A stretch of 64,000 nucleotides of DNA from Candidatus Latescibacterota bacterium (lineage in GTDB: Bacteria > Latescibacterota > UBA2968 > GCA-2709665). A model generated the notes under the pieces. That model searched no databases. It saw only the letters and a program-made list of their open reading frames with translations, and was not told where the DNA came from. The stretch covers positions 4,544,001 to 4,608,000 of the forward strand of contig OZ241917.1 in assembly GCA_965203805.1 (NCBI GenBank), written 5' to 3'. A program made the translations under genes and the position numbers. Position 1 is the first letter of the stretch. Each line of letters begins with the position of its first letter. Shown here one piece after another: positions 1 to 64,000 of this stretch.

Positions 1-167
1 GCCGGGCAGTGTCCACAATCACGCAAAGAGTATGCGGGAAGGTTCCTGCTTATTCGCCAGAGATCAGGGAGCTACCCTTCTCTCGTGGTTTTCGGCTGTT
101 GTATTTGGCAGGCTACCCGACATGCGGGCTTTGCCTGATTGCGGACATTTGGAGTATATGTTATTAG

Positions 168-196
168 TTGACAAAACGCAAGAGGAAAAATAAATT
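168..196 (+). promoter_or_regulatory. sigma70-type promoter (TTGACA-17bp-TAAATT)
   Basis: TTGACA at 168-173, 17-bp spacer, TAAATT at 191-196, followed by GGAGG RBS (203-207) and ATG 214. Confidence 0.65.
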
Positions 197-213
197 TATA
201 CTGGAGGCTGGTT

Positions 214-384
214 ATGCAGAACGAATTGAGACAGCAAATGATACAGGAAGTTCTTGACGGGAAGGATGCCAAGGAGGTAGTTCGTGCATCGTTTACAGAA
301 GACGAGCCAGAGACAGAACCAGAGGAAGACAACAGTTTGGAAAACAGAGCAAAGAGGTTCCTTGAAAAACAACTGTCAAGTTAA
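214..384 (+). CDS. small acidic hypothetical protein (56 aa, MQNELRQQ...)
   Basis: Below the ORF-track cut-off; strong RBS and promoter directly upstream; TAA at 382-384. Confidence 0.55.
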   Translation: MQNELRQQMIQEVLDGKDAKEVVRASFTEDEPETEPEEDNSLENRAKRFLEKQLSS

Positions 385-405
385 GGGGAAATAAAGGGAG
401 ATTGT

Positions 406-624
406 ATGGCTGCTAAGAGAGGAAGACCCAGAAAAAACACAGAGGTTGGCAGTAGTGGTTACCACCCTACAGAAGAAGAGTTGAATGAGGACGTCAGTAT
501 CAATGCCTCTCCAGAGGAAGTTATACAGTCCCTGTTCCCCAAAAACCAACCAGTCGAGAAGTCCGGAAAAGGAGAACAGGTGAAAAAAGAATGGGACGAA
601 TGGCTCAAGAGTTTAAGAGCCTGA
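406..624 (+). CDS. small protein with N-terminal AT-hook-like motif
   Basis: KRGRPRK at N-terminus; GGGAG RBS; follows the 56-aa ORF. Confidence 0.55.
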   Translation: MAAKRGRPRKNTEVGSSGYHPTEEELNEDVSINASPEEVIQSLFPKNQPVEKSGKGEQVKKEWDEWLKSLRA

Positions 625-680
625 CTACAGAAAAACCCCTTTTATTCTTAGATTTTGGCACTTTAAGTTATAATCCCCAA

Positions 681-709
681 ATAATAACATCTTCCATGGA
701 AATTGTCAA
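681..709 (-). promoter_or_regulatory. sigma70-type promoter on minus strand (TTGACA-17bp-TATTAT)
   Basis: Plus-strand TGTCAA at 704-709 and ATAATA at 681-686; 17-bp spacer. Confidence 0.5.
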
Positions 710-810
710 TGGCAAAAAGTGCAGTCGAAAGAAAACATAAAACCACGTCGAACCGGGTTATTGTGTACGTAGACGGCTTCGTCCTGCGCCGACCGGTCAA
801 GTGGAATTGA
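709..810 (+). pseudogene. internally deleted NYN-domain gene remnant
   Basis: 33-aa ORF ...NRVIVYVDGF-VLRRPVKWN*: NYN-like N-terminal motif joined directly to a C-terminal-like motif. Confidence 0.45.
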
Positions 811-1010
811 GACTGTAAGGAAACGTTGTCGTACAGCGAGAAACTGATTCAGATTGTCCGAGCGCGCGACGTTGCAAAGGTGGTGTCCGCCGGAGAAGAG
901 CCGACCTGACGCGGCCGTTCAAATGTAACGCTGGTCTTGGAACCAGCGCGTCCGTAGAGCCGAAATGAGCTGAGAAACTGAAAGACATTTCCGCACCGGG
1001 GATAAGCGAA

Positions 1011-2543
1011 ATGGCCGACCCAACAGCACACGACTCGCTTGAACTCGAAGTGAACGATTTTGGACCGATAGTCAAGGCTAAAGTCGATTTACGTCCGCTG
1101 ACGGTATTCGTCGGCCCTAGCAATACTGGGAAATCGTATCTGGCGACATTAATCTATGCGCTGCATATGTATTTTACGGGTAGATCGATCACTTCTCGGT
1201 TCTTCTTGACCTATGAGAGGCTTCTTAATCTTGGTCCAACTTTTGTGGACAGGGAAACTCTCAACGCGCTTAACGAGTTTCTGATGGAAGTGACAAACTG
1301 GACGGGAGATATGTGGAGTAAAAAGGAAGTGGTTTTACCCATCCCAATTGTCAAGGCCATTTGTTCAATGTTTGAGTTACAGAACGATCAACTCCACAGT
1401 GAAATCGAGAGGTGCTTTGGCATCGACAGTGCCAGCGCACTCATCCGGAAAGGCAACAGGCGATGCGCGCGGATTGTATTGCGGAAATCTATTTCAGGGG
1501 AATCGGCATCGTTTGAACACGAACTGACACTGAAGTCGAACGCACCTGAATTCGTGACGGCGATGCGCAATGTGGAACAACTGAGGATTAAACTCGACGA
1601 CAGGAAAGAGTTCGTTGAGTACTACGACCGACTGAAGAGTACGTTTTTAATACCTGATAAAATGAGCCAGGATTCGTATCGACAAGCGCTGGGGCCAATC
1701 AACCATTTGCTTGGACTCGCGCTACCTTACCTATTGGGTTCGCTTTATCGCGCAGCATACTATCTCCCCGCCGATCGAACCGGCGTGATGAATAGCCATC
1801 AGGTCGTGGTGAGCGCGTTGATACAGAACGCTACAACTGCCGGGCTACGTCCCGATGAAGAAATTCCAATGCTGTCGGGTGTTTTGGGTGATTTTCTGCA
1901 AAACTTGCTCGTCTTGCCCAGCGCGGCAAATCGTCAACGCACGCCCAAGAAACATCTGGGTGCGCGAATTGAAGATCTGATTCTCGGCGGATCGATTCAA
2001 GTCGAGAGGTCGGAGTTGATCAGCTACCCGCACTTCACCTATACACCCGAGGGATGGAAACATCCGATGCCTTTGATGAATGCCTCTTCAATGGTATCGG
2101 AAATCGCGCCGGTCGTGATGTTTCTTCGCCATCTGGTTAACCCCGGCACTATGCTCGTAATCGAAGAACCCGAATCACACATGCATCCGGCGATGCAGGT
2201 GGAATTCACTCGTCAAATCGCCACGCTGGTTAGGGCGGGCGTCAGGGTAATCGTCACCACGCACAGCGAGTGGGTTCTGGAGGAACTCGCGAACATCGTG
2301 CGACGCTCCGAACTTCCCAAGTCTCGTCGAAAGGAGATGCGCCACGGCGAATTTGCCCTTCGTCCCGATCAGGTGGGGGCATGGCTGTTCAAGCCGAAGC
2401 GCCGACCAAAGGGATCGGTCGTCGAAGAAATTCGATTCGACCCCGATGCAGGTGGGCTTGAAAGCGATTTCAACGAAGTTGGCCGACAATTATACAATGA
2501 TTGGGCGACGATCGGTAACCGTATTGCAGGAAACACCGAATAA
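1011..2543 (+). CDS. ABC-type ATPase (AAA_15/AAA_21 family), defence-associated
   Basis: Walker A GPSNTGKS, signature-like ASSMV, Walker B VIEEPESHMHP, H-loop TTHS. Confidence 0.9.
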   Translation: MADPTAHDSLELEVNDFGPIVKAKVDLRPLTVFVGPSNTGKSYLATLIYALHMYFTGRSITSRFFLTYERLLNLGPTFVDRETLNALNEFLMEVTNWTGDMWSKKEVVLPIPIVKAICSMFELQNDQLHSEIERCFGIDSASALIRKGNRRCARIVLRKSISGESASFEHELTLKSNAPEFVTAMRNVEQLRIKLDDRKEFVEYYDRLKSTFLIPDKMSQDSYRQALGPINHLLGLALPYLLGSLYRAAYYLPADRTGVMNSHQVVVSALIQNATTAGLRPDEEIPMLSGVLGDFLQNLLVLPSAANRQRTPKKHLGARIEDLILGGSIQVERSELISYPHFTYTPEGWKHPMPLMNASSMVSEIAPVVMFLRHLVNPGTMLVIEEPESHMHPAMQVEFTRQIATLVRAGVRVIVTTHSEWVLEELANIVRRSELPKSRRKEMRHGEFALRPDQVGAWLFKPKRRPKGSVVEEIRFDPDAGGLESDFNEVGRQLYNDWATIGNRIAGNTE

Positions 2544-3010
2544 TGTGTCGCGTGGTCGACCGGTTGAAAGACGGACTTCCTGAAGGGGCCATCGTTAAGA
2601 GATGCTCGGCCGAGGGGTGCGCTGTTCCGTTGAAAGATGCCCCTGCGCCGCATCTGATTATGGATCTGGATCACCCTTTTTTCCGGCTGAAGGACAAGAT
2701 CCATTGCGATTTTCTGTTTATCAGTTGTGACTGCAATGTTGGATACAACTGGGTTGTTCCTCTGGAACTGAAAGGTGGCAGTCCTGATGCAACAGAAATG
2801 GTATCGCAGCTAATGGCAGGGTCAAATTTCGCGCAAGCCTGGATACCGGAAGATCACAAGATCCAGTTCCGCCCCGTGGGCGTCTTTGGTGGCCGCTTGC
2901 ATAAATTCCAAAGAGACAAGCTTAGAAGGGCTCGCATTTTGTATCGAAGGAAACGGTACGAAGTCAAACTCATACGATGTGGGACGCCGTTAGTTGTTGC
3001 TCTTGCGTAA
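2543..3010 (+). CDS. putative PD-(D/E)xK-type nuclease partner of the ATPase
   Basis: TAATG overlap with ATPase stop; CDFLFI...PLELKGG motif. Confidence 0.6.
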   Translation: MCRVVDRLKDGLPEGAIVKRCSAEGCAVPLKDAPAPHLIMDLDHPFFRLKDKIHCDFLFISCDCNVGYNWVVPLELKGGSPDATEMVSQLMAGSNFAQAWIPEDHKIQFRPVGVFGGRLHKFQRDKLRRARILYRRKRYEVKLIRCGTPLVVALA

Positions 3011-3021
3011 GAGAAAACCAT

Positions 3022-6000
3022 ATGACTGTTACTAGAAAGAAACTCATCGAAGTCGCCCTGCCGCTTGACGCGATCAACGCTGCGTCGGCTCGAGAAAAGT
3101 CGATCCGCCACGGCCACCCCAGCACCCTGCACCTCTGGTGGGCGCGACGGCCATTGGCGGCGGCGCGCGCTGTAATCTTCGCGCAGATAGTGGACGATCC
3201 GTCGGCCTGTCCGGAGGAGTTTCCAACTGAAGCGGACCAGGAAAAGGAGCGGCAGCGCCTGTTCCGGCTCATCGGGGAACTGGTAAAGTGGGAAAACACC
3301 ACCAACGAGGCCGTGTTGGAACGGGCACGTAAGGAAATCCGAAGGAGTTGGCGGAGGACGTGCGCAGACAATCGGGACCATCCACGCGCCGATGAGTTGT
3401 TCGACCCGGACAAGCTACCGGCCTTCCACGATCCTTTCGCCGGCGGCGGCGCGTTGCCGCTGGAAGCCCAGCGCCTTGGCCTGGAAGCCCACGCCAGCGA
3501 CCTCAATCCGGTGGCTGTGCTTATCAACAAAGCAATGATCGAAATTCCGCCGAAATTTGCGGGCAGACCGCCGGTCAACCCGGAGGCACGGGAGAAGTAT
3601 CTCGGCGCAGGGACATCCCATTCGACGAAACCCTTGCTGGGAGCGCGGGCGCCTGCCTGTGCGTTGCACGCAGACAGGTCCCGCCCGCATAGGGTCTGGC
3701 ACAGCCGCGGATATCTTCCTCATTTGGATCAATCCGAAATCATACAATGCATCACATTTCGCTTGGCGGATTCAATTCCAGCCAATGTTATTGCCGCCTG
3801 GAAGAGCGAATTGGCGCTTTCGGGTGAGGAACCAGCGAGCGATCCGCGTTGTGTGGAATTACGAAAAAAGATCGAACGATACGCCGGTCAGGGACACGGC
3901 GCTTGCTGGCTACAGGACGAGCGGATAGCAGATCAAGTCGAAAGGGCGCTATTGCACTTCGACGGCGTACGGTATCGCTTACTATCGTGGGCCATTATGC
4001 CCAATCACGTGCACGCATTGATCGAAACGACGGCCGGCTTTCCACTTGAAGGCGTCATTCATTCGTGGAAGTCTTACACAGCCAAGCAAATTAACAAGAT
4101 TCTCGGACGGCGCGGCCAGGTCTGGGAAGAGGATTACTTCGATCGTTATATCCGCGATCAGAAACATCTCGCTAACGAAATAGACTATATTGAGCAGAAC
4201 CCCGTGAAAGCCGGGCTTGTTGACAAGGCAACTGAATGGCCGTGGAGCAGTGCTGCAAGGAATGCGGAAGGAGCGAAATTTACGGGAGTTACAGAGGAAC
4301 ATGCGGACGGGACGGTGCTTGACGGAGTAAGAAAAAAGCATGCGGACGGGACGTCCGCGCTCCCAGGATTATGGACCGGTGCGAAGGGACTTGCGGAGGA
4401 CGTCCGTTACTACGGTCAGTGGATGCGCGACGAAGCCGAGAAACGTATAGGGCATCTTTATCCGAAGGTCGAAGTAACTCCTGAAATGGCGCAGGAACGT
4501 CCAGACCTTAAACAATACGAGGGCCGAAAGTTGACGGTGATTGCGTGGCTGTGGGCGCGTACGGTCAAGAGTCCGAATCCGGCATTTGCGGATGTCAATG
4601 TACCGCTCGTATCGACGTTCAGGCTATCGACAAAGAAAGGAAAAGAGGCATACGTCGAGCCGGAGATAGAGGGGCGCAGTTATCGGTTTGCGGTTCGGGT
4701 TGGGAGTCCAACGGACCCTGAGGCGGCCAAGCGGGGCACGACAGCGGGTAAACGTCAGGCATTTCGTTGCCTGATGTCTGGTGTGCCGGTACCGTACGAC
4801 CACGTTCGAAACGAGGGTAAGGCCGGACGAATGGACGCGCGATTGATGGCTGTTGTAGCCGAGGGTGATAGGGGAAGAGTATATCTGTCGCCGACAAGAG
4901 AACATGAATCAATCGCGAGAAAAGCAAACCCCGAATGGAAGCCTGAGTTGGCTCTTCCCAACAACCCGCGGGACTTCAAAACCCCGAATTACGGTCTTCC
5001 CACTTTCGCAGACCTATTCACCGACCGCCAACTCGTTGCGTTGATCACCTTTTCCGATCTCGTAGGGGAGGCATTGAAGCGAGTCAAGCGCGATTACCTT
5101 GCCGCGCGGGTCCCCGACAGACATCTGGTCGGGACACCAAAGTCACCGGATAATAACGCGCGCCTGCGTGAGGGAGGTAACGGCGCGTCAGCGTACGCGC
5201 AGGCAGTTGGTACGTATCTCAGTCTTGGGGTAAGCAAATTGTCCGACGCTCAATCATCGCTATGCCGATGGAAAGCCACAATGAATCAGTCGATTGCTAC
5301 GTTTGGACGACAGGCATTGCCCATGGTCTGGGACTACTCTGAGGCGAATGTGTTTGCTGGAATGGCCGGCGATCCTCTCGTGTCGATCAATAACATGATG
5401 CGCGTGGTTGACGAATTGCCGACTTCGATAGGTGGGCGGGCAAATCAGGGACCCGCACAATCTCTGGTACGTGATGATTCTCCCGTCGTCTCTACTGACC
5501 CCCCGTACTACGATAATGTCGGTTATGCCGATTTATCGGACTACTTTTACGTCTGGTTACGGCATTCGATTAGATCGAAATATCCAGAATTGTTCGCCAC
5601 ACTTGCGGTTCCTAAGACTGAAGAACTGGTCGCAACACCTTATCGTCACGGAAGCAAAGAAAAGGCGGAGACGTTTTTTCTGGACGGCATGGTTCAGGCT
5701 ATGAAATGCCTCGCTGAACAGTCGCATCCAGGCTTCCCGGTTTCGATTTACTACGCCTTCAAGCAGTCCGAAACAAAAGGTGAATTTGGTACATCCAGCA
5801 CCGGCTGGGAGACATTTTTGGATGCGGTAATCCGAGCCGGATTCACCGTCACAGGCACTTGGCCGATACGGACCGAGTTAAGCAATCGTATGATCGGATC
5901 AGGAAAAAACGCTCTCGCTTCCAGCATTGTCCTCGTCTGTCGCAAGCGTTTGGCTGGGGCTCCACTGGCAACCCGTCGAGAATTCGCAGCCGCATTGCGG

Positions 6001-6684
6001 GAAGAGCTTCCCGGTGCTATTGCGCAATTGCAAAGCGGTAACATTGCGCCAGTAGACCTTGCCCAGTCGGCAATTGGACCTGGGATGGCAGTGTATACTC
6101 GGTACTCCAAAGTGCTTGACGCGCAGGGCAACCGCGTATCGGTGGGCGATGCTCTTGCGCTGATCAATCAGACTCTGGACGAAGTACTCGCCGAACAGGA
6201 AGGAGAATTTGACTCTGACACCCGTTGGGCACTCGCCTGGTTCGAGCAGAACGGGTTCGATGAGGGGGAGTTTGGCGTGGCAGAGACCCTGTCCAAAGCA
6301 AAAAACACTAGCATCGACGGCATCGTTGAAGGAGGAATTCTCGCCTCACGCGCGGGCAGGGTTCGACTGTTGCGCCCAAACGAGTTGGCACGTGATTGGG
6401 AGCCAACCACGGACAAACGTCTCACTGTGTGGGAAGCAGTCCAATATCTGGTCCACGCCCTCGAATCCAGCGGCGAATTCGCCGCTGCTAAGCTGGTTCA
6501 TCAACTCGGCGGTCTCGCCGAAACCGCGCGCGAATTGGCTTATCGACTATATACGATATGTGAGCGCAAGAATCGCGCCGATGAAGCCCGATCCTACAAT
6601 GGCCTCGTGCAGAGTTGGCCGGAAATCGCTAGATTGGCGCGGGAACGGGCACCGGCGGAGCAAAGCGAGTTGTTTGGGGATTGA
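3022..6684 (+). CDS. DUF1156 adenine-specific DNA methyltransferase with in-frame RAYT/Y1 transposase insertion
   Basis: KKLIEVALPL...HLWWARRPLAAAR N-terminus, DPFAGGG SAM motif, TDPPYYD catalytic motif; ATG 3022 preferred over 2977. Confidence 0.92.
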   Translation: MTVTRKKLIEVALPLDAINAASAREKSIRHGHPSTLHLWWARRPLAAARAVIFAQIVDDPSACPEEFPTEADQEKERQRLFRLIGELVKWENTTNEAVLERARKEIRRSWRRTCADNRDHPRADELFDPDKLPAFHDPFAGGGALPLEAQRLGLEAHASDLNPVAVLINKAMIEIPPKFAGRPPVNPEAREKYLGAGTSHSTKPLLGARAPACALHADRSRPHRVWHSRGYLPHLDQSEIIQCITFRLADSIPANVIAAWKSELALSGEEPASDPRCVELRKKIERYAGQGHGACWLQDERIADQVERALLHFDGVRYRLLSWAIMPNHVHALIETTAGFPLEGVIHSWKSYTAKQINKILGRRGQVWEEDYFDRYIRDQKHLANEIDYIEQNPVKAGLVDKATEWPWSSAARNAEGAKFTGVTEEHADGTVLDGVRKKHADGTSALPGLWTGAKGLAEDVRYYGQWMRDEAEKRIGHLYPKVEVTPEMAQERPDLKQYEGRKLTVIAWLWARTVKSPNPAFADVNVPLVSTFRLSTKKGKEAYVEPEIEGRSYRFAVRVGSPTDPEAAKRGTTAGKRQAFRCLMSGVPVPYDHVRNEGKAGRMDARLMAVVAEGDRGRVYLSPTREHESIARKANPEWKPELALPNNPRDFKTPNYGLPTFADLFTDRQLVALITFSDLVGEALKRVKRDYLAARVPDRHLVGTPKSPDNNARLREGGNGASAYAQAVGTYLSLGVSKLSDAQSSLCRWKATMNQSIATFGRQALPMVWDYSEANVFAGMAGDPLVSINNMMRVVDELPTSIGGRANQGPAQSLVRDDSPVVSTDPPYYDNVGYADLSDYFYVWLRHSIRSKYPELFATLAVPKTEELVATPYRHGSKEKAETFFLDGMVQAMKCLAEQSHPGFPVSIYYAFKQSETKGEFGTSSTGWETFLDAVIRAGFTVTGTWPIRTELSNRMIGSGKNALASSIVLVCRKRLAGAPLATRREFAAALREELPGAIAQLQSGNIAPVDLAQSAIGPGMAVYTRYSKVLDAQGNRVSVGDALALINQTLDEVLAEQEGEFDSDTRWALAWFEQNGFDEGEFGVAETLSKAKNTSIDGIVEGGILASRAGRVRLLRPNELARDWEPTTDKRLTVWEAVQYLVHALESSGEFAAAKLVHQLGGLAETARELAYRLYTICERKNRADEARSYNGLVQSWPEIARLARERAPAEQSELFGD
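3598..4368 (+). mobile_element. REP-associated tyrosine transposase (RAYT/TnpA Y1, HUH) unit embedded in the MTase
   Basis: WHSRGYLPH, ITFRLADS, MPNHVH (HUH, 3997-4014), WKSYTAK, WEEDYFDRYIR, YIEQNPVKAGL, WPWSS; flanked by inverted REP-like ends; boundaries approximate. Confidence 0.85.
4261..4367. repeat. 39-bp-period tandem REP-like units ending in a GCGGAC-GGGAC-GTCCGC hairpin
   Basis: ATGCGGA at 4262, 4301 and 4340; the reverse complement of the last unit (CTGGGAGCGCGG) matches 3637-3648. Confidence 0.75.
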
Positions 6685-7529
6685 GGCTGGAAACGCTTCG
6701 CGAAGAGTCGGACACCTGGAAGCGTAAACGCCATTCGTACAAGTGTAAGAGAAGCATGCCCACAATCTTAGCCCTCTAGCGTTTCCATTCGACCTGCGGT
6801 CTGAATGCAATGCAGAGTTTACGTATCGGGTCTGCAGCATGAGCATTTTGCAAAGTCTACGCCGGATTCGTCGGACCGGCCAGCGTGTGAGGAGAGAGGC
6901 TCGAAATTGGGGCCGTGAGTCCATAGGGTTCATCAATCTCAATTGGCGCCATCTTGTGATTTCTGTCACGTTGATGGCTATTTTGTGGATCGGCACCTCG
7001 AGGCTTATAGATATCTGGAACTGGCTAGCCACCGACTTCTGGACTTGGCTGCGAATGGGCTCGAATGGGACCGAAACCCACAGCACGACCCTTCGCAATG
7101 TCGGTTTGCTCTTTGGCGGGGTATTGGCCTTACTGGTTGCGTTGTGGCGCAGTTGGGTAGCAGAGCGGCAAGCCAGAATTGCACAGCGAAATCTATTGAA
7201 CGAACGCTATCGACAAGGTGCCGAAATGCTTGACAGCAAAGTCTTGGCAGTTCGCTTGGGTGGGATCTACGCACTACAGCGTCTCGCAGCGGACAATCCG
7301 AAGAAATATCACATACAAATCATGCAGCTATTGTGTGCATTTGTACGTCATCCACCTGCCGTCGACGGCGAGAAGAATGAACCGTTTGCAGGCAACCAAA
7401 CCGATCTCGAATTGCGCAATGACGTGCAAGATGCCATAAACTCAATCAGCACATGCCATGCGCGACAGACCAAACTGGAGGTTGCAGCGGGCTTTCGACT
7501 AGTGGTCCATTTCGGAAGTATGTATCAGG

Positions 7530-8680
7530 TTAGGCAGCGATCTTGAGTTCGCGGAGCCTTTCTTCAAGGTCGCATTTGGTGAATCGCCATTTGAAGGGTC
7601 TCGAAGTTTGGTTATAGCGACGCTGAAATCCGAGGATGCGGTCTTCCATTTGCTTTCTGGTTGCGAGGTCGTTGGGCGTGAGCGCCTTTCTTTGAAGGAT
7701 GGAGAAGTAGATCTCGATCTGGTTGAGCCCTGCCTGCGGCAGGCAGGCAGCTTGCGTGGACGGGAAGATGGATGGCGATCAGGTTCGGGTAGGCGTTTTT
7801 GAGTCGTGCAGGGGAGGTCGACGGGTGATGGGAAGGCCCATTGTCGAGGATCCAGAACACGCGTTGTGCCGAAGCATAGGGTTCCTGCTTCATCACGAGG
7901 TCGACCAGCCTCTGAAAGGGTTCGATACCCGTGGTTTGATCCACACGACCAAAGACCCTTCCGCTCCTGATATCGAGTGCGGCCAGGTAGGCCACGGTCC
8001 CGTGGCGCTTGTAGTCGGACTCACAGTGAATCGGTTTTCCCGGTCCCGGAGGTGAAGAAGGGAACTCCCGCTCCAGGATCTGGAGCTGCGATTTCTCGTC
8101 CGCACTGAGAACGTAGTCTTTGGGCCCCAGGGGCGCGCCCTCATAATCCCCTTGATACAGATCCAAAACAGGGCCCGCTTTTTCCAGAAAGCGTGGATCT
8201 TTGATCGAGATCCACGATCGGTGAAACCAGGGACGAATGGCGTCCCGTTTGAGGAGACGCCACAGCGTGCTTTTAGAGATCGACAGGCTTGTCTCGGAAC
8301 GGATTTCCTGAAGCAGTTCCGCGAGGCTGAAGCGGGATAGCGGGATCTCCCGCACGGCTGGCAATTGGCAGGCGATGGCCTTAATTTCAGCGACGCGTTC
8401 GGGGGGGAAAAACCGGAGGCCTTCCACTACGAGGCCGATCCAGCAGTGAAAAACCCTCTGTAGCCCAGCGCTTTCGCCATTTCATCACCGTTCTGGGGTG
8501 CACGCCAACTGCTTGCGCAAGACGCTCGTGCGAGATATCCGGATGCTCCCACAAAACCAAGACCATCTTGGCCCTGTAAACAAGGGCGCTGGGGGCCGTT
8601 CGTTGTCGGGCTATCCTACCCGCTTCCGCGATATCCTGTGTCTCAAACTGCGGTTGATACTTCGGCTTCGGTCCAGGCAT
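7530..8680 (-). pseudogene. IS630 transposase (HTH orfA + DDE orfB) frameshifted by a 19-bp insert
   Basis: DRPRSGRP HTH end, GGTTTTTCCCCCCC slippery site near 8401-8414, SADEK, ILDN, HAS(W)LNQIE broken at 7729-7747. Confidence 0.88.
7729..7747. repeat. 19-bp palindromic insert CCTGCCTGCGGCAGGCAGG
   Basis: Removing it restores HASWLNQIEIYF and an open frame to the stop at 7530. Confidence 0.9.
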
Positions 8681-9761
8681 CGGTTACCTCCCAACACGGG
8701 CGGGGAGACAACCCTATTATAAGAACGCTACCGGCTACAGACAACATTATACCAATTTCTGAAATCGACCACTAGATCTGCGTGGCGTGAATCTGCGCGG
8801 TGCGGTTTTGCTCAAAGCACGGCTCAGCAAAGCGAATCTATCCAAAGCTGACCTAACCGGGGCGGCGCTAAGCGATGCCGATTTGGCTGGTGCAATCTTT
8901 GGCCACGCGATTTTAAACGATGCACGGCTTAACGGTGCAGACTTAAGCGGTAGCAAATTCAACAATGCACAAATGTGCAGAACCCAACTCCCCGGTGCGA
9001 ACCTGGCTAAATCGGACCTCTCGAACGCAGAACTCGAAGGTGCCCGAGTGTCCGAAGCGAAATTGTCAAAGGCAAACCTCTACAGAGCGAACCTAACCGG
9101 TGCATTCCTCCAGAACTCCGATTTGTCGGAGGCAAGGCTTCAATGCGCGAATTTGACCGCCGCATGGCTATATAATGCTAAGTTGGCAGGGGTGAATCTT
9201 TCAAACGCAATATTAAGCGAAGCGGACTTTAGTGGGTCAGATCTTTTGAATGCGAACCTCTCCAATGCCAATGTGTCCAACACACGGCTTTTCCCATTGC
9301 GACCTACATCGCCCCGAGTAGGCGAGAGACCGATTCGACGAGAGATCCCGACGAAACTCACTCAGGCTCAGCTTGATGTCGCCTGCGCAGAACCTGAGAA
9401 ACCACCAAAGCTGGGTGATGCCGTGGATGCGGAAACTGGCAATCCACTGGTCTGGCGTGGCAAGTCTCTGAACAGGCAAAGGTAGACGTATGAAAGTGCG
9501 CGATCTTTATTGTAGCCTGCGTCTGAGCTTGCAGTGACCCATAATTAAAATAAGTATCTCGTATCAAATGAATGTTTGGATGTCTGGGGATGGCGCGTCT
9601 GGCGACGTTCTCTACATTCTGCACCGAGCCGGTCGCCGCAACGTGTGCTGCACGAACAGTTCGGGTTGTTCGGTGAAGGAACCGACAAGCAATTGAGAAA
9701 AAGACGTAGTCGCTATCGAATTTCGTGCGGCAAATCTACGGGTGAGAAGGGAGAAAAAATC

Positions 9762-12593
9762 GTGACGTCAGATCGAACAAGGAGTTGGCGTTACCCGGGC
9801 GCTCGTTGGTGGAAATTCGACTTCCACACCCACACCCCCGAGTCGAAGGACTATGGTCAAGGACCCAACCAAACAGCCCTAAGGCAGATTAAACCGAAAG
9901 AATGGTTGTTAGCCGTTATGCGTGTTGGCGTAGATTGTGTGGCGATAACGGATCACAACTCGGGCGATTGGACTGACAGGCTTAAAGAGGCACTCCAGGA
10001 ACTAGAGTGTGAATCTCATCCGGATTTTAGACCGCTTTACCTGTTTCCTGGTGTTGAAATTACCGCCAACGGTGGAACCCATATATTGGCGATACTGGAT
10101 ACAAGCAAGTCGTCTGCCGATGTGGCGACGCTTCTTGGCGCAGTTGAGTACCACGGTGAACGCGGCGCTTGTGAAGTCACTGCAAACAAATCGCCAATTG
10201 GCGTCGTCGAAGCTATTGTTGACTTTGGTGGTATTCCAATTTTGGCACATGTGGACGAGCCAAGTGGAGCCTGGAAGCTTAAGGGAAACACGCTTAGCCC
10301 GCTGCTCGAATTCGATGGTTTGTTTGCAATGGAAGTTGTCGATCCGAACGCAAAAAAACCCGCAAAGTACCGACAGATGAAGCTAAAATGGGCAGAAGTT
10401 CTTGGATCGGACTCACACGACCACACCGGTAAGACTGGATCCCGTGTTCTTGGTTCCGACTACACATGGGTAAAGATGGCGGAACCGTCTCTCGAGGGAC
10501 TGCGCCTGGCATTGCTGGACGGCGGTGGGTTTTCAATTCGGCGTAGTGATGATTTGAGTCCTTTCGATCCTTTTAGATTGCCCGATCACTTCGTCGAGGC
10601 TTTGGAAATTGAAGATGCGCAATATATGGGACGAGGCGAATCGGCAAAACTCAGCTTTAGTCCGTGGTTAAACGCTATGGTAGGTGGACGAGGGACGGGA
10701 AAATCAACAGTAATTCATGGAATAAGGCTTGCTTCAAGACGAGAGCAGGAGTTGTCGAAATTTGAAGAAAACTGCGAGCCCCGCTTGATCTTCGAGCAAT
10801 TTAACCGGGTGCCTGGGGACCGCACGGACCGTGGCGGCTTGACAGATTCGACGGAAATCAGGTGGACCGTAATGCGAAACGAAGTTCGGTATCGCGTGCG
10901 TTGGCGGCGCGACGGCTGCGGGACAGTGGTAGAGGAGAACGCAGGCGAAAACTGGGTTCCGTCAAGCATTCAAAGTGTTACGCCCGAGCGCTTTCCAATC
11001 CGGATTTTTAGCCAGGGACAGATTGCGGCGTTGGCCGGCGAGAACCAACAGGCATTGTTGCAGGTGATTGACGATGCCGCTGGAGTGGTTAGGCTACAAA
11101 GGCAACTCAATGATGCTATAAGCGAATTCTATGCGGCGCGGACGCGGATTCGCGAGATGGATGGAAAATTAGTTCGTTGGGACGATCTAAAAGTTGATAT
11201 GCAGGATGTGGAGAGGAAACTGGCTCGTTTTGAGGAAGCCCGCCATGGGGAAGTTCTGACGAGCTACCAACGCCGAAGCCGACAGAAAAGGGAAATGGAA
11301 CGTCAGTTCGAAGCCGCCGATGGCACCGTACGGGTTATTGAAGATACAATTGCTGTGCTGCAATCCGAGGATGTTCCAGACAGGTTGTTCGACACGGATT
11401 CCGACGAAGACCGCGAAGCCATCGCCACCATCGATGCACTGGCTTCCGCAGTCCGCACGGCAGGCGAAACCCTTAAAGGAGCCGCGGAGAGTCTCCGAGT
11501 CGTCATCAACACACAACGGGACGAATTGTCAAAAAGCAAATGGCAGAGGGCTGTAAATCAAATCGTGTCTGAATACAAGCAACTGGTCGAAACACTTCAA
11601 TCGGAGGGTGTCTCCGATCCGAGCGAATACGGCCGACTCGTGCAGGAAAGGCAGCGACTCGATAGCGAAATCGAACTTCTGGAGTCGTTAAGTAAAGAAC
11701 GGGACGAGCTGAATGAGCGATCCCGAACGTTGCTCGGGCACGTACAAGAAGCTCGGCGCGCTGTGAGTGCTGCACGAGAGGACTTCCTTGAAGATGCACT
11801 GGCGCAGAACAACTTTGTAAGAATCCGAAACCTTTCATACGGCGATGACCCCCGTGTTATCGAGGGTGGGTTGCGCGAGGCATTAGGCGTTCTCGACGAT
11901 CGATTTCAGCTTGACATTTTGGATATGGATGACGAGTCGCGGGTGAAAGGAATCGTTGCAGAACTGCTGAATGACTTGCCGGACGAGTCTGCCCAACGCC
12001 GTTCTGAACTGGAACGCCGTATTGACAATCTAAAAGACCGCTTTGACTCTGCTTGTAAGGGTCGCGGAGACTTTGGAGGTCACTTCAACAACTATCTGGC
12101 GCGTGAATTTAACAATAAGCCGGAATTCCTTGACCGATTGCTTGCCTGGTTCCCGGAGGATTCGTTAAGGGTGGAATACAGCCGTCAAGGAGACGGTAGA
12201 GACTTCAGGCCTATTACGCAGGCTTCGTCCGGACAGCGGTCGGCGGCGATGCTGGCATTCCTACTCGCACACGGCGAGGAACCGCTGGTGCTGGACCAGC
12301 CGGAGGACGATTTGGACAATCACTTGATCTATGACCTGGTAGTACGCCAGATCCGCGAAAACAAACTGAGGAGACAAATCACAGTTGTGACACACAACCC
12401 GAACATTGTGGTAAACGGAGATGCCGAGATGTTGCATGCGCTTGAATTTGTGAGCGGACAGTGCATTGTGCAGCAATCTGGGTCTTTGCAGCAGGAGGCC
12501 ATGAGGGAGGAGGTCTGCCGCGTAATGGAGGGCGGGCGCGAAGCGTTCGAGCGCCGCTATCGCAGACTTGGACCGGAGCCAACCCATGTTTGA
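9762..12593 (+). CDS. PHP phosphoesterase + SMC/ABC-like ATPase (TrlF/Ppl-like defence protein)
   Basis: DFHTHTP, ITDHN, GVE, AH, GSDSH PHP motifs; GGRGTGKS, coiled coil, SSGQ, LVLDQPEDDLD, VTHN; GTG 9762 has an RBS. Confidence 0.88.
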   Translation: MTSDRTRSWRYPGARWWKFDFHTHTPESKDYGQGPNQTALRQIKPKEWLLAVMRVGVDCVAITDHNSGDWTDRLKEALQELECESHPDFRPLYLFPGVEITANGGTHILAILDTSKSSADVATLLGAVEYHGERGACEVTANKSPIGVVEAIVDFGGIPILAHVDEPSGAWKLKGNTLSPLLEFDGLFAMEVVDPNAKKPAKYRQMKLKWAEVLGSDSHDHTGKTGSRVLGSDYTWVKMAEPSLEGLRLALLDGGGFSIRRSDDLSPFDPFRLPDHFVEALEIEDAQYMGRGESAKLSFSPWLNAMVGGRGTGKSTVIHGIRLASRREQELSKFEENCEPRLIFEQFNRVPGDRTDRGGLTDSTEIRWTVMRNEVRYRVRWRRDGCGTVVEENAGENWVPSSIQSVTPERFPIRIFSQGQIAALAGENQQALLQVIDDAAGVVRLQRQLNDAISEFYAARTRIREMDGKLVRWDDLKVDMQDVERKLARFEEARHGEVLTSYQRRSRQKREMERQFEAADGTVRVIEDTIAVLQSEDVPDRLFDTDSDEDREAIATIDALASAVRTAGETLKGAAESLRVVINTQRDELSKSKWQRAVNQIVSEYKQLVETLQSEGVSDPSEYGRLVQERQRLDSEIELLESLSKERDELNERSRTLLGHVQEARRAVSAAREDFLEDALAQNNFVRIRNLSYGDDPRVIEGGLREALGVLDDRFQLDILDMDDESRVKGIVAELLNDLPDESAQRRSELERRIDNLKDRFDSACKGRGDFGGHFNNYLAREFNNKPEFLDRLLAWFPEDSLRVEYSRQGDGRDFRPITQASSGQRSAAMLAFLLAHGEEPLVLDQPEDDLDNHLIYDLVVRQIRENKLRRQITVVTHNPNIVVNGDAEMLHALEFVSGQCIVQQSGSLQQEAMREEVCRVMEGGREAFERRYRRLGPEPTHV

Positions 12594-13845
12594 TAGTCAA
12601 AAGGAACTGCTTGACAAGATTCAACTGGGCGAAGACACGTTTCTGGAATGCAAGGAGGTCCGGTTTTCGGGAAAACGTGTTTCCGACCCACATCGCGACT
12701 CTCTCGCCGACTCCCTTGCCGCCTTTGCAAACAGCCAGGGAGGAATCTTGGTGATGGGCGTGGAAGATGAATCACGTGAGATCCTGGGTATTCCCCTTGC
12801 ACGTCTCGATCTGGTGGAGCGATTCGTTCATGAGATTTGCCAGGACTCCGTCGATCCACCCCTTTCGCCGACTATAGAACGGCTAAGGCTGCCAGCGACC
12901 ATCGGAGAGGAGGTAGCGGTCATCAAGATAGATGTGCGCCCCAGTCTGTTTGTGCATCGAAGTCCGGGTGGTTACCTGCATCGAGTCGGAAGCGCCAAAC
13001 GGGTTATGCCCTCTGACTTTCTGGCTCGTCTATTTCAACACCGTAGTCAGATTAGCGTCATTCGCTTTGATGATCAGGCGGTTCCTCAAGCCGAACTGGA
13101 CGACTTGAACGATGATTTGTGGCAGCGGTTTTTAACTTCCCGGTCGCGCAATCAGCGCGACGACTTTCTTTTTAAGCTGGGCATGGCGCGAATGGAATCC
13201 AACGGCTCGATCCGTCCAACGGTAGCGGGCGTCCTGATGGCAGCCCGTGATTCCCGGACTTGGCTGCCTAATGCCTACATTCAGGCTGTCGCCTATCGGG
13301 GCGAGCAAATCCGAGTGGAGCAATCGGGTGACCCGTATCAGATTGATGCTGCCGATATCTACGGTCCGTTGGATACCCAGGTTACCGATGCCTGTCGATT
13401 CGTAATTAAGAATATGAAAACAGCCGCAGATAAGGAACTAGGGAGGCGTGACCGCCCGCAGTTCGACATTACGGCAGTTTTTGAGGCATTGGTCAATGCA
13501 GTCGCCCATCGTGATTACTCCATTCACGGCTCCAAGATCCGACTCAGGATATTTTCCAACCGGCTAGAATTGTATTCACCTGGGGCGCTACCAAATACGT
13601 TGACAGTCGAAAGTCTCCCATACAGACAGTCAGCTCGCAATGACGCGATATGCAGCCTGCTCGCCCGATGTACAGTGCCCGCAGACGTGCCCTGGCTTGT
13701 CACCGACCGTGAAACGCTTATGGACAAGCGGGGCGAAGGCGTGCGCATTATCTATGACAATAGTGAAACGCTTTCGGGACGATTACCTGAATACAGTTTG
13801 ATCGACGATAGTGAGTTGCGGCTCGTAATCTGGGCCGCGAAATAG
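12586..13845 (+). CDS. AlbA_2 (Schlafen-like) + HATPase_c_4 domain protein
   Basis: GEDTFLECKE, AFANSQGG, EALVNAVAHRDY, LELYSPG; overlaps upstream stop. Confidence 0.88.
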   Translation: MFDSQKELLDKIQLGEDTFLECKEVRFSGKRVSDPHRDSLADSLAAFANSQGGILVMGVEDESREILGIPLARLDLVERFVHEICQDSVDPPLSPTIERLRLPATIGEEVAVIKIDVRPSLFVHRSPGGYLHRVGSAKRVMPSDFLARLFQHRSQISVIRFDDQAVPQAELDDLNDDLWQRFLTSRSRNQRDDFLFKLGMARMESNGSIRPTVAGVLMAARDSRTWLPNAYIQAVAYRGEQIRVEQSGDPYQIDAADIYGPLDTQVTDACRFVIKNMKTAADKELGRRDRPQFDITAVFEALVNAVAHRDYSIHGSKIRLRIFSNRLELYSPGALPNTLTVESLPYRQSARNDAICSLLARCTVPADVPWLVTDRETLMDKRGEGVRIIYDNSETLSGRLPEYSLIDDSELRLVIWAAK

Positions 13846-13889
13846 CTCGTTGGCTCGCAGGCGACGTTGATTTCCGATGAATCAATCCA

Positions 13890-14327
13890 ATGAATATCTC
13901 AACCATCGGCTTTACGAGAAAGCCCGCAAGCCGTTTCTTCGGCTTGCTGATGCAGTCAGGCGCAAGGCGCGTCGTCGACGTTCGGCTAAACAACGCGTCG
14001 CAATTGGCCGGCTTTGCGAAGAAGGACGACCTGGCGTATTTCCTGCGGGAACTCTGTGGGATGGACTCCATCCATCTGCCCGAATTGGCGCCGACGAAGG
14101 AATTGCTGGACGATTACAGGAAACGGCGGTTTGACTGGGAGACCTGCGAGAACCGTTTCAACGGGCTGATGTGCGAGCGGCGGATCGAGGAGACGGTTCC
14201 GATTGAGATCGTCGCGGATGGTTGTCTGCTGTGCAGCAAGGATAAGCCGCACCGCTGCCATAGGCGGCTCGTGGCCGAGTATCTGAAACACCATTGGGGC
14301 GACGTGGAAATCGTCTACCTCGGATAG
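13890..14327 (+). CDS. DUF488 family protein
   Basis: ISTIGFT, VVDVRL, LLC...CHRRLVAE. Confidence 0.88.
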   Translation: MNISTIGFTRKPASRFFGLLMQSGARRVVDVRLNNASQLAGFAKKDDLAYFLRELCGMDSIHLPELAPTKELLDDYRKRRFDWETCENRFNGLMCERRIEETVPIEIVADGCLLCSKDKPHRCHRRLVAEYLKHHWGDVEIVYLG

Positions 14328-14395
14328 TTGGTTAAGCATGGATGTGCCGGCCTCGGAGACATTCATACCGATCATGGTAGACCGAATTGTAGAAG
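14212..14395 (+). repeat. direct repeat copy 1 (DUF488 3' end + MNT 5' end)
   Basis: Highly similar to 17565-17748 at a constant offset of 3353. Confidence 0.9.
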
Positions 14396-14663
14396 GCTTC
14401 CAGCCTTCTCGGCTCGTTCTCTTCGGTCCCATGCACATGGCACGGCCACCGACACAAGTGACGTAGACTTGCTGGTAATTCTGCCCAATGGGTCTGACAA
14501 GCGGGATACGGCTATCGAGGTCCGCCGCGCCCTGGGAGATCTCCCGGTTTGCAAGGAAATAGTGATTGCCACTCCCGGGGAAGTCACTCGTCGCGGTCAT
14601 CTTGTTGGTACCTTGTTGCGTTCAGCACTCCGCGAAGGAAAGGTACTGTATGAGCGATCCTGA
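14338..14663 (+). pseudogene. MNT nucleotidyltransferase antitoxin, frameshifted
   Basis: MDVPASETFIPIMVDRIV start in one frame and SDVDLLV...REGKVLYERS in another; intact paralogue at 17691. Confidence 0.8.
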
Positions 14664-14832
14664 ACACGTTGACCGAACTCGCCGATGGCTTCGTTTCGCC
14701 ATGGAGGATCTCGACGTTGCCCAATGCTTGCTGGCGACGGATGGCTCACGACCTCGCCCTGGAAGCGCGGACGTCTCGCTCACATGTCCCGTAGAATCCA
14801 CCGACTTTGGCGATTTTGTCTTAAGATTGTGA
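14650..14832 (+). pseudogene. truncated HEPN toxin
   Basis: MSDPEHVDRTRRWLRFAMEDLDVA HEPN-like start overlapping the MNT end; similarity is lost after ~36 aa. Confidence 0.65.
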
Positions 14833-14907
14833 CAGACACATTACCAATATTCGCCTCCCTATTTCGCTACTCCAACACGGTCACTCTCAAAAGAAGGTAC
14901 GGACGCC

Positions 14908-16044
14908 ATGTCTGAAGAACGCCCGGGCACCTGCCTGCATCTTCCGGATCTGTCGATAACCGGATTTCGGGGAATCGCGTCGCTAACCATTAAGCGGTTG
15001 GGTCGCGTTACGCTGCTTGCGGGAAAGAACAGCGTCGGCAAGACAACCGTTTTGGATGCCGTCCGGGTCTACGCGGCGCGCGGTCGCCCTTTCATTCTGT
15101 CCGACGTGTTGAAGAGCCACGAAGAGGTGGCTGCCGCTACGTATCGCGGTGACAAAGAGGGAATTGACCCTCATCTGGAGGCGCTCTTCCACGGACGGGA
15201 CGCTTCCGGGGAGGCGTCCTTCTCGATCGGCCCGGATAACGGTTGGGACCAGCTTAGAGTTGAAGCGATTCCCCCAGATAAAGCCACTCGTCCTAGTCAT
15301 GGACATCCCCCCGATTTTTTCGTGGCGCCAACAAGATTGCTTAAAATCGTCAGTCAAGACACTGAGCAGATAATTCCCTGGTATTTCTCTCCCTATGCGT
15401 TGAGTACCAAATTGGCCAAAAGTCGCCGTATATATCAGTATCTCTTGAATACGTCTGCAGATTACGACCTACCAGCCGCAATCGACTGCCGGTCCATGGG
15501 TCCGGCCCTGTTGAGCAAGGACGAAGTCGTGGTCTTTTGGGATGACATCGCGCTGACCGACGATGAGGAATGGGTGGTCAATTCCCTGCAGCCTGTTCTC
15601 GGCGACCAGGTACAGCGCATTGGGACAATCGGAGATAACAGTAACGGACGACGGGTGATCGCCAGAGTCCGGGGGCAGTCCTTTCCGGTCCCTCTCGAAA
15701 GCTTTGGTGATGGGGCCCTGCGCCTGTTCGGCACTGCCCTGATGCTGGTCAACAGCCGGGACGGCTTCCTGCTCATCGACGAAGCGGAAAACGGCATTCA
15801 CCATACCGTCCAACGCGATTTCTGGCGCATGGTACTTGAGACCGCGGACCAAAACAACGTGCAGGTTCTCGCGACAACGCACAGCTATGACTGTGTGCGA
15901 GGTTTTGCGCAGGCGGTTAACGAATGCGAGGGAATCGACGGGGGGCTTGTGCGTCTCGAACGTAGCGACAGGGAAATGTGGGCAGTTGAGTATTCGGAAG
16001 ATGATCTCAAGGTCGTTGCTGATCAACACATTGAAGTGAGGTAA
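14908..16044 (+). CDS. AAA_21 family ABC-type ATPase
   Basis: GKNSVGKT, FGDG, LLIDEAENGIH, TTHS. Confidence 0.9.
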   Translation: MSEERPGTCLHLPDLSITGFRGIASLTIKRLGRVTLLAGKNSVGKTTVLDAVRVYAARGRPFILSDVLKSHEEVAAATYRGDKEGIDPHLEALFHGRDASGEASFSIGPDNGWDQLRVEAIPPDKATRPSHGHPPDFFVAPTRLLKIVSQDTEQIIPWYFSPYALSTKLAKSRRIYQYLLNTSADYDLPAAIDCRSMGPALLSKDEVVVFWDDIALTDDEEWVVNSLQPVLGDQVQRIGTIGDNSNGRRVIARVRGQSFPVPLESFGDGALRLFGTALMLVNSRDGFLLIDEAENGIHHTVQRDFWRMVLETADQNNVQVLATTHSYDCVRGFAQAVNECEGIDGGLVRLERSDREMWAVEYSEDDLKVVADQHIEVR

Positions 16045-16048
16045 ATTG

Positions 16049-16663
16049 ATGGATAATGGTGACCGTGTCCTGCTTGTTGAAGGACAAGCCGACAAGCACG
16101 TCGTCTCACATCTATGCTCAAGATTTCAGCCAATGCCCCAATTCCATATAGAAGATAAGGGCGGTATCCAAAAGCTCTTTGATTCGATTATTCAGGAAGC
16201 CAGAGTTTCCGACCGCAAAGCCCTCGGTATTCTCTTAGACGTAATCGACGATTTGAACGCCCGATGGAGTGCCGTGACTGATCGGCTTCAAAAAGAGAAT
16301 ATCGAGGTTCCTCGTACCCCTGAACCAACCGGTACCTTAATCGACGGCACCGTCCGTACCCCTCGAGTTGGCATCTGGTTGATGCCCGACAATTCATCAC
16401 CCGGCGAACTCGAAGACTTCGTTGCGGAAATGGTTCCAGACGATGATCCAATATGGCCGCGAGCCCGCCGTTACATCGACTGCATTCCAGAGGCGGATCG
16501 TAAGTTTACTGAGAAAAAGATACAGCGAGCCAGGATCCACGCCTGGTTAGCGACTAGAAAGGAACCCAGGAAGATTGGCACCGCCATTTATACGGGAGAT
16601 TTGCGCGTTGATGGAAGACTCAGCACAGAATTCGCGGAGTGGCTAAGGGAATTGTTTAAATGA
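16049..16663 (+). CDS. DUF3226-like TOPRIM-type protein
   Basis: LLVEGQAD, GIWLMPDN..PGELEDF motifs; follows the ATPase. Confidence 0.75.
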   Translation: MDNGDRVLLVEGQADKHVVSHLCSRFQPMPQFHIEDKGGIQKLFDSIIQEARVSDRKALGILLDVIDDLNARWSAVTDRLQKENIEVPRTPEPTGTLIDGTVRTPRVGIWLMPDNSSPGELEDFVAEMVPDDDPIWPRARRYIDCIPEADRKFTEKKIQRARIHAWLATRKEPRKIGTAIYTGDLRVDGRLSTEFAEWLRELFK

Positions 16664-16667
16664 GCGA

Positions 16668-17501
16668 ATGGAAGATATTTTGACTCCTGCTGAACAAATC
16701 GCAAAGGACACCTGGGAACGATTGAAACAGTCACGCGAACTCCAGACCCGGTTGGGAGAGGTAACCCTTACTGATTTGCTCGTTTTGGATTTCGTGCGTT
16801 TCATGGATGGTCGCGCCAGGTTATTTCAAAGTACCAACAAACAGGAATCGAAACGGGGGACCGATCTCGAGATCCGGATTCACGCCGGATGCAATCGAGC
16901 CGTCGCGTTTGCACTGCAAGCCAAGAAGCTGTATCCAGATGAAGGGTATCGTGAATTAAAGACCACGGTGAAGTCATCGAACTCTCTTCAATTGGACATA
17001 CTTGAGGATTATGCTGAATCAGTGTGCGCTGTCCCACTCTATCTACTGTACAACTACGTGTGCTGGGATGATTTACAGCCATATTGGCATTGCCGTGAGC
17101 GCCTCAACGTAGACATCGAACAACTGGGTTGTACCGTGGTACCAAGTCGGATAATTCGGCGTGCGATTTGTAAACGCGGACGCAGGAACTTCGAGTGGAT
17201 CCACAGATCCAACCATGTATTGCCGTGGCGTTGTCTTTTCAACTGCCCGCACCAATGCACGCAGCGCTATGACAGCGAGTACATTGAACCAGTTGATGGC
17301 GGGTGGCCTGACTGGCTTTGGTCTCGAAATAGCACGACGTTTTCTGACGAAGACGTGGACAGATTGCGTGAGGAGATTTCAAACCGAGAGATATCGAGGC
17401 GGAAATTGGAACAGTCCGATATTCCAGACGGATTTGGACATACCGACGAGATTGGCGAACTGCCAAGTTACCTCATCTTGGTCAAGGAGAAGACCGGATA
17501 A
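16668..17501 (+). CDS. putative PD-(D/E)xK nuclease (DUF6615-like)
   Basis: ESKRGTDLE...ALQAKKL and PLYLLYN motifs. Confidence 0.65.
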   Translation: MEDILTPAEQIAKDTWERLKQSRELQTRLGEVTLTDLLVLDFVRFMDGRARLFQSTNKQESKRGTDLEIRIHAGCNRAVAFALQAKKLYPDEGYRELKTTVKSSNSLQLDILEDYAESVCAVPLYLLYNYVCWDDLQPYWHCRERLNVDIEQLGCTVVPSRIIRRAICKRGRRNFEWIHRSNHVLPWRCLFNCPHQCTQRYDSEYIEPVDGGWPDWLWSRNSTTFSDEDVDRLREEISNREISRRKLEQSDIPDGFGHTDEIGELPSYLILVKEKTG

Positions 17502-17564
17502 ACAGATCGAATGTAGCACGACGCTAATCCCGCGGTGCCTCGGCAACCGTTCCGAACAAACTAC

Positions 17565-17748
17565 TCGCGGACGGTTGTCTGCTGTGCAGCGAAGATAAAC
17601 CGCACCACTGCCGTAGGCGGCTCGTGGCCGAATATCTAAAACACCATTGGGGCGACGTGGAAATCGCCCACCTCGGATAGTGGGTTAAGCATGGATGTGC
17701 CGGTCTCGGAGACATTCATACCGATCATGGTCGATCGGATCGTCTCGC
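17565..17748 (+). repeat. direct repeat copy 2 (orphan DUF488 3' end + MNT start)
   Basis: Encodes GCLLCSEDKPHHCRRRLVAEYLKHHWGDVEI with no DUF488 N-terminus. Confidence 0.9.
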
Positions 17749-18029
17749 GGTTCACACCCTATCGCGTGATTCTGTTCGGATCGCATGCACGTGAAAGGGC
17801 CGGCAAGTGGAGCGATATAGACTTCCTCGTGGTGTTGCCGAACGGCACTGATCGACGTCACGCGGCTGTTGAAATTTATCGGGCGCTGGGAGATTTGCCC
17901 GTGGCCAAAGACATTGTCGTGACCACGCCAGAGGAGATCGAACGTCGCGGTCACGTCGTCGGTGGTGTGCTGTACGAAGCGCTTCGTAATGGAAAAACCA
18001 TCTATGAACGACCCCGTGCGCCTTCGTGA
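17691..18029 (+). CDS. MNT nucleotidyltransferase (antitoxin)
   Basis: ILFGSHAR, SDIDFLV, KDIVV. Confidence 0.88.
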   Translation: MDVPVSETFIPIMVDRIVSRFTPYRVILFGSHARERAGKWSDIDFLVVLPNGTDRRHAAVEIYRALGDLPVAKDIVVTTPEEIERRGHVVGGVLYEALRNGKTIYERPRAPS

Positions 18030-18230
18030 AGCGCGTCGCTTGTTTCATTTCGAGACGGGAGATCTCGTTTTCGGACAACGCTTCTTGTCGGCCAACGGCG
18101 CTTGACGTCGGCACACCCGATCCGTCGTCTAACAAATTGACAGATCGCCAATATCCGTCAGCGGTACTACGACGCGAACTTCGAGACCCAGGACATCCCG
18201 CATTTGATAGCGAGCTCGGTATCTATTTCG
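18004..18230 (+). pseudogene. decayed HEPN toxin
   Basis: MNDPVRLREARRLFHFETGDLVFGQRFL aligns with the 14650 HEPN start, then in-frame stops; end approximate. Confidence 0.5.
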
Positions 18231-18456
18231 AATGAACTGTGTCAGAGGAGCGATTGCATTGTGACAAGCGATGACACAAATTTCGGCGCAATGCCCGAAA
18301 CAAGGAAATTCAACGAGCTTGCTTCGCGCGAAGCGTTGCTTATCTGGACTATGGATTGCACGCAACTACTGTGAAGTTCTGTCAGGCGTGACCTCAAACG
18401 TCGGCTTCACCAGGAGACCTTGCCGCCTTGTCTTTGACAGATAGGGGAATTGAACC

Positions 18457-19632
18457 ATGCAAATTGAGCAGATTGAGATCAAAAACTACCGTCCCTTCCG
18501 CCACGCGGTCCTCGGAGCTCTGCCGCGCATGGTCGTAGTTGTCGGTGCAAACGGCTCGGGCAAATCAACGCTCTATGATGTATTCAGCTTTCTAAAGGAT
18601 GCGCTGACCCAAAATGTAGCCACGGCGGTCGCCAGGCGAGGCGGATTCCAGGAGCTTGTCAGTCGTGGAGAAAACGGCCCGATCGGTATTACGATTAAAT
18701 TTCGAGAGAAAGGCGGGCGGCTGGCCACATATGTCCTTCAAGTGGCCGAAGATAGTGGACGTGTCGTCGTCCACCGCGAGATTCTACGCTACCGGCGGGG
18801 GCAGTATGGAAAGCCCTGGCATTTCGTTGATTTTTCGCGCGGTACGGGAACTGCGATCACAAATGAGTCCGTGTACGGCCAAAAAGGCGTCGTCGAAGAA
18901 CGGGAAGAGTATGAGCTCGACGATCCAAGCATCCTGGCGATAAAGGGTTTGGGCCAATTCCGTGAATTCCGTGTTGTATCGGAGTATCGTAGCCTGGTTG
19001 AGAACTGGCACGTGTCGAATTTCCACATTGCCGACGCCCGGCCGAGTGTCGACGCTGGCTTCGCCGAACATCTGTCCAGCCGAGGTGACAATGTCGCCCA
19101 AGTCGCCCACTATCTTTACGAGAATCACCGCGACTCGTTCGACCGAATTCTAAGGGCGATGAGTCACCGCGTTCCAGGTGTTAGTAGAGTAGAAGCCAAA
19201 CCCACGGAGGACGGACGTCTGGTTTTACGCTTTCAGGATGGAAGCTTCAAGGATCCATTCATCGCCCGCTACGTCTCCGACGGCACCATAAAGATGTTTG
19301 CATATCTCGTAATGCTCTATGACCCCAGACCTCATCCCTTGTTGGCAGTCGAAAAACCTGAAAACCAACTGTACCCCGAGCTGTTGGTTGAGCTAGCTGA
19401 GGAGTTTCGCGACTACGCCCAGCGAGGAGGTCAAGTGTTTATTTCAACACACTCACCTGATTTCCTGAACGGTGTGGAACTCGAAGAGATCTTCTATTTG
19501 GTCAAGAAAAACGGCTTCACGACTGTGCGCCGAGCATCCGAGAGCGAGTTGCTACGCAACCTCGTCGACGAAGGGGATTTACCAGGTTCTCTCTGGAAGC
19601 AAAGGCTGTTTGAGGGAGTCGGACTACAATGA
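18457..19632 (+). CDS. AAA_21 family ABC-type ATPase
   Basis: GANGSGKS, VSDGT, LLAVEKPEN (atypical Walker B), STHS. Confidence 0.9.
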   Translation: MQIEQIEIKNYRPFRHAVLGALPRMVVVVGANGSGKSTLYDVFSFLKDALTQNVATAVARRGGFQELVSRGENGPIGITIKFREKGGRLATYVLQVAEDSGRVVVHREILRYRRGQYGKPWHFVDFSRGTGTAITNESVYGQKGVVEEREEYELDDPSILAIKGLGQFREFRVVSEYRSLVENWHVSNFHIADARPSVDAGFAEHLSSRGDNVAQVAHYLYENHRDSFDRILRAMSHRVPGVSRVEAKPTEDGRLVLRFQDGSFKDPFIARYVSDGTIKMFAYLVMLYDPRPHPLLAVEKPENQLYPELLVELAEEFRDYAQRGGQVFISTHSPDFLNGVELEEIFYLVKKNGFTTVRRASESELLRNLVDEGDLPGSLWKQRLFEGVGLQ

Positions 19633-20168
19633 GGCACATTGTTTTCCTTCTGGAGGAGTTCTCAATGGGCGGCTTTCTGGATGTCTTGCTGCCGAGAATT
19701 TTTCCGGATCTGTCCTTTCAGTGCGTGCCCCACGAGGGTAAACAAGACCTTGAGAAGAGTATCCCTCGCAAATTAAGGGCGTGGCGCGAGCCGGGTGTAC
19801 ATTTCTGCGTGATTCGGGATAACGATAGTGGCGATTGTCACGCACTGAAGGAAAGGCTTATCGCACTATGCGAGTCGGGCGGCCGGGATGACACCTTGAT
19901 CCGCATCGCTTGCCAAGAGTTGGAGGCCTGGTATCTGGGAGAACCGGATGCAATCGCGGAGGCGTTCGCTAACGACAAGCTGCGGATGATCGGAAAAAAA
20001 GCGCGATTTCGCGATCCAGACGCCGTCGTCAGACCATCTGCCGAAGTCCGAAAGCTCGTACCTGAATTCCAAAAGGTTTCGGGTGCTCGCCGCATTGCCT
20101 GCTATTTGACCCGCGACAGGAATAGGTCGGCTAGTTTCCGAAATCTTCTAGTACCCAATGACGGCTAA
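19629..20168 (+). CDS. DUF4276-like TOPRIM-type protein, C-terminus displaced by IS630
   Basis: VFLLEEFSM, IRDND, ELEAWYLG; the native tail continues at 21395-21475. Confidence 0.8.
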   Translation: MRHIVFLLEEFSMGGFLDVLLPRIFPDLSFQCVPHEGKQDLEKSIPRKLRAWREPGVHFCVIRDNDSGDCHALKERLIALCESGGRDDTLIRIACQELEAWYLGEPDAIAEAFANDKLRMIGKKARFRDPDAVVRPSAEVRKLVPEFQKVSGARRIACYLTRDRNRSASFRNLLVPNDG

Positions 20169-21320
20169 AGAGCCTCGTAGTCTGGATACAGTTTTTTCAG
20201 TTTGATGCGAGCATCGTTGGTCGTGAACCGCCAATTGACAGCCTTGCTTTTGTTGTTGCGGTCGTTTGTCCAGGCGGAGACCTGCTCTTTGAGGGATTCG
20301 ATATCGGGGATGCGTTCCTTCAAGCATTGGTTGCTCAAGACGCTCATTTCGATCTCGGCAATGTTGAGCCAGCTTCCGTGTTTGGGCGTGTAGTGGATTT
20401 CGAGACGCCTGGCCAGACGGCGCGCCTCTTCGGGTGGGAACGCCTTGTAGAGTGCCGCCTGCCTGCCGGCAGGCAGGCGGGCGTGTGCGTGTTGAGGTTA
20501 TCACACACCAACACGACGGTTTCAGCTTTTGGGTAGTCCGTATTCAGGAGATCCTTGATCTCCTGGGCCCAGTCCAGTGCGGTCTTGCGTTGTCTTACAC
20601 ACACCTTGCGCCAGCCCGAAAGCGGTTCGGTGAACATGAAGTTCACGGCGGTTCCGTTCCGTTCATACTCGTAGTCGTAGCGTTCAGGTTGGCCCCGACG
20701 TGTTGTGAGGGGAACACGCGTCTCCTTGACCAACTGCACCGGGTGTTCGTCCATATTGACCACGGGCCTCAAGGCGTCGTAGGGCCGCTGATAGACGTCC
20801 AGGATATCCTCCATCGCGGCGACAAACGCGGCGTTCTGCTTGGGCGGAATCACCCAGCACCTTCTCAGGTGAGGCTTAAGTTTGTTTTTTTTAGCGTCCG
20901 TTGCACCGTTCGATAGGAGATGCTATCGACGATCTCTAAAGCCACGAGTTCATCGGCTAAAAGCTTCAGCGTCCACCGCTTACGTCCCTTTGGAGGTTCA
21001 CTGCAAGCCAACGCGATCAATCGGGCTTCCTTCGCACCATCGAGCTTTCTTGGTGTGGGAGGATGCGCGCGCTTCTTTCGCTCGAGGGCCGAATCCAGGC
21101 CCTCCAGCACATAACGCTTCCGGATGTTCTCGACCGTTGACCGATTGAACGAAAAGGCCTCCGTGATCTGTCGATCCAACCAGGACGGACCCTCTGCATC
21201 GGCCTTGAGAAGCACGTGGGCGTGCCTGATTCGGAAGGCTTGTGTCTTGCCTTTGCTTACCAGATCCTGCAGTTGCTCGCGTTCTTCGGGACTCAGACGG
21301 ACAATGTATTTCTTCGGCAT
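20165..21320 (-). pseudogene. IS630 transposase (orfA HTH + orfB DDE) frameshifted by a 20-bp insert
   Basis: RWTLKLLA, A-run slippery site near 20885-20892, NMDE, CDNLNTH, TPKHGSWLNIAEIE; frame broken at 20458-20477. Confidence 0.9.
20458..20477. repeat. 20-bp perfect palindrome CCTGCCTGCCGGCAGGCAGG
   Basis: Removing it restores DNLNTHTPAALYKAFPPEEARRL. Confidence 0.92.
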
Positions 21321-21474
21321 GCCGATGGCTCCTTTGTCTTCAGGGGAGACATCGAACTATAAGCACGTGCAGTCTTAGAAGTCAATAGGTACTAGACGGA
21401 ATCGAGCAATTATGGCAAGATTGCCTTTTCGAGAGTGAGTGTCGTCCATCAACCTTCGATGAGGGAAAGGGATA

Positions 21475-24400
21475 ATGGCCGTTACCAACCGTGAACGCGT
21501 CGAAAAGGCGCTCGATCTATTGAAGGCGGGATTGGGTCCATTCGTCGATCGCGAAGTCAAAAGTGCATTCAAAGCAAAGCGATTGGACCAATACGGCTTC
21601 CACCATTATCAGGATGACGCAAAACTCAAAGGCAAGCCCGTTACCGAGTGGGATGCGGCCGCTTTGTTGAAGTTGATGTGGTCCACGTGGAACGACGTGT
21701 TCAAGTATACGCTCGGGCATATCGAACGTAGTCTCGTCTCCGAACTTCGCGACTGGCGCAATAAATGGGCGCACCAGGAACACTTTTCGAGCGACGATAC
21801 GGACCGGACCCTCGACTCCGCGGAGCGGCTGCTTACAGCGGTTTCGGCATCCCAGGCGGACCAGGTCAATCGAATGAAGGTGGAACTTCGCCGTCTGGTA
21901 TTTGACGAACAGGTCCGGGGGGAACAACGCAAGGCGGGGGCGCTTGTCGAGTCCCCGGGCGCACGCGCGTTGAAACCCTGGCGCGAGGTGGCAATGCCGC
22001 ACAAGGACGTCGCTACGGGCGGGTACCAGCAGGCGGAGTTCGCAGCGGATTTATGGCAGGTTCATCTTGGAGAGGGTTCGGACGAGTATCGCGACCCACA
22101 GGAGTTCTTCCGCCGCACGTATCTCACAGAAAGCCTGAGACGTCTGCTGGAAGGAGCGGCGAGACGTCTGGCAGGTACGGGAGGCGACCCGGTGGTGCAG
22201 TTGCAGACCAACTTCGGCGGCGGCAAAACGCACTCGATGTTGGCGCTTTACCATCTTTTTTCCGGAATAGCGTCCGGAGAGCTCGAGGGCATGGACGAGG
22301 TGCTGGCGGGCGCTGCGGTCGAAACGCCCCCGTCCGTACGGCGCGTGGTGCTGGTTGGAAACCGAATCTCACCGGGGAATCCAGTGGAAAAATCGGACGG
22401 CACGGTGGTGCGTACGTTGTGGGGCGAACTTGCGTACCAGCTTGGCGGTCGCGATGCGTTCGAGCGCCTCCGCGCGGATGACGAGAAGGCCACAAATCCT
22501 GGCGATACGCTGCGGGAATTGTTCAACGACTACGGACCTTGCGTGGTGCTCATCGATGAGTGGGTGTCATACGCGCGGCAACTGCACGATGAAGGCGACC
22601 TGCCCGGCGGCAGTTTCGAGACGCAGTTCACGTTCGCGCAGGCCCTCACCGAGTCGGTAAAACTCACGGGCAACTGCCTGCTGGTGATTTCGCTGCCGGC
22701 TTCGGACACGTCGGATTCGGGTTCGCCGCATACGGAGGCTGACGATGCGGAGGTGGGCGGTATTCGGGGCCGAAGCGCCCTCGAACGCTTGCGAAATGTA
22801 CTCGGGCGTGTGGATTCGCCCTGGCGTCCGGCGAGCGCCGAGGAAAGCTTTGAAATCGTACGGCGCAGGCTGTTCGAGCCGCTCGCGGGGACGGACGCCT
22901 TTAAGCAGCGCGATGTGACCGCGCGCGCTTTCGCGGATCTTTATCGCGTACAGCACGGGAATTTTCCGGCTGAGTGCCGCGCCATGGATTATCAGAAGCG
23001 CATGATGGCCGCGTACCCTATCCATCCCGAGATATTCGACAGGCTTTACACGGACTGGTCCGCGCTCGCCAGGTTCCAACGGACTCGCGGCGTTTTGCGA
23101 CTGATGGCCACGGTCATCCACAGTCTTTGGGAGAGTGGCGACCGAAATCCACTCATTCTGCCGTCCACCATACCCATTGACGATCAGCGGGTGCAGAATG
23201 AACTGACGCGGTATCTGCCCGAGAATTGGACGCCCGTTATCGAAAAAGACGTTGACGGTCCGGGCGCATTGCCGCTCAGGATCGACGCCGAAGTACCGCA
23301 TCTCGGGAAGCTTTCTGCTGCAAGGCGCGTGGCACGTACGGTCTATATCGGATCGGCGCCGACCCGTGCGGCGGCTCAGCGGGGTATCGACGACGCGCGG
23401 GTCAAACTGGGTTGCGCCATGCCGGGGGAGACGCCAGCGGTTTTTACGGACGCGCTTCGCCGGCTTGCGACGGCGGCAACCTATCTGTACCAGGACGGAC
23501 CGCGCGTGTGGTACGACACGCAACCGACGGTTACCAAGCTGGCCGAAGACCGCGCCGAGCAGTTGAGGACCCATCCCGACGAGGTGGCGGGCGAACTGGA
23601 AAAGCGACTCGAATCGGACTTGCGCACGGCCGGAGATTTCGAGCGTATCCACTCACTCCCCCGTTCGGGGGCGGACGTGCCCGACGATCTGGACGCGCGG
23701 CTGGTCGTGCTATCAGCGGAGCAACCGTATTCGAGAGAGCCGGACAACGTAGCGGAAGCCGCCGCAAAAGAGATCCTGGAGATGCGCGGCAACACGCCGC
23801 GGCTTTACCGGAATACGCTGGTTTTCCTCGCGGTGGACAAAGTGCGGTGGCAGGATATGGATGAAGCGCTTCGCAAGTATCTGGCGTGGAAGTCGATTGT
23901 CGAAGACAGGGTCGAACTCAATCTGGATCCGCATCAAGGCCGCCAGGCCGAGACTCAAAGGAATGCAGCTGACGACACCGTGACCGCTAGACTGCCAGAG
24001 GCGTATCAATGGCTGCTTGTGCCCGAGCAGTCCGACCCGCAGGCGGCGATGTCATGGAATGCGATCCGTCTGACGGCGTCTGGAGGGCTCGCCGAACGGG
24101 CTTCGAAGCGTCTGCGCAGCGACGAGATGCTGGTAATGGGGCTCGGTGCGAGTGTGCTGCGCAAGCATCTGGACGATGTGCCACTCTGGCGTGGCGATCA
24201 TGTCGAGGTACGGCAACTCGTTCGGGATTTTGGTCAGTTTCTCTACCTGCCGCGCCTGGCTGGGCCGGATGTGCTAATGCGCGCTATAGAGAACGGCGTG
24301 AATACCACTGACTGGAAAATGTACGGCTGCGCTGTTGCGGAGAGTTACGACGATAGCGAGAGCCGCTATATTGGGCTCCGGCACGCCGAAACGCTCAGTG

Positions 24401-24798
24401 TCTTACCGGAGAGCAGGCAACTGGTCGTGAAGCCAATAGTTGCTGAACAACAAATAGACGCGGAGAGAATAATAGAAGAAGGACCGGTGACGCCGGGCGG
24501 AGGTGGGGAAGAAAACGGAGGCGAAGATGATCCACATGTTCCGGATCAGCCACCCGAGCAGAAAGCCCGGCGGTACCATGGCTCCGTGACACTGAATCAC
24601 CAGCGCGTGGGTCGTGACGCGAGCCAGATCGCAGACGAGGTGATCGCACATCTGTCGGGGATCGTGGGTGCGGACGTGACGGTTACGCTGGAGATCCACG
24701 CGGAAATACCCGATGGAGCCCCTGAAAACGTGGTGCGGACCGTTACCGAGAACAGCCAGACCCTCAAATTCGAGAGCCACGGGTTTGAGGAGTCGTAA
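21475..24798 (+). CDS. Swt1-like HEPN + DUF499 AAA+ ATPase
   Basis: N-terminal RNKWAH (Rx4H HEPN), KPWREV..PH.DV, QAEFAADL, TNFGGGKTH, LIDEW, YPIHP, FQRTRGVLR. Confidence 0.92.
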   Translation: MAVTNRERVEKALDLLKAGLGPFVDREVKSAFKAKRLDQYGFHHYQDDAKLKGKPVTEWDAAALLKLMWSTWNDVFKYTLGHIERSLVSELRDWRNKWAHQEHFSSDDTDRTLDSAERLLTAVSASQADQVNRMKVELRRLVFDEQVRGEQRKAGALVESPGARALKPWREVAMPHKDVATGGYQQAEFAADLWQVHLGEGSDEYRDPQEFFRRTYLTESLRRLLEGAARRLAGTGGDPVVQLQTNFGGGKTHSMLALYHLFSGIASGELEGMDEVLAGAAVETPPSVRRVVLVGNRISPGNPVEKSDGTVVRTLWGELAYQLGGRDAFERLRADDEKATNPGDTLRELFNDYGPCVVLIDEWVSYARQLHDEGDLPGGSFETQFTFAQALTESVKLTGNCLLVISLPASDTSDSGSPHTEADDAEVGGIRGRSALERLRNVLGRVDSPWRPASAEESFEIVRRRLFEPLAGTDAFKQRDVTARAFADLYRVQHGNFPAECRAMDYQKRMMAAYPIHPEIFDRLYTDWSALARFQRTRGVLRLMATVIHSLWESGDRNPLILPSTIPIDDQRVQNELTRYLPENWTPVIEKDVDGPGALPLRIDAEVPHLGKLSAARRVARTVYIGSAPTRAAAQRGIDDARVKLGCAMPGETPAVFTDALRRLATAATYLYQDGPRVWYDTQPTVTKLAEDRAEQLRTHPDEVAGELEKRLESDLRTAGDFERIHSLPRSGADVPDDLDARLVVLSAEQPYSREPDNVAEAAAKEILEMRGNTPRLYRNTLVFLAVDKVRWQDMDEALRKYLAWKSIVEDRVELNLDPHQGRQAETQRNAADDTVTARLPEAYQWLLVPEQSDPQAAMSWNAIRLTASGGLAERASKRLRSDEMLVMGLGASVLRKHLDDVPLWRGDHVEVRQLVRDFGQFLYLPRLAGPDVLMRAIENGVNTTDWKMYGCAVAESYDDSESRYIGLRHAETLSVLPESRQLVVKPIVAEQQIDAERIIEEGPVTPGGGGEENGGEDDPHVPDQPPEQKARRYHGSVTLNHQRVGRDASQIADEVIAHLSGIVGADVTVTLEIHAEIPDGAPENVVRTVTENSQTLKFESHGFEES

Positions 24799-24849
24799 AG
24801 AGGCCAGCGGCGATGCGGTCTGGACGCCTATGCCGGCGAAGGCGAGGTT

Positions 24850-25041
24850 ATTCCCGGGAACGAGGGCATCCCTGCCCTCGCCGGCAGATGCGCGGAGCCG
24901 CGGTGCCGTCATTTCCGAAATGGAATTGGATGCAAAAGAAGCAGCAGGCCCTTGATATAGATATTGGTAGGTCCTGCGAAGTTCGAGGGCAGGGATGCCC
25001 TCGGTCCGGATACTGGTGGATCATGTACTGATGTAGGGCAG
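24850..25041. repeat. REPIN-like element copy A
   Basis: CGAGGGCATCCCTGCCCTCG (24861-24880) and inverted copy (24984-25003) around a conserved spacer; homologous to 33921-34112. Confidence 0.85.
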
Positions 25042-25201
25042 AATTCCCGTTTTGCGGGTAATGATCGGTCGATTGTCTTGGCCGGGTAACACGCAGGGCG
25101 TGCAAGGTGGCCGGAGGAAAAAACCGCGCACCTGCGGGAGGTCAATTCGAAGTAGCGATTCACGCCAAACAGGTGTTATTGGCGCAGTAGCAACGAATGC
25201 C

Positions 25202-25232
25202 ATTCCCGGGAGCGAGGGCATCCCTGCCCTCG
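25202..25232. repeat. single REP
   Basis: ATTCCCGGGAGCGAGGGCATCCCTGCCCTCG, one mismatch to 24850-24880. Confidence 0.85.
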
Positions 25233-25269
25233 ACACGTGACTCGAGGCCTGCAAATAGGAGGATAACTG

Positions 25270-25500
25270 ATGCCAGGGCAAGGATCAGCCGGCAATGTAC
25301 TTGCAGCCCTATGTAGCTTATTTGTACCCGGCTTGGGTCAGTTGCTTCAGGGACGATTCCTAATAGCCCTCATCCAGTTTTGCCTGGCGGCCGTACTTTG
25401 GATTTTCCTGTTGGGGTGGGTGATTCACCTGTGGTCAATTCTGGACGCGACTCGGTGGAAGCCGCCGGACAATTCAACTCGTGCGAGCAGCCCGGGTTGA
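25270..25500 (+). CDS. small membrane protein (TM2-like)
   Basis: AGGAGG RBS; AALCSLFVPGLGQL motif and hydrophobic helices. Confidence 0.75.
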   Translation: MPGQGSAGNVLAALCSLFVPGLGQLLQGRFLIALIQFCLAAVLWIFLLGWVIHLWSILDATRWKPPDNSTRASSPG

Positions 25501-25630
25501 CTGCCCAATGCTCGACGGGCGGCCTGTGATCGAGGCGATGGTCACTGTGGTCGCCCAACACGACCGTTCAACTTCGGGGTCGCGGATTCAAGAGGGCAAG
25601 CGACGGTGCGGGCAGGACGCCGGTGGGGTG

Positions 25631-25657
25631 GGGGCTCTACGGGGTGCCCCTTTTTTT
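25631..25657 (+). terminator. possible intrinsic terminator
   Basis: GGGGC...GCCCC stem followed by T7. Confidence 0.4.
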
Positions 25658-25710
25658 AGATGTGGGGGTGAACGCATATCGAATTCACCATTGGCCAAAT
25701 CGTACACCTT

Positions 25711-28700
25711 GTGTCCGACCCCTTGGTTAAAGGCGCGGTTATCAAGGTGTTGACCGGATTTCCAGAACCCCGTGTCGAGGTTTTCGTAAATGGAAAAACG
25801 CAGACTTTCTATGCCTCGCAACTTCAGGCAGAGAAAGAAACGGGAGATGATTTCCAGTTTCTTTCCTGTGATACGTTTCACGCCCATCTCACAGCACTTC
25901 AGATTCGCCATCCCAGCCTGTCAACTCTATATTCGCTGAATGCTGCAAGGGTTGATTTCATCCCCTACCAGTTTCGACCGGTGCTCAAGTTTATCCGCGC
26001 TGACCGTCCCCGGCTACTGATTGCCGATGGTGTCGGCGTAGGAAAGACAATTGAGGCAGGCCTGATTCTGCGGGAATTGCAGGCGAGGCGAGACATCCAA
26101 TCCGTTCTGATTATCTGTCCCCGACCATTGGTAACCGAGCGCAAATGGCAGAATGAGATGAAACGATTTGATGAGCGATTCACACATCTGGATGGTCCGA
26201 CCCTGAGATATTGCATCAATGAGACGCATCTGGAAGGCGTGTGGCCCCAGCAGCATCAGCGGACGATTCTGCCATATTCGCTGTTCGACGAGGCGCTACT
26301 TCACGGCTCGACGGGTAGAGTCAGCCCAAGGCACTTCAAGGGTTTATTGGATTTGGACCCGCCTCCACGATTCGACGTCGTAATCGTCGATGAAGCCCAT
26401 CACATCCGCAATCAGAGTACATACTCTCACCAGGCAGTGCGTTTCTTCTGTGACCACGCAGAGGCCGCGATTTTCTTAACCGCCACCCCAATTCAGCTTG
26501 GCAGCCATGACCTGTTCGTGTTGCTGAATGTGCTTCGGCCCGATCTCATCCGTGACTTCGAGAGCTTTCAACATATGGCGGAGCCGAACCCGTTTATCAA
26601 TCAAGCCGTCAATTACATTAGGGAACATGAGCCGGATTGGACGCGGCGCACTTCCGGAGCCCTTGAGCAGGCAGGTTCCACACAGTGGGGACAGGCAATC
26701 CTCAGCAGTAATCCTGAATTCAACAGGATTAAAGAACGACTTGCTGATGGACTATTTCCACCGGATGAGAGAGTGCAACTCATCTCGGACATTGAGGGAT
26801 TGCATACGTTTTCTGGTATAATCAACAGAACACGCCGTCGTGATATCGGCGCGTTCACAATAAGGAAACCCGATACCGTAGTTGTTGAATTTACTGCCGA
26901 GCAAAAACAGCTTCACGACGAGTTGCTCCAGGTTCAGGCGGAGAAACTCCGTATGCTGCACGGGGATATTAACGTCAAGTTTCTGATGTCGATGATAAGA
27001 CGTCAAGCCGCAAGTTGCCTCCATGGATTGGCGCCGTTTCTTGAAGATATCCTCAGCCGTCATTTAGACGAATTGGAATGGATCGAAGCCGACAATTCGG
27101 CGCAGATCCCATCAGAATTTGCAGTGGACTCGATAGAATCGCAGATCCAGGAGATACTTAAGAATGCACGATCTCTAGATCCTTATGATCCAAAGCTGGA
27201 AGCCCTTCGAAAGATCATCCTGGACAAGCAGAAGCTACCAAACAACAAGGTGATGCTGTTCAGCAGCTTTCGCCATACCCTCCGCTATCTTTATGCACAT
27301 CTGAGTGGAGACGACTTTCGCGTCGGTTTGATTCACGGTGGGACCCCCGATGAAGAACGAGTCGAACTACGCAGACGATTCGAAGGACCGCGCGGTGAAA
27401 GGGGCAGTCTCGATGTTCTACTGTTCTCGGAAATTGGCTGCGAAGGGCTGGATTACCAGTTTTGCGATTGCATCGTGAACTACGACCTTCCATGGAATCC
27501 TATGCGAGTCGAACAGCGGATTGGTCGTATAGACAGAGTCGGTCAGAAGAGTGAGACCGTCGCTATTGTAAACCTGATTACACCCGGAACCGTGGACGCG
27601 GACATCTATGAGCGCTGCCTTGTACGCATCGGCGTGTTCAATAGTGCCCTCGGCGCCAGTGAGGAAATACTAGGAGACATTACCAGAGAGATCCGGAATA
27701 TCGCGGAGAACTTCACACTTAGTGATTCAGACCGACATGCGCAGTTTCAACAATTGGCGGATAACAAGATCCGCACGATTCAGGAACAAGAAAAACTGGA
27801 AGAGAAGCAATTGGAACTCTTCGGAATTCGACTCCCCGAAGACCGAATGAAGCGGGAGATTGAAGACGCTTCCAGCTTCTGGCTGACTCCAACGTCTATT
27901 CAAAGGCTCGTAACGGTCTATTTGCAGAACGCTTGCGGTACGGATCACGAGTTCATTCTCGGTGAGAATCCCCTGAAAACGCTCCGTCTCTCTCAGGATG
28001 CGCGCAGCGCGATCCTGCGCGATTTTAGCCGAATCTCCAGAAAACGAGACTCTGTTTATCGGGAATGGGAGACATGGTTAAAGGGCGGAGATCCTCATTT
28101 GTCCATCACATTCGAATCGAATTGTGCAATCCAGAATCCCAATGCTGCATTCATAATGCCACTTCACCCTCTGGTGAAGCAGGCGGCTTTCTCGTTGGGC
28201 GGAAACGACCGGGTCTTTGTGAGCCTTGAGGTAAGAGATGACAAAGCGCCCGTTGGTAACAATAGTTTCGCCATCTACGAGTGGAGATTCCACGGCATAA
28301 GAGAAGACCTGAAGCTCAAAGCGGTCGCCTCATCAGAGGGTGTGACGACTCATTTGGATCGCTTGCTCGAAAAGGCGGTGGACGGCTCATCCACGAAGGC
28401 GCTAGCTAATGGCTCGCAAGACTGGGATGCACTCGATGCGCAGCACTATTCATTCTGGAATGACGCCCGGGCGAAGCACCGCGTACAGACGCAAGAACTC
28501 GTGGCATATAGGAGAGAAAGCCTGGCAGTAAGTCATAGAGCTCGACTAACGCTTCTTGAAGAACAGCTTGAAAAGGCGGAGGATGAAAGATTGCGACGCA
28601 TGCGGCGGTCGCAGATCGCTGCCGCGAATGCAGACTTCGCTCGGCACGAGGAAGAACTGAAGAATGCGTCTAAGCGGGTGGATATTACCGCGGAACCGGT

Positions 28701-28734
28701 GGCGTATGGGGTTTTGAACATATCGGGAGGTTAA
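25711..28734 (+). CDS. SNF2-family helicase/ATPase
   Basis: PYQ, LLIADGVGVGKT, VDEAHH, LTATP, EGLDYQ, YDLPWNPMRVEQRIGRIDRVGQ; start uncertain. Confidence 0.93.
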   Translation: MSDPLVKGAVIKVLTGFPEPRVEVFVNGKTQTFYASQLQAEKETGDDFQFLSCDTFHAHLTALQIRHPSLSTLYSLNAARVDFIPYQFRPVLKFIRADRPRLLIADGVGVGKTIEAGLILRELQARRDIQSVLIICPRPLVTERKWQNEMKRFDERFTHLDGPTLRYCINETHLEGVWPQQHQRTILPYSLFDEALLHGSTGRVSPRHFKGLLDLDPPPRFDVVIVDEAHHIRNQSTYSHQAVRFFCDHAEAAIFLTATPIQLGSHDLFVLLNVLRPDLIRDFESFQHMAEPNPFINQAVNYIREHEPDWTRRTSGALEQAGSTQWGQAILSSNPEFNRIKERLADGLFPPDERVQLISDIEGLHTFSGIINRTRRRDIGAFTIRKPDTVVVEFTAEQKQLHDELLQVQAEKLRMLHGDINVKFLMSMIRRQAASCLHGLAPFLEDILSRHLDELEWIEADNSAQIPSEFAVDSIESQIQEILKNARSLDPYDPKLEALRKIILDKQKLPNNKVMLFSSFRHTLRYLYAHLSGDDFRVGLIHGGTPDEERVELRRRFEGPRGERGSLDVLLFSEIGCEGLDYQFCDCIVNYDLPWNPMRVEQRIGRIDRVGQKSETVAIVNLITPGTVDADIYERCLVRIGVFNSALGASEEILGDITREIRNIAENFTLSDSDRHAQFQQLADNKIRTIQEQEKLEEKQLELFGIRLPEDRMKREIEDASSFWLTPTSIQRLVTVYLQNACGTDHEFILGENPLKTLRLSQDARSAILRDFSRISRKRDSVYREWETWLKGGDPHLSITFESNCAIQNPNAAFIMPLHPLVKQAAFSLGGNDRVFVSLEVRDDKAPVGNNSFAIYEWRFHGIREDLKLKAVASSEGVTTHLDRLLEKAVDGSSTKALANGSQDWDALDAQHYSFWNDARAKHRVQTQELVAYRRESLAVSHRARLTLLEEQLEKAEDERLRRMRRSQIAAANADFARHEEELKNASKRVDITAEPVAYGVLNISGG

Positions 28735-28737
28735 AGG

Positions 28738-29250
28738 TTGGGGAAGCTTATTGCGGAGAGGGAGTCGGTTGATCGCCCTGTCGTGTACCTGGAGACGACA
28801 GTCGTCAGTTACGTCACTGCCGAACCGAGCCGCGACGTTGTCATAGCGGGACATCAGCAATCGAGCCGGGAATGGTGGGCGTATGGAAGACAGAATTGTA
28901 GAGTTGTCGCATCCCAACTCGTACTCCAGGAAGCCGGTAAGGGCGATACACTGGCAATTCAGCGGAGAATGGACGTCTTGAAGGGCGTGGAATTGCTTGA
29001 GATCACTCAGGACGCGACGAACTTAGCGCGCGATCTGGTAGAGCATGGCGTCGTTCCTGGGACTTCCGTGGAGGATGCTTTACATGTTGCCGTCGCTGTG
29101 GTCAACGGTTGTAATTATCTGGTGACGTGGAACTATCGCCACCTGGCCGGTGCAGCAGTGAGGGCGCGAATAGAGGCGTTCTGTCGACATGAAGGACACG
29201 AACCGGCGATCATTTGTACGCCTGAGGAACTATTGGAGGATGAAATATGA
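28738..29250 (+). CDS. PIN-domain (VapC-like) toxin
   Basis: VYLETTVVSY, EDALHVAVA, LVTWNYRH, ICTPEEL. Confidence 0.85.
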   Translation: MGKLIAERESVDRPVVYLETTVVSYVTAEPSRDVVIAGHQQSSREWWAYGRQNCRVVASQLVLQEAGKGDTLAIQRRMDVLKGVELLEITQDATNLARDLVEHGVVPGTSVEDALHVAVAVVNGCNYLVTWNYRHLAGAAVRARIEAFCRHEGHEPAIICTPEELLEDEI

Positions 29251-29444
29251 AAGGCGATCCCATTGTCGCAGAAGTGCGGCAAATCAGACATGAGCATGCG
29301 GCACGGTTCAAGTACAATCTGGATTTGATTGTGGAAGATCTGAAAGCGCAGGAACAGGCAAGCGGCCGACTTTACGTCAGATTGCCACCGCGTCCTCTTG
29401 TCGGTAAGCAGCCAATGCCACCAGGCGCCGCCAGTGCAACTTGA
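29247..29444 (+). CDS. small partner (putative antitoxin) of the PIN gene
   Basis: ATGA overlap; DPIVAEVRQIRHEHA motif. Confidence 0.7.
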   Translation: MKGDPIVAEVRQIRHEHAARFKYNLDLIVEDLKAQEQASGRLYVRLPPRPLVGKQPMPPGAASAT

Positions 29445-29603
29445 GGAACAGCTCGAATAAGCGCGCGATGGAAAGCTGCAACAAATGCGGCTGCGAAGGT
29501 CGACTACGCTCGGCGAAACCAGGAACTCGAGGCTGCGATGGATCGAGTTGACATTACCGCGGAACCGGTAAGGTATGGGGTCGTGGAAATCAAGGAGATG
29601 TGA
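29440..29603 (+). pseudogene. second, decayed SNF2 3' end
   Basis: LEEQLE*...RVDITAEPVRYGVVEI matches SNF2 LEEQLEK...RVDITAEPVAYGVLNI (28555-28734). Confidence 0.85.
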
Positions 29604-29604
29604 A

Positions 29605-30222
29605 ATGGACAATTACGATCCGTTTCAGGCGGTCCATCAGTTACGTGCGTGGATTAAACAAACGGTTTCAGCTGCGAATGAAAGTGCCTCCGCCGACGCG
29701 AGAAAAAGATACGGTAGAATAACGAAGGCTATTGAGGAGCTACAAGGTCTGGACATATCCGTACCAGAAGAATTAATTTCTGAAAAACGAGCGATTAAAG
29801 AATTCATCGCCGCATCCCGTGAAACAAAATCGCTGACGAAATTGGCAGATGAACTCTCGATATTGGCAAGAGAAGTGGATCGCCATCTGAGAAGTCTCGA
29901 AATCAAACGGTCAAAAGCCCCTGCCCAAAAGCTGCGAGTTAGGTTTCCAGATGGAACGGTTATATTTGAGAAGAAAGCCGTAGAGACTTTCGTGAAGTCA
30001 ATCCAATATGTTGGCTTAGATCGTGTTTCGGAATTGACGTCAATCAAGAGCCACGGTGGACATCCGATTGTATCACGAAGAAAAAATGAGTCAGCGGGAA
30101 TGGTGCGAGAAATAAACGGATATTATATTGAAACGAAATCCAGCACCGAACTGAAGGCAAGACATATTCAGGAAATTGCGCGTGGACTAAGTGTCGAGAT
30201 TTCGGTTGAGTGCGTAGATTGA
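29605..30222 (+). CDS. hypothetical protein, helical N-terminus + SeqA-C-like domain
   Basis: AAGGAG RBS; LRVRFPDGTVI...INGYYIETKSSTELKARHIQEIARGL. Confidence 0.6.
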   Translation: MDNYDPFQAVHQLRAWIKQTVSAANESASADARKRYGRITKAIEELQGLDISVPEELISEKRAIKEFIAASRETKSLTKLADELSILAREVDRHLRSLEIKRSKAPAQKLRVRFPDGTVIFEKKAVETFVKSIQYVGLDRVSELTSIKSHGGHPIVSRRKNESAGMVREINGYYIETKSSTELKARHIQEIARGLSVEISVECVD

Positions 30223-30270
30223 ACGCTGCCCGTTGGAACTGCTAACGGCTTGATATTTCTGGGAGACACC

Positions 30271-33200
30271 ATGCCGAGTGACTACGAAAAAATCTGCAAC
30301 GATAACATACGTCGCCGAGGCGAGGAATTCGACGACATTGGACGGCTTATCTCAGAACAGTTATACAGCGACAGATCCCACTTCATATACGAACTGCTAC
30401 AGAATGCCGAAGATGCGTTGGCTAGACGCTTCAACAAACATCCAGGCGACACTTCTCGTTGTGCAGTTCAATTTCGACTCTTCAGTGACAGACTGGAATT
30501 CAGGCATTTGGGGGTCCCGTTCGACGAGGATGATGTAAGAGGCGTATCCGATGTACTGAGAGGAACCAAGGAAGAAGACTTCTCTCAGATCGGCAAATTC
30601 GGGATCGGCTTCAAGTCAGTTTACGCTTTTACTGCATCCCCTGAAATCCATTCCGGGGACGAACACTTTGTAGTCAAACGATTTATCCGCCCTGAAGCAA
30701 AAAACCCAGATCATGGTCTTTCAATAGCACCTGACGAGACTGTCTTCGTTTTTCCTTTCGATCACGAAGTTCTGTCATCCGCTAAGGCCTATAGTCTCAT
30801 TTTGGAAAAGTTGCGGCGACTCGGTCCAGGAGTATTGCTGTTCTTAAGACGGATTGACGAAATCGCATGGACAGTTGAACCAGGTGAGGAAGAGGGTCAC
30901 TATCTTAAGGAAACGGCACAAGCCGCGATGACGGGAAACGCACGCCGAATTACCGTGGTTGGTCAGAAAAACGGTGCGGAGGACGAGGAGAATTGGATTG
31001 TCTTTGAACGGCTAGTGGCGGTACCAGATAAGAGTGGTCAGATACCCGTTGAAATAGGATATCGGATCGATACTAACAAAAAAGATGGGAAAGAAAGCAT
31101 CGTAGCGATCGATCGATCACCGCTGGTTGTCTATTTCCCGACACAAAAAGATACAAGTTTCGGTTTCCTGATCCAGGGTCCTTACCAGCCGACAACCGCA
31201 CGTGACAATATCCTTAGTGATGATAATTGGAACGAAAAGCTAATTGCGGAAACTGCCGAGTTGGTCGTCGAGTCGCTTCAACATTTGAAGGAGATGGGTT
31301 TGCTATCGGTATCGGCATTAACAGCGTTGCCGATTAAGTTTTCAGATTCGTATTACATCTATAGTGATGGTCATTATTACAACGAATTCCATTCCGTCTA
31401 TACGAGAGTGCGGGATGCATTCAAGGAAGGAGACCTACTCCCAGCTAATGACGGCACGTCTGTCTCTGCGCGTAATGCCAAGCTCGCCCGCGGGTCAGCA
31501 CTACTGAAGATTCTGAATCAAGCACAACTCAGTGAATTGTTCCAGTCTAACGGTAATATTAAGTGGCTGTCAGATGAGATCACACAAGACCGCACGCCTG
31601 ATCTACGTTCCTATTTGATGCAAGAACTCAATGTTGAGGAAGTTGACCCGGAAGTGTTCGCTCGAAATCTATCCAGACGATTTCTCGCGAGTCAGGATGA
31701 CGAATGGTTGATTGAACTCTATAAGTTCCTGGTTGAACAGGAAGCACTGTGGCGTACCCCTCGATGGGAGAACGATGAAGGTGGCATTCTTCGCAAGAAG
31801 CCTATATTGCGTCTTCAGGACGGATCACATGTCAATCCGTTTCGAAATGACGGCTCGCCAAATGCCTACTTGCCAATAGGAGAAGATTCGGAGACCTCTC
31901 TACCGATTGTGAAAGTAGAGTTGGCTCAGAATAATGTAGCAAAGGATTTCTTGCAACAGCTTGGCATCCCGGTACTGGATATTGTTGCAGAGGTTGTTGA
32001 AGAAATACTCCCCAAATATGAAGTAGATTCGGTAACGGTTGAACCCGGAGACAACAAACGCGATCTCAGAAAAATTGCACTAGCATATGATACAGATTCC
32101 CAGAAAAACAAAGAACGGCTCGGAAAAAAGTTGCGGGAGACACCGTTTATTCTTGCGGAGTGTTCGAGTACGCGCAATCCCTCGTTCAGAAGGCCTGACG
32201 AGGTCTATTTTGCAACTGAGGAGTTACGCACTTATTTCGAGGGTAACGACTCCGTTGCATGGGTTTGTTCGGATCATCCACAATCTGCTTTGTTCAAAGA
32301 CCTGGGAGTCAGAGAGAAAGTAAGGATTCGACGTCGCCAACGTGACTACCAAGGATACGTCTCTATCCGCGATTACCATGGCGACCACGAGAGAGGACTG
32401 GACGGATTTGATCCAGATATTCGCGTCGATGGTTTGGAATGCGCAATGCGTACGCCAACAATGGAACGGAGTAGATATATTTGGAATAAAGTCGCAGTTC
32501 CGAATTCTGATTGCATTCGAGGAATTGTGGAGGAATCAACTCGGCGAACTTTTGAAGGAAGTACCAAGAGTGAACGGATTTCAGAGCCACTTGGAAAGTT
32601 GATGTGCAACACCGAGTGGTTGCCCGATTCACGTGGAAATTTTCGCAGGCCGTGCGATCTTACTCTTGATGATCTGCCCGTGTCATTTGTCCGTGATGAG
32701 AGGTTGGCCGACCAACTCGGAATGAAAAAAGATGTCGTCGAACAGCTCGCTAAAGAAGTTGGAATTTCAACAGAGGATATCGAACTCTTGAGACAAGACC
32801 CCGAGGGATTCATGCAGTGGAAAGCTGAAAGGGAATCTATAGAAAAAGAACCAGAATTTCCTCGCGGAGTCTCCACTAACCCTGTCCGTAGAGAGAAGCA
32901 AATTAAAGCTCAAGTGGAAGATGCATCAGATAAAACATATGAGACACGAGAAAGAAGCACTCGGACTACGCGAAAAGAGATAGAGCCCGAGATCTATCTT
33001 AGAAATCAGTATACGAACCAAGACAGTCAGTTGATTTGCCAGATCTGCAAAATGGAAATGCCGTTCAAAAAGAGAGATCGTGAGTATTACTTCGAGGCAG
33101 TTGAGGCACTCTCCACAGCTTTTTTCCCCAAAGAACACCCAGCCCAGTTTCTCGCCCTGTGTCCGGTGTGTGCGGCTAGGTACAAGGAATTCGTAAAGCG

Positions 33201-33471
33201 GGATAAAGCTGCCATGGGGAATTTTTATCAGGCCATTAAGCAATCAGACAAACTCGAAGTACCGCTCAAATTGGGAGAATTGGAACGTAACCTCAGATTC
33301 GTGGAGCCCCATTGGATTGACATAAAAACGATCCTGAGAGAGTTTTCAACGTCCGATGACACCGTTGTGGATCGGAGTGATTCCTGGAGCGAGCAAGATC
33401 AAAGAGATTTGACGAAAGCCTCCTTGAAGCATGCGGTGACACGCTACCCGGAGGACGAGGATCTTGTTTGA
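30271..33471 (+). CDS. sacsin-like HATPase (GHKL) protein with C-terminal HNH-like Zn domain
   Basis: ELLQNAEDA, IGKFGIGFKSVY, CQIC...LALCPVC; ATG 30271 follows a GGGAG RBS. Confidence 0.85.
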   Translation: MPSDYEKICNDNIRRRGEEFDDIGRLISEQLYSDRSHFIYELLQNAEDALARRFNKHPGDTSRCAVQFRLFSDRLEFRHLGVPFDEDDVRGVSDVLRGTKEEDFSQIGKFGIGFKSVYAFTASPEIHSGDEHFVVKRFIRPEAKNPDHGLSIAPDETVFVFPFDHEVLSSAKAYSLILEKLRRLGPGVLLFLRRIDEIAWTVEPGEEEGHYLKETAQAAMTGNARRITVVGQKNGAEDEENWIVFERLVAVPDKSGQIPVEIGYRIDTNKKDGKESIVAIDRSPLVVYFPTQKDTSFGFLIQGPYQPTTARDNILSDDNWNEKLIAETAELVVESLQHLKEMGLLSVSALTALPIKFSDSYYIYSDGHYYNEFHSVYTRVRDAFKEGDLLPANDGTSVSARNAKLARGSALLKILNQAQLSELFQSNGNIKWLSDEITQDRTPDLRSYLMQELNVEEVDPEVFARNLSRRFLASQDDEWLIELYKFLVEQEALWRTPRWENDEGGILRKKPILRLQDGSHVNPFRNDGSPNAYLPIGEDSETSLPIVKVELAQNNVAKDFLQQLGIPVLDIVAEVVEEILPKYEVDSVTVEPGDNKRDLRKIALAYDTDSQKNKERLGKKLRETPFILAECSSTRNPSFRRPDEVYFATEELRTYFEGNDSVAWVCSDHPQSALFKDLGVREKVRIRRRQRDYQGYVSIRDYHGDHERGLDGFDPDIRVDGLECAMRTPTMERSRYIWNKVAVPNSDCIRGIVEESTRRTFEGSTKSERISEPLGKLMCNTEWLPDSRGNFRRPCDLTLDDLPVSFVRDERLADQLGMKKDVVEQLAKEVGISTEDIELLRQDPEGFMQWKAERESIEKEPEFPRGVSTNPVRREKQIKAQVEDASDKTYETRERSTRTTRKEIEPEIYLRNQYTNQDSQLICQICKMEMPFKKRDREYYFEAVEALSTAFFPKEHPAQFLALCPVCAARYKEFVKRDKAAMGNFYQAIKQSDKLEVPLKLGELERNLRFVEPHWIDIKTILREFSTSDDTVVDRSDSWSEQDQRDLTKASLKHAVTRYPEDEDLV

Positions 33472-33805
33472 TCCGGGCGATGTGGTGGTGCTTGAATTTC
33501 CTGGTGCGAAGGAGGTCAAACGCCGACCGGCGGTCGTCATCTCCTCTCCGGTTTATCATGCTTCTCGACCTGATGTGGTCGTCGGCCTGGTTACCAGTCA
33601 AACCGCAGAACTTGGTCCTACGGACTATGTATTGCAGGATTGGTCGCATGCGGGTTTGAGGATTCCGTCGGTATTTCGCAGTTTTTTCGCGACTCTGCCC
33701 ACTGCTACCCATCATGCGGTTGTCGGTCATCTTTCAGAACGGGATTGGAACGAAGTCTGTGGTCGTGTAAGAATCGCTTTGGATCCACTGGCTTCCAATG
33801 AGTGA
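33464..33805 (+). CDS. PemK/MazF-family toxin
   Basis: PGDVVVLEFP..KRRPAVVISS, VTSQ, AGLRIPS. Confidence 0.88.
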   Translation: MFDPGDVVVLEFPGAKEVKRRPAVVISSPVYHASRPDVVVGLVTSQTAELGPTDYVLQDWSHAGLRIPSVFRSFFATLPTATHHAVVGHLSERDWNEVCGRVRIALDPLASNE

Positions 33806-33920
33806 CGAACTCGCTACGGTCCCTCAATGCGGGCGGAGCGCCTGTGGGTATTGAGGCAATCGGGAAGATCTGAGATTGAACCGCTGCCACGATCAACACG
33901 CCAGGGTTCAGGGCGTTAAT

Positions 33921-34180
33921 TTCCCTGGAAGCGAGGGCATCCCTGCCCTCGCCGGCAGATGCGGGGGGCCGTAGCGCCGTCATTTCCGACGTGGAATTGG
34001 GTGCAAAAGAAGCAGTAGGCCCTTGATGCGGAGATTGGTAGGTCGTGCGAAGTTCGAGGGCAGGGATGCCCTCGGTCCGGTATCTGGTAGCTCATGAACT
34101 GATGTAGGGCAGGGTGGCCTCGGTCCAGATACTGGAGGATCATGTACTGATGAAGGGCAGGGATACCCTCGGTCCTTGGG
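33921..34180. repeat. REPIN-like element copy B plus ~48-bp tandem REP units
   Basis: Same hairpin pair at 33932-33951 and 34055-34074 (offset 9071 from copy A); extra units start at 34106 and 34154. Confidence 0.85.
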
Positions 34181-34331
34181 AGCCATTTGGTCCCGGGGTA
34201 CAGCATCGTTCTGTGGATGAGGTGTCTCCGGCCGAGGATGGGTCGAAACCTTAGCTGGCGCATGATTTAGACATACTTATATTCAATAACAAACCAGCGG
34301 TCCGTGCAGAGCGGCCGATGTGATTTTTTTT

Positions 34332-34365
34332 GACGCCCGGCGCGCGCGGTTCCGGGCGTCTTTTT
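34332..34365 (+). terminator. intrinsic terminator / possible attenuator
   Basis: 9-bp stem GACGCCCGG...CCGGGCGTC followed by T5, ~45 nt before ATG 34409. Confidence 0.6.
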
Positions 34366-34408
34366 GTTGCGATCGAGAGGGTTTTCGAGTCGCAAGGAGG
34401 GCTGTACG

Positions 34409-37400
34409 ATGGCATTTTCACCTGCGGTTCACGAGACGGATCTGGGGCAAGGGGTCTGCATATCGGCGCCTGCGGGGGAATCCTACCAGGATGCGGCCCG
34501 CAGTCTGAAGGAGACGATTGAGGGCACGGTTTCGGCGCCCGTGGACGTGCTTCCGGACGGGGAACTGGATGCCGGCGGCCGGCACGTGATCGCCCTGGGG
34601 AACATGATGGACAGCGCGTTCCTGCGAACGCTCTACTTCCGCGCCTACGACTTCACCGACCGGGTGTGGCCGGGACCTGGCGGCTGGGTGGTGCGCACGG
34701 CGCCTCATTCATTGGACGGTGTGGATCAGGTCCTTGTAGCGGGCGTGAGCAGCGCGGAGGACGTCGGCGAAGCGGCCGGTGCGCTGGCGGGCGCGATCGC
34801 GGAAAGCGGTCCGGTACTCCCGTTCCAATACGAGGTGCATCCGGGCCGCTGGTCGGGCCTGTACGTGACGCCGGCGAACGAGTTGATTGCGAAGAGCGAA
34901 AGGGACCTCGAGCAGGAATCCATCGGCGGGGGATCGGGCGACTGGACCTATATGATGGTTGTGGCCGATATGGGGATGCTCGCGGTGCAGACGGGAAACG
35001 AAGCGTTGATGTCGACGTTCTGCCGGCAGATCTGCCATTTCGCCCGCACGCGCTGGTTCGAGCGGACGTTGGAGGACCCAACGTTGATCCACGGCTTCAT
35101 CCGGGTGCTTCTGCTGCCGTTCACGATCCTGGAAAACCATCCCGCGCTTCCCTCCTCACTCCGGCAGCAGACGCTGGAATCGCTGCTGGGGCTCTTCAGG
35201 TCGGCGGAAGGGGCCGGCAATTCCGGGCTTCTGTCCTGCGTGGGCGTCGACCGGGTGCGCCAGAACCATCAGACCCGATCGGCGCTGGACATGTTCTACG
35301 GCGGCCGCTATTTCCACCAGGTGCATGGGCTCGCGGAGGGGTTGGCGTGGATGAAGCTGGCGGAGGTCTTCTTTGCGCCGCAGATGGGATCGAACAAGCC
35401 CGTGTGCGACTCGTGGGGCCATCAGTGGGGGGCTTCGCTGTTCAACACGGCGGATTACGCGTTGGCGGCGGGGAAGATGGACTACTTCTCGAGCCGGCCC
35501 TATCTTGAGGGCGTGGACCGGGCGCTCGTCGCGCACAGCAACCTGGAGCGCGGCCCGGAACAGTACTGCCGCATGGCCGCGGCGGTAACCGGCAATGATG
35601 AATACCTGCAGCTTTGTGAATCCATCGACGAAGAGGCTGTGGCGGAGCGGACCATTCGAGGGGCCGAAGAGCCCCTGCGGACCTGGGTGACGGGAAGGCA
35701 TGCGGCGGCGCCGGAACGGTTGGGACGGGTCGGCGTGGCCCCTCTCTCGCGGCTGTTCTACGATTCGATCGAAGAATATACGACGTTTGCGCCGGAGAAT
35801 GGCGTGTATCTGCGGAATCTGCCTTACGAACAGACGTTCGACAAGGTGTACTTCCGGTCCGGATGGACGGACCAGGACGACTACCTGCTGCTGGACGGCA
35901 TCTCGGGGGGCTCGCACTCCTATCAGGACGGCAACTGCATTGTGCGTTACACCAGTCGCGGCGTATCCTGGTTCAGGTTTGCCGGCGGGCATACGCCTGC
36001 CACGGTTCGGGACTACACGGGCGTGAGCGTTTCGGTTGACGGCGCCGGGCCGGGGTGCGAGTCCAGGTACGCGGCACTACGCTATCTGCAGGAAGGGGAG
36101 CGGCTTGCCGTGGCTGGCACGTCGATGACCTATCCGGAGCAGGGTGACTGGTATCGACATATCGTGTACAGCAGAGAGGGGTGGTTTCTGGTGATCGACG
36201 AAGTATGGCCTGTCGTGGCGGGCGACTTTCTGGTTGAGTGTCGCTGGCACCTTCTGGGCGAAGCGGCCATTTCCGATGGGATGTTGCGTTCGGTTCAGAA
36301 CGATGCGCAACTGAATATGCGCCACTGTGGAAGCGGTCGCCAGGAACTGATTGCGTCCGACGATTGGTGCGCGGAGGACTACGCGAAATGGGTCCAGCGG
36401 TCCGTTGCGGCACTCCAGCCCGGGACGGGGATCCGGTTCGGGACGCTTTTCTGGACCGACGCGGTGGGAGATGGAAGGGATTTCAGCCTGGTCGAGGAGA
36501 AAAGCGGCTTCCGGATCGAGGGCTGCGGCGATACCGTCAGGATCGTCCTGGAAGAGGGGGTAGAGTACCCGGCTGTTACCGCCTCCGGCGCGACGCTGCC
36601 AACGGCCGGTCAAGACGTCGTTGCGTCCGATTCCACGCCATTCCGACTTCCCGGCGGCGAAGCCAGGCCTGAATGGAATTCGCGGTGCGCGGATGCCGTG
36701 ACCGCGCTGGATATCGGGTCGGAGAGATGGTTCGGCGGCGACGGCGGCGGGGTGACCGCCTTCAATCCCGGCGGCGACGTCCTCTGGAAGCGGGAGATCG
36801 ACGGTGGCGTCTGCGCCATTGCGGCCCTGGACGACGGTGGTGCGGCGGCAGGCGGCGACGGAGAAACCGTATACCGGCTGGATGCCTCCGGAGATACGGT
36901 CTGGTCGCATCGGATCCCGTGGCAGCCCATGAACTGGGACAGCTGGTCCAGGAAGAATTGTGTGGTCTTGAGTCTGGCCGCGGGCGATATAGACGGCGAC
37001 GGACGGGAGGAGATTCTGGTGGGATGCGCCGACCGCCACGTGTATGCGTTCGATGGCGAGGGCAACCAATTATGGCGTTCCCCCTGTCAATGGGGGCCGC
37101 CGGTTTGTCTCGACACGGCGAGGCTTACGGACAGGCCGGAGCGGCAGACGCTCGCCGGCCTGGCAGACCCCGCCATCCACGCGCACACCCTGGTCTTCGG
37201 CAAGGACGGGACGCTGGGGCGGCCGCTGCAGCGGCCGGATATCGTCAGCTGGTCGATTCCTTCATGGTCCCGTTGCCTCAGGGTGGCGGATGTGGACGGC
37301 GACGGCGGTGACGAGGTGATCAGCGGGGTGGATACAAACCACCGGCAGTTGATCGTGTACGGGCGCGGCGGCGAGGTGATCTGGGATGCGGACATGGGCG

Positions 37401-37723
37401 GCGGGGTGCTCGCGGCTGAAGCCTTTGACGGGCGGTTATACGCGGGGGCGTCGAACGGATTTGTGCAGTGCTTCGACGCCGGGGGCGCGCGTCTGTGGAG
37501 CCGGTTCCTGACCGAACGGGTGGCCGGTCTCGCGCCAGGTGGAGATGGAGGCTGTCTGGCTGCCCTTCGAGGCGGAACCGTCGTGGGTCTGGACGGTAAC
37601 GGAGAGGTCCGGAAGATGCACTCAGGGAACCCGGAGATTGCGGTAACGGGTTGGGCGTCGGGATGGCCGGACGGGGGCCTGCTGGTGGGCCGGAAGGATG
37701 GGGCCATCGAATTCTACCGGTAG
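34409..37723 (+). CDS. heparinase II/III-like lyase-fold protein with C-terminal beta-propeller/FG-GAP repeats (paralogue 1)
   Basis: AAGGAGG RBS; RQNHQ, FDKVYFRSGW..DDYLLLDG..GGSHSYQDGN, DIDGDGREE and DVDGDGGDE motifs. Confidence 0.75.
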   Translation: MAFSPAVHETDLGQGVCISAPAGESYQDAARSLKETIEGTVSAPVDVLPDGELDAGGRHVIALGNMMDSAFLRTLYFRAYDFTDRVWPGPGGWVVRTAPHSLDGVDQVLVAGVSSAEDVGEAAGALAGAIAESGPVLPFQYEVHPGRWSGLYVTPANELIAKSERDLEQESIGGGSGDWTYMMVVADMGMLAVQTGNEALMSTFCRQICHFARTRWFERTLEDPTLIHGFIRVLLLPFTILENHPALPSSLRQQTLESLLGLFRSAEGAGNSGLLSCVGVDRVRQNHQTRSALDMFYGGRYFHQVHGLAEGLAWMKLAEVFFAPQMGSNKPVCDSWGHQWGASLFNTADYALAAGKMDYFSSRPYLEGVDRALVAHSNLERGPEQYCRMAAAVTGNDEYLQLCESIDEEAVAERTIRGAEEPLRTWVTGRHAAAPERLGRVGVAPLSRLFYDSIEEYTTFAPENGVYLRNLPYEQTFDKVYFRSGWTDQDDYLLLDGISGGSHSYQDGNCIVRYTSRGVSWFRFAGGHTPATVRDYTGVSVSVDGAGPGCESRYAALRYLQEGERLAVAGTSMTYPEQGDWYRHIVYSREGWFLVIDEVWPVVAGDFLVECRWHLLGEAAISDGMLRSVQNDAQLNMRHCGSGRQELIASDDWCAEDYAKWVQRSVAALQPGTGIRFGTLFWTDAVGDGRDFSLVEEKSGFRIEGCGDTVRIVLEEGVEYPAVTASGATLPTAGQDVVASDSTPFRLPGGEARPEWNSRCADAVTALDIGSERWFGGDGGGVTAFNPGGDVLWKREIDGGVCAIAALDDGGAAAGGDGETVYRLDASGDTVWSHRIPWQPMNWDSWSRKNCVVLSLAAGDIDGDGREEILVGCADRHVYAFDGEGNQLWRSPCQWGPPVCLDTARLTDRPERQTLAGLADPAIHAHTLVFGKDGTLGRPLQRPDIVSWSIPSWSRCLRVADVDGDGGDEVISGVDTNHRQLIVYGRGGEVIWDADMGGGVLAAEAFDGRLYAGASNGFVQCFDAGGARLWSRFLTERVAGLAPGGDGGCLAALRGGTVVGLDGNGEVRKMHSGNPEIAVTGWASGWPDGGLLVGRKDGAIEFYR

Positions 37724-37789
37724 GGGACGACATAGCGATTTGACACGAATCCGCCGGGTCGAAAGCACTATTGCGCTTATCGGGTTTTT

Positions 37790-37865
37790 ATCCTGTCCAT
37801 CCTGTTCATCCATGTGAGTTCCCGCGTTGTGATATAGATTCTGCACACGGAGAAAGGATTGCGAT
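37790..37865 (+). repeat. intergenic repeat with 9-bp units (ATCCTGTCC) and shared leader
   Basis: Matches 41355-41439, including TGCACACGGAGAAAGGATTGCGAT. Confidence 0.8.
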
Positions 37866-40800
37866 ATGAACTTCCGCAAACCGATCCACCAGACGGATCT
37901 GTCTTCGGGCGTCTGTATATCGGCGCCGGATGCAGAGCCATACCAGGAAGCGGCGCAGCGTCTTCAATCTGCCCTGCAAGGCGCGGTTTCCGGCAACGTG
38001 GAGATTCTGCCGGACACGCTGCTCGACGCGGACGGACGCCACGTGATCGCGTTGGGAAACATGATGGACAGCGCGTTCCTGAAGACCCTGTACTTCCGGA
38101 CATACGATCTGACCGACCGGGTCTGGCCCGGTCCCGGCGGATGGACGGTCCGCACCGCGCCGGACTCCCTGGAAGACGTGGGTCACGTGATTGTTGTTGG
38201 GGTGAGCGGCGCGGAGGACGTTGCCTGGGCCGCGAATGCCCTCTGCAACGCGATCGAAGGCGCCGGTACCACGCTACCTTTCCAATACCGCGTACATCCG
38301 GGAAGGTGGTCGGATCTGTATCTGACGCCGGCGCGGGAACGGCTGGAAGCAGGCGATGCGGACCTGGAGCGGGAGTATACCGGCGGCGCGGGCGACTGGG
38401 CCTATATGCACGCGATTGCAGACATCGGGATGCTGGCGGTTCGGACCGGTCAGGAGGCGCTGATGGAGATGTTCTTCCGGCAGGTCTGCCATTTTGGACG
38501 TACGCGGTGGTTCGAGCGCCATCTGCCGGACCCGCCGCAGATCCACGGGTTTTTGAGGACGATGCTGCTGCCGTTTACGATCCTGGAAAATCATCCGTCC
38601 GTTCCCGCAGCCCGGCGGGAGGAGACGCTGGAGGTTTTTCTGGAGCTGTACCGATCCGGGGAAGGGGCCGGGAACAACGGATTTCTGAGCCACGTCGGCG
38701 TGAACAGGGTTCGGCAGAACCACCAGACCCGGTCGGCGCTGGATCTCTTTTACGGGGGACGGTATTTCCACCAGGTGCATGGGTTGGCCGAAGGCAGGGC
38801 GTGGATGAAGCTGGCGGAAGTGTTCTTTGCGCCGCAGATGACGTCCAACAAGCCCGTGTGCGACTCGTGGGGCCATCAGTGGGCCGCTTCACTGTTCAAT
38901 ACCGCGGATTTTGCGCTGGCTTCGGGGCGGTTGGATTACGTTTCGAGCGAGCCGTTCCTGGAGGGCGTGGACAGGGCGCTGATCGCGCACAGCAACCTGG
39001 AACGAGGCCCGCAGCAGTATTTTCTGATGGCCGCGACGGCCACGGGGAACGATGAATATCTGCATCCCTGCGGCGTCTCGGACGAAGATGCCCTGGCCGA
39101 ACGATCCATAAAGGGACCGGAAGAGCCGCTTCGGGCGTGGGTGACGGGGCGCCGGGCGCTGTCGCCGGAGAGGCTGGGACGGGTGGGCGTGGCGCCGCTC
39201 TCGCGGCTGTTCTATGATTCGCTCGAGGGTTCCAGCGGGTTTGCGCCCGAGGGCGTGTATCTGCGCGACGTGCCGTTCGAGCAGACATTCGATAAGGTAT
39301 TCTTCCGGTCCGGCTGGTCGGATGACGACGACTATCTGCTGTTGGATGGCATCTCGGGCGGGTCCCATTCGTATCAGGACGGTAACTGCATTGTGCGGTA
39401 TACGGGGCGGGGACGGAACTGGTTCGGAGATCGCGTGGGTCCGGCCTCGGTGCGCGACCACAACGGAGTGAACGTCGCAGTGGACGGGGCGGGCCCTGGA
39501 CGTGAGTCCCGATACGCCGCATTGAAATACGTTGAGGAGGGTGAAGCGTTTTCGGTGGCGGGCACTTCGATGCGATATCCCGGTCAGGGCGACTGGTATC
39601 GCCATGTCGTATACGGCAGGGCGGGGTGGTTTCTCGTGGTGGACGAAATTTGGGCGCGGGCGGCGGGAGAGTTCCTGGTTGAGGGCCGCTGGCACGTGCT
39701 TGGAGACGTTACGCTGTCGGATGGGTTCCTGCGCTCGGTTCAGGGGAATGCGATACTGAATATGCGGCACGCTGGAAGCGCTTCGCAGGAACTGACGCGG
39801 GTGACTGCTGCTCTGGAGAAGGGTGGCATGCGATGGACCCAACGTTCACTGGAGGGCCTTCAGCCGGGCCAGGGCGTGAGGTTCGCGACGCTTTTCTGGT
39901 GCGACGAACGGCAGCAGGCCCGGGCGTATGCGCTGGAACGGCAAGGGTCGGGCTATCGGATCGAGGGGGAAGGCAAAGGGGTGACGATCTCATTCTCGGC
40001 GGACACCGATGGCGTGACGTTGGAAGCCGATGCGGCGGTACTGCCAACGGCGGGCAGCGTTGTCGAGACGTCAGACCCGCGTCCGTTCGCAGTCGCGGGG
40101 GGCGAGGCGAAGCCGGTATGGCGCGGTGCCTGCGGCGGAGGTGTGGCAGCGGTCGACGTGTGGGGGGGAGGGTGCTGCGCGGGCGATGACCGGGGCGGGA
40201 TCGCGGCGTTCGACCGGCAGGGGCGGAGAATATGGACGCATTCCGCGTCGGGAGGAATCCGGACGGTGCTGGCCCTTGCGGACGGAGGGGTGGTCGCCGG
40301 TGGGGAGGCCGAGGTGGTGCACCGGCTGGACGCGTCCGGCAGGGAGGTGTGGTCGCATCAGCTCGAGTGGGAGCCGATGAACTGGGACTACTGGACGTGG
40401 CTGAACTGTAAGGTCCTCAGCCTCGCGGCCGGCGACATCGACGGCGACGGCCGCGAGGAGATTCTGGCCGGATGCGCCGATCGTCACGTGTACGCGTTCG
40501 ACGAGGGCGGCGCGTTGTTGTGGCGTTCGGCCTGCCAGTGGGGTCCGCCCACGTGCCTGGCGGTGGCGCGGCTGCGGGACGGGGAGAGCCCGAGTGTGCT
40601 GGCGGGGATGGCGGATCCGTCGATTCACGGGTGCGTCCGGGTGTTCGATTCCGACGGGACGTGTGTGGAGACGCTCTCCCGTCCGGATATCATGAGCTGG
40701 TCGATCCCCTCGTGGTCGAAATGCCTTCGAGCGGCGGACCTGAACGGGGACGGCCTCGACGAGGTGATCAGCGGCGTGGATACGAACCACCGGCAGTTGA

Positions 40801-41171
40801 TCGTCTATAGCGGGGACGGTGAGGTGGTCTGGGATGCGGACATGGGAGGCGGGGTGCTCACGGCGGAGGTCTCTGGCGGAAGGGTTTACGCAGGCGCGTC
40901 GAACGGCTTCGTGCAGTGCTTCGACGCCGGAGGCAGGCGGTTATGGAGCAGCTTCCTGGCCGGACCGGTGGCCGGCCTGGCCCCGGATGGCGATGGAGGT
41001 TGCCTGGCGGCCCTTCGAGGCGGGACCGTCGCAGGTCTGGACGGTAACGGAGAGGTCCGGACCACGCACTCCGGAAACTCGAATGTAACGGCGGCGGGCC
41101 GGGCTTCCGCGTGGCCGGACGGAGGTCTGCTGGTGGGCCGGAAGGATGGAGCCATCGAATTCTACCGGTAG
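37866..41171 (+). CDS. lyase-fold/beta-propeller paralogue 2
   Basis: Colinear with paralogues 1 and 3; same motifs. Confidence 0.75.
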   Translation: MNFRKPIHQTDLSSGVCISAPDAEPYQEAAQRLQSALQGAVSGNVEILPDTLLDADGRHVIALGNMMDSAFLKTLYFRTYDLTDRVWPGPGGWTVRTAPDSLEDVGHVIVVGVSGAEDVAWAANALCNAIEGAGTTLPFQYRVHPGRWSDLYLTPARERLEAGDADLEREYTGGAGDWAYMHAIADIGMLAVRTGQEALMEMFFRQVCHFGRTRWFERHLPDPPQIHGFLRTMLLPFTILENHPSVPAARREETLEVFLELYRSGEGAGNNGFLSHVGVNRVRQNHQTRSALDLFYGGRYFHQVHGLAEGRAWMKLAEVFFAPQMTSNKPVCDSWGHQWAASLFNTADFALASGRLDYVSSEPFLEGVDRALIAHSNLERGPQQYFLMAATATGNDEYLHPCGVSDEDALAERSIKGPEEPLRAWVTGRRALSPERLGRVGVAPLSRLFYDSLEGSSGFAPEGVYLRDVPFEQTFDKVFFRSGWSDDDDYLLLDGISGGSHSYQDGNCIVRYTGRGRNWFGDRVGPASVRDHNGVNVAVDGAGPGRESRYAALKYVEEGEAFSVAGTSMRYPGQGDWYRHVVYGRAGWFLVVDEIWARAAGEFLVEGRWHVLGDVTLSDGFLRSVQGNAILNMRHAGSASQELTRVTAALEKGGMRWTQRSLEGLQPGQGVRFATLFWCDERQQARAYALERQGSGYRIEGEGKGVTISFSADTDGVTLEADAAVLPTAGSVVETSDPRPFAVAGGEAKPVWRGACGGGVAAVDVWGGGCCAGDDRGGIAAFDRQGRRIWTHSASGGIRTVLALADGGVVAGGEAEVVHRLDASGREVWSHQLEWEPMNWDYWTWLNCKVLSLAAGDIDGDGREEILAGCADRHVYAFDEGGALLWRSACQWGPPTCLAVARLRDGESPSVLAGMADPSIHGCVRVFDSDGTCVETLSRPDIMSWSIPSWSKCLRAADLNGDGLDEVISGVDTNHRQLIVYSGDGEVVWDADMGGGVLTAEVSGGRVYAGASNGFVQCFDAGGRRLWSSFLAGPVAGLAPDGDGGCLAALRGGTVAGLDGNGEVRTTHSGNSNVTAAGRASAWPDGGLLVGRKDGAIEFYR

Positions 41172-41354
41172 GGGACGGTTAGAGTCTTACTGTTGGACTT
41201 TTACGCAGAGTGCGTTCGTGCTTTTTCATGCTGCCAGCTAACGAAGGGGGGAGTAATCGCACAGCCAAACTGGATTGTGCGTTTATTTCGACCCGACTGG
41301 TTGCGGTTGAGTTTAGCAAAGCCGCGACAGGTTTTGATCCTGCTCTTGGATTTT

Positions 41355-41439
41355 ATCCTGTCCATCCTGTCCATCCTGTTCATCCATGTGAATTCTCGCT
41401 CTGTGACATAATAGTTGCACACGGAGAAAGGATTGCGAT
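41355..41439 (+). repeat. intergenic repeat copy 2 (one extra 9-bp unit)
   Basis: ATCCTGTCC x2 + ATCCTGTTC + ATCCATGTG. Confidence 0.8.
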
Positions 41440-44400
41440 ATGAATTTCCGCAAGCCGATTCAAGAAACGGATCTCACTTCAGGCGTCTGTATATCCGCGC
41501 CGGATGCGGAGCCGTATCGGGCGGCGGCGCAGCGTCTTCAATCTGTCCTGCAAGGCGTGCTTTCGGATAACGTGGAGATTTTGCCGGACACGCGGCTCGA
41601 CGCGGGCGGACGCCACGTGATCGCGTTGGGAAACATGATGGACAGCGCGTTCCTGAAGACCCTGTACTTCCGGGCATACGATCTGACCGACCGGGTCTGG
41701 CCCGGCCCCGGCGGGTGGACGGTCCGCACCGCGCCGGACTCGCTGGAAGACACAGGGCACGTGATTGTCGTTGGTGTGAGTGGCGCCGACGACGTTTCCG
41801 GGGCGGCGGAAGCGCTTTCCCGTACGATAGAGTCCGAGGGCGCCGTCCTCCCGTATCAGCATCGGGTGACGCTCGGCAAGTGGGCGGACCTGTACCTGAA
41901 GCCGGCGCACGAACGGCTGAGCCAGGGCGACGAGGCTCTGGAGCGGGAGTTCACGAGCGGCCCGGGGGACTGGACCTACATGTGGGCCATCGCCGAGATC
42001 GGGATGCTGGCGATACAGACGGGCAGGGAGGAACTGATCCCGATGTTCTGCCGGCAGGTCTGCAACTTCGCGCGCACCCGATGGTTTGAGCGCCACCTTC
42101 CGGATCCACCGCAGATCCACGGGTTTCTGAGGACCATGCTGCTGCCGTTCACAGTTCTGGAAAATCATCCCGCCTTACCCCAGGACCAGCGACAGGAGAC
42201 GCTGGAGGCATTCCTGGGGCTCTACCGGTCCACGGAGGGCGCCGGGAATTCCGGGTTTCTCAGCCACGTGGGGGTCGACCGCGTGCGGCAGAACCACCAG
42301 ACGATGTCGGGGCTGGATCTGTATTATGGAGGACGGTATTTCCACCAGGTGCACGGGTTGGCCGAAGGGCGGGCGTGGATGAAACTCGCGGACGTGTTCT
42401 TCGCGCCTCAGATGGCCTCGAACAAGCCGGTCTGCGATTCGTGGGGGCACCAGTGGGCGTTTTCGCTCTTCAATACCGCCGATTATGCGCTGGCTTCGGG
42501 AAAGATGGACTATTTCTCCAGCAAACCGTACCTGGAAGGCGTGGACCGGGCGCTGATCGCGCACAGCAATCTGGAAGGAGGGCCGCAACAGTACATGCTG
42601 ATGGCCGCGGCGGTCACGGGAAACGACGAATACCTCCGGCTTTGCGGGGCGTCGGATAGCGATACCCTGGCGGAGCGGGCCGTGCGGCCGAACGTGGAGC
42701 CCTTCCGGACCTGGGTGACCGGACGCGACGCCGCAACGCCGGAGCGGATGGGCCGTGTGGGCGTTGCGCCGCTCTCGCGGCTGTTTTACGATTCCCTCGA
42801 GGATCTCGGTGGATTCGCACCGGAGGGCGTGTACCTGCGTGACGTTCCATACGAACAGACGTTCGACAAGGTGTATTTCAGGTCCGGGTGGACGGATGAC
42901 GACGACTATCTGCTGCTCTGTGGCATATCGGGCGGCTCCCATTCGTACCAGGACGGCAACTGCATCGTCCGGTATACCGGTCGCGGGCGGAACTGGTTCG
43001 GAGGGCGCGTGGGTCCGGCCTCGGTAAGGGATCACAACGGGGTCAGCATCGCGGTTGACGGCGCGGGAGCGGGTTGCGAGTCCCGATATGCGGCGCTGCG
43101 ATACCTGAAGGAGGGAGAAGGGATGTCCGCGGCGGGGACGTCGATGGCGAATCCCGGACAGGCGGACTGGTACCGGCATATCGTGCACGGCAGGCAGGGA
43201 TGGTTTCTGGTTATCGACGAGGTCTGGGCGAAGGCGGAAGGCGAGTGCCTGATCGAGTGCCGCTGGCACGTGTACGGCGACGTGGAAACGGTCGATGGGG
43301 GGATTTGTGCCGTCCAGGAAGATGCGAGGCTGGAAATGCGGCATTCGGGAAGCGGATCCCGGGAGTTGATTCCGGTGACGTCGGCGCTGGCAAACGAAGG
43401 GACGCGTTGGGTGCAGCGCTCGCTGAAAACGCTTCGGGCCGGAGAAGGCGTGAGGTTCGCGACCCTGTTCTGGAGTGACCAAGAGGCGCGGCCCCGGACG
43501 TACGCACTGGTACCGGAAGCGTCGGGTTACCGGATTGAAGGCCAGGGCGAAGTGTCCACGGTCTCGCTTTCGGCCGAAGGTGCGGATGTCAACTTCGAGG
43601 CGAACGCGGCGGTGCTACCCACGGCGGGTAACGCCACGGATGCGTCGGACGCCGTTCTGTTCATCGCATCGGGCGGAGACGCGACAACGGCCTGGCGCGG
43701 AAAGTGTGGGGCGGCCGTTGCGGCGGTGGATGTCTGGGAAGGGGGTTGCTTCGCGGGCGATGACGGCGGAGGCATCACGGCGTTCGACCGGAACGGCGGG
43801 AATCGGTGGACCCATTCCGTGCCGGGGGGAATCCGGACGGTCCTGGCCCTTGCCGACGGCGGGGTGGTGGCCGGCGGGGAGGCGGAGGCCGTGCGCTGGC
43901 TGGACGCGTCGGGCAGGGAGGTGTGGTCGTATCAGCTCGAGTGGCAACCGATGAACTGGGACTACTGGACGTGGCTGAACTGTAAGGTCCTCAGCCTCGC
44001 GGCCGGCGATATCGACGGTGACGGCCGGGAGGAGATTCTGGCCGGCTGCGCCGATCGTCACGTGTACGCGTTCGCAGATGACGGCGCGTTGTTGTGGCGG
44101 TCTGCCTGCCAGTGGGGCCCGCCCACGTGCCTGGGGGTGGCGCGGCTGCGTGACGGAGAGAGCCGGCACGTGCTTGCGGGGATGGCGGACCCGTCGATTC
44201 ACGGATGCGTGCGGGTGTTCGATTCCGAGGGGGCGTGCGTGGAGACGCTCTCCCGCCCGGATATCATGAGCTGGTCGATCCCCTCGTGGTCGAAGTGCCT
44301 CCGGGCGGCGGACTTGAACGGGGACGGCCTCGACGAGGTGATCAGCGGCGTGGATACGAACCACCGGCAGTTGATCGTCTATAGCGGGGACGGCGAGGTG

Positions 44401-44733
44401 TTGTGGGATGCGGACGTTGGTGGGGCGGTACTTTCGGTAGCGGTTGCGGACGGGAGGGTGTACGCGGGCGCTTCGAACGGATATGTGCAGTGCTTCGATA
44501 CCGGGGGCTGCCGGACGTGGCGTCGTTTTCTCGCGGCGCCCGTTGTCGGTCTGTCGCCAGTAGGCGGTGGCGGGTGCCTGGCGGCCCTTGGGGATGGACG
44601 GACCGCGGGACTGAATGGAAGCGGCGGGATCGCGTGGACCGGTGGAGGCACTGCGATCGCCGCGGCGGCGGCGTGGCAGGAGGGCGGACTGCTGGTGGGC
44701 AGGCGCGACGGAACGGTGGAGTGCTTCGGATAG
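41440..44733 (+). CDS. lyase-fold/beta-propeller paralogue 3
   Basis: Colinear; long near-identical blocks shared with paralogue 2. Confidence 0.75.
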   Translation: MNFRKPIQETDLTSGVCISAPDAEPYRAAAQRLQSVLQGVLSDNVEILPDTRLDAGGRHVIALGNMMDSAFLKTLYFRAYDLTDRVWPGPGGWTVRTAPDSLEDTGHVIVVGVSGADDVSGAAEALSRTIESEGAVLPYQHRVTLGKWADLYLKPAHERLSQGDEALEREFTSGPGDWTYMWAIAEIGMLAIQTGREELIPMFCRQVCNFARTRWFERHLPDPPQIHGFLRTMLLPFTVLENHPALPQDQRQETLEAFLGLYRSTEGAGNSGFLSHVGVDRVRQNHQTMSGLDLYYGGRYFHQVHGLAEGRAWMKLADVFFAPQMASNKPVCDSWGHQWAFSLFNTADYALASGKMDYFSSKPYLEGVDRALIAHSNLEGGPQQYMLMAAAVTGNDEYLRLCGASDSDTLAERAVRPNVEPFRTWVTGRDAATPERMGRVGVAPLSRLFYDSLEDLGGFAPEGVYLRDVPYEQTFDKVYFRSGWTDDDDYLLLCGISGGSHSYQDGNCIVRYTGRGRNWFGGRVGPASVRDHNGVSIAVDGAGAGCESRYAALRYLKEGEGMSAAGTSMANPGQADWYRHIVHGRQGWFLVIDEVWAKAEGECLIECRWHVYGDVETVDGGICAVQEDARLEMRHSGSGSRELIPVTSALANEGTRWVQRSLKTLRAGEGVRFATLFWSDQEARPRTYALVPEASGYRIEGQGEVSTVSLSAEGADVNFEANAAVLPTAGNATDASDAVLFIASGGDATTAWRGKCGAAVAAVDVWEGGCFAGDDGGGITAFDRNGGNRWTHSVPGGIRTVLALADGGVVAGGEAEAVRWLDASGREVWSYQLEWQPMNWDYWTWLNCKVLSLAAGDIDGDGREEILAGCADRHVYAFADDGALLWRSACQWGPPTCLGVARLRDGESRHVLAGMADPSIHGCVRVFDSEGACVETLSRPDIMSWSIPSWSKCLRAADLNGDGLDEVISGVDTNHRQLIVYSGDGEVLWDADVGGAVLSVAVADGRVYAGASNGYVQCFDTGGCRTWRRFLAAPVVGLSPVGGGGCLAALGDGRTAGLNGSGGIAWTGGGTAIAAAAAWQEGGLLVGRRDGTVECFG

Positions 44734-44763
44734 AATGCGACAGCTTCTAAGGAGGGATCGGCG

Positions 44764-47700
44764 ATGCATATAGAACGTCCGCGCGCGCTCGAACCGGAAA
44801 CCCAATTAAACGCGGCAACTCAGGTGCTCGTGGCGGCGCCCCGGTCCGAACACGGCCGGGTGGCGGCGGAGAGCATCCGCCGGGCGCTGGGCGACCTGAG
44901 CGTTCGCGTCGAACTTCTGGATGATCCCGCCGGCGACGTGATGACCGCGGCCGACGGTCCTGTGATCGTCGTCGGCAACCTGGCGGACAGCCGGTGCGTG
45001 CGTGAACTCTACTTCCGTTTGCTGTGCGCGACGGACCTGTGGTACCCGGGTCCCGGGGGTTATGAACTTCGCACGCTGTGCAACCCGTTCGGGACGGGCA
45101 ACAATATCATTCAGGTAGGATACAGCGACGCCCCCGGAGCCGCGAAGGGTACGGCGGCGTTCCGTTCCCGCCTGGACGACCCCGTTCCGCACCTGGCCGA
45201 TCTCGAGGTTACCCGGCTTCCAATGTCGGCGCACGAGGCGGCGCAGGTCCGGGAGGAGCCGCTCCTGCCAACGGCGTGGCAGATCGCGAATACCATGCAG
45301 GGAGACCAGAAAGGGTATCTCTACTATCTGACGGGAGAGCCCGAACTCGGAGCGGAATACCGCCGGGCGTGGGAGGCCGTTGTCGAGAGCGGGTATGTAA
45401 AGTCGGAGAAAATCGTCCAGGCCCACCTGTACAGCCTCAGCCGCCTGCAGCCCTGGCGGCTGGTGGAACACATGAACCTGTTCAGCGAAGCGGAACGGCT
45501 CGATATCACCCGGTTCATTTACGGCTGGGCGGAAAGCGAAGAGGGCTGGCGCCACGTCCAGCGCTGTCCCCGCGTGGTGAGCATGCACGTTCCAAGGCAG
45601 AACCACGAACTCATTCCCGCTCTGGCGTTGACCTGCGCGGCGGCGTATTTCCGGACGTACTTTCCGGAACTTGACGGCCCGGAGCAGTGGGAGCAGGTCG
45701 CCCGCCGAGCGTATGCTCCCTACGGATCTTCCTGGAAACCGCTGTGCGACGGACTCTGCCACGGATGGTGGATGTCGCAACCGGTGATGGTGGAGTACGG
45801 CCTGAACGATCCGGAACACACATACTTCGAGCAGGGCGGCGCCAGGCAGGCCGCGGATGCGGCGCTGGCCGTGGTGAACAATGAGGGATGGCTTCCCTCG
45901 GCGGGTGACAGCGACCTGAACCGGCAGTTTCCGGGGCCGAGCCTGCGTACGGCGGCGGCTTATTTCAACGACGGGCGGTACCGTTTCGTCCACGACCTCG
46001 CGCCGCCGGAGCGTCGTCTGGTCAGCCTCACGTCGCTGCCGCGGGCATTCGACGCGGGCGTCGACCCGAAGGCGCCGGACGACAGGGTGGGCGTAACCGT
46101 CGTTCCGGTGGACCCGCTTTTGTACCACGCCTGGGAGCGGGACCCTCGCGGCGCGCCGGGCGTGGTGACCACGCCCCCGTCGGCGCCGATCGACAGGTGT
46201 TTCGACAAGCTCTCGGTGCGTACGGGATGGGAGCCCGACGATGACTTTCTCCTGATCGACGGACTTGGCGGCGGCAGCCACTCGTACGACGACGCGGGCG
46301 GCATTCTGGACTACGCGCGTCTGGGTCTCTCGCTGATCGTGCAGGAGGACAGCTTCGTACACTCCGCGCCCGAGCATATGTCGGCCGTTACGGTCGTCCG
46401 GGACGGTGAATTCGGGGAGATCCCGGGATTCGCGGTTCTGGAGGCGAACGAGACCGACGCCGAAGGCAACGTCTATCTGCGGATCCGGCTGAAGGACTAC
46501 GCGGGAGCGGACTGGGTGAGGGAGGTCCACCTGAGCCCGGGGTGCTGCGTTGTTTTCAACGATTCGGTGATTGCGAACCGGGCGGGAGACTTTGCGGTGG
46601 AAGCCCGCTTCCGAACCCCCGCCCGGCTGGTTCTCAACGGGAACGAGGCGCGTTGTGCGAGGCGGAGCCCTTCGGCCGGCGACGTCACGTTCCGGATCCG
46701 GAGCCTTGGAGAGGCCGCTTCGCCGGCGATCGAGGAAGATCCGGTCCATCTGCGGTATAAGAACGAGGTGGACCAGGAACTCTGGAAGGAGCGGTACCAT
46801 ACCGAGGACGTCGTGCTTTCCACGTTTGTGTCGCGGCGCGCCGGGCGCCTGGAAGCCGGGGAGGGCGTGCGCCTCACCCACGTCGCGCAGGCGTGCGGAC
46901 CGGGAGAAGCCCCGGTAGGCCTTCTGGAGAAAGAAGGCGAGGTGTGCCTCGTGCAGGACGAGACCTCGCGGCGGCTGGAGACGCTGCCGGTGCGGATCCC
47001 CGCCGCCGGGAGATCGTCGGGTGACGCTCGTTCGGAACGGGCCGATGCCGCGCTGGTTTTCACCGCCGGGGATCGCATCCGCGCAATCCGCCCGCTGGCG
47101 GACGGGTCTGTCGTCGTAGGCGCCGAAAGCGGCGGTGTCGCCTTCCTCGATCCGGAGGGGCGGACGGCCTGGTCGGCGGAGCTGGCCGGCCCGCTGTACG
47201 ACGTCGGCGCCGCGGAGGGGGAGGCGACGGTCCTGGCGGTCGGGCACGGCCCGAGCCGGTTGACGGGGCTCGACGTCGAAGGCCGGCAAATGTGGCAGAC
47301 GGACATCGTGAGAGAACCCTGCCCGTGGCCGTGGTGGGAACTGCCGACGCCCGCGCCCGTGCAGGTGGAAGGGGGGATCTCAAACGGAGCCGCCTTCTTT
47401 GCCGTCGGGTGCGGGGACATACAGATCCGCGGCTTCGACGGCGAAGGCCGGGAGCGGTGGCGGCAGCGCTACAATGAGGGCGTGCCCGGCCGCATCCGGG
47501 TGGCCGACGTGGACGGTTGCGGCGGCCCGGAAATCGTCGCCGGGGGCGAAGTGCTCAGCGACACCTCCAAATGCCGTATCCTGGACCCCAAGGGGAATTT
47601 TCTCGCCCACCTGGACGTGGAGGGATGGACAAGTATTCTGACAGCGCTGGCGTTCGCCGAATTCGACGGACGGCGCGTCATCGGATGCGGCGCGAACCGG

Positions 47701-48087
47701 GGCCTGAACCTGCACGTGTTCGAACACGGTGACGGTGGGGCTTGGCAACGGCGCTGGATGAAGCGCCTGGGCGGGCGGGTCTCGGGGATCCGGTTCGTCG
47801 GAACCGATCGCCGGGTGATCGCCGGCACCAGCCAGGGATTCCTGTTGTGTTACGATCCGGACGGGAATCCGGTCTGGCACCGTCTCTTCGAAAAGGGAAT
47901 CCGGCATCTGGCGCCGTTTGGCGACGAGACGCTTCTGGTCGACGATCAGGGGAGTCTCCGTATCGTGGACGCGTCCGGAAACGCCCGGACGCTCGGCAGG
48001 ATGCCGGGACCGTGCTCCATTGCGGAGTCTGACGGCGCGGGGGTGCTCCTGGCGTGCGGGCGCGAGGTCTGGCGCATCGAAGTTTGA
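44764..48087 (+). CDS. lyase-fold/beta-propeller paralogue 4 (divergent)
   Basis: TAAGGAGG RBS; RQNHE, FDKLSVRTGW..DDFLLIDGLGGGSHSYDD, DVDGCGGPE. Confidence 0.75.
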   Translation: MHIERPRALEPETQLNAATQVLVAAPRSEHGRVAAESIRRALGDLSVRVELLDDPAGDVMTAADGPVIVVGNLADSRCVRELYFRLLCATDLWYPGPGGYELRTLCNPFGTGNNIIQVGYSDAPGAAKGTAAFRSRLDDPVPHLADLEVTRLPMSAHEAAQVREEPLLPTAWQIANTMQGDQKGYLYYLTGEPELGAEYRRAWEAVVESGYVKSEKIVQAHLYSLSRLQPWRLVEHMNLFSEAERLDITRFIYGWAESEEGWRHVQRCPRVVSMHVPRQNHELIPALALTCAAAYFRTYFPELDGPEQWEQVARRAYAPYGSSWKPLCDGLCHGWWMSQPVMVEYGLNDPEHTYFEQGGARQAADAALAVVNNEGWLPSAGDSDLNRQFPGPSLRTAAAYFNDGRYRFVHDLAPPERRLVSLTSLPRAFDAGVDPKAPDDRVGVTVVPVDPLLYHAWERDPRGAPGVVTTPPSAPIDRCFDKLSVRTGWEPDDDFLLIDGLGGGSHSYDDAGGILDYARLGLSLIVQEDSFVHSAPEHMSAVTVVRDGEFGEIPGFAVLEANETDAEGNVYLRIRLKDYAGADWVREVHLSPGCCVVFNDSVIANRAGDFAVEARFRTPARLVLNGNEARCARRSPSAGDVTFRIRSLGEAASPAIEEDPVHLRYKNEVDQELWKERYHTEDVVLSTFVSRRAGRLEAGEGVRLTHVAQACGPGEAPVGLLEKEGEVCLVQDETSRRLETLPVRIPAAGRSSGDARSERADAALVFTAGDRIRAIRPLADGSVVVGAESGGVAFLDPEGRTAWSAELAGPLYDVGAAEGEATVLAVGHGPSRLTGLDVEGRQMWQTDIVREPCPWPWWELPTPAPVQVEGGISNGAAFFAVGCGDIQIRGFDGEGRERWRQRYNEGVPGRIRVADVDGCGGPEIVAGGEVLSDTSKCRILDPKGNFLAHLDVEGWTSILTALAFAEFDGRRVIGCGANRGLNLHVFEHGDGGAWQRRWMKRLGGRVSGIRFVGTDRRVIAGTSQGFLLCYDPDGNPVWHRLFEKGIRHLAPFGDETLLVDDQGSLRIVDASGNARTLGRMPGPCSIAESDGAGVLLACGREVWRIEV

Positions 48088-48122
48088 GACGTTTATTTTT
48101 CGTGTAAATCAAGGAGGGACGT

Positions 48123-49007
48123 ATGGACGCCTATGAGCGATATCATTTCGACGTGAACGGGTACATTGTGGTCGAGGACATACTGACTCCGGACGAGGTG
48201 GCGGCGCTGAACGAGGCGATCGACCGCAATCCGGATCAGGTCCACGTCCGGAAGGGCGAGTTGCTGCTGTCCGGCGCAGCCAAACAGCACGGAGGCAAGG
48301 CAGCGCCTTTGTTGAAGGGCACCCACGGCCGTGGGGACATCATGGACATTCTGAAATGGCCCGAACCCTGGTGCCAGCCCTTCCGGGACCTGCTGACGCA
48401 TCCGCGGGCGATGCGGTATATGCTGGAACTGATCGGCGACGGGTTTCGCTACGGCAACGCGAACGGGATCAGCATGACGGCCGGCGCCGAGGGGTTCCTG
48501 TTTCACGGCGGAGGCACCCCCAGGGGTCCGTATTATTACGATTTCCAGGATGGGCGGATGTGGAACGGGCTGATGGCCGTCTGCTATCAGTTGACGGACG
48601 TCGGTCCGGGAGACGGAGGGTACGCCTGCATCCCCGGCAGCCACCGGGCGAACTATCCCTGCCCCAGTGACGTCCGGCGCCTGGATGCCCACCCGGAGTG
48701 GTTCAAACATCTCCCGATGAAGGCGGGTTCGGCGCTGATCTTCACCGAGGCGCTCACCCACGGCACGCTTCCCTGGACGGCGTCCCACGAACGGCGAACG
48801 CTGCTCTACAGGTATGGCTCGGGGGATATGGTCTTCGGCTCGGGGCCGGCCATCCGTCCGGCGGGCTACGAGTCGTTCAAGGACGAGTTGACGCCCTTGC
48901 AGCGCGCGCTGATGGAGCCGCCCTACGCCAGCAGGCGGCCCAGTCTCGTGCCGCTGATGGAAGAAGACGAGCGACGACGGGAAGCCGCGCAATCCGCAGA
49001 AGCCTGA
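48123..49007 (+). CDS. PhyH-family Fe(II)/2-oxoglutarate enzyme
   Basis: FDVNGYIVVEDIL, YQLTDV..GDGG..IPGSH, KAGSALIF..ALTHG..W..ERR; HGG in place of HxD. Confidence 0.88.
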   Translation: MDAYERYHFDVNGYIVVEDILTPDEVAALNEAIDRNPDQVHVRKGELLLSGAAKQHGGKAAPLLKGTHGRGDIMDILKWPEPWCQPFRDLLTHPRAMRYMLELIGDGFRYGNANGISMTAGAEGFLFHGGGTPRGPYYYDFQDGRMWNGLMAVCYQLTDVGPGDGGYACIPGSHRANYPCPSDVRRLDAHPEWFKHLPMKAGSALIFTEALTHGTLPWTASHERRTLLYRYGSGDMVFGSGPAIRPAGYESFKDELTPLQRALMEPPYASRRPSLVPLMEEDERRREAAQSAEA

Positions 49008-49038
49008 AACGCCCGACCGGTTATTCGGAGAAGTTCGA

Positions 49039-51429
49039 ATGCTTTGTCTTGCAAATCCGGACGCCGCGATTCTGGAAATTGTCCTTCTGACGATCTCCTT
49101 CGTCCTGCCCTGCCTTGGCGCGGTGTTCTTCCTTGCGCCGAACGGAGACGACTCGGGGTCGGGCGGGCGCGCGTCACCCTGGAGAAGCATCCGCCGGGCA
49201 AACGCAGCCTTGACGCCGGGCGATACCCTGGTCTTTTTCCCAGGGGTATACGAGGGCGCGATCGCCCCGGAGCACGGAGGGACGCCGGATGCTCCCATCC
49301 ACTACCGGTCTGACGTCAGGCACCGGGCCGTGCTTGCGGGTGGGGGCGACAATCAGCCCGCTTTGGATCTTCATGAGAAGCACAACATCCGAATCGAAGG
49401 GTTTCGGATCGCGCCCGGCGACGGGCGTTGGCTGCGCGCCGATGGATGCGACCGGCTTTCGGTAACGGGGTGTTATATGGAGAAAGCCGGTAACGCGACG
49501 CCGTTCGTGCTGACAGGGTGCACGCACGTGCGGCTTATCGACAACGTGTTCCGGAAGGACCGCGTTGGCGGCAATATGTGCCAGGTCGTGGAATGCACGT
49601 ACGTGCTCATCGAGGGGAACGCGTTCTCGCGGGCCGGGCACTGCCCGCTGCAGATTTCGATGACGAACAACCTGGTCGTTCGGTCGAATTGCTTCCACAA
49701 TCCCTGGGGGCGCAACTACGAATTCTGGGCTTCCGGGAGGGCGCTGGTTGAGGGGAATATCGTTACCGAGGCGCTCGACAGCGCGCATTCGGCGGACAGC
49801 CGCGCGAAGAATCTGTTGATCGACGGCATCGTCCGCTTCAACCGGGTCTACGGCAACCTGCATACGCCTCTCAATTCATCCAGCTACGTGCCCGTCAACT
49901 ACCTCGTGCGCGATCCGTTCCGCTTCGTCAACTCCAGGGTGTACCACAATACGATTGCGGACAACCTCGGGTACGGGTGGGAAATCACCGGGGTCAACGT
50001 GAGTTCGAATGTGTTTGTGAACAACATCTTTTGCAGGAATGACAAGTACGGCGGAAATGTACAGATCGCGAGGGGCGCCGGGATTGCGGGCGACAACCTG
50101 TTTTTGAACAACGTGTTCCGGGGTACGGAGGCCGGACAGCGGGTCGTGCGGTACGGTGACCGGTTCCGGACGGTGGACGAGGCCAACAGGGCGTCGGTCG
50201 TGAGGGGGCACTGGCGGGAATTCGAGGATAACCTGGACGTGGACCCCTGTTTCGTGGATTCGGAAAACCGGGATTTTCGCCTGCGTCCGGGCAGTCCGTG
50301 CATTCATGCGGGACGTGCGCTGACCGTGACGAGACGTGCCGGGCGGGGCCGGGAGGTTCCGGTGGACGACGGCGGATACTTCTACGACGGGTTCGGCATT
50401 GAAGGTGAGATGGGAGACAGGGTCGCCATAGGAAGGGCAGGCCGGATTGCCCGTATTGAAAAAGTCCTGCTCAACTACTATCAGCCGGACCTGCTCATTC
50501 TGGACCGGGAGATGCAATGGGACGCCGGCGCGCCGGTCAGCCTGCCCTGGTGCGGGGAGGCGCCGGATATCGGCGCTTACGAACGGGGCCTCCCGGGATC
50601 TGGACGGGGGATTGCACGGGCGGAACCGGTCGACACCGAACCGGGGCGGGAGGTGAGGTTTTTCGCAGAGCCGGCCGGAAAGGCCGTCGCGGCGGTCCGT
50701 TGGGATTTCGGCGACGGAGAGACCGCACCGGGTTGTGAAGCGGTACACGTCTATTCGGAATGCGGGCATCATCCCGCGCGGGTCCGGGTGCGGTATGTGG
50801 ATGGCGACGAGGAGGCGGACGTGGTCTTTGTAAAGGTGAATCAGCCGGTTGACCCCCGCGCGCCGATGCTCGTGGTCGATTTCGAAGAAGAGACGACGCA
50901 GGAGTGGGGGTACCTGTTCAAGATCTACCGGGGAAACCGGCTGACGGGACACGAATTCGTCGCGGACGGTTTCGGGGGCGGCAGATGCGTCCGGCTGTTC
51001 GCGGAGGCGGACGGCTCCGACCTGGGCTGCAGTCTCGCTCCCGGAGAATGGGATATCGACACCTATCCGTTCATCCGGTTTGCCTACCGGATTCCCAGGG
51101 GGGCGCCGGTGGGTCTGTGGCTTCAGGCGTTTCCGGCGGAGGCGTACGGTGAGGGGGTTGTGATTGCCGGAGGGACGTCGTCGCGCGAGTCCGGCCCGTA
51201 CCCGGACACAGGCGCCTGTACATTGATGGACGACGGCCGCTGGCACGTGGCTGTACTGGATGCAAGGACGATTCGCGAGCGGATCGGGGAGGTGCGTTAT
51301 CTTCGCCGTTTCCGGTTCTATACGCACGGGAACGCGAAAGAAGGACACCAGTTCTGGTTCGACGAGTTCGAGATTTCGCCGGCTGGTCGATCGGGTCCCA
51401 CGGAATCGCACGGAAAACTGCGAATATGA
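49039..51429 (+). CDS. secreted right-handed beta-helix protein with PKD domain
   Basis: Hydrophobic N-terminus, FFLAPNGDDSGSG...SPWRSI, Asn-rich repeats, DFRLRPGSPCI, WDFGDG. Confidence 0.8.
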   Translation: MLCLANPDAAILEIVLLTISFVLPCLGAVFFLAPNGDDSGSGGRASPWRSIRRANAALTPGDTLVFFPGVYEGAIAPEHGGTPDAPIHYRSDVRHRAVLAGGGDNQPALDLHEKHNIRIEGFRIAPGDGRWLRADGCDRLSVTGCYMEKAGNATPFVLTGCTHVRLIDNVFRKDRVGGNMCQVVECTYVLIEGNAFSRAGHCPLQISMTNNLVVRSNCFHNPWGRNYEFWASGRALVEGNIVTEALDSAHSADSRAKNLLIDGIVRFNRVYGNLHTPLNSSSYVPVNYLVRDPFRFVNSRVYHNTIADNLGYGWEITGVNVSSNVFVNNIFCRNDKYGGNVQIARGAGIAGDNLFLNNVFRGTEAGQRVVRYGDRFRTVDEANRASVVRGHWREFEDNLDVDPCFVDSENRDFRLRPGSPCIHAGRALTVTRRAGRGREVPVDDGGYFYDGFGIEGEMGDRVAIGRAGRIARIEKVLLNYYQPDLLILDREMQWDAGAPVSLPWCGEAPDIGAYERGLPGSGRGIARAEPVDTEPGREVRFFAEPAGKAVAAVRWDFGDGETAPGCEAVHVYSECGHHPARVRVRYVDGDEEADVVFVKVNQPVDPRAPMLVVDFEEETTQEWGYLFKIYRGNRLTGHEFVADGFGGGRCVRLFAEADGSDLGCSLAPGEWDIDTYPFIRFAYRIPRGAPVGLWLQAFPAEAYGEGVVIAGGTSSRESGPYPDTGACTLMDDGRWHVAVLDARTIRERIGEVRYLRRFRFYTHGNAKEGHQFWFDEFEISPAGRSGPTESHGKLRI

Positions 51430-53411
51430 ATCGATCCGGGGCGAATTCCCCGCAGGAGACGCGGGCGTCGAGATTGAGGGAGGGGATCACCCTCCGGGCA
51501 GTGGTCATCGGCGTACTCGCCGTGGTCGCCATCAATCTCTGGGTGACCTACGCGGAGACGGTGGTGCGGTCCTCCCGGCTAAACCTGAGTTTCTTTCAGC
51601 TGACGCTGCTCAGCATTTTCATTGCGCTGGTGGGCGGCGTGAACCCGTTGATCCGGCGAATCAGGCCCCGCTCCGTTCTGTCACCGTCCGAGCTGCTGAC
51701 GGTGGCGGCAATCGGCATGGTCGGCTCGGTGGTGCCGACGTCCGGAGTTACCGGGTTCCTGGTGGGCGTGATCGGCAGCCCCATCTATTTCGCAACGCCC
51801 GAAAACGGGTGGGCGGAGTACTACCACCCGCATCTGAAGCCGTGGATGGCGCCGTCGGACAGCGGCGCCCTGCGGGCGTTCTTCGAGGGCGGCGGCGGCG
51901 GCGTTTCGGCGTGGAAGACCTGGCTGGCGCCGCTGGCGTGGTGGAGCAGCCTCGTCGCGGCCCTTCTGGTGGGCTCCGCGTGTGTCATGGTAATTCTGCG
52001 GCGGCAATGGGCGGAGCACGAGAAGCTGGTCTATCCGCTTGCCGCCGTGCCGATCGAAATGGCGGAGGGCGCGTCGTCCCGAAGCGCGTTGCCCGATTTC
52101 ATGAAAGGACGTCTTTTCTGGTTCGGGGCGGCATTGGCGTTCCTGCTGTTCGCCTGGCACGCCACCTCCTGGTTCTTTCACGGGATGCCGGGCATCCGGT
52201 TCTTTCCCCACGCCGGCTACTTCCGCTTCACCCGCTATTCTCCAGGCGTCTACATCCAGCCCCTGCAGTTCTATACCATCGGCTTCGCGTATTTCGCCAA
52301 CCTGCAGGTCTTGTTCAGCATCTGGTTCTTCTTTCTGGTGCACGTGGTGGAGGGCGGCATCTTCAACCGCCTCGGGTATCAGATCGAACGGTCCACCGAT
52401 ACCTTCAGTGCGGACCCGCCCACCGAAGCGTGGCAGTGCTTCGGCGCGCTGGCTTGTCTGGTCGCCTGGCGCCTCTGGGTGGCCCGGACACACCTGCGGG
52501 ACGTGTTCCTCAAGGCGATGCGGGCGGACCATCCCGTTGACGACGGCCGGGAGGTCCTTTCGTACCGGGCATCGGTCCTGGGGCTGCTGCTGAGCGGGGT
52601 CTACGCGCTGTTCTGGCTCCAGCGGTCCGGTATGGACGCGGTTTCGGCGGCGATGTTCCTGTTTGCCCTCGGCGTCATATACATCGGTCTGGCGCGGGTC
52701 GTTTCGGAGGCGGGGGTGGCCTACGCCCAGGGCACCGTAACGCCGCAGGCCTTCGTGATGGACCTGCGGGGCACCTACGGGCTCTCCGGCTCGTGCCTGA
52801 CGTCCATCGCGCTATCCTACGCACTGATCGACTATATGCGCGGGCTCTTCACGCCGGGCCTGGCGCAGGCCGTGCGTATTGCGGACCGGATCCGGGGGAA
52901 CCGGCGCCTTCTGCTGCTCTGTGTGACCGTGGGGGTGTTCGCGGGGCTTGCGTCATCGGTCTGGTTCACGCTTCACCTTGGCCATACGCACGGCGCGTAC
53001 AATTTCTCGCGCCTGTTTTTCAACGGGAATCCCAAGGCTGTCTTTTCCACCACGCTGGGACAGATGCGCACGCCGGGGGCGCCGGAGTTGAGCCGGTTGT
53101 TGTTTTTCGGGATCGGTGCGGGTCTGATGGGGGCGCTCACCTTCCTGCGCTACCGGTACTCCTGGTGGCCGATCCATCCCATCGGGCTGGCCGTCGCCGC
53201 CGCCGATAACGTGTACAGCCTGGCGATGCCGGTGTTCATGGCCTGGGCCGCCAAGGCGGTGGTCATGCGGGTGGGCGGGGTTGCGCTCTACCGGCGTTCC
53301 AAGCCGCTGTTCCTGGGCCTGCTGGTGGGATATACGGCGGGCGTGGTACTGGCTTTCACAGTCGACGCCGTGTGGTTTCCCGGACAGGGACACCAGGTGC
53401 ACTGGTGGTAG
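51426..53411 (+). CDS. DUF6785/DUF6784-type polytopic membrane protein 1
   Basis: RRQWAEHEKLVYPLA, WWPIHPIG, PLFLGLLVG; many TM helices. Confidence 0.75.
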   Translation: MNRSGANSPQETRASRLREGITLRAVVIGVLAVVAINLWVTYAETVVRSSRLNLSFFQLTLLSIFIALVGGVNPLIRRIRPRSVLSPSELLTVAAIGMVGSVVPTSGVTGFLVGVIGSPIYFATPENGWAEYYHPHLKPWMAPSDSGALRAFFEGGGGGVSAWKTWLAPLAWWSSLVAALLVGSACVMVILRRQWAEHEKLVYPLAAVPIEMAEGASSRSALPDFMKGRLFWFGAALAFLLFAWHATSWFFHGMPGIRFFPHAGYFRFTRYSPGVYIQPLQFYTIGFAYFANLQVLFSIWFFFLVHVVEGGIFNRLGYQIERSTDTFSADPPTEAWQCFGALACLVAWRLWVARTHLRDVFLKAMRADHPVDDGREVLSYRASVLGLLLSGVYALFWLQRSGMDAVSAAMFLFALGVIYIGLARVVSEAGVAYAQGTVTPQAFVMDLRGTYGLSGSCLTSIALSYALIDYMRGLFTPGLAQAVRIADRIRGNRRLLLLCVTVGVFAGLASSVWFTLHLGHTHGAYNFSRLFFNGNPKAVFSTTLGQMRTPGAPELSRLLFFGIGAGLMGALTFLRYRYSWWPIHPIGLAVAAADNVYSLAMPVFMAWAAKAVVMRVGGVALYRRSKPLFLGLLVGYTAGVVLAFTVDAVWFPGQGHQVHWW

Positions 53412-53532
53412 CCGGAAACGGTCTTCGCATTCCCTGTGGTTGCACCACGTGATACGCCGTTGGCGCCTCAAGCGGAAGAAACACGCACACGTTCCGGATC
53501 CTCCCGTCTGAAACACGTTCGAAACGAGACCC

Positions 53533-55503
53533 ATGGAATCGTCGCCGATACATACCGGGGCGCCACACGCCGGGAACCCCGGGGACAAACCTGGCGGAGT
53601 CACCGCGAGGTCGGTGGGAGTCGGCCTTCTTTTGGTGGTGTTCGTCAACTTCTGGATCCTCTACTCGCTGTACCTGATCCGGGCTTCCTGGCTGCAGGTG
53701 ACCCATTTTCCCATGGGGCTGTTCGTGCCCTTCATGCTCCTGGCGCTGTTTGCGAATCCCGCGCTCAAGGCGCTCCGGCGCGGCAGGGGTCTGTCGCGGT
53801 CGGAGATTCTGGTGGTGGCCGCGATGGGCCTGACCGGCGCGATGGTGCCCGGATTCAGCCTGATGACCACGCTCCTGGGGACCATCTCGGTTCCGTACTA
53901 CATGGCGACCCCGGAAAACCAGTGGAGCGCCTTCTTCCATCTCCACATGCCGGACTGGATCGCACCGTCGAACCGGGGCGGCACGATGCGGATGCTGTTC
54001 GAAGGCCTCCCGTCGAGGGACACGCCGATTCCCCTGGGCGCCTGGGCCGGTCCATTGACCTGGTGGATGGCCCTGGTGGGTGCGTTCGCGTTCGCTTCGA
54101 TGTGCCTGATGGTGATCCTGCGCCGGCAGTGGGTGGAGTACGAACGGCTGGTGTACCCGCTCGCGCAGGTGGCCGCCGACATGGCCGGCGACGAGGGGGA
54201 CGGGCGTTCGCTTCCGGGGTTCATGCGCACCCGTGCGTTCAAGTTCGGCTTCGGGGCGGCCACCCTGGTCATGACCTGGAACATGATGTCTCATTTCGCG
54301 CCGTGGTTTCCCGAGATACCGCTCGGCATCCCGTCGAGGTGGACCACGTTCTTCAAGGGATTTCCGCCGCTCCACACGACCATCAACTTCTACACGATCG
54401 GATTCGCCTATCTGGCCAACCTGGATGTACTCTTCAGCATCTGGTTCTTCCACTTCATGGCGATGTGGGAGGTCTTTGTGTTCGGAAGGCTGGGCGTGGG
54501 GGGCATCTCCGGCGGAGCGGCCGTGTCGTGGCAGAGTATCGGCGCGTTGTGTACGCTGGTGGTGTGGGGGCTGTGGACCGCCCGGAAACACCTCCGCCAG
54601 GTTCTCAGAGGGGCGCTCCACCCGGGCGCCGACGATGCTGAGGAGATCCTGTCCTATCGGACGGCTGCGTGCGGCGCGGCGCTGAGCCTGATCTTCATCG
54701 TTGCCTGGTTCTACAATGCCGGCATGGGCATGCTTCTTTCAGCCGTGCTGGTTCTGCTCTTTTTCGTTACCTATCTGGGCATCGCGCGGGTGGTGGCGCA
54801 GTCGGGCCTGCTTTACGTCAGTTCCCCGATGTTTCCCCAAACCGCGATCCTGCGCGCCGTGGGCCCCGCCGCGATTCCCGGGCGCGCAATGACGGCATTG
54901 GCCTTTTCCTTCGCCCTGCGCAACGACGGCCGCGGGCTCTTCATGCCAGCCCTGGCGCACGTGGCGAAAATCGGCGACCTGATCGGCGGGGACCGGCGCC
55001 GGCTCGGTTACGCCGTGGCGCTGGGCCTTGCCGGCGCCGTGGCGACGTCTGTCGGCCTGACGCTCTACTGGGGATATACGATCGGCGCGTATAATTTCGG
55101 CAGTATCGCGCTGTTGCGGCGGACGGTTCCCACCTTCAACTGGTTTGCGGGGATGATGTCCAGCCCGGATCCGGTGAAGCCCGAGGTGTTCGGGTATTTC
55201 GGCGCCGGCTGCGCCGCGATGCTCGCGCTGACGTTTCTGCGTTACCGACTGCCATGGTGGCCGCTGCATCCGCTGGGTCTGGCCGTGACCTGGTCGGGAA
55301 TGACGGTACACTCGGTACTCTCGGTTTTTCTGGCCTGGGCGGTAAAGGGTATCGTACTGAAGGCAGGCGGCGTTTTTCTGTACCGGCGATCCATTCCTTT
55401 TTTCCTGGGGTTGATGGTCGGATACGCGCTCAACGTGGGCGTTTCGTTCGTGCTTGACATCACGTATTTCGGCGGGGAGGGCCACGGCGTACATGCCTAT
55501 TGA
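53533..55503 (+). CDS. DUF6785/DUF6784-type polytopic membrane protein 2
   Basis: RRQWVEYERLVYPLA, WWPLHPLG, PFFLGLMVG. Confidence 0.75.
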   Translation: MESSPIHTGAPHAGNPGDKPGGVTARSVGVGLLLVVFVNFWILYSLYLIRASWLQVTHFPMGLFVPFMLLALFANPALKALRRGRGLSRSEILVVAAMGLTGAMVPGFSLMTTLLGTISVPYYMATPENQWSAFFHLHMPDWIAPSNRGGTMRMLFEGLPSRDTPIPLGAWAGPLTWWMALVGAFAFASMCLMVILRRQWVEYERLVYPLAQVAADMAGDEGDGRSLPGFMRTRAFKFGFGAATLVMTWNMMSHFAPWFPEIPLGIPSRWTTFFKGFPPLHTTINFYTIGFAYLANLDVLFSIWFFHFMAMWEVFVFGRLGVGGISGGAAVSWQSIGALCTLVVWGLWTARKHLRQVLRGALHPGADDAEEILSYRTAACGAALSLIFIVAWFYNAGMGMLLSAVLVLLFFVTYLGIARVVAQSGLLYVSSPMFPQTAILRAVGPAAIPGRAMTALAFSFALRNDGRGLFMPALAHVAKIGDLIGGDRRRLGYAVALGLAGAVATSVGLTLYWGYTIGAYNFGSIALLRRTVPTFNWFAGMMSSPDPVKPEVFGYFGAGCAAMLALTFLRYRLPWWPLHPLGLAVTWSGMTVHSVLSVFLAWAVKGIVLKAGGVFLYRRSIPFFLGLMVGYALNVGVSFVLDITYFGGEGHGVHAY

Positions 55504-55522
55504 AAGACGGGAGAAGCGTAGA

Positions 55523-56776
55523 ATGCAGATGGGTAGATGGTTAGCGTTGGCCTGGTTCTTCGTTTCCGCGCTAACCGGCTGCGGCGGGCCCGATGATGGA
55601 TCGTCCGGCGGAAAGGTGACGCTCAGAATCGCCTGGATGGGCCCCGAACGGGAAGCGTTCCGGGCGTGGAAGAAGGGATTTGAAGCGGAACATCCCGACG
55701 TGAGGATCGAGCAGCGGTTCATCCCGTACGATCAGGGGCCGACGGTTTACAATACGATGATTCAGGGCGGAAATCTTCCGGACCTGGGATATCTGTTCAT
55801 GGGGATGATTTCGGAGTATGCGGAGCGGGGGGTACTGGAGCCGCTGGACGACTATATGACGGAGGACGAACGCAACGCGTGGATTTCCACGGCGCTCAGC
55901 GCCGGCGAGTACCGGGGAAAAACGTACGGGGTGCCGCTGTGGGGCGCCAACCGGGTTCTCTACGTACGCAGGGACTGGATGGAAGAGGCAGGGGTGAGCG
56001 CGCCGCCCGATACGTGGGAGGCGGTCCGGGAACTGGCAATCAAGCTGAATAGGCCGCCCGAGCGCTACGGGATCTGTGTGGGCGCGGGAAGGCCGAAACA
56101 CCTGATGCAGGAGCAGATCGCCATGATGTGGGGCTTTGGCGCCGATTTCTTCGACCGGGACGGCAGGCTGGCGATCAACAGCCCCGAGGCGGTGGCGTAC
56201 GTGAAGTTTCTTACGGATATGCACCGGGTGGACCGGGTCATGCCGCCGGGCATCCTGAATCTGAACGCGGATGATTGCTATGCGGTCATGGACGCGGGAA
56301 AGGCGGGTCTGACGTTCAGCGGGCCGTGGCAGTACGAGCGGTGCCGGGATGCCGGGATCGCGTGCGAGCCGCTGATGACGCCGGCGGGGCGCGACCGGAA
56401 GATGCTGCTGATTCTGGACATCTTCTCCGTGTTTTCCACGTCGAAACGGAAGGATCTGGCGTATGATTTCATCCGCTTTACGCAGCGGCCGGAAAACCGC
56501 GAGATGATGGACGTGGAGAACGGGGGCGTGCCGGTGACCAACGCGGTGTCGGAGCACGCGTATTACCGGACCGTGCCGATCCGCAATTACCTGGCGCAGG
56601 CGGACCTGATCGAGCTGACGCCGAAGCACCCGGAATGGACGAAGATCCAGGACGGGTGGGGAGAGGCGATCCAGATGGTGCTGGCGGGTACGGCGTCTCC
56701 GCGTGAGGCGCTGGATACGGTCTATGCACGTCTGATGAGGGAACTGGAAGACCCCACGCTTCCGCGCGAGGACTAA
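55523..56776 (+). CDS. sugar ABC transporter substrate-binding lipoprotein
   Basis: Lipobox LTGC; GKTYGVP, PPDTWE, AINSPEAV. Confidence 0.88.
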   Translation: MQMGRWLALAWFFVSALTGCGGPDDGSSGGKVTLRIAWMGPEREAFRAWKKGFEAEHPDVRIEQRFIPYDQGPTVYNTMIQGGNLPDLGYLFMGMISEYAERGVLEPLDDYMTEDERNAWISTALSAGEYRGKTYGVPLWGANRVLYVRRDWMEEAGVSAPPDTWEAVRELAIKLNRPPERYGICVGAGRPKHLMQEQIAMMWGFGADFFDRDGRLAINSPEAVAYVKFLTDMHRVDRVMPPGILNLNADDCYAVMDAGKAGLTFSGPWQYERCRDAGIACEPLMTPAGRDRKMLLILDIFSVFSTSKRKDLAYDFIRFTQRPENREMMDVENGGVPVTNAVSEHAYYRTVPIRNYLAQADLIELTPKHPEWTKIQDGWGEAIQMVLAGTASPREALDTVYARLMRELEDPTLPRED

Positions 56777-56938
56777 GAAGCTGTCTTAAAATTCCCAGCG
56801 GTCTTCGCGCGGCTGCAAAAGCGCCGGTCAGCGTTGGTCAAACCCACCCGTATAGACAAATATGGGCGGATTTTCCCGCCTTGACCGACACTTTTTCGCT
56901 CGCGCTCGGGAACTCACCGGTAATTTTAAAACAGTTTC
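56777..56938. mobile_element. 162-bp MITE
   Basis: TIRs GAAGCTGTCTTAAAATT / GAAACTGTTTTAAAATT; TAA duplicated (56774-56776, 56939-56941). Confidence 0.8.
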
Positions 56939-56950
56939 TAAGGAGGCCGC

Positions 56951-57817
56951 ATGGAGCGGGAAAAACGCCGCTTGGCGTACCTTTACGTTGCCCCCGCGGC
57001 GGTGTGGTTGTTTCTGTTTATGGGAGTTCCCATTCTGGACGTGATGGAGACGAGTCTCTATCACACGTCCTACAAGGGAGAGACGTTTGCCGGGTTGGGG
57101 AATTACCGCGGACTTCTGCAGGACGATCTGTTTCTGCTGGTGCTGAAGAACACGGCGTTGTGGACGGCCCTGGCGGTTGCGATGAACGTGGGATTGGGGC
57201 TGGGCGTGGCGCTGTTGTTGAGCCGCGCATCGGTTTTCAGCGAATGGGTCAGGGGCCTGCTGATCCTCGCGTGGGCAATGCCGCTGGTGGTGGCGGCGAT
57301 CACCTGGAAGTGGATGTACAACGGTGAGTACGGGCACCTGAATTCGCTCTTGCTGGGCCTGCAACTTATCGATACGCCCATCCAGTGGCTGACAGACGCT
57401 TCGACGGCCTTTGCCGGGGCGCTGGTGGCCCGGTTGTGGACGGCGTTGCCGTTTACGGCGTTTGCGTTCCTGTCCGCGCTGCAGTCGATCCCCGGCGATC
57501 TGTACGAGGCTTCCACGATCGACGGGGCCACGGGATTCCGGCAATTCCGCCATATCACGCTGCCGCTGCTGCGTCCGGTCACGCTGGCGGTTCTGCTGGT
57601 CAGCGTAATCTGGTCGTTCAACAGCTTCGTCTTCATCTATGTCATTACGGCGGGCGGACCGGCGAACCAGACCCAGATTGTGGTTACGGAAATCTACCGA
57701 CGCGCGTTCGGATATTTCAACTTCGGGCAGGCCGGCGCGCTGACCGTTCTGGCGTTCTTTCTACTGCTCGGGATCAGCCTTCTGCAATGGCGGGTGTTCT
57801 ACAGGAGGGAGAACTAA
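56951..57817 (+). CDS. carbohydrate ABC transporter permease (MalF-like)
   Basis: GLGNY, EAA loop LYEASTIDGA, HITLPLLRP. Confidence 0.92.
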   Translation: MEREKRRLAYLYVAPAAVWLFLFMGVPILDVMETSLYHTSYKGETFAGLGNYRGLLQDDLFLLVLKNTALWTALAVAMNVGLGLGVALLLSRASVFSEWVRGLLILAWAMPLVVAAITWKWMYNGEYGHLNSLLLGLQLIDTPIQWLTDASTAFAGALVARLWTALPFTAFAFLSALQSIPGDLYEASTIDGATGFRQFRHITLPLLRPVTLAVLLVSVIWSFNSFVFIYVITAGGPANQTQIVVTEIYRRAFGYFNFGQAGALTVLAFFLLLGISLLQWRVFYRREN

Positions 57818-57819
57818 CC

Positions 57820-58656
57820 TTGGGACCGGTCCGTGTGCGGCCTGCGGGAGTATTGCGGGCGCTCCTGATGGCGGTCGTCGCCGCTTTCGCGCTATTTCCG
57901 TTTCTGGTCGTCGCGGGGACTTCCCTGAAGACGCTGGGCGAAGTGTTTCAGTCGCCGGCGACGCTGGTGCCCAGACTGTTTGCGTGGCAGAATTACGTGG
58001 ATATCTTCGTCCGGATTCCAATGACGCGCCATCTGGTGAACAGTCTGATCATCGCTGTGGGAACCACCGTTCTGAACATTGCCGTGGCGACTCCGGCGGC
58101 CTACGCGATGGCGCGCATCCGGTTTCGCGGCCGCGGGGCGTTCGGGCTGGGCATCCTCGTGATGCAGATGTTTTCCCCCGTGATCGTTCTGATTCCCCTG
58201 TTCAAGGTGATGAAGTCGCTTCATCTTCTGGACACGTACAGCGGCCTGATTCTGGTGAATACCGCCGTTACCCTGCCGTTTTCGATATGGATCCTGGCTG
58301 GGTTCTTCAGGCGCATTCCGGAAGAACTGGAAGATGCCGCGATGATCGACGGCCTATCAAGAACGGGGATGCTGTTCAGGATCGCCCTGCCGCTGACCGG
58401 GCCTGGCCTGGCGACGACCGCGATCTTTGCGTTCGTGACCGCCTGGAACGAGTTCATCTTCGCCCTGGTACTGGTTTCCCGGAGGGAAATGCAGCCGATC
58501 ACGATGGCGCTCTATTCATGGGAAAAGAACAACGTGGTGGAATGGAACCTGCTGATGGCCACCGCGGTGGTGGCGACGATTCCAACCGTGCTGCTGTTTC
58601 TGCTGGTCAGGAAGCGGCTGACGGCGGGTCTGATGTCGGGTGCGGTGAAGTCCTGA
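57820..58656 (+). CDS. carbohydrate ABC transporter permease (MalG-like)
   Basis: TTG start after AGGAGG; IPEELEDAAMIDG, AWNEF, GAVKS. Confidence 0.9.
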   Translation: MGPVRVRPAGVLRALLMAVVAAFALFPFLVVAGTSLKTLGEVFQSPATLVPRLFAWQNYVDIFVRIPMTRHLVNSLIIAVGTTVLNIAVATPAAYAMARIRFRGRGAFGLGILVMQMFSPVIVLIPLFKVMKSLHLLDTYSGLILVNTAVTLPFSIWILAGFFRRIPEELEDAAMIDGLSRTGMLFRIALPLTGPGLATTAIFAFVTAWNEFIFALVLVSRREMQPITMALYSWEKNNVVEWNLLMATAVVATIPTVLLFLLVRKRLTAGLMSGAVKS

Positions 58657-58682
58657 GCGCGCTCGATTCCGGGTTCCGCCGG

Positions 58683-59798
58683 CTATTCGGGCGCATCCGG
58701 GAGCAGCGCGGCTTCGGTCTCCCTGTCGAAAAAATGGACGGCGGAGAGGTCGAATGCCAGCCGGACCTCCTCGTCCACCGAAGGAACGGGTTCCGCGGCC
58801 ACCCGGGCCACGCAGGAGGCGCGCCCGACGGTCAGGTAGAGGAAGGTCTCATGTCCCATCGGTTCGACGACTTCGACTTTCGCGACCACGTCTTCGGATT
58901 CGCCGGGTCCGTGGACTGAAGACGCGTAGTGGATGTGCTCGGGACGGATACCCAGGATGACACGGCGGCCGACGCAGCCTGACAGGCTGACCCGGTGTCG
59001 ATCCGGTATCGGGAGGCGGAGGCCGTCTCCAGAAAATGCCAGGCCGTCGTCCCGAACGAGTTCACCTTCCAGGAAATTCATCGAAGGGCTGCCGATAAAA
59101 CCGGCCACGAACCGGTTTACGGGGCGCCGGTAGAGCTGTACCGGAACTCCGATCTGCTGAATTCGTGCGTCTCGCATCACCACGAGCCGGTCGCCCATGG
59201 TCATCGCTTCGACCTGGTCGTGGGTGACGTAGATCATGGTGGCCCCGAGCCGGGCGTGTAGTTTGCCGAGTTCGGTCCGCATTTGCACCCTGAGCCCTGC
59301 GTCCAGATTGGACAGGGGCTCGTCGAAGAGGAAGGCCTTGGGCTTCCGGACGATTGCCCGGCCCACGGCCACCCGCTGACGCTGGCCTCCCGACAGTTCC
59401 TTCGGCTTGCGGGCCAGCAGGTCTTCGATACCCAGGATGTCCGCCGCCTCCCGCACCCTGGCGTCGATTTCGGCTTTCGGGAATTTCCTGAGTTTCAGCC
59501 CGAAGGCCATGTTTTGGTAGACGTCCATATGAGGGTAGAGGGCGTAGTTCTGAAAGACCATCGCGATGTTCCGGTCTTTGGGCGGCAGATCGTTCGCGAG
59601 TTTGCCGTCAATGTAGACGTTTCCGCCGGTCAACTCCTCGAGGCCGGCAACCAGCCGGAGCGTGGTCGATTTTCCGCATCCCGAAGGCCCGACGAGCACC
59701 ACGAACTCCCCATCTTCGATATGGAGGCTGAAGTCCTCTACCGCGATGGTGTTCCCGTTGTATATTTTCCGGACGTCTTTCAGGGTTACCGTTGCCAT
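58683..59798 (-). CDS. sugar ABC transporter ATP-binding protein (MalK/UgpC-like)
   Basis: GPSGCGKST, LSGGQRQR, LFDEPLSNLD, C-terminal TOBE. Confidence 0.95.
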   Translation of the reverse strand: MATVTLKDVRKIYNGNTIAVEDFSLHIEDGEFVVLVGPSGCGKSTTLRLVAGLEELTGGNVYIDGKLANDLPPKDRNIAMVFQNYALYPHMDVYQNMAFGLKLRKFPKAEIDARVREAADILGIEDLLARKPKELSGGQRQRVAVGRAIVRKPKAFLFDEPLSNLDAGLRVQMRTELGKLHARLGATMIYVTHDQVEAMTMGDRLVVMRDARIQQIGVPVQLYRRPVNRFVAGFIGSPSMNFLEGELVRDDGLAFSGDGLRLPIPDRHRVSLSGCVGRRVILGIRPEHIHYASSVHGPGESEDVVAKVEVVEPMGHETFLYLTVGRASCVARVAAEPVPSVDEEVRLAFDLSAVHFFDRETEAALLPDAPE

Positions 59799-59921
59799 CC
59801 TGCCCCCGGCTCCGGGTTGAGTTGTGGTGGACCGAATAAGGTAAGTATAACCCTTCGAATTAACAAGCTTCCGGAGTACTCGCGGAGCGTTTTACCCGAC
59901 ACTTGAGACAGGGATCTACCA

Positions 59922-60095
59922 ATGTCCGGAGCACGGATCGAGACGCTGAAGGAGATGCACCTGACCACGGACCTCGGGGAGGGGGCGGAGATCGTGGCGT
60001 TGTTGAGCGCCGGTGGCGTGACAGCGCTGGCCGACGGTCCCGGCCTGCTGGCAGGCGCGGACAAAGATACGATCACCGCATTGAGCCGGGCATGA
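59922..60095 (+). pseudogene. internally deleted lyase/propeller paralogue remnant (57 aa)
   Basis: IETLKEMHLTTDLGEGAEIVA matches the start of the 62918 gene; the rest looks like a final propeller blade. Confidence 0.7.
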
Positions 60096-62845
60096 TGCGT
60101 GTCATTTCGAAATCAGGATGGGCAGGAGTCTGCACACTCGCTGCCTCAGTGGCGGTTACATGGAGTTTGAGTTTCGGGAGTGAGCGCGTGAACATCCGGG
60201 ACCTGCTGCAGAACCGGGGGATCAGCGGAGCGTTGTTGAAAGCCGAACGCACGCATCCCTACCTTTTCTTCTCGGCCGAAGACGTGCCGCGTCTGCGCGA
60301 AATGGCCGGGCGGGAACCGTACCGGACGTGCGCCGAGGGAATCGTCCGGGCCGCCAGGCTGACGCTGAAAAACCCGATTCCGAAAGAACCTCCCGCGGGA
60401 GCGGCCGACAGCCGGTTACCCGATGGCAGTTACGACGAGTCGTTTCTGAAGGCGACCTACGACTTTCTGTCCTACGCGTACGCGATGCAATACTACGGCC
60501 CGCTGTACGCGTTCGCCTACCTGCTGACGGAGGAGGAGGTTTTCGCGCAGCGCGCCAAGGCGTGGGCGCTGGCGTACGCGGGTTGGGAGAACTGGGGTCC
60601 GGCGGCCGATCCGTGGGATATGGAGGCAGCCATGATCCTGTCGGGAGCGGTGATTGTCTACGATTGGATTCCCGATCGATTTTCCCCGGCGGAACGTGAA
60701 CGTCTGCTCGCGTGGTTGCGCGAGAAAGGGCGGAAGCTGTGCGAGAAGGATGCGTACTGGCTGACGCAGGACCCGGCGGCGCGACGCGGGTCGCTCGCGA
60801 ACAACCACAGATGGCGGAGCATACCGCTCGAGGGACTGGCGGGACTGGGGCTGCTCTACGAGGTCGAGGAGGCGAGGGACTGGCTGGATATGGGGCTGGT
60901 GCTCACGCGGGATTACCTGCTGCCGGCGGCCTATGGGAGAGACGGCGAACGGATGGAAGGACGGGGCTGGCTGGGGGTCTGCCTGAGCGACGGAGGGCGG
61001 TTCATGGAGGCGCTGGTCCGAAACGGAGGTCCGGACCTGTTCGATACCGGGCCGCTGCGGCGGTTGTCGCATTTTCTGATTTTCGGGATGGAGATGTACC
61101 GGTCGCGCGGGCATTACAACGAGCGGTCGGGCCTTCTGGCGCACGCCCGAAGGCTGCGGGATCCTGCGCTTCAATGGCTGGCCCTGAAGCACGATCTGGA
61201 GCCCGATATGGAGGGTTACCCGGCGTACTGGTACAACCGGGATAAAGTTCTCTATCAGCCTGAAACCCTTTATACGGTTTCTCTGCGTTGGGATGGCGGG
61301 ACCGGCGGGATGCAGATCGAAGTGAACGGCGTCGTACGGGACCGGCAGGAGATCGAACGCGTCGAAGGGATCGACAGGATCACGCTACAGGTCGAGGGCG
61401 ACCGGGTGGAGATCGTCTCTCTTGAGGTCCTTGACGCCGCCGGAAGTGTCGTGGATCGCCTGGATGGTCCGGTCGTGCTGACGGATGAACACGGGGAGAC
61501 GGCCCTCGGGTTCGGCAGCCTTGGCGCCGGCGAGATACGGGCTTCCCTCCGCAAGGACCGGTCCGACACGGGGCAGGCAGTGATGATGCTGACGTCCGGA
61601 GGGCGGCGTGTGAGGGGCATCGCATTTACAGATGTCCACGAGATCGTCAAGTCGGTTGAGGAGATGGACGGAACGTATACACTGGGAATTGCGGCGGCGA
61701 AGGGACTCTATTTCCACGGGCCCTGGGAGTTCCTGTTCTACGACGAGAGCCTGGCGCCGGCGGCCCCGAAGAAGGATGCGACCGGGTTTCACTTCCGGGA
61801 CCTGGGACTGGTGAAGTTGCACGACACGCTGCACGCGGACGGGGTGCACGTCACGTTCACGTCCGGTCCGGAAGTGAGTAAGGAGCAGGGGGACAAGAAT
61901 GCGTTTACGCTCACCGCGTTCGGGGAGCGGCTGTTGACACGGCCGCGGACGCCGAAGACGGGGGAGGCGGTGCTGACGCAGGCGCAGTACGATCTGACGG
62001 CGTGGTACGAGGGCACACCGGGGCGAAACACCATCCTGGTGGATGGACGGGGGCAACCGACGGTTCACGAGGAAAGTCCGGTGCCGCGTGAGTACGAGTT
62101 GCAGTGGCTGGGAGGAGAAGAGGTGGCGAAGAGCGGCCGCATCGAGGAAACCTTCTTCTCCGCGGACTACGATTACGTGCGAGGAGAGGCGGCGCGCGCG
62201 TACCGTCCCCTGCTGGAGACCTACCGTCGACATCTGATGTTCCTGAAGCCGCACGGCGATCCTGACCTGCGGTACCTGTTGCTGTTCGATGAGATCGAAA
62301 CCGCCGGAGGGCGGCCCAGACAGATCGAGTGGCGGCTGCTTAGCCCGTACGGAAATGTGACAATCACCGGCGCGACTTCCAGGATCGAGGGGCGCGCGGC
62401 AGCGTTACACGTGAAGCACCTCTGGCCGGAGGCGTCGACCGTCAGGATCGATTCCACGCCCGCGCCCCGTGATGCGGACCGGCTGCCCTATCTGCGGTTT
62501 CCGACGCTGGAGCCGGTCGAACGGGTACACTACCTTCATCTGCTGCAGCCGCTGCGTTCCGCTGAGGTGGAACCGGTCTCGGCGAAGCGGGTGACGGGGC
62601 GTGGCGGGATCGGCGTCCGGATAAGCGGCCCTGACGTGACCGCTCTGGCGGTCTTCAGGACGGGAGATGAAACAGTTACCGCGGGCGGGTTGACCACGGA
62701 TGCCCAGGCCAGTCTGGTGCGATGGGGAAAGGACGGCGGCGGGTCGGTCGTCCTGCACGGCGGCACGTTTGCCGAGCTGGACGGAAGACCTATCTTCAGT
62801 TCCGACGATGCGGTGAGCGTTCTGGTCGAGTTGCCGGTTGAGTAG
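60092..62845 (+). CDS. secreted heparinase II/III / alginate-lyase-like protein
   Basis: Signal-like N-terminus, HPYLFF, ANNHRW, DGERMEG, DKNAFTL..FGE, NTILVDG. Confidence 0.75.
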   Translation: MMRVISKSGWAGVCTLAASVAVTWSLSFGSERVNIRDLLQNRGISGALLKAERTHPYLFFSAEDVPRLREMAGREPYRTCAEGIVRAARLTLKNPIPKEPPAGAADSRLPDGSYDESFLKATYDFLSYAYAMQYYGPLYAFAYLLTEEEVFAQRAKAWALAYAGWENWGPAADPWDMEAAMILSGAVIVYDWIPDRFSPAERERLLAWLREKGRKLCEKDAYWLTQDPAARRGSLANNHRWRSIPLEGLAGLGLLYEVEEARDWLDMGLVLTRDYLLPAAYGRDGERMEGRGWLGVCLSDGGRFMEALVRNGGPDLFDTGPLRRLSHFLIFGMEMYRSRGHYNERSGLLAHARRLRDPALQWLALKHDLEPDMEGYPAYWYNRDKVLYQPETLYTVSLRWDGGTGGMQIEVNGVVRDRQEIERVEGIDRITLQVEGDRVEIVSLEVLDAAGSVVDRLDGPVVLTDEHGETALGFGSLGAGEIRASLRKDRSDTGQAVMMLTSGGRRVRGIAFTDVHEIVKSVEEMDGTYTLGIAAAKGLYFHGPWEFLFYDESLAPAAPKKDATGFHFRDLGLVKLHDTLHADGVHVTFTSGPEVSKEQGDKNAFTLTAFGERLLTRPRTPKTGEAVLTQAQYDLTAWYEGTPGRNTILVDGRGQPTVHEESPVPREYELQWLGGEEVAKSGRIEETFFSADYDYVRGEAARAYRPLLETYRRHLMFLKPHGDPDLRYLLLFDEIETAGGRPRQIEWRLLSPYGNVTITGATSRIEGRAAALHVKHLWPEASTVRIDSTPAPRDADRLPYLRFPTLEPVERVHYLHLLQPLRSAEVEPVSAKRVTGRGGIGVRISGPDVTALAVFRTGDETVTAGGLTTDAQASLVRWGKDGGGSVVLHGGTFAELDGRPIFSSDDAVSVLVELPVE

Positions 62846-62917
62846 GCAATGGCGAAGATTCGCGTTGCGGGTTTTTGATTCGGATCTGGAACTGAGGTGT
62901 CCCGGAAGGGGCGTGCG

Positions 62918-64000
62918 ATGGCCGAGCGAGGGATCGACAGACTGAAGGAGATGCGCCTGACCACGGACCTGCGGGAGGGGGCGGAGATTGTGGCGCCGCC
63001 GGACCCGGACTGGGCGCCTCTCGGCAGGCGGCTTCAGGAGATGGTCCGCACGCATGCGGGTGTGGTGCTGCCTGTCGTGGATCCGTCCGCCCTGACGCCC
63101 CTGCCCGGCGGCCGGCACCGCGTCCTGTTGGGCAATGCGATGGTCAATGAATCGATCATGGCGCTGTACCGGCGGCAATACGCGTACGTGGACGAGTTCT
63201 ATCCGGGAGGGGACGGGTACGCGGTCCGGACGGTGCACAACCCCGAGAATTGCGGCCGCAACGTGCTGCTGGTCGGCGCAAGCAGCGTGGATGGCGCGGC
63301 CGCGGCGCTCGAGGTGCTGGAGGGCGTCCTGAAGGAGACCCGGGGGCGTCTGGGGTATACCAATCTGTCGCGTTCGGAGGTCCACGATGTGCTTCTGCCG
63401 GAGATGTCGCCGGATGCGTTCCGGGAGTGGGTGGCGGAGATGTACCGGGACAACCTCAGCTACTATCCGGTCGAGCAGGGGACGTTCCTGGGGCTGGTCC
63501 ACCATCTGACGAACGATCCCGGCTGCGCGCGGATGTTCCGGGACGCCCTGTTTTACTACGAGGACCTGGTGAGGAACCGCTACGGGGGGAACTGGCTGTT
63601 CGAGCATATGCTGTTCATCTATTCGTGGGCGTGGCGGCTGTTCATGGTCTGGGACCTCATCGAGGAGAGCGATGCGTTTACGGACGTGGAGCGCCTCCGC
63701 ATTACCAACGTGTTGTGGGGGCTCGCGAAGTACGTGGCCGGTACGCGCTATTTCGAGGGCGAGACGCCGCCCCCGCCTGAGATCCGGCAGAACCACTGGA
63801 CGTTCGCGGGGCTGAGCGGGTCGTTCTGCGCACGGTATTTCGAGGCGTATTACGGGGTCGGGGAGTTTGAGAAGCAGATCCGGTTCTCGCAGGCGGTTTT
63901 CGACGGTCAGGCGGACAGCTACAAGCCGAACGACGACGCGGGCGGCGGTTGGTGGGGCTACTGCTGGCTGGCGCCGTACCACCAGGTGATCTACGACTTG
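62918..64000 (+). CDS. further lyase-fold paralogue, runs off the window
   Basis: Not in the ORF track (no stop in window); VLLGN, YPGGDGYAVRTVHNP, RQNHW shared with the 34-48 kb family. Confidence 0.8.
   Translation, partial: MAERGIDRLKEMRLTTDLREGAEIVAPPDPDWAPLGRRLQEMVRTHAGVVLPVVDPSALTPLPGGRHRVLLGNAMVNESIMALYRRQYAYVDEFYPGGDGYAVRTVHNPENCGRNVLLVGASSVDGAAAALEVLEGVLKETRGRLGYTNLSRSEVHDVLLPEMSPDAFREWVAEMYRDNLSYYPVEQGTFLGLVHHLTNDPGCARMFRDALFYYEDLVRNRYGGNWLFEHMLFIYSWAWRLFMVWDLIEESDAFTDVERLRITNVLWGLAKYVAGTRYFEGETPPPPEIRQNHWTFAGLSGSFCARYFEAYYGVGEFEKQIRFSQAVFDGQADSYKPNDDAGGGWWGYCWLAPYHQVIYDL

Follow-up and report, generated by a model that had tools for sequence, protein, structure and literature searches.

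Why does the gene for a phage-defence DNA methylase contain, within its own reading frame, what appears to be a complete transposase, and what keeps the two together? We addressed this question in a 64,000-nucleotide stretch of the genome of a Candidatus Latescibacterota bacterium (contig OZ241917.1, positions 4,544,001 to 4,608,000), which we refer to as the window and in which all coordinates are given.

Organization of hmaB and its insert

The frame that contains the insert is open without interruption from 2977 to 6684 of the forward strand (1235 codons). Because homologues start with M..RKKLIEV, the ATG at 3022 is the likely hmaB start codon. PADLOC matched the product to HmaB with 1506 bits in two stretches, with the insert between them, and Pfam identified DUF1156 (PF06634) at residues 27-97 (111 bits). 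The product thus matches the HmaB model, starts with a DUF1156 domain and has both methylase motifs (I and IV) intact despite the insert. The score against the NCBIfam model DUF1156_antiphage was 112.7 bits versus a cut-off of 1000, so that assignment as an equivalog does not hold. About 15 kb of other genes separate hmaB from hmaC, and a gene for an SNF2 helicase is located further downstream (Table 1). The profile matches indicate that the host of the insert is the HmaB (DUF1156) methylase of a probable Hma phage-defence system.

An earlier interpretation of this stretch made without database searches (the sequence-only reading) had described ~257 extra codons between the SAM-binding and DPPY motifs, directly after PPVNPEAREK, which would carry an apparently intact Y1/RAYT core between inverted REP-like ends that are themselves open to translation. 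Our analysis bore out this description. PPVNPEAREK ends at 3597 and the host sequence resumes with WTGAKG... at 4372, NHVH and YIEQNPVKAGL were found at 4003-4014 and 4186-4218, and both Y1_Tnp and RAYT models matched. No stop codon or frameshift was found across 3598-4371. The ends contain a 15-nt inverted repeat (3637-3651 versus 4352-4366) that is 93% complementary, and each end also has a hairpin of its own, formed by the outer stem of the inner left REP (z -2.5) and by 4342-4348 pairing with 4352-4358 on the right (z -2.3).

The only candidate RAYT start codons between the junction and the core are TTG at 3634 and TTG at 3664, and by eye we saw no Shine-Dalgarno-like run before either one. 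Counts of in-frame ATG, GTG and TTG codons upstream of the RAYT core showed no clean contrast between embedded and stand-alone loci, because Met residues of the host and of the RAYT intrude. In the predicted structure, the linkers encoded by the REPs had pLDDT values below 50 (model residues 195-237 and 417-455) and the RAYT domain between them had values of 70-88; the linkers are thus predicted to be disordered.

Table 1. Features of hmaB, its insert and the associated defence genes in the window.
Feature	Coordinates	Strand	Basis
HmaB (DUF1156) DNA methylase gene with insert	3022..6684	+	ORF, homologue starts, Pfam, PADLOC
SAM-binding motif I FAGGG, 5' of insert	3436..3450	+	motif search; invariant in methylase alignment
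Whole in-frame insert, REP-RAYT-REP cassette, codons 208-465	3598..4371	+	motif positions; alignment with insert-free orthologues
Outer left REP copy, degenerate, read as LGAGTSHS	3601..3624	+	sequence; homologous to LGARASRPH-type REPs of relatives
Inner left REP: stem 3645-3651 / 3682-3688 with nested palindrome in between; tail CTGGGAGC	3637..3688	+	repeat and fold analysis
27-nt palindrome in loop of left REP	3652..3678	+	missing in run X4 allele (27 letters absent at 3651) and in L083-L085
RAYT (Y1 HUH) domain, aa 236-432; HUH 4006-4014, catalytic Tyr 4186-4188	3682..4272	+	profiles, motifs, structure
39-nt tandem duplicate with partial right REP	4300..4338	+	missing in run X4 allele (skips 39) and in L084/L085
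Inner right REP: hairpin 4342-4358, tail GCTCCCAG 4359-4366; read as HADGTSALP	4339..4366	+	inverted copy of left REP
Putative degenerate REP-like remnant at DUF1156 site 2, read as LAARVPDRHLVGTPKSP, +11 residues vs empty alleles	5098..5148	+	comparison with relatives
Catalytic motif IV DPPY of methylase	5497..5508	+	motif search; nearly invariant in methylase alignment
HmaC (DUF499 ATPase, N-terminal HEPN domain), methylase partner	21475..24798	+	PADLOC HmaC 1124 bits
SNF2 helicase, candidate HmaA	25711..28734	+	PADLOC: DrmD 374 bits (best), HmaA 136 bits

Identity of the inserted domain and status of its REP

Profile and structure comparisons were used to identify the inserted domain. Residues 332-408 matched Pfam Y1_Tnp (30.7 bits; cut-off 23), and the insert scored 87 bits against the NCBIfam model REP_Tyr_transpos (NF047646; cut-off 80). 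The sole PDB sequence match was TnpAREP (4er8; E 4e-9), in which HMH and Y align to the HUH motif (HVH) and Tyr of the insert, and the best Foldseek match was also this structure (4er8_A; E 6e-7, TM on target 0.67). Hence the insert has the features of a RAYT, namely a curated RAYT model matching over that for IS200, HUH and Tyr in a Y1 HUH fold, and inverted flanking REP hairpins, and it forms a complete cassette with intact catalytic residues. An IS200/IS605 element was rejected: the IS200 model (NF033573) gave 19 bits, below its cut-off of 55, there was no TnpB and no multicopy family, and both ends consist of a single REP in opposite orientations.

The 5.87 Mb genome contains the insert RAYT and one 48% paralogue. 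We found no other copies of the insert's REP in this genome beyond chance matches; its 15-mer had two exact matches, one of which was itself, and six matches with one mismatch, and the 28-nt right REP was unique. Since the REP is not repeated, the RAYT is not REP-associated in this genome and its current activity is doubtful. The sequence-only reading had pointed to related REPs elsewhere in the island, but the hairpins at 24850-24880 belong to a different REP family, GAGGGCATCCCTGCCCTC, the partner of which is a second, stand-alone RAYT ~10 kb upstream of the window.

Insertion site and assembly

Alignment with insert-free orthologues placed the insert between residues ~197 and 205 of the host reference, in a loop that we refer to as site 1. 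Four host residues surround the element in filled alleles, as opposed to 9-14 in empty alleles. The nearest insert-free alleles were only 76% identical and differed in loop length, so that a clean empty site, the exact insertion point and a target duplication could not be defined. Thus, the orthologue alignment proposed in the sequence-only reading located the loop but did not provide a clean empty site. The resemblance between K-x-L-x-A-R of the empty loop and K-Y-L-G-A-R encoded by the REP prompted a comparison of the REP tail with its possible target. Across 73 empty genes, the 15-nt REP tail matched site 1 at 7-11 of 15 letters at best, its gene-wide maximum was 11-13, and the median number of other positions in a gene that matched as well as site 1 was 32; this candidate was dropped.

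Contigs of three runs, which may be the source sample, span 3117-5100 and are identical to the window. A fourth run from another study (X4) contained an allele that was ~93% alike with the same insert. No contig of runs X1-X4 joined across 3598-4371, although contigs drop rare variants. As far as contigs can show, the insert is real and not an assembly chimera. A chimera and excised alleles had both been suggested as points to check in the sequence-only reading; the three spanning runs and the diverged allele speak against the former, and the contigs of the four runs, in which rare molecules would not show, did not reveal the latter.

Related RAYTs recur in DUF1156 proteins and in other hosts

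A protein search identified insert matches in 551 proteins of 679-2162 amino acids (E <= 1e-3). The 126 RAYT domains of 123 RAYT-bearing proteins were distributed among DUF1156 site 1 (79), a second DUF1156 loop, site 2 (26), elsewhere in DUF1156 (1) and other hosts (20), and four proteins carried a RAYT at both DUF1156 sites. The catalytic residues of these long proteins were conserved almost without exception (H 126/126, H 125/126, Y 126/126). A survey of this loop had been called for in the sequence-only reading, and its result is that the insertion in the window is not a one-off. Scars consisting of a solo REP or a REP pair were found at site 1 in P0177 and at site 2 in P0143, P0040 and P0020. 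The window itself contains a putative remnant at site 2, a designation based solely on where it lies, on how long it is and on REP-only inserts seen in relatives; the hairpin of this remnant by itself was not significant (z -0.5).

We also examined 80 loci from one-genome-per-species contigs that were chosen by RAYT similarity alone. A locus was considered embedded when an open frame of at least 100 amino acids extended beyond the RAYT on one side. By this criterion 39 of the 80 RAYTs were embedded and 41 were stand-alone; 29 were embedded on both sides. The commonest host in this sample was valyl-tRNA synthetase (ValRS; 18 of 39, at three sites), although these counts are per species rather than per event and related Planctomycetota have orthologous ValRS insertions in common. 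The other enzymes were CarB (3), AlaRS (2), and NadE, UDG, a GcvT-like protein and a U32 peptidase (1 each), and the rest comprised DUF1156 (4), MmeI/Eco57I-like methylases (2), Type ISP (1) and five loci with no Pfam host. The catalytic residues were again conserved (H 39/39, H 39/39, Y 38/39). In all five genomes tested, the ValRS with the RAYT was the sole ValRS found. As judged from open frames and profile matches, these results show that many other genes, some of them essential and present as a single copy, contain members of the same RAYT clade in frame. Of the 120 closest HmaB relatives, ~107 had no insert, and neither did 79 of 80 fetched HmaB loci.

Selection on the element and its exchange between alleles

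We determined dN/dS by segment for the window versus loci L083-L085. The values were 0.083-0.093 for the RAYT core, 0.043-0.092 for the N-terminal and 0.084-0.094 for the C-terminal part of the host, and 0.27-1.19 for the REP linkers. Compared with L083, dS of the linkers was only 0.08-0.24 and their nucleotide identity was 0.90-0.91. These values indicate that the RAYT core is under purifying selection as strong as that on its host, with dN/dS ~0.09, and that the REP linkers are constrained as DNA hairpins and not as peptide. The insert has been kept at the HmaB loop across a synonymous divergence of ~1, with host and RAYT both under purifying selection.

These findings bear on the possibility that the insert is an accident, either a one-off neutral insertion that is in frame by chance or a mis-assembly. 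A random insertion would be in the sense orientation and in frame with a chance of ~1/6, and the element's own frame is open. However, independent contigs from three runs and the diverged allele of another study carry the insert, there are hundreds of homologous cases, and the RAYT is conserved at a dN/dS of ~0.09 within a host whose motifs are intact. Such an accident is extremely improbable, and the neutrally evolving one-off that the sequence-only reading had considered does not describe this element.

The sequence-only reading had also proposed a domesticated fusion. The RAYT would then be a working part of HmaB that provides Hma with hairpin-directed nicking or joining of single-stranded DNA. 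Among the hosts there are indeed many DNA methylases that belong to defence or restriction-modification systems (DUF1156, PF01555, PF02384/PglX, MmeI-like and Type ISP), and selection on the RAYT, its intact active site and its retention in HmaB over a dS of ~1 would all suit a functional domain. Yet the same clade is found within ValRS, AlaRS, CarB, NadE and other unrelated enzymes, where nicking of DNA would be senseless, and most of the HmaB relatives compared lack it. Moreover, filled alleles are scattered patchily over the host tree, the element is found in two different loops, some proteins contain two copies, and ends that are kept as DNA hairpins are a trait of mobile cassettes rather than of fused domains. 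We therefore consider a domesticated fusion very unlikely.

At least three changes of site or host on the RAYT tree were well supported, and the best tree required 11. Between L083 and L084 the dS of the RAYT was 0.118 while that of the host was ~1, and a conversion tract is common to L084 and L085. As reconstructed from these comparisons, recombination or gene conversion has transferred whole elements, or parts of them, among diverged alleles of the host. Gains and losses on the host tree amounted to 27 changes at site 1, of which supported branches force at least 16, and to 14 at site 2. These counts are a sign of patchiness only, because the rows came from two differently aimed searches and because recombination may affect the C-terminal half. 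Shuffling of this variable half may also account for patchiness on the tree of the host C-terminus. The recurrent use of two DUF1156 loops may go back to one or two ancient insertions that were spread by recombination rather than to repeated insertion.

Could the RAYT serve its host? It might be a domesticated housekeeping enzyme for which residence in an expressed gene means low, coupled expression rather than parasitism. The RAYT embedded in the sole ValRS was the only full-length RAYT in all five genomes tested and the single RAYT in four of them, two of these genomes contained 36 and 37 dispersed REP-core copies (control, 2 and 1), and the strong purifying selection on the RAYT fits this explanation, as does the argument made in 10.1101/119735 that RAYTs are domesticated. 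Against it, the genome of the window has no REP population to serve, the element moves with a horizontally mobile defence system and is exchanged between alleles, and it is missing from most HmaB relatives. On balance this explanation appears unlikely.

Removal or translation of the insert

A further explanation is that the insert is removed before the methylase acts, by RNA processing over a long-range REP stem, by a novel form of protein splicing, or by frequent precise DNA excision mediated by the RAYT. In the predicted RNA fold the two REPs close the whole insert (z -2.4), the host spectrum of essential enzymes and conserved proteins resembles that of inteins, and IS200/IS605 relatives are described as excising precisely (PMC5027513). 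However, the left and right REP stems differ by one compensated pair, G-C against A-T, so that the local hairpins are kept and left-right pairing is weakened. The REPs are translated in different frames in different hosts, with the consequence that junction peptides are not conserved, and the open frame is strictly kept across both REPs in every case, as predicted for translation through the element. A search of Rfam, including its introns, with 3300-4700 on either strand gave no match at E <= 1, by which a group I or group II intron or an IStron was rejected. An intein was rejected because P0001 and 25 other embedded proteins lack any Hint or intein family and because the junction peptides vary with the REP frame. 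With the contigs of the four runs, which drop rare variants, also lacking a join across the insert, we regard removal as decidedly unlikely. None of the sequencing runs found to contain this stretch was an RNA run.

We consider it probable that the insert is a REPtron, that is, a single RAYT gene bracketed by inverted REP hairpins, that occupies a surface loop of HmaB without breaking the frame and is translated in one piece with the host protein. As it has no obvious start of its own, the RAYT would be made as an internal domain tethered by the disordered linkers, and the host would tolerate this domain. The element would persist because imprecise loss would destroy a gene that the cell cannot afford to lose. 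In the genome of the window it would be a lone element carried along by the Hma system, which is horizontally mobile. This explanation retains the other proposal of the sequence-only reading, a parasite that shelters without splicing in a gene that is hard to lose, which agrees with the recurrence in many hosts, the scans in which no intein domain or ribozyme was detected, the purifying selection and the REPs constrained as DNA; what did not hold is the tie to methylases, ValRS being the commonest host in the per-species sample.

We lean, by a small degree, towards a wider claim, that this RAYT/REP clade leads an intein-like life without splicing. Its members would be translated domains in ValRS, AlaRS, CarB, NadE and defence methylases, expressed from the host start codon only and protected from deletion because the host gene is indispensable, and in some genomes would be the sole RAYT that could mobilize the dispersed REPs. 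In a bolder version of this claim, the REP pair might direct the removal of the insert from RNA or DNA by a hitherto undescribed mechanism.

Implications

RAYTs are single-copy, vertically kept transposases whose persistence and expression are puzzling. If our explanation is true, residence in indispensable frames accounts for both, and bacteria gain a class of selfish domains that resemble inteins but do without splicing. The in-frame REPs that have long been known from the genomes of Rickettsia, Opitutus and others would then have an origin as well. Hundreds of "methylase-transposase" and "ValRS-transposase" fusions in databases, now discarded as annotation errors, may be real. Hma, BREX-like and Type I/ISP methylases would appear to tolerate a 250-residue enzyme in defined loops, which could be useful for engineering. 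We found no earlier description in the literature of RAYTs or REPtrons residing in frame in other genes, although cases could be among the entries in Additional files 3 and 4 of PMC3733652 or in Figure S1 of PMC6006769, a study that left out such long RAYT-bearing proteins.

Comparison with known systems

The locus resembles the Hma system as presented by Payne et al. 2021 (PMC8565338) and in a 2024 preprint (10.1101/2024.01.29.577857) in that HmaB is followed by HmaC and an SNF2 helicase downstream. Those accounts describe other defence genes embedded between hma genes, which is also the case here, whereas the RAYT lies within the hmaB reading frame itself.

With IS200/IS605 elements and IStrons the insert shares the Y1 HUH transposase fold and hairpin ends. 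IStrons avoid harm to the resident host gene. Known REPtrons and RAYTs (TnpAREP, E. coli YafM type, PDB 4er8) are alike in the Y1 HUH domain, RAYT-specific motifs, the bracket of inverted REPs and essentially one copy per genome. Unlike these stand-alone intergenic elements with genome-wide REPs, the present element is part of the ORF of its host, lacks an obvious start codon for the RAYT alone, and has a REP that is otherwise absent from the genome.

TIRtrons (TIRYTs), as described by Di Nocera et al. 2013 (PMC3733652), also consist of a RAYT-like gene between terminal inverted repeats, which may overlap the ORF, and often lack a genomic repeat family, but they are presented there as separate genes and not as in-frame parts of another protein. 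The same article discusses intragenic REPs and Rickettsia palindromic elements (RPE), palindromic mobile DNA that is found in frame in ORFs, including those of tRNA synthetases and repair genes, and is thought to be translated and tolerated. The in-frame palindromic inserts described here are similar, and REP-only inserts occur at both DUF1156 loops; however, intragenic REPs and RPE are 20-150 bp and encode no enzyme, whereas the present insert is ~770 bp and contains a whole transposase.

The insert differs from inteins with homing endonucleases in that it has neither a Hint domain nor conserved junction nucleophiles, and hence shows no sign of protein splicing. Like them, it is an apparently selfish, enzyme-coding insert that lies in frame in hard-to-lose genes and spreads between alleles with co-conversion of the flanks.

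The insert and its host gene

The window (G000:C1:4544001-4608000) belongs to a 5.87-Mb genome assembled as a single contig. PADLOC identified the host gene as hmaB of the Hma phage-defence system (1506 bits), with the match divided into two stretches that break at the insert, and methylase motifs I and IV are intact. Pfam matches within the open frame comprised DUF1156 (aa 27-97), Y1_Tnp (aa 332-408) and, covering the SAM motif, a weak hit to D12 methylase. Homologues begin M..RKKLIEV, which makes the ATG at 3022 the probable true start. Comparison with insert-free orthologues placed the extra segment at codons 208-465 (nt 3598-4371), and the coordinates that the sequence-only reading had assigned to the insert and its motifs all hold.

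Features of the hmaB insert, the Hma locus and the neighbouring stand-alone transposase
Feature	Position	Strand	Remarks
hmaB host ORF	2977..6684	+	1235 codons open
Outer degenerate REP, left	3601-3624
Inner left REP	3637-3688		loop holds nested palindrome
Nested 27-nt palindrome	3652-3678		perfect stem, in loop of left REP
RAYT domain	aa 236-432		HVH 4006-4014, Tyr 4186-4188
39-nt tandem duplicate	4300-4338		with partial right REP
Inner right REP	4339-4366
DDE transposase	7612-8427		between hmaB and hmaC
Ppl-like ATPase	9576-12593		between hmaB and hmaC
Schlafen/AlbA protein	12568-13845		between hmaB and hmaC
HmaC	21475-24798		PADLOC
SNF2 helicase	25711-28734
REP sites of second RAYT in window	24862-25214 and 33933-34153
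Second RAYT, stand-alone	G000:C1 ~4533450-4534055		L002 1450-2055

The inserted REP-associated tyrosine transposase (RAYT) scored 87 bits against the NCBIfam RAYT model (cut-off 80) and 19 bits against the IS200 model (cut-off 55). Its only solved relative by sequence was E. coli TnpAREP (4er8, E 4e-9). An AlphaFold model of residues 16-715 contained a folded RAYT domain (pLDDT 70-88), and the two flanking segments with pLDDT <50 were exactly the REP-coded stretches. The best fold match of this model was 4er8_A, followed by the IS200, IS608 and ISDra2 transposases. The inner REPs are inverted copies of each other (15 nt, 93%), and each is predicted to fold as its own ssDNA hairpin (z -2.5 and -2.3). 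At one stem position the left copy has a G-C pair where the right copy has A-T, a compensated difference that leaves both hairpins intact and weakens left-right pairing.

Contigs from three public runs, which may be the source sample, covered 3117-5100 without difference. A contig of another study (run X4) carries an allele about 93% alike that has the same insert and lacks both the 27-nt palindrome and the 39-nt duplicate, indicating that both are later additions. The palindrome is also missing from the three closest filled relatives (L083-L085) and is present (...APACALHADRS...) in the long proteins P0002, P0018 and P0020. One possibility is that the palindrome is a very small mobile hairpin with REP loops as its target. 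The duplicate is likewise polymorphic, being present in L083 and absent from L084 and L085. No contig joined across the insert, as an excised allele would, among the contigs of these runs, which drop rare variants.

Recurrence of the insert at two DUF1156 loops

With only the insert as query, a search of proteins 679-2162 aa long returned 551 matches at E <= 1e-3. Of the 120 best, nearly all combine DUF1156 with Y1_Tnp; the others among these 120 were PF01555 and PF02384/PglX methylases, MttB, UDP-glucose dehydrogenase and a NOV_C protein. These matches, together with the same insert in a diverged allele from another study, argue against an assembly chimera or a one-off event. We placed 126 RAYT domains from 123 proteins on an empty reference. 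The loop occupied in the window (site 1) accounted for 79 of them and a second loop, some 250 residues further downstream (site 2), for 26; one lay elsewhere, and the remaining 20 were in hosts other than DUF1156 proteins. Both sites are filled by a RAYT in four proteins. Inserts consisting of a lone REP or a REP pair occupy the identical loops in P0177 (site 1) and in P0143, P0040, P0020 and others (site 2). Site 2 of the window's own methylase holds a degenerate REP-like remnant of 11 extra residues (5098-5148), which suggests an earlier occupant, since lost.

The layout of the unit is always host - (K)Y - LGARASRPH - K x - WHSRGYLPH ... NPVKAGL ... W x WSSA ... AGGTPALPG - (F/L) - host. A single 25-nt REP read in two orientations gives rise to LGARASRPH and AGGTPALPG, most cleanly in locus L027. 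Outer REPs in other hosts are read in other frames (GNAGVSPA, GQDGRAP, GRDVRNP), and thus the linker peptides have no conserved sequence. We considered the possibility that the insert is removed before the host protein functions, as the REPs are able to close it in a predicted RNA fold. This is unlikely, since neither a ribozyme nor an intein domain was found, the junction residues are not conserved, and the open frame across both REPs is always kept.

Selection on the host, the RAYT and the REPs

When the window was compared with L083-L085, dN/dS of the RAYT core was 0.083-0.093; the N-terminal and C-terminal parts of the host gave 0.043-0.092 and 0.084-0.094, respectively. Because dS was about 1.0-1.4 for the RAYT and the host N-terminal part alike, the insert is as old as these alleles. 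The REP-coded stretches, at only 23-35 codons, had dN/dS of 0.27-1.19 and, against L083, a low dS (0.08-0.24) with nucleotide identity of 0.90-0.91, which is indicative of constraint as DNA and not as peptide. The two HUH histidines and the Tyr were kept in 126, 125 and 126 of the 126 domains in long proteins, and in 39, 39 and 38 (one gap) of 39 embedded loci.

Movement and patchy occupancy

When the 126 RAYT domains were placed on a tree, those labelled site 1, those labelled site 2 and those from other hosts clustered, yet 11 changes of label were needed, with at least 3 per group forced by well-supported branches. The RAYT cores of L083 and L084 are near-identical (dS 0.118), and dS between their hosts is about 1; within the element, L083 is mosaic. 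L084 and L085, two diverged hmaB paralogues, lie on the same contig with 5.7 kb between them; their cassettes are about 99% identical, and the identical tract reaches about 150-200 nt past the element on each side, which indicates gene conversion. Of the 120 closest host relatives, about 107 lack the insert, as do 79 of 80 fetched hmaB loci; a disruptive RAYT was seen in none of the 80. On the host C-terminal tree, site-1 occupancy requires 27 changes.

Embedding in essential genes

A less biased sample consisted of 80 loci from one-genome-per-species contigs, fetched by RAYT peptide words only. In 39 loci the open frame continued for at least 100 aa past the RAYT on one side or both (both in 29); these counts are per species and related planctomycetes share orthologous insertions, so that independent events are far fewer, with at least about 15 host-site combinations. 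Hosts named by Pfam or phmmer were valyl-tRNA synthetase at three different sites (18 of the 39, including L099, L102, L110 and L113), DUF1156 (4), CarB (3; L121, L126, L137), alanyl-tRNA synthetase (2; L108, L120), MmeI/Eco57I-like methylases (2), and one each of NAD synthase (nadE; L136), uracil-DNA glycosylase, a GcvT-like protein, a U32 peptidase and a Type ISP enzyme; five had no recognisable host. The valS, alaS, carB and nadE cassettes are in frame and come from Planctomycetota and relatives. Stand-alone and embedded RAYTs are alike in architecture, each end carrying 1-2 inverted REP hairpins, many with the classical GTAG/GTGG head. Given these housekeeping hosts and the patchy occupancy, a functional MTase-HUH fusion, one of two options offered by the sequence-only reading, is unlikely.

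In all five genomes checked, the RAYT-bearing valS was the only valS found and its RAYT the only full-length one. Dispersed REP-core copies numbered 36 and 37 in two of these genomes, versus 2 and 1 for the reversed control, and 1, 0 and 3 in the other three. A domesticated RAYT that serves its host is possible in genomes with such REP populations; it is not obvious in the window's genome.

The Hma locus and a second REP family

Hairpins at 24850-24880 had been taken for relatives of the insert's REPs. We found that they belong to family GAGGGCATCCCTGCCCTC, of which 14 of 16 exact genome copies lie within an island of about 45 kb, from about 11 kb upstream of the window to window 34056. These copies surround a stand-alone RAYT of 201 aa that shares 48% identity with the insert and lies some 10 kb upstream of the window. 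The window's genome contains no further copies of the insert's own REP beyond chance matches. Judged by its closest alleles, which are scattered over Latescibacterota, Gemmatimonadota, Meiothermus, Proteobacteria and others, the Hma system is horizontally mobile. The element has no REP family to act on in this genome and looks like a passenger of Hma.

The genome contains four other DUF1156 paralogues, all distant (33-38% identity), and no second close HmaB. HmaC has a Swt1-like HEPN domain at its N terminus (aa 11-124) fused to a DUF499 ATPase. The roughly 15 kb between hmaB and hmaC (6839-21474) also includes an AbiEii-like ATPase and a pentapeptide protein. The Hma system is defined in a passage of PMC8565338, and defence genes embedded between hma genes are described as a habit of such systems in passages of 10.1101/2024.01.29.577857, a pattern that the genes in this gap fit. 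Farther downstream, the stretch 34523-44733 holds three units in tandem, each about 3.5 kb long and 70-88% similar to one another (repeat families D1-D11); they presumably represent three consecutive paralogous genes.

A proposed way of life and comparison with known elements

We propose, as the most likely reading, that the cassette is a REPtron, a RAYT gene bracketed by inverted REP hairpins, that occupies a permissive loop and would be read through as part of the host protein; in the window, the stretch from the left junction to the RAYT core has no ATG or GTG in frame. The RAYT would fold by itself, as a domain attached by two flexible linkers. From this arrangement the element would gain expression via its host and protection from deletion, as imprecise loss would destroy the host gene, and the cost to the host would be a bulky but tolerated loop. 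By the substitution ratios, host and RAYT both persist under purifying selection and the REPs are constrained at the DNA level; we infer that the fusion is translated, that the RAYT is active and that the element benefits from shelter.

Published accounts treat RAYTs, REPtrons and TIRtrons as stand-alone genes. Passages of PMC3733652 report REPs lying in frame, with no transposase, in Rickettsia, Opitutus and other genomes; tRNA synthetase genes are among those that carry them. A large phylogenomic study of the superfamily (PMC6006769) dropped unexpectedly long proteins as fusions or annotation errors. A search of the full text of papers found no description of an in-frame embedded RAYT or REPtron. 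The cassette is a known element with an undescribed way of life, resembling inteins in lifestyle but apparently non-splicing.

Follow-up and report, generated by a model that had tools for sequence, protein, structure and literature searches.

A 19-20-base mobile DNA hairpin inserted without target duplication in two IS630 transposase genes of a Latescibacterota genome

Ideas on how REP-like hairpins spread have so far leaned mainly on the link between these hairpins and RAYT genes, directly observed insertions being scarce. Here, we describe two IS630-family elements from a Candidatus Latescibacterota genome that each carry, within the transposase gene, almost the same palindrome of 19 or 20 bp. 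The two sites lie in a 64-kb stretch of one contig (the whole stretch that was analysed, called the window below), and they raise the question of what the palindrome is, how it entered both genes, and whether it is aimed at transposons, as an initial annotation of this DNA had proposed. The features concerned are as follows.

about 7498-8775, minus strand: IS630-family element 1, host of the 19-mer (Pfam DDE_3 and HTH_Tnp_Tc3_2_like; extent from alignment to the copies in genomes G002 and G013)
7729-7747, no strand assigned: minimal hairpin member 1, a 19-bp perfect palindrome with 9-bp arms and centre G, CCTGCCTGC-G-GCAGGCAGG
about 20148-21395, minus strand: IS630-family element 2, host of the 20-mer (Pfam DDE_3 and HTH_32)
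20458-20477, no strand assigned: minimal hairpin member 2, a 20-bp perfect palindrome with 9-bp arms and centre CG, CCTGCCTGC-CG-GCAGGCAGG
3652-3678, no strand assigned: family relative of 27 nt, with ends CCTGCCTG...CAGACAGG of the same type as those of the two palindromes

The two palindromes and their empty sites

Both palindromes lie where the initial annotation had placed them, inside minus-strand ORFs that match Pfam DDE_3 (IS630/Tc1 type), and both hosts have a DDE_3 transposase, N-terminal helix-turn-helix domains and a length of about 1.2 kb, as expected of the IS630 family. The first insert sits between GAGC and CAGC, in the W codon of HAS-W-LNQ, and the second directly 3' of the DNLNTHTP codons. 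Full-length empty homologues of both elements were found in related genomes (86-90% identity); those of site 1 (G002, G013) lack exactly the 19 bp of 7729-7747, those of site 2 (G003, G013, G008, G010, G012) lack exactly the 20 bp of 20458-20477, and at neither site is a single target base duplicated or lost, in agreement with the earlier reading that there is no target site duplication (TSD). Removal of the palindrome restores the frame, as had also been claimed: ORFs of 306-310 aa run open across the empty site in three copies (site 1: L290 and L291; site 2: L298), and those of the empty copies L299 and L300 are shorter (253-259 aa). The transposase of element 1 is encoded in two overlapping frames, as it likewise is in intact relatives, with an ORF of 310 aa in the empty ones.

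Element 1 is present in one copy only in this genome. Element 2 has two further copies (at genome positions 1663562 and 2176237), each with a 19-mer and each without about 88 bp between the site of the 20-mer and the SW|LN site; this deleted form was also found as a joint in read-derived contigs. Such hybrid elements, with deletions of 88-99 bp, arose by recombination between neighbouring hairpin copies, and two nearby copies can thus delete the DNA between them.

Read-built contigs of two public runs (X5 and X6, probably from the source sample of this genome) span both palindromes with 0 differences, which confirms the inserts in reads and excludes an assembly or polishing artefact, while providing no independent biological replication. 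One IS copy in the sister genome G001 has the same 20-bp insert at the same site as 20458-20477, and the 19-mer is also found in isolate genomes of other phyla, so that an assembly or sequencing artefact is next to inconceivable. The empty form of either window site was absent from the contigs of these runs, but contigs drop rare variants and are therefore silent on excision.

When the window was shuffled 100 times, the strict palindrome pattern was matched 0 times, and a pattern search found no third copy within its 64 kb. The statement that the window has no other copy is accordingly correct for the strict palindrome but not for its family, as a further hairpin repeat (3645-3688), within the long ORF 2977-6684, holds the 27-nt relative (3652-3678) nested in its loop. 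Both palindromes are true copies of a mobile DNA hairpin of 19-20 bases, whose insertion is exact and causes no target duplication.

Copies, junctions and carriers of the family

The two palindromes belong to a family that is recognised by its CCTGYCTG...CAGRCAGG ends and whose units measure 19-36 nt and are often nested; no member is smaller than these two. The genome-wide search that the initial annotation had suggested places the family at 228 loci (merged, with relaxed ends). Base composition predicts about 48 occurrences of the arm CCTGCCTGC and 279 were counted, 164 arm pairs lie no more than 300 nt apart, and the commonest unit is 33 bp. At the hairpin ends, one arm has the CCTG repeat twice and the opposite arm has CAGG twice, the full arms amounting to two and a quarter CCTG repeats (three on one arm in rare forms), and the centre of the palindrome varies (A, T, G, C or CG). 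Most of the copies seen are single or nested, and the asymmetric members of 27-36 nt occur in many identical copies.

For 96 of the 228 loci, a gapless empty paralogous site identical over 6 nt on either side was found, yielding 30 distinct junctions, none of which shows target duplication or loss. The flank consensus derived from them is G|C at 23 of the 30, with G at -1 in 51 of 60 half-sites and weak C/G preferences at -2 and -3; flanks are otherwise variable, only -1 being biased. Minimal units of 19-20 nt and those of 21-36 nt, in which the interior is longer, insert with base precision, in this lineage usually between G and C, and they nest in other hairpin repeats and in other members of their own family.

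The hairpin is present in many phyla, the identical 19-mer having been found in at least 120 stretches, isolate genomes included (two cultured carriers are Robertkochia flava, with 11 family copies, and Algoriphagus taiwanensis, with 3). Five unrelated genomes hold 522, 45, 11, 5 and 3 family copies, the first being the gammaproteobacterial G041 and the third G044; among the relatives of the present genome, G015 and G007 hold 121 and 31. Across 400 kb of G041, the 19-mer accounts for 68 of 70 family copies, and exact 19-bp presence/absence is seen between IS paralogues of that genome. The target rule and the junction classes differ between lineages; bases at -1 and +1 are complementary at 24 of 35 G041 junctions versus 5 and 10 in two controls, and this complementarity is absent from the cross-phylum set (17 of 79, the same as controls).

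The arms of two and a quarter CCTG repeats, the variable centre and the rare three-repeat arms could also come from repair scars, in which CCTG-repeat tails on both ends of a break were fused head to head, or from excision footprints of a larger element. We consider this highly improbable: no target base is gained or lost at the 30 junctions or at the IS sites, and asymmetric members of 27-36 nt recur in many identical copies. A parent element with the family ends was not found either, nor were the longer elements with an encoded enzyme that the initial annotation had pointed to, since no long multi-copy element bounded by family ends exists in this genome (one repeated region only, of about 450-470 bp) and end pairs 400-4000 bp apart number 91 against about 72 by chance. 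Of the two original proposals, a minimal hairpin element or an excision footprint, the element stands, with no TSD, and the footprint finds no support, the 19-mer itself being the main proliferating unit elsewhere, as in G041, with 19-bp presence/absence between paralogues.

Insertion sequences as a habitat

Insertion sequences are clearly a favoured habitat. IS-sized repeats (at least 700 bp) make up 2.3% of the genome yet hold 45 of the 228 loci (20%), and of the eight distinct insertion events of the 19-20-nt form in this genome, seven interrupt a transposase gene, with four IS types represented. Twelve of the 18 loci of up to 21 nt in this genome fall in IS-sized repeats, and in G041 a 1.9-kb stretch of IS genes (IS3/IS481-like and IS5-like) holds 8 copies; both counts tell against pure tolerance, and both are inflated by ISs that duplicate with their inserts. 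The share of loci in IS-sized repeats, the seven events in transposase genes and the G041 region speak for the earlier proposal that the hairpin specifically targets IS DNA and serves in transposon silencing, which we nevertheless judge quite unlikely. Outside IS-sized repeats lie 183 of the 228 loci, most family loci being in small intergenic repeats, and among 50 of the 64 minimal copies in G001 that were examined, 34 are in one small repeat unit and one is in an IS630. The four IS families hit have no target in common beyond one base, and IS copying swells the counts (a single IS5, in five copies, accounts for 15 of the 45 loci in IS-sized repeats). On the assumption that intergenic DNA is about 10% of the total, ISs would form roughly 1/6-1/5 of the dispensable DNA, near the 20% observed. 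An IS5 that reached five copies with three inserts is moreover the opposite of silencing. The hairpin does not serve as a device dedicated to silencing transposons; the alternative that had been offered with that proposal, wide insertion and survival in dispensable DNA, fits the locus counts here and the copies in G001. Longer forms are rarer in long ORFs, with a median spanning ORF of 173 codons versus 462 at random positions (stop-to-stop ORFs, a crude context at 59% GC).

The same IS5 (1310 bp) is a puzzle for wide insertion with tolerance, which leaves five identical copies of a "broken" element unexplained. Its inserts of 27 nt and 36 nt are in frame and that of 19 nt is frameshifting; all three are missing from the G002 and G013 homologues, and its five copies have 0 differences and five different 4-bp target duplications. 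No other transposase homologue that could act as a helper was found by tblastn (E<=1e-5) in this single-contig genome, and a relaxed search for the inverted repeats of this IS5 elsewhere gave single-copy chance pairs only. An IS5 transposing with three inserts hints that inserts are perhaps not inactivating, being removed or skipped at expression (RNA removal, ribosomal frameshift or bypass) or often precisely excised, with ISs as active vehicles. The G041 ISs with five common 19-nt inserts, which are likewise multi-copy, point the same way, but these copies, all confined to 32 kb, may stem from a segmental duplication. Inspection by eye showed no take-off and landing codons that match, a helper for the IS5 could be on an unassembled plasmid, and gene conversion among copies could spread inserts; we give non-inactivating inserts little credence.

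Mobilising enzyme, known systems and mechanism

One candidate for the enzyme lies within the window, close to the 27-nt relative.

3682-4257, plus strand: RAYT-like Y1 (HUH) transposase domain, in frame within a DUF1156 methylase ORF

The genome has just two matches to Y1_Tnp, this one and another 10 kb upstream of the window, and both genes are near the two palindromes, as would suit an ordinary REP/REPIN family moved by the genome's RAYT (Y1 HUH) transposases. A close orthologue of the RAYT gene RAYT1 is present in 6 of 41 relatives (this genome counted), all 6 of which have at least 11 family copies, a co-occurrence that is only suggestive among non-independent kin. TSD-less insertion of hairpins is also the activity attributed to this enzyme class (PMC3116915; PMC3733652). 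But the hairpins on either side of RAYT1 and of its five orthologues are of the form GAGGGCA-N3-4-TGCCCTC and do not belong to the CCTGYCTG family, none of 80 RAYT-homologue loci from other phyla has a family member within 1.5 kb, and the family ends bear neither a GTAG nor a CGTC tag. RAYT1 is missing from G015 and G007 despite their 121 and 31 copies, and Y1_Tnp (Y1/RAYT included), present in G000, G001, G043 and G045, has no match in G041 (522 copies) or G044 (11 copies). RAYT thus failed the tests of both proximity and co-occurrence as mobiliser, and the domain at 3682-4257 is an unsupported candidate, with the local RAYT beside a different hairpin and the top carrier free of Y1. The enzyme of the hairpin is probably not encoded by this genome's RAYT/Y1 genes, and an ordinary RAYT-moved REP/REPIN family is unlikely. 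HUH-type chemistry, suggested earlier from the missing TSD, is compatible with the junctions and has no backing from gene content.

Comparison of four no-TSD transposase families (Y1_Tnp, IS110, TnpB and IS91) found none common to all carriers; of the five carriers compared, two or more have no IS110, and the same holds for TnpB and for IS91. An all-against-all ORF comparison at 80 cross-phylum loci gave no cis-linked gene, the best family being present at 8 of the 80.

REP/REPIN sequences are short GC-rich palindromes in many mostly extragenic copies, nested, occasionally intragenic and without TSD, and are thought to move as single-strand hairpins (PMC3116915; PMC3733652). REP families of the CGTC type without a dedicated transposase are already on record, so that this feature alone is not new (PMC3733652). 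The hairpin family resembles them in its short palindromes and 228 mostly extragenic loci, but it has no GTAG/CGTC tag, does not lie beside RAYT genes and has a Y1-free top carrier; its minimal unit is a perfect palindrome of 19-20 bp with a 1-2-nt centre, identical in sequence across phyla. The small dispersed repeats (SDRs) of heterocyst-forming cyanobacteria are reportedly (Elhai and colleagues, 2008) hairpin repeats of 21-27 nt, mobile by filled and empty sites, and are said to lie frequently within repeats of other kinds or within mobile elements; they are not known to have a transposase. Small hairpin units, filled and empty sites and nesting in repeats and mobile elements, the features of SDRs, are all found here, whereas the sequence and host range are different, with a unit of 19-20 nt that is shared between phyla.

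Miniature elements derived from IS200/IS605 (PATEs) have two different subterminal hairpins and undergo TSD-less, hairpin-dependent single-strand insertion 3' of a fixed 4-5-nt target. The hairpin family likewise causes no target duplication, but it consists of one symmetric hairpin with a one-base preference, and two of its carriers (G041, G044) are Y1-free. DDE-type MITEs include Nezha and Correia (PMC3184786; PMC3733652). MITEs are non-autonomous elements of 70-300 bp with inverted-repeat ends and target duplications. Our family is also non-autonomous with inverted-repeat ends, yet shows no duplication at 30 junctions and has no parent element. Rickettsia palindromic elements (RPEs) are mobile GC-rich palindromes inserted within ORFs (PMC3733652). 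They are about 100-150 bp and in frame, in contrast to the 19-20-nt minimal hairpin. In yeast mitochondria, the GC clusters or "byps" are palindromic ORF inserts that ribosomes skip, leaving the host gene functional. The likeness to RPEs and byps, palindromic inserts inside ORFs, has its relevance limited to the active IS5. No description of the hairpin element was found in the literature searched.

The two palindromes probably go back to two separate insertion events of a very small mobile hairpin, non-autonomous and without coding capacity, that lands widely and survives in dispensable DNA. Such a hairpin may travel as a folded single strand, cut and rejoined at its foot by a trans-acting, structure-specific enzyme of HUH-like or comparable chemistry, which would account for its base-exact junctions as well as for its bias towards the loops of other hairpins. 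It would land broadly and be kept only where harmless, in transposase genes and in repeats between genes. As an insert of 19 or 20 nt causes a frameshift, in coding DNA it would be kept only in dispensable genes such as those of ISs, and ISs may ferry it between genomes. More speculatively, and with rather low confidence, the 19-nt hairpin would be a complete mobile unit, the smallest yet described and cross-phylum, moved by an enzyme outside the known TSD-less families and rendered harmless by reversible excision or skipping at expression, so that ISs stay mobile as its ferries.

Dozens of base-exact filled/empty pairs are now available for units of 19-36 nt, along with a 19-mer of identical sequence in distant phyla and with carriers that lack the expected transposases. 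For annotation, a single recognisable insert of 19-20 nt lies behind many transposase genes that look "frameshifted" in such genomes, and with Robertkochia flava and Algoriphagus taiwanensis as cultured carriers, the question of what moves tiny palindromes is now testable.

Two palindromic inserts in IS630 transposases

Two distinct insertion sequences (ISs) in the window each carry a short palindrome, as the initial annotation described from the sequence; both palindromes lie within minus-strand open reading frames that match Pfam DDE_3.

7729-7747, inside minus-strand ORF: 19-bp palindrome, CCTGCCTGC-G-GCAGGCAGG
20458-20477, inside minus-strand ORF: 20-bp palindrome, CCTGCCTGC-CG-GCAGGCAGG
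About 7498-8775, minus strand: IS element 1, host of the 19-mer, with Pfam DDE_3 and helix-turn-helix domains, IS630/Tc1 type
About 20148-21395, minus strand: IS element 2, host of the 20-mer, with Pfam DDE_3 and helix-turn-helix domains, IS630/Tc1 type
3652-3678: 27-nt member of the same hairpin family, nested in the loop of a different hairpin repeat (3645-3688)

The 19-mer matches once in the window and never in 100 shuffles (pattern search, up to 2 mismatches), so that the initial annotation's statement of no further copy in the 64 kb holds for the strict palindrome, with the 27-nt family member also present. Both ISs have full-length relatives at 86-90% identity in related genomes, which lack exactly the 19 bp (element 1; G002 and G013) or exactly the 20 bp (element 2; G003, G013, G008, G010 and G012), with no target base duplicated or lost at either site. 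One IS copy in the sister genome, G001, carries the identical 20-mer at the identical site. The reported absence of a target duplication is thereby borne out, and the proposed restoration of frame on removal agrees with empty copies L290, L291 and L298, whose ORFs of 306-310 aa are open through the insertion site; ORFs in empty copies L299 and L300 are shorter (253-259 aa). Contigs derived from public runs X5 and X6, which are probably the source runs of the assembly and not an independent population, cover both sites with 0 differences, which excludes an assembly artefact. The presence of two palindromes in two IS630 elements is thus confirmed. The surroundings (1011-3010, 19629-20168 and 21475-24798) encode an AAA_15/AAA_21 ATPase, a DUF4276 protein, a DUF499 protein with a Swt1-like HEPN domain and a DUF1156 methylase, and look like a defence island.

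A family of short hairpins with exact junctions

The genome (5.87 Mb, one contig, 59% GC) holds 15 copies of the minimal palindrome (centre of 1-2 nt). Base composition would give about 48 occurrences of its 9-mer arm, but the two strands have 279 and 270, with 164 arm pairs no more than 300 nt apart. The most frequent interior length, in 65 pairs, is 15 nt and makes an imperfect palindrome of 33 bp; lengths of 9, 13, 19 and 45 nt are found repeatedly as well, the long ones being units nested within units. Relaxing the ends to CCTGYCTG...CAGRCAGG yields 228 merged loci of at most 130 nt each and further subfamilies of 21, 27, 30 and 36 nt. A DDE_Tnp_1_4 transposase gene has, in one of its copies (L004, G000:C1:433500-434735), four members of 21, 21, 33 and 19 nt in a span of 1.25 kb; the paralogues of this copy have none or a few of these inserts.

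Empty sites were sought by joining the flanks of each candidate and searching the genome with the joined flanks, yielding 123 candidates with an element-free paralogous site. Of these, 96 are gapless and identical over 6 nt on either side, and collapse to 30 distinct junctions, none with duplication or loss of target. At 23 of the 30 the junction reads G|C, and 51 of 60 half-sites have G next to the element, compared with 29% G genome-wide. Insertion favours the loops of other hairpin repeats, as well as a single fixed site within the 33-mer. Because junctions are exact, nothing is duplicated and hairpin loops are preferred, we propose that the hairpin would be cut and joined as a single strand at its foot.

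Neighbouring copies can also recombine with each other. In one copy of a transposase gene, 99 bp separate a 33-mer from a 19-mer; another copy lacks these 99 bp and has a single hybrid element. In two more copies of IS element 2, a 19-mer joins the site-2 junction to the SW|LN junction, the site hit in IS element 1, with about 88 bp missing; this joint is also present in read-derived contigs.

Occurrence in insertion sequences and across phyla

The 15 minimal copies represent 8 distinct events. Seven hit transposase genes (of two IS630 types, an IS5 with DUF772 and DDE_Tnp_1 domains, and two DDE_Tnp_1_4 types), and the eighth lies where a glycosyltransferase gene has its 5' edge. Across the family, 45 of 228 loci (20%), and 12 of the 18 with units of at most 21 nt, lie in IS-sized repeats of at least 700 bp, which make up 2.3% of the genome. 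Both counts include IS-duplicated copies, and 15 of the 45 belong to one IS5 present five times. With intergenic DNA taken as about 10% of the genome (an assumed figure), ISs would form roughly 1/6-1/5 of dispensable DNA, in agreement with the observed 20%. Longer units are under-represented in long ORFs (median spanning ORF 173 codons versus 462 at random positions, a crude measure). A frameshifting 19-20-mer can persist in coding DNA only where the gene is dispensable, which is enough to explain why copies in coding regions sit in ISs. The sister genome has far more minimal copies (64), of which 50 were classed, by flanks rather than gene calls, with 3 of the 50 given no class: 34 occupy one position in one small repeat unit, which in this genome carries 33-mers or nothing, about a dozen lie in other short repeats, and one is in an IS630. 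We therefore read the IS association as survival, perhaps long residence, and not as targeting. The initial interpretation is partly supported: a minimal hairpin without target duplication that survives in dispensable DNA fits the counts; aiming at ISs is not supported, given the single IS630 among those 50 and the 183 of 228 family loci outside IS-sized repeats. ISs are clearly a rich habitat for the hairpin.

Three family members are inserted in the IS5 (1310 bp; G000:C1:1308656-1309965, L003, and four other copies). Two of them, a 27-mer and a 36-mer, keep the reading frame; the third, a 19-mer, shifts it and interrupts the DUF772 domain. None of the three is present in the G002 and G013 homologues, whose ORFs on the transposase strand are 325-329 aa long, and the G007 homologue shares the 36-mer alone, at an identical position. 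That the element is multi-copy despite the frameshifting insert is a real puzzle. Its five copies show 0 differences over 1310 bp and have five different 4-bp target duplications; possibly the inserts spread among them by gene conversion. A helper outside the assembled chromosome is another possibility. The genome has no other homologue of the transposase (tblastn), and its single contig has no other element with the ends of this IS5. The 19-mer may also be reversibly excised, or skipped at expression.

Among this genome and 40 relatives, copy number is patchy (within the family of genomes, 173 in G001, 129 in this genome, 121 in G015, 110 in G016, 71 in G011 and 31 in G007), and 17 of 19 genomes of the sister family have none. 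In a scan of one genome per species, the 19-mer was found in at least 120 stretches; the matches listed include Acidobacteriota, Bacteroidota (cultured isolates too), Ignavibacteriota, Gammaproteobacteria, Planctomycetota, Desulfobacterota-type genomes, candidate phyla and others. The GC content is 31-45% in many of the genomes listed, and there a GC-rich 18-base match cannot be chance. Five such genomes hold 522, 45, 11, 5 and 3 family copies, the 522 being in an unrelated gammaproteobacterial genome, G041. Of 70 family copies in the initial 400 kb of G041, 68 are bare 19-mers, and paralogous IS copies in this genome differ by exactly 19 bp. The 19-mer is thus itself a proliferating unit and not what a deletion left of the 33-mer. 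Of 35 distinct G041 junctions, 24 have complementary bases on the two sides (A|T, G|C or C|G), versus 5 and 10 in two controls; a mixed cross-phylum set is at control level (17 of 79). One 1.9-kb stretch of IS3/IS481-like and IS5-like genes (L335, G041:C1:360001-380000, 560-2440) contains 8 identical 19-mers. Its paralogues lie at 376-378 kb and 391-393 kb; the three copies have five 19-mer inserts in common, and other inserts are polymorphic among them.

Candidate enzymes and related repeats

Two Y1_Tnp matches (IS200-like, RAYT-type) were found in this genome.

10 kb upstream of the window: RAYT1
About 3682-4257, plus strand, in ORF 2977-6684: Y1 domain of RAYT2

The RAYT2 domain is in frame within a 1235-aa DUF1156/N6-methylase ORF, with its own hairpin repeats on both sides (3645-3688 and 4342-4358). 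Since this layout recurs with open frames of 1203-1441 aa in relatives G008, G011 (twice) and G016, it looks like a conserved fusion rather than a chance arrangement. RAYT1 and five orthologues in relatives are flanked on either side, in the usual RAYT layout, by GAGGGCA-N3-4-TGCCCTC hairpins, which are not the CCTGYCTG family; because this repeat flanks them, it and RAYT1 are a classical REP/RAYT pair in a Latescibacterota genome. The repeat (N4 form) also occurs at 24862-25231 and 33933-34073 of the window and at L001 300-2500, in inverted pairs of about 120 bp. RAYT1 homologues at 67-71% identity in genomes labelled Thermodesulfobacteriota, Binatia and Entotheonella (L080-L082) resemble it more than do some matches from its own family, which suggests horizontal transfer of the RAYT.

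All six genomes with a close RAYT1 hold at least 11 family copies. RAYT1 is absent, however, from G015 (121 copies) and G007 (31), no Y1_Tnp match was found in G041 or in the unrelated isolate G044, no family member lies 1.5 kb or less from any of 80 RAYT homologue loci in other phyla, and the only family copy adjoining RAYT1 in this genome is an insertion into one GAGGGCA/TGCCCTC hairpin. RAYT, with its own, different flanking hairpin, is probably not the mover. IS110 (DEDD), TnpB and IS91 (Y2) are each absent from at least two of five carriers (this genome, G001, G041, G044 and the unrelated G043). No recurrent protein family lies beside the palindrome among 80 cross-phylum loci. The initial annotation suggested looking for longer elements with the palindrome's ends and an encoded enzyme; no long element bounded by family ends was found.

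The family is a REP-like miniature hairpin. Its closest kinds are REP/REPIN elements and the small dispersed repeats of cyanobacteria, which are reportedly 21-27 nt. Passages of PMC3733652 describe REPs that lie within other palindromes or within genes, and a REP superfamily that has no dedicated transposase; because REPs have these features, nesting, location in genes and lack of a dedicated transposase are, on those passages, not new. The exact hairpin strings did not occur in the literature searched. What is new is that the RAYT link fails in every test made, that base-exact filled and empty pairs are many, that the sequence is identical across phyla, and that the unit is just 19 nt.
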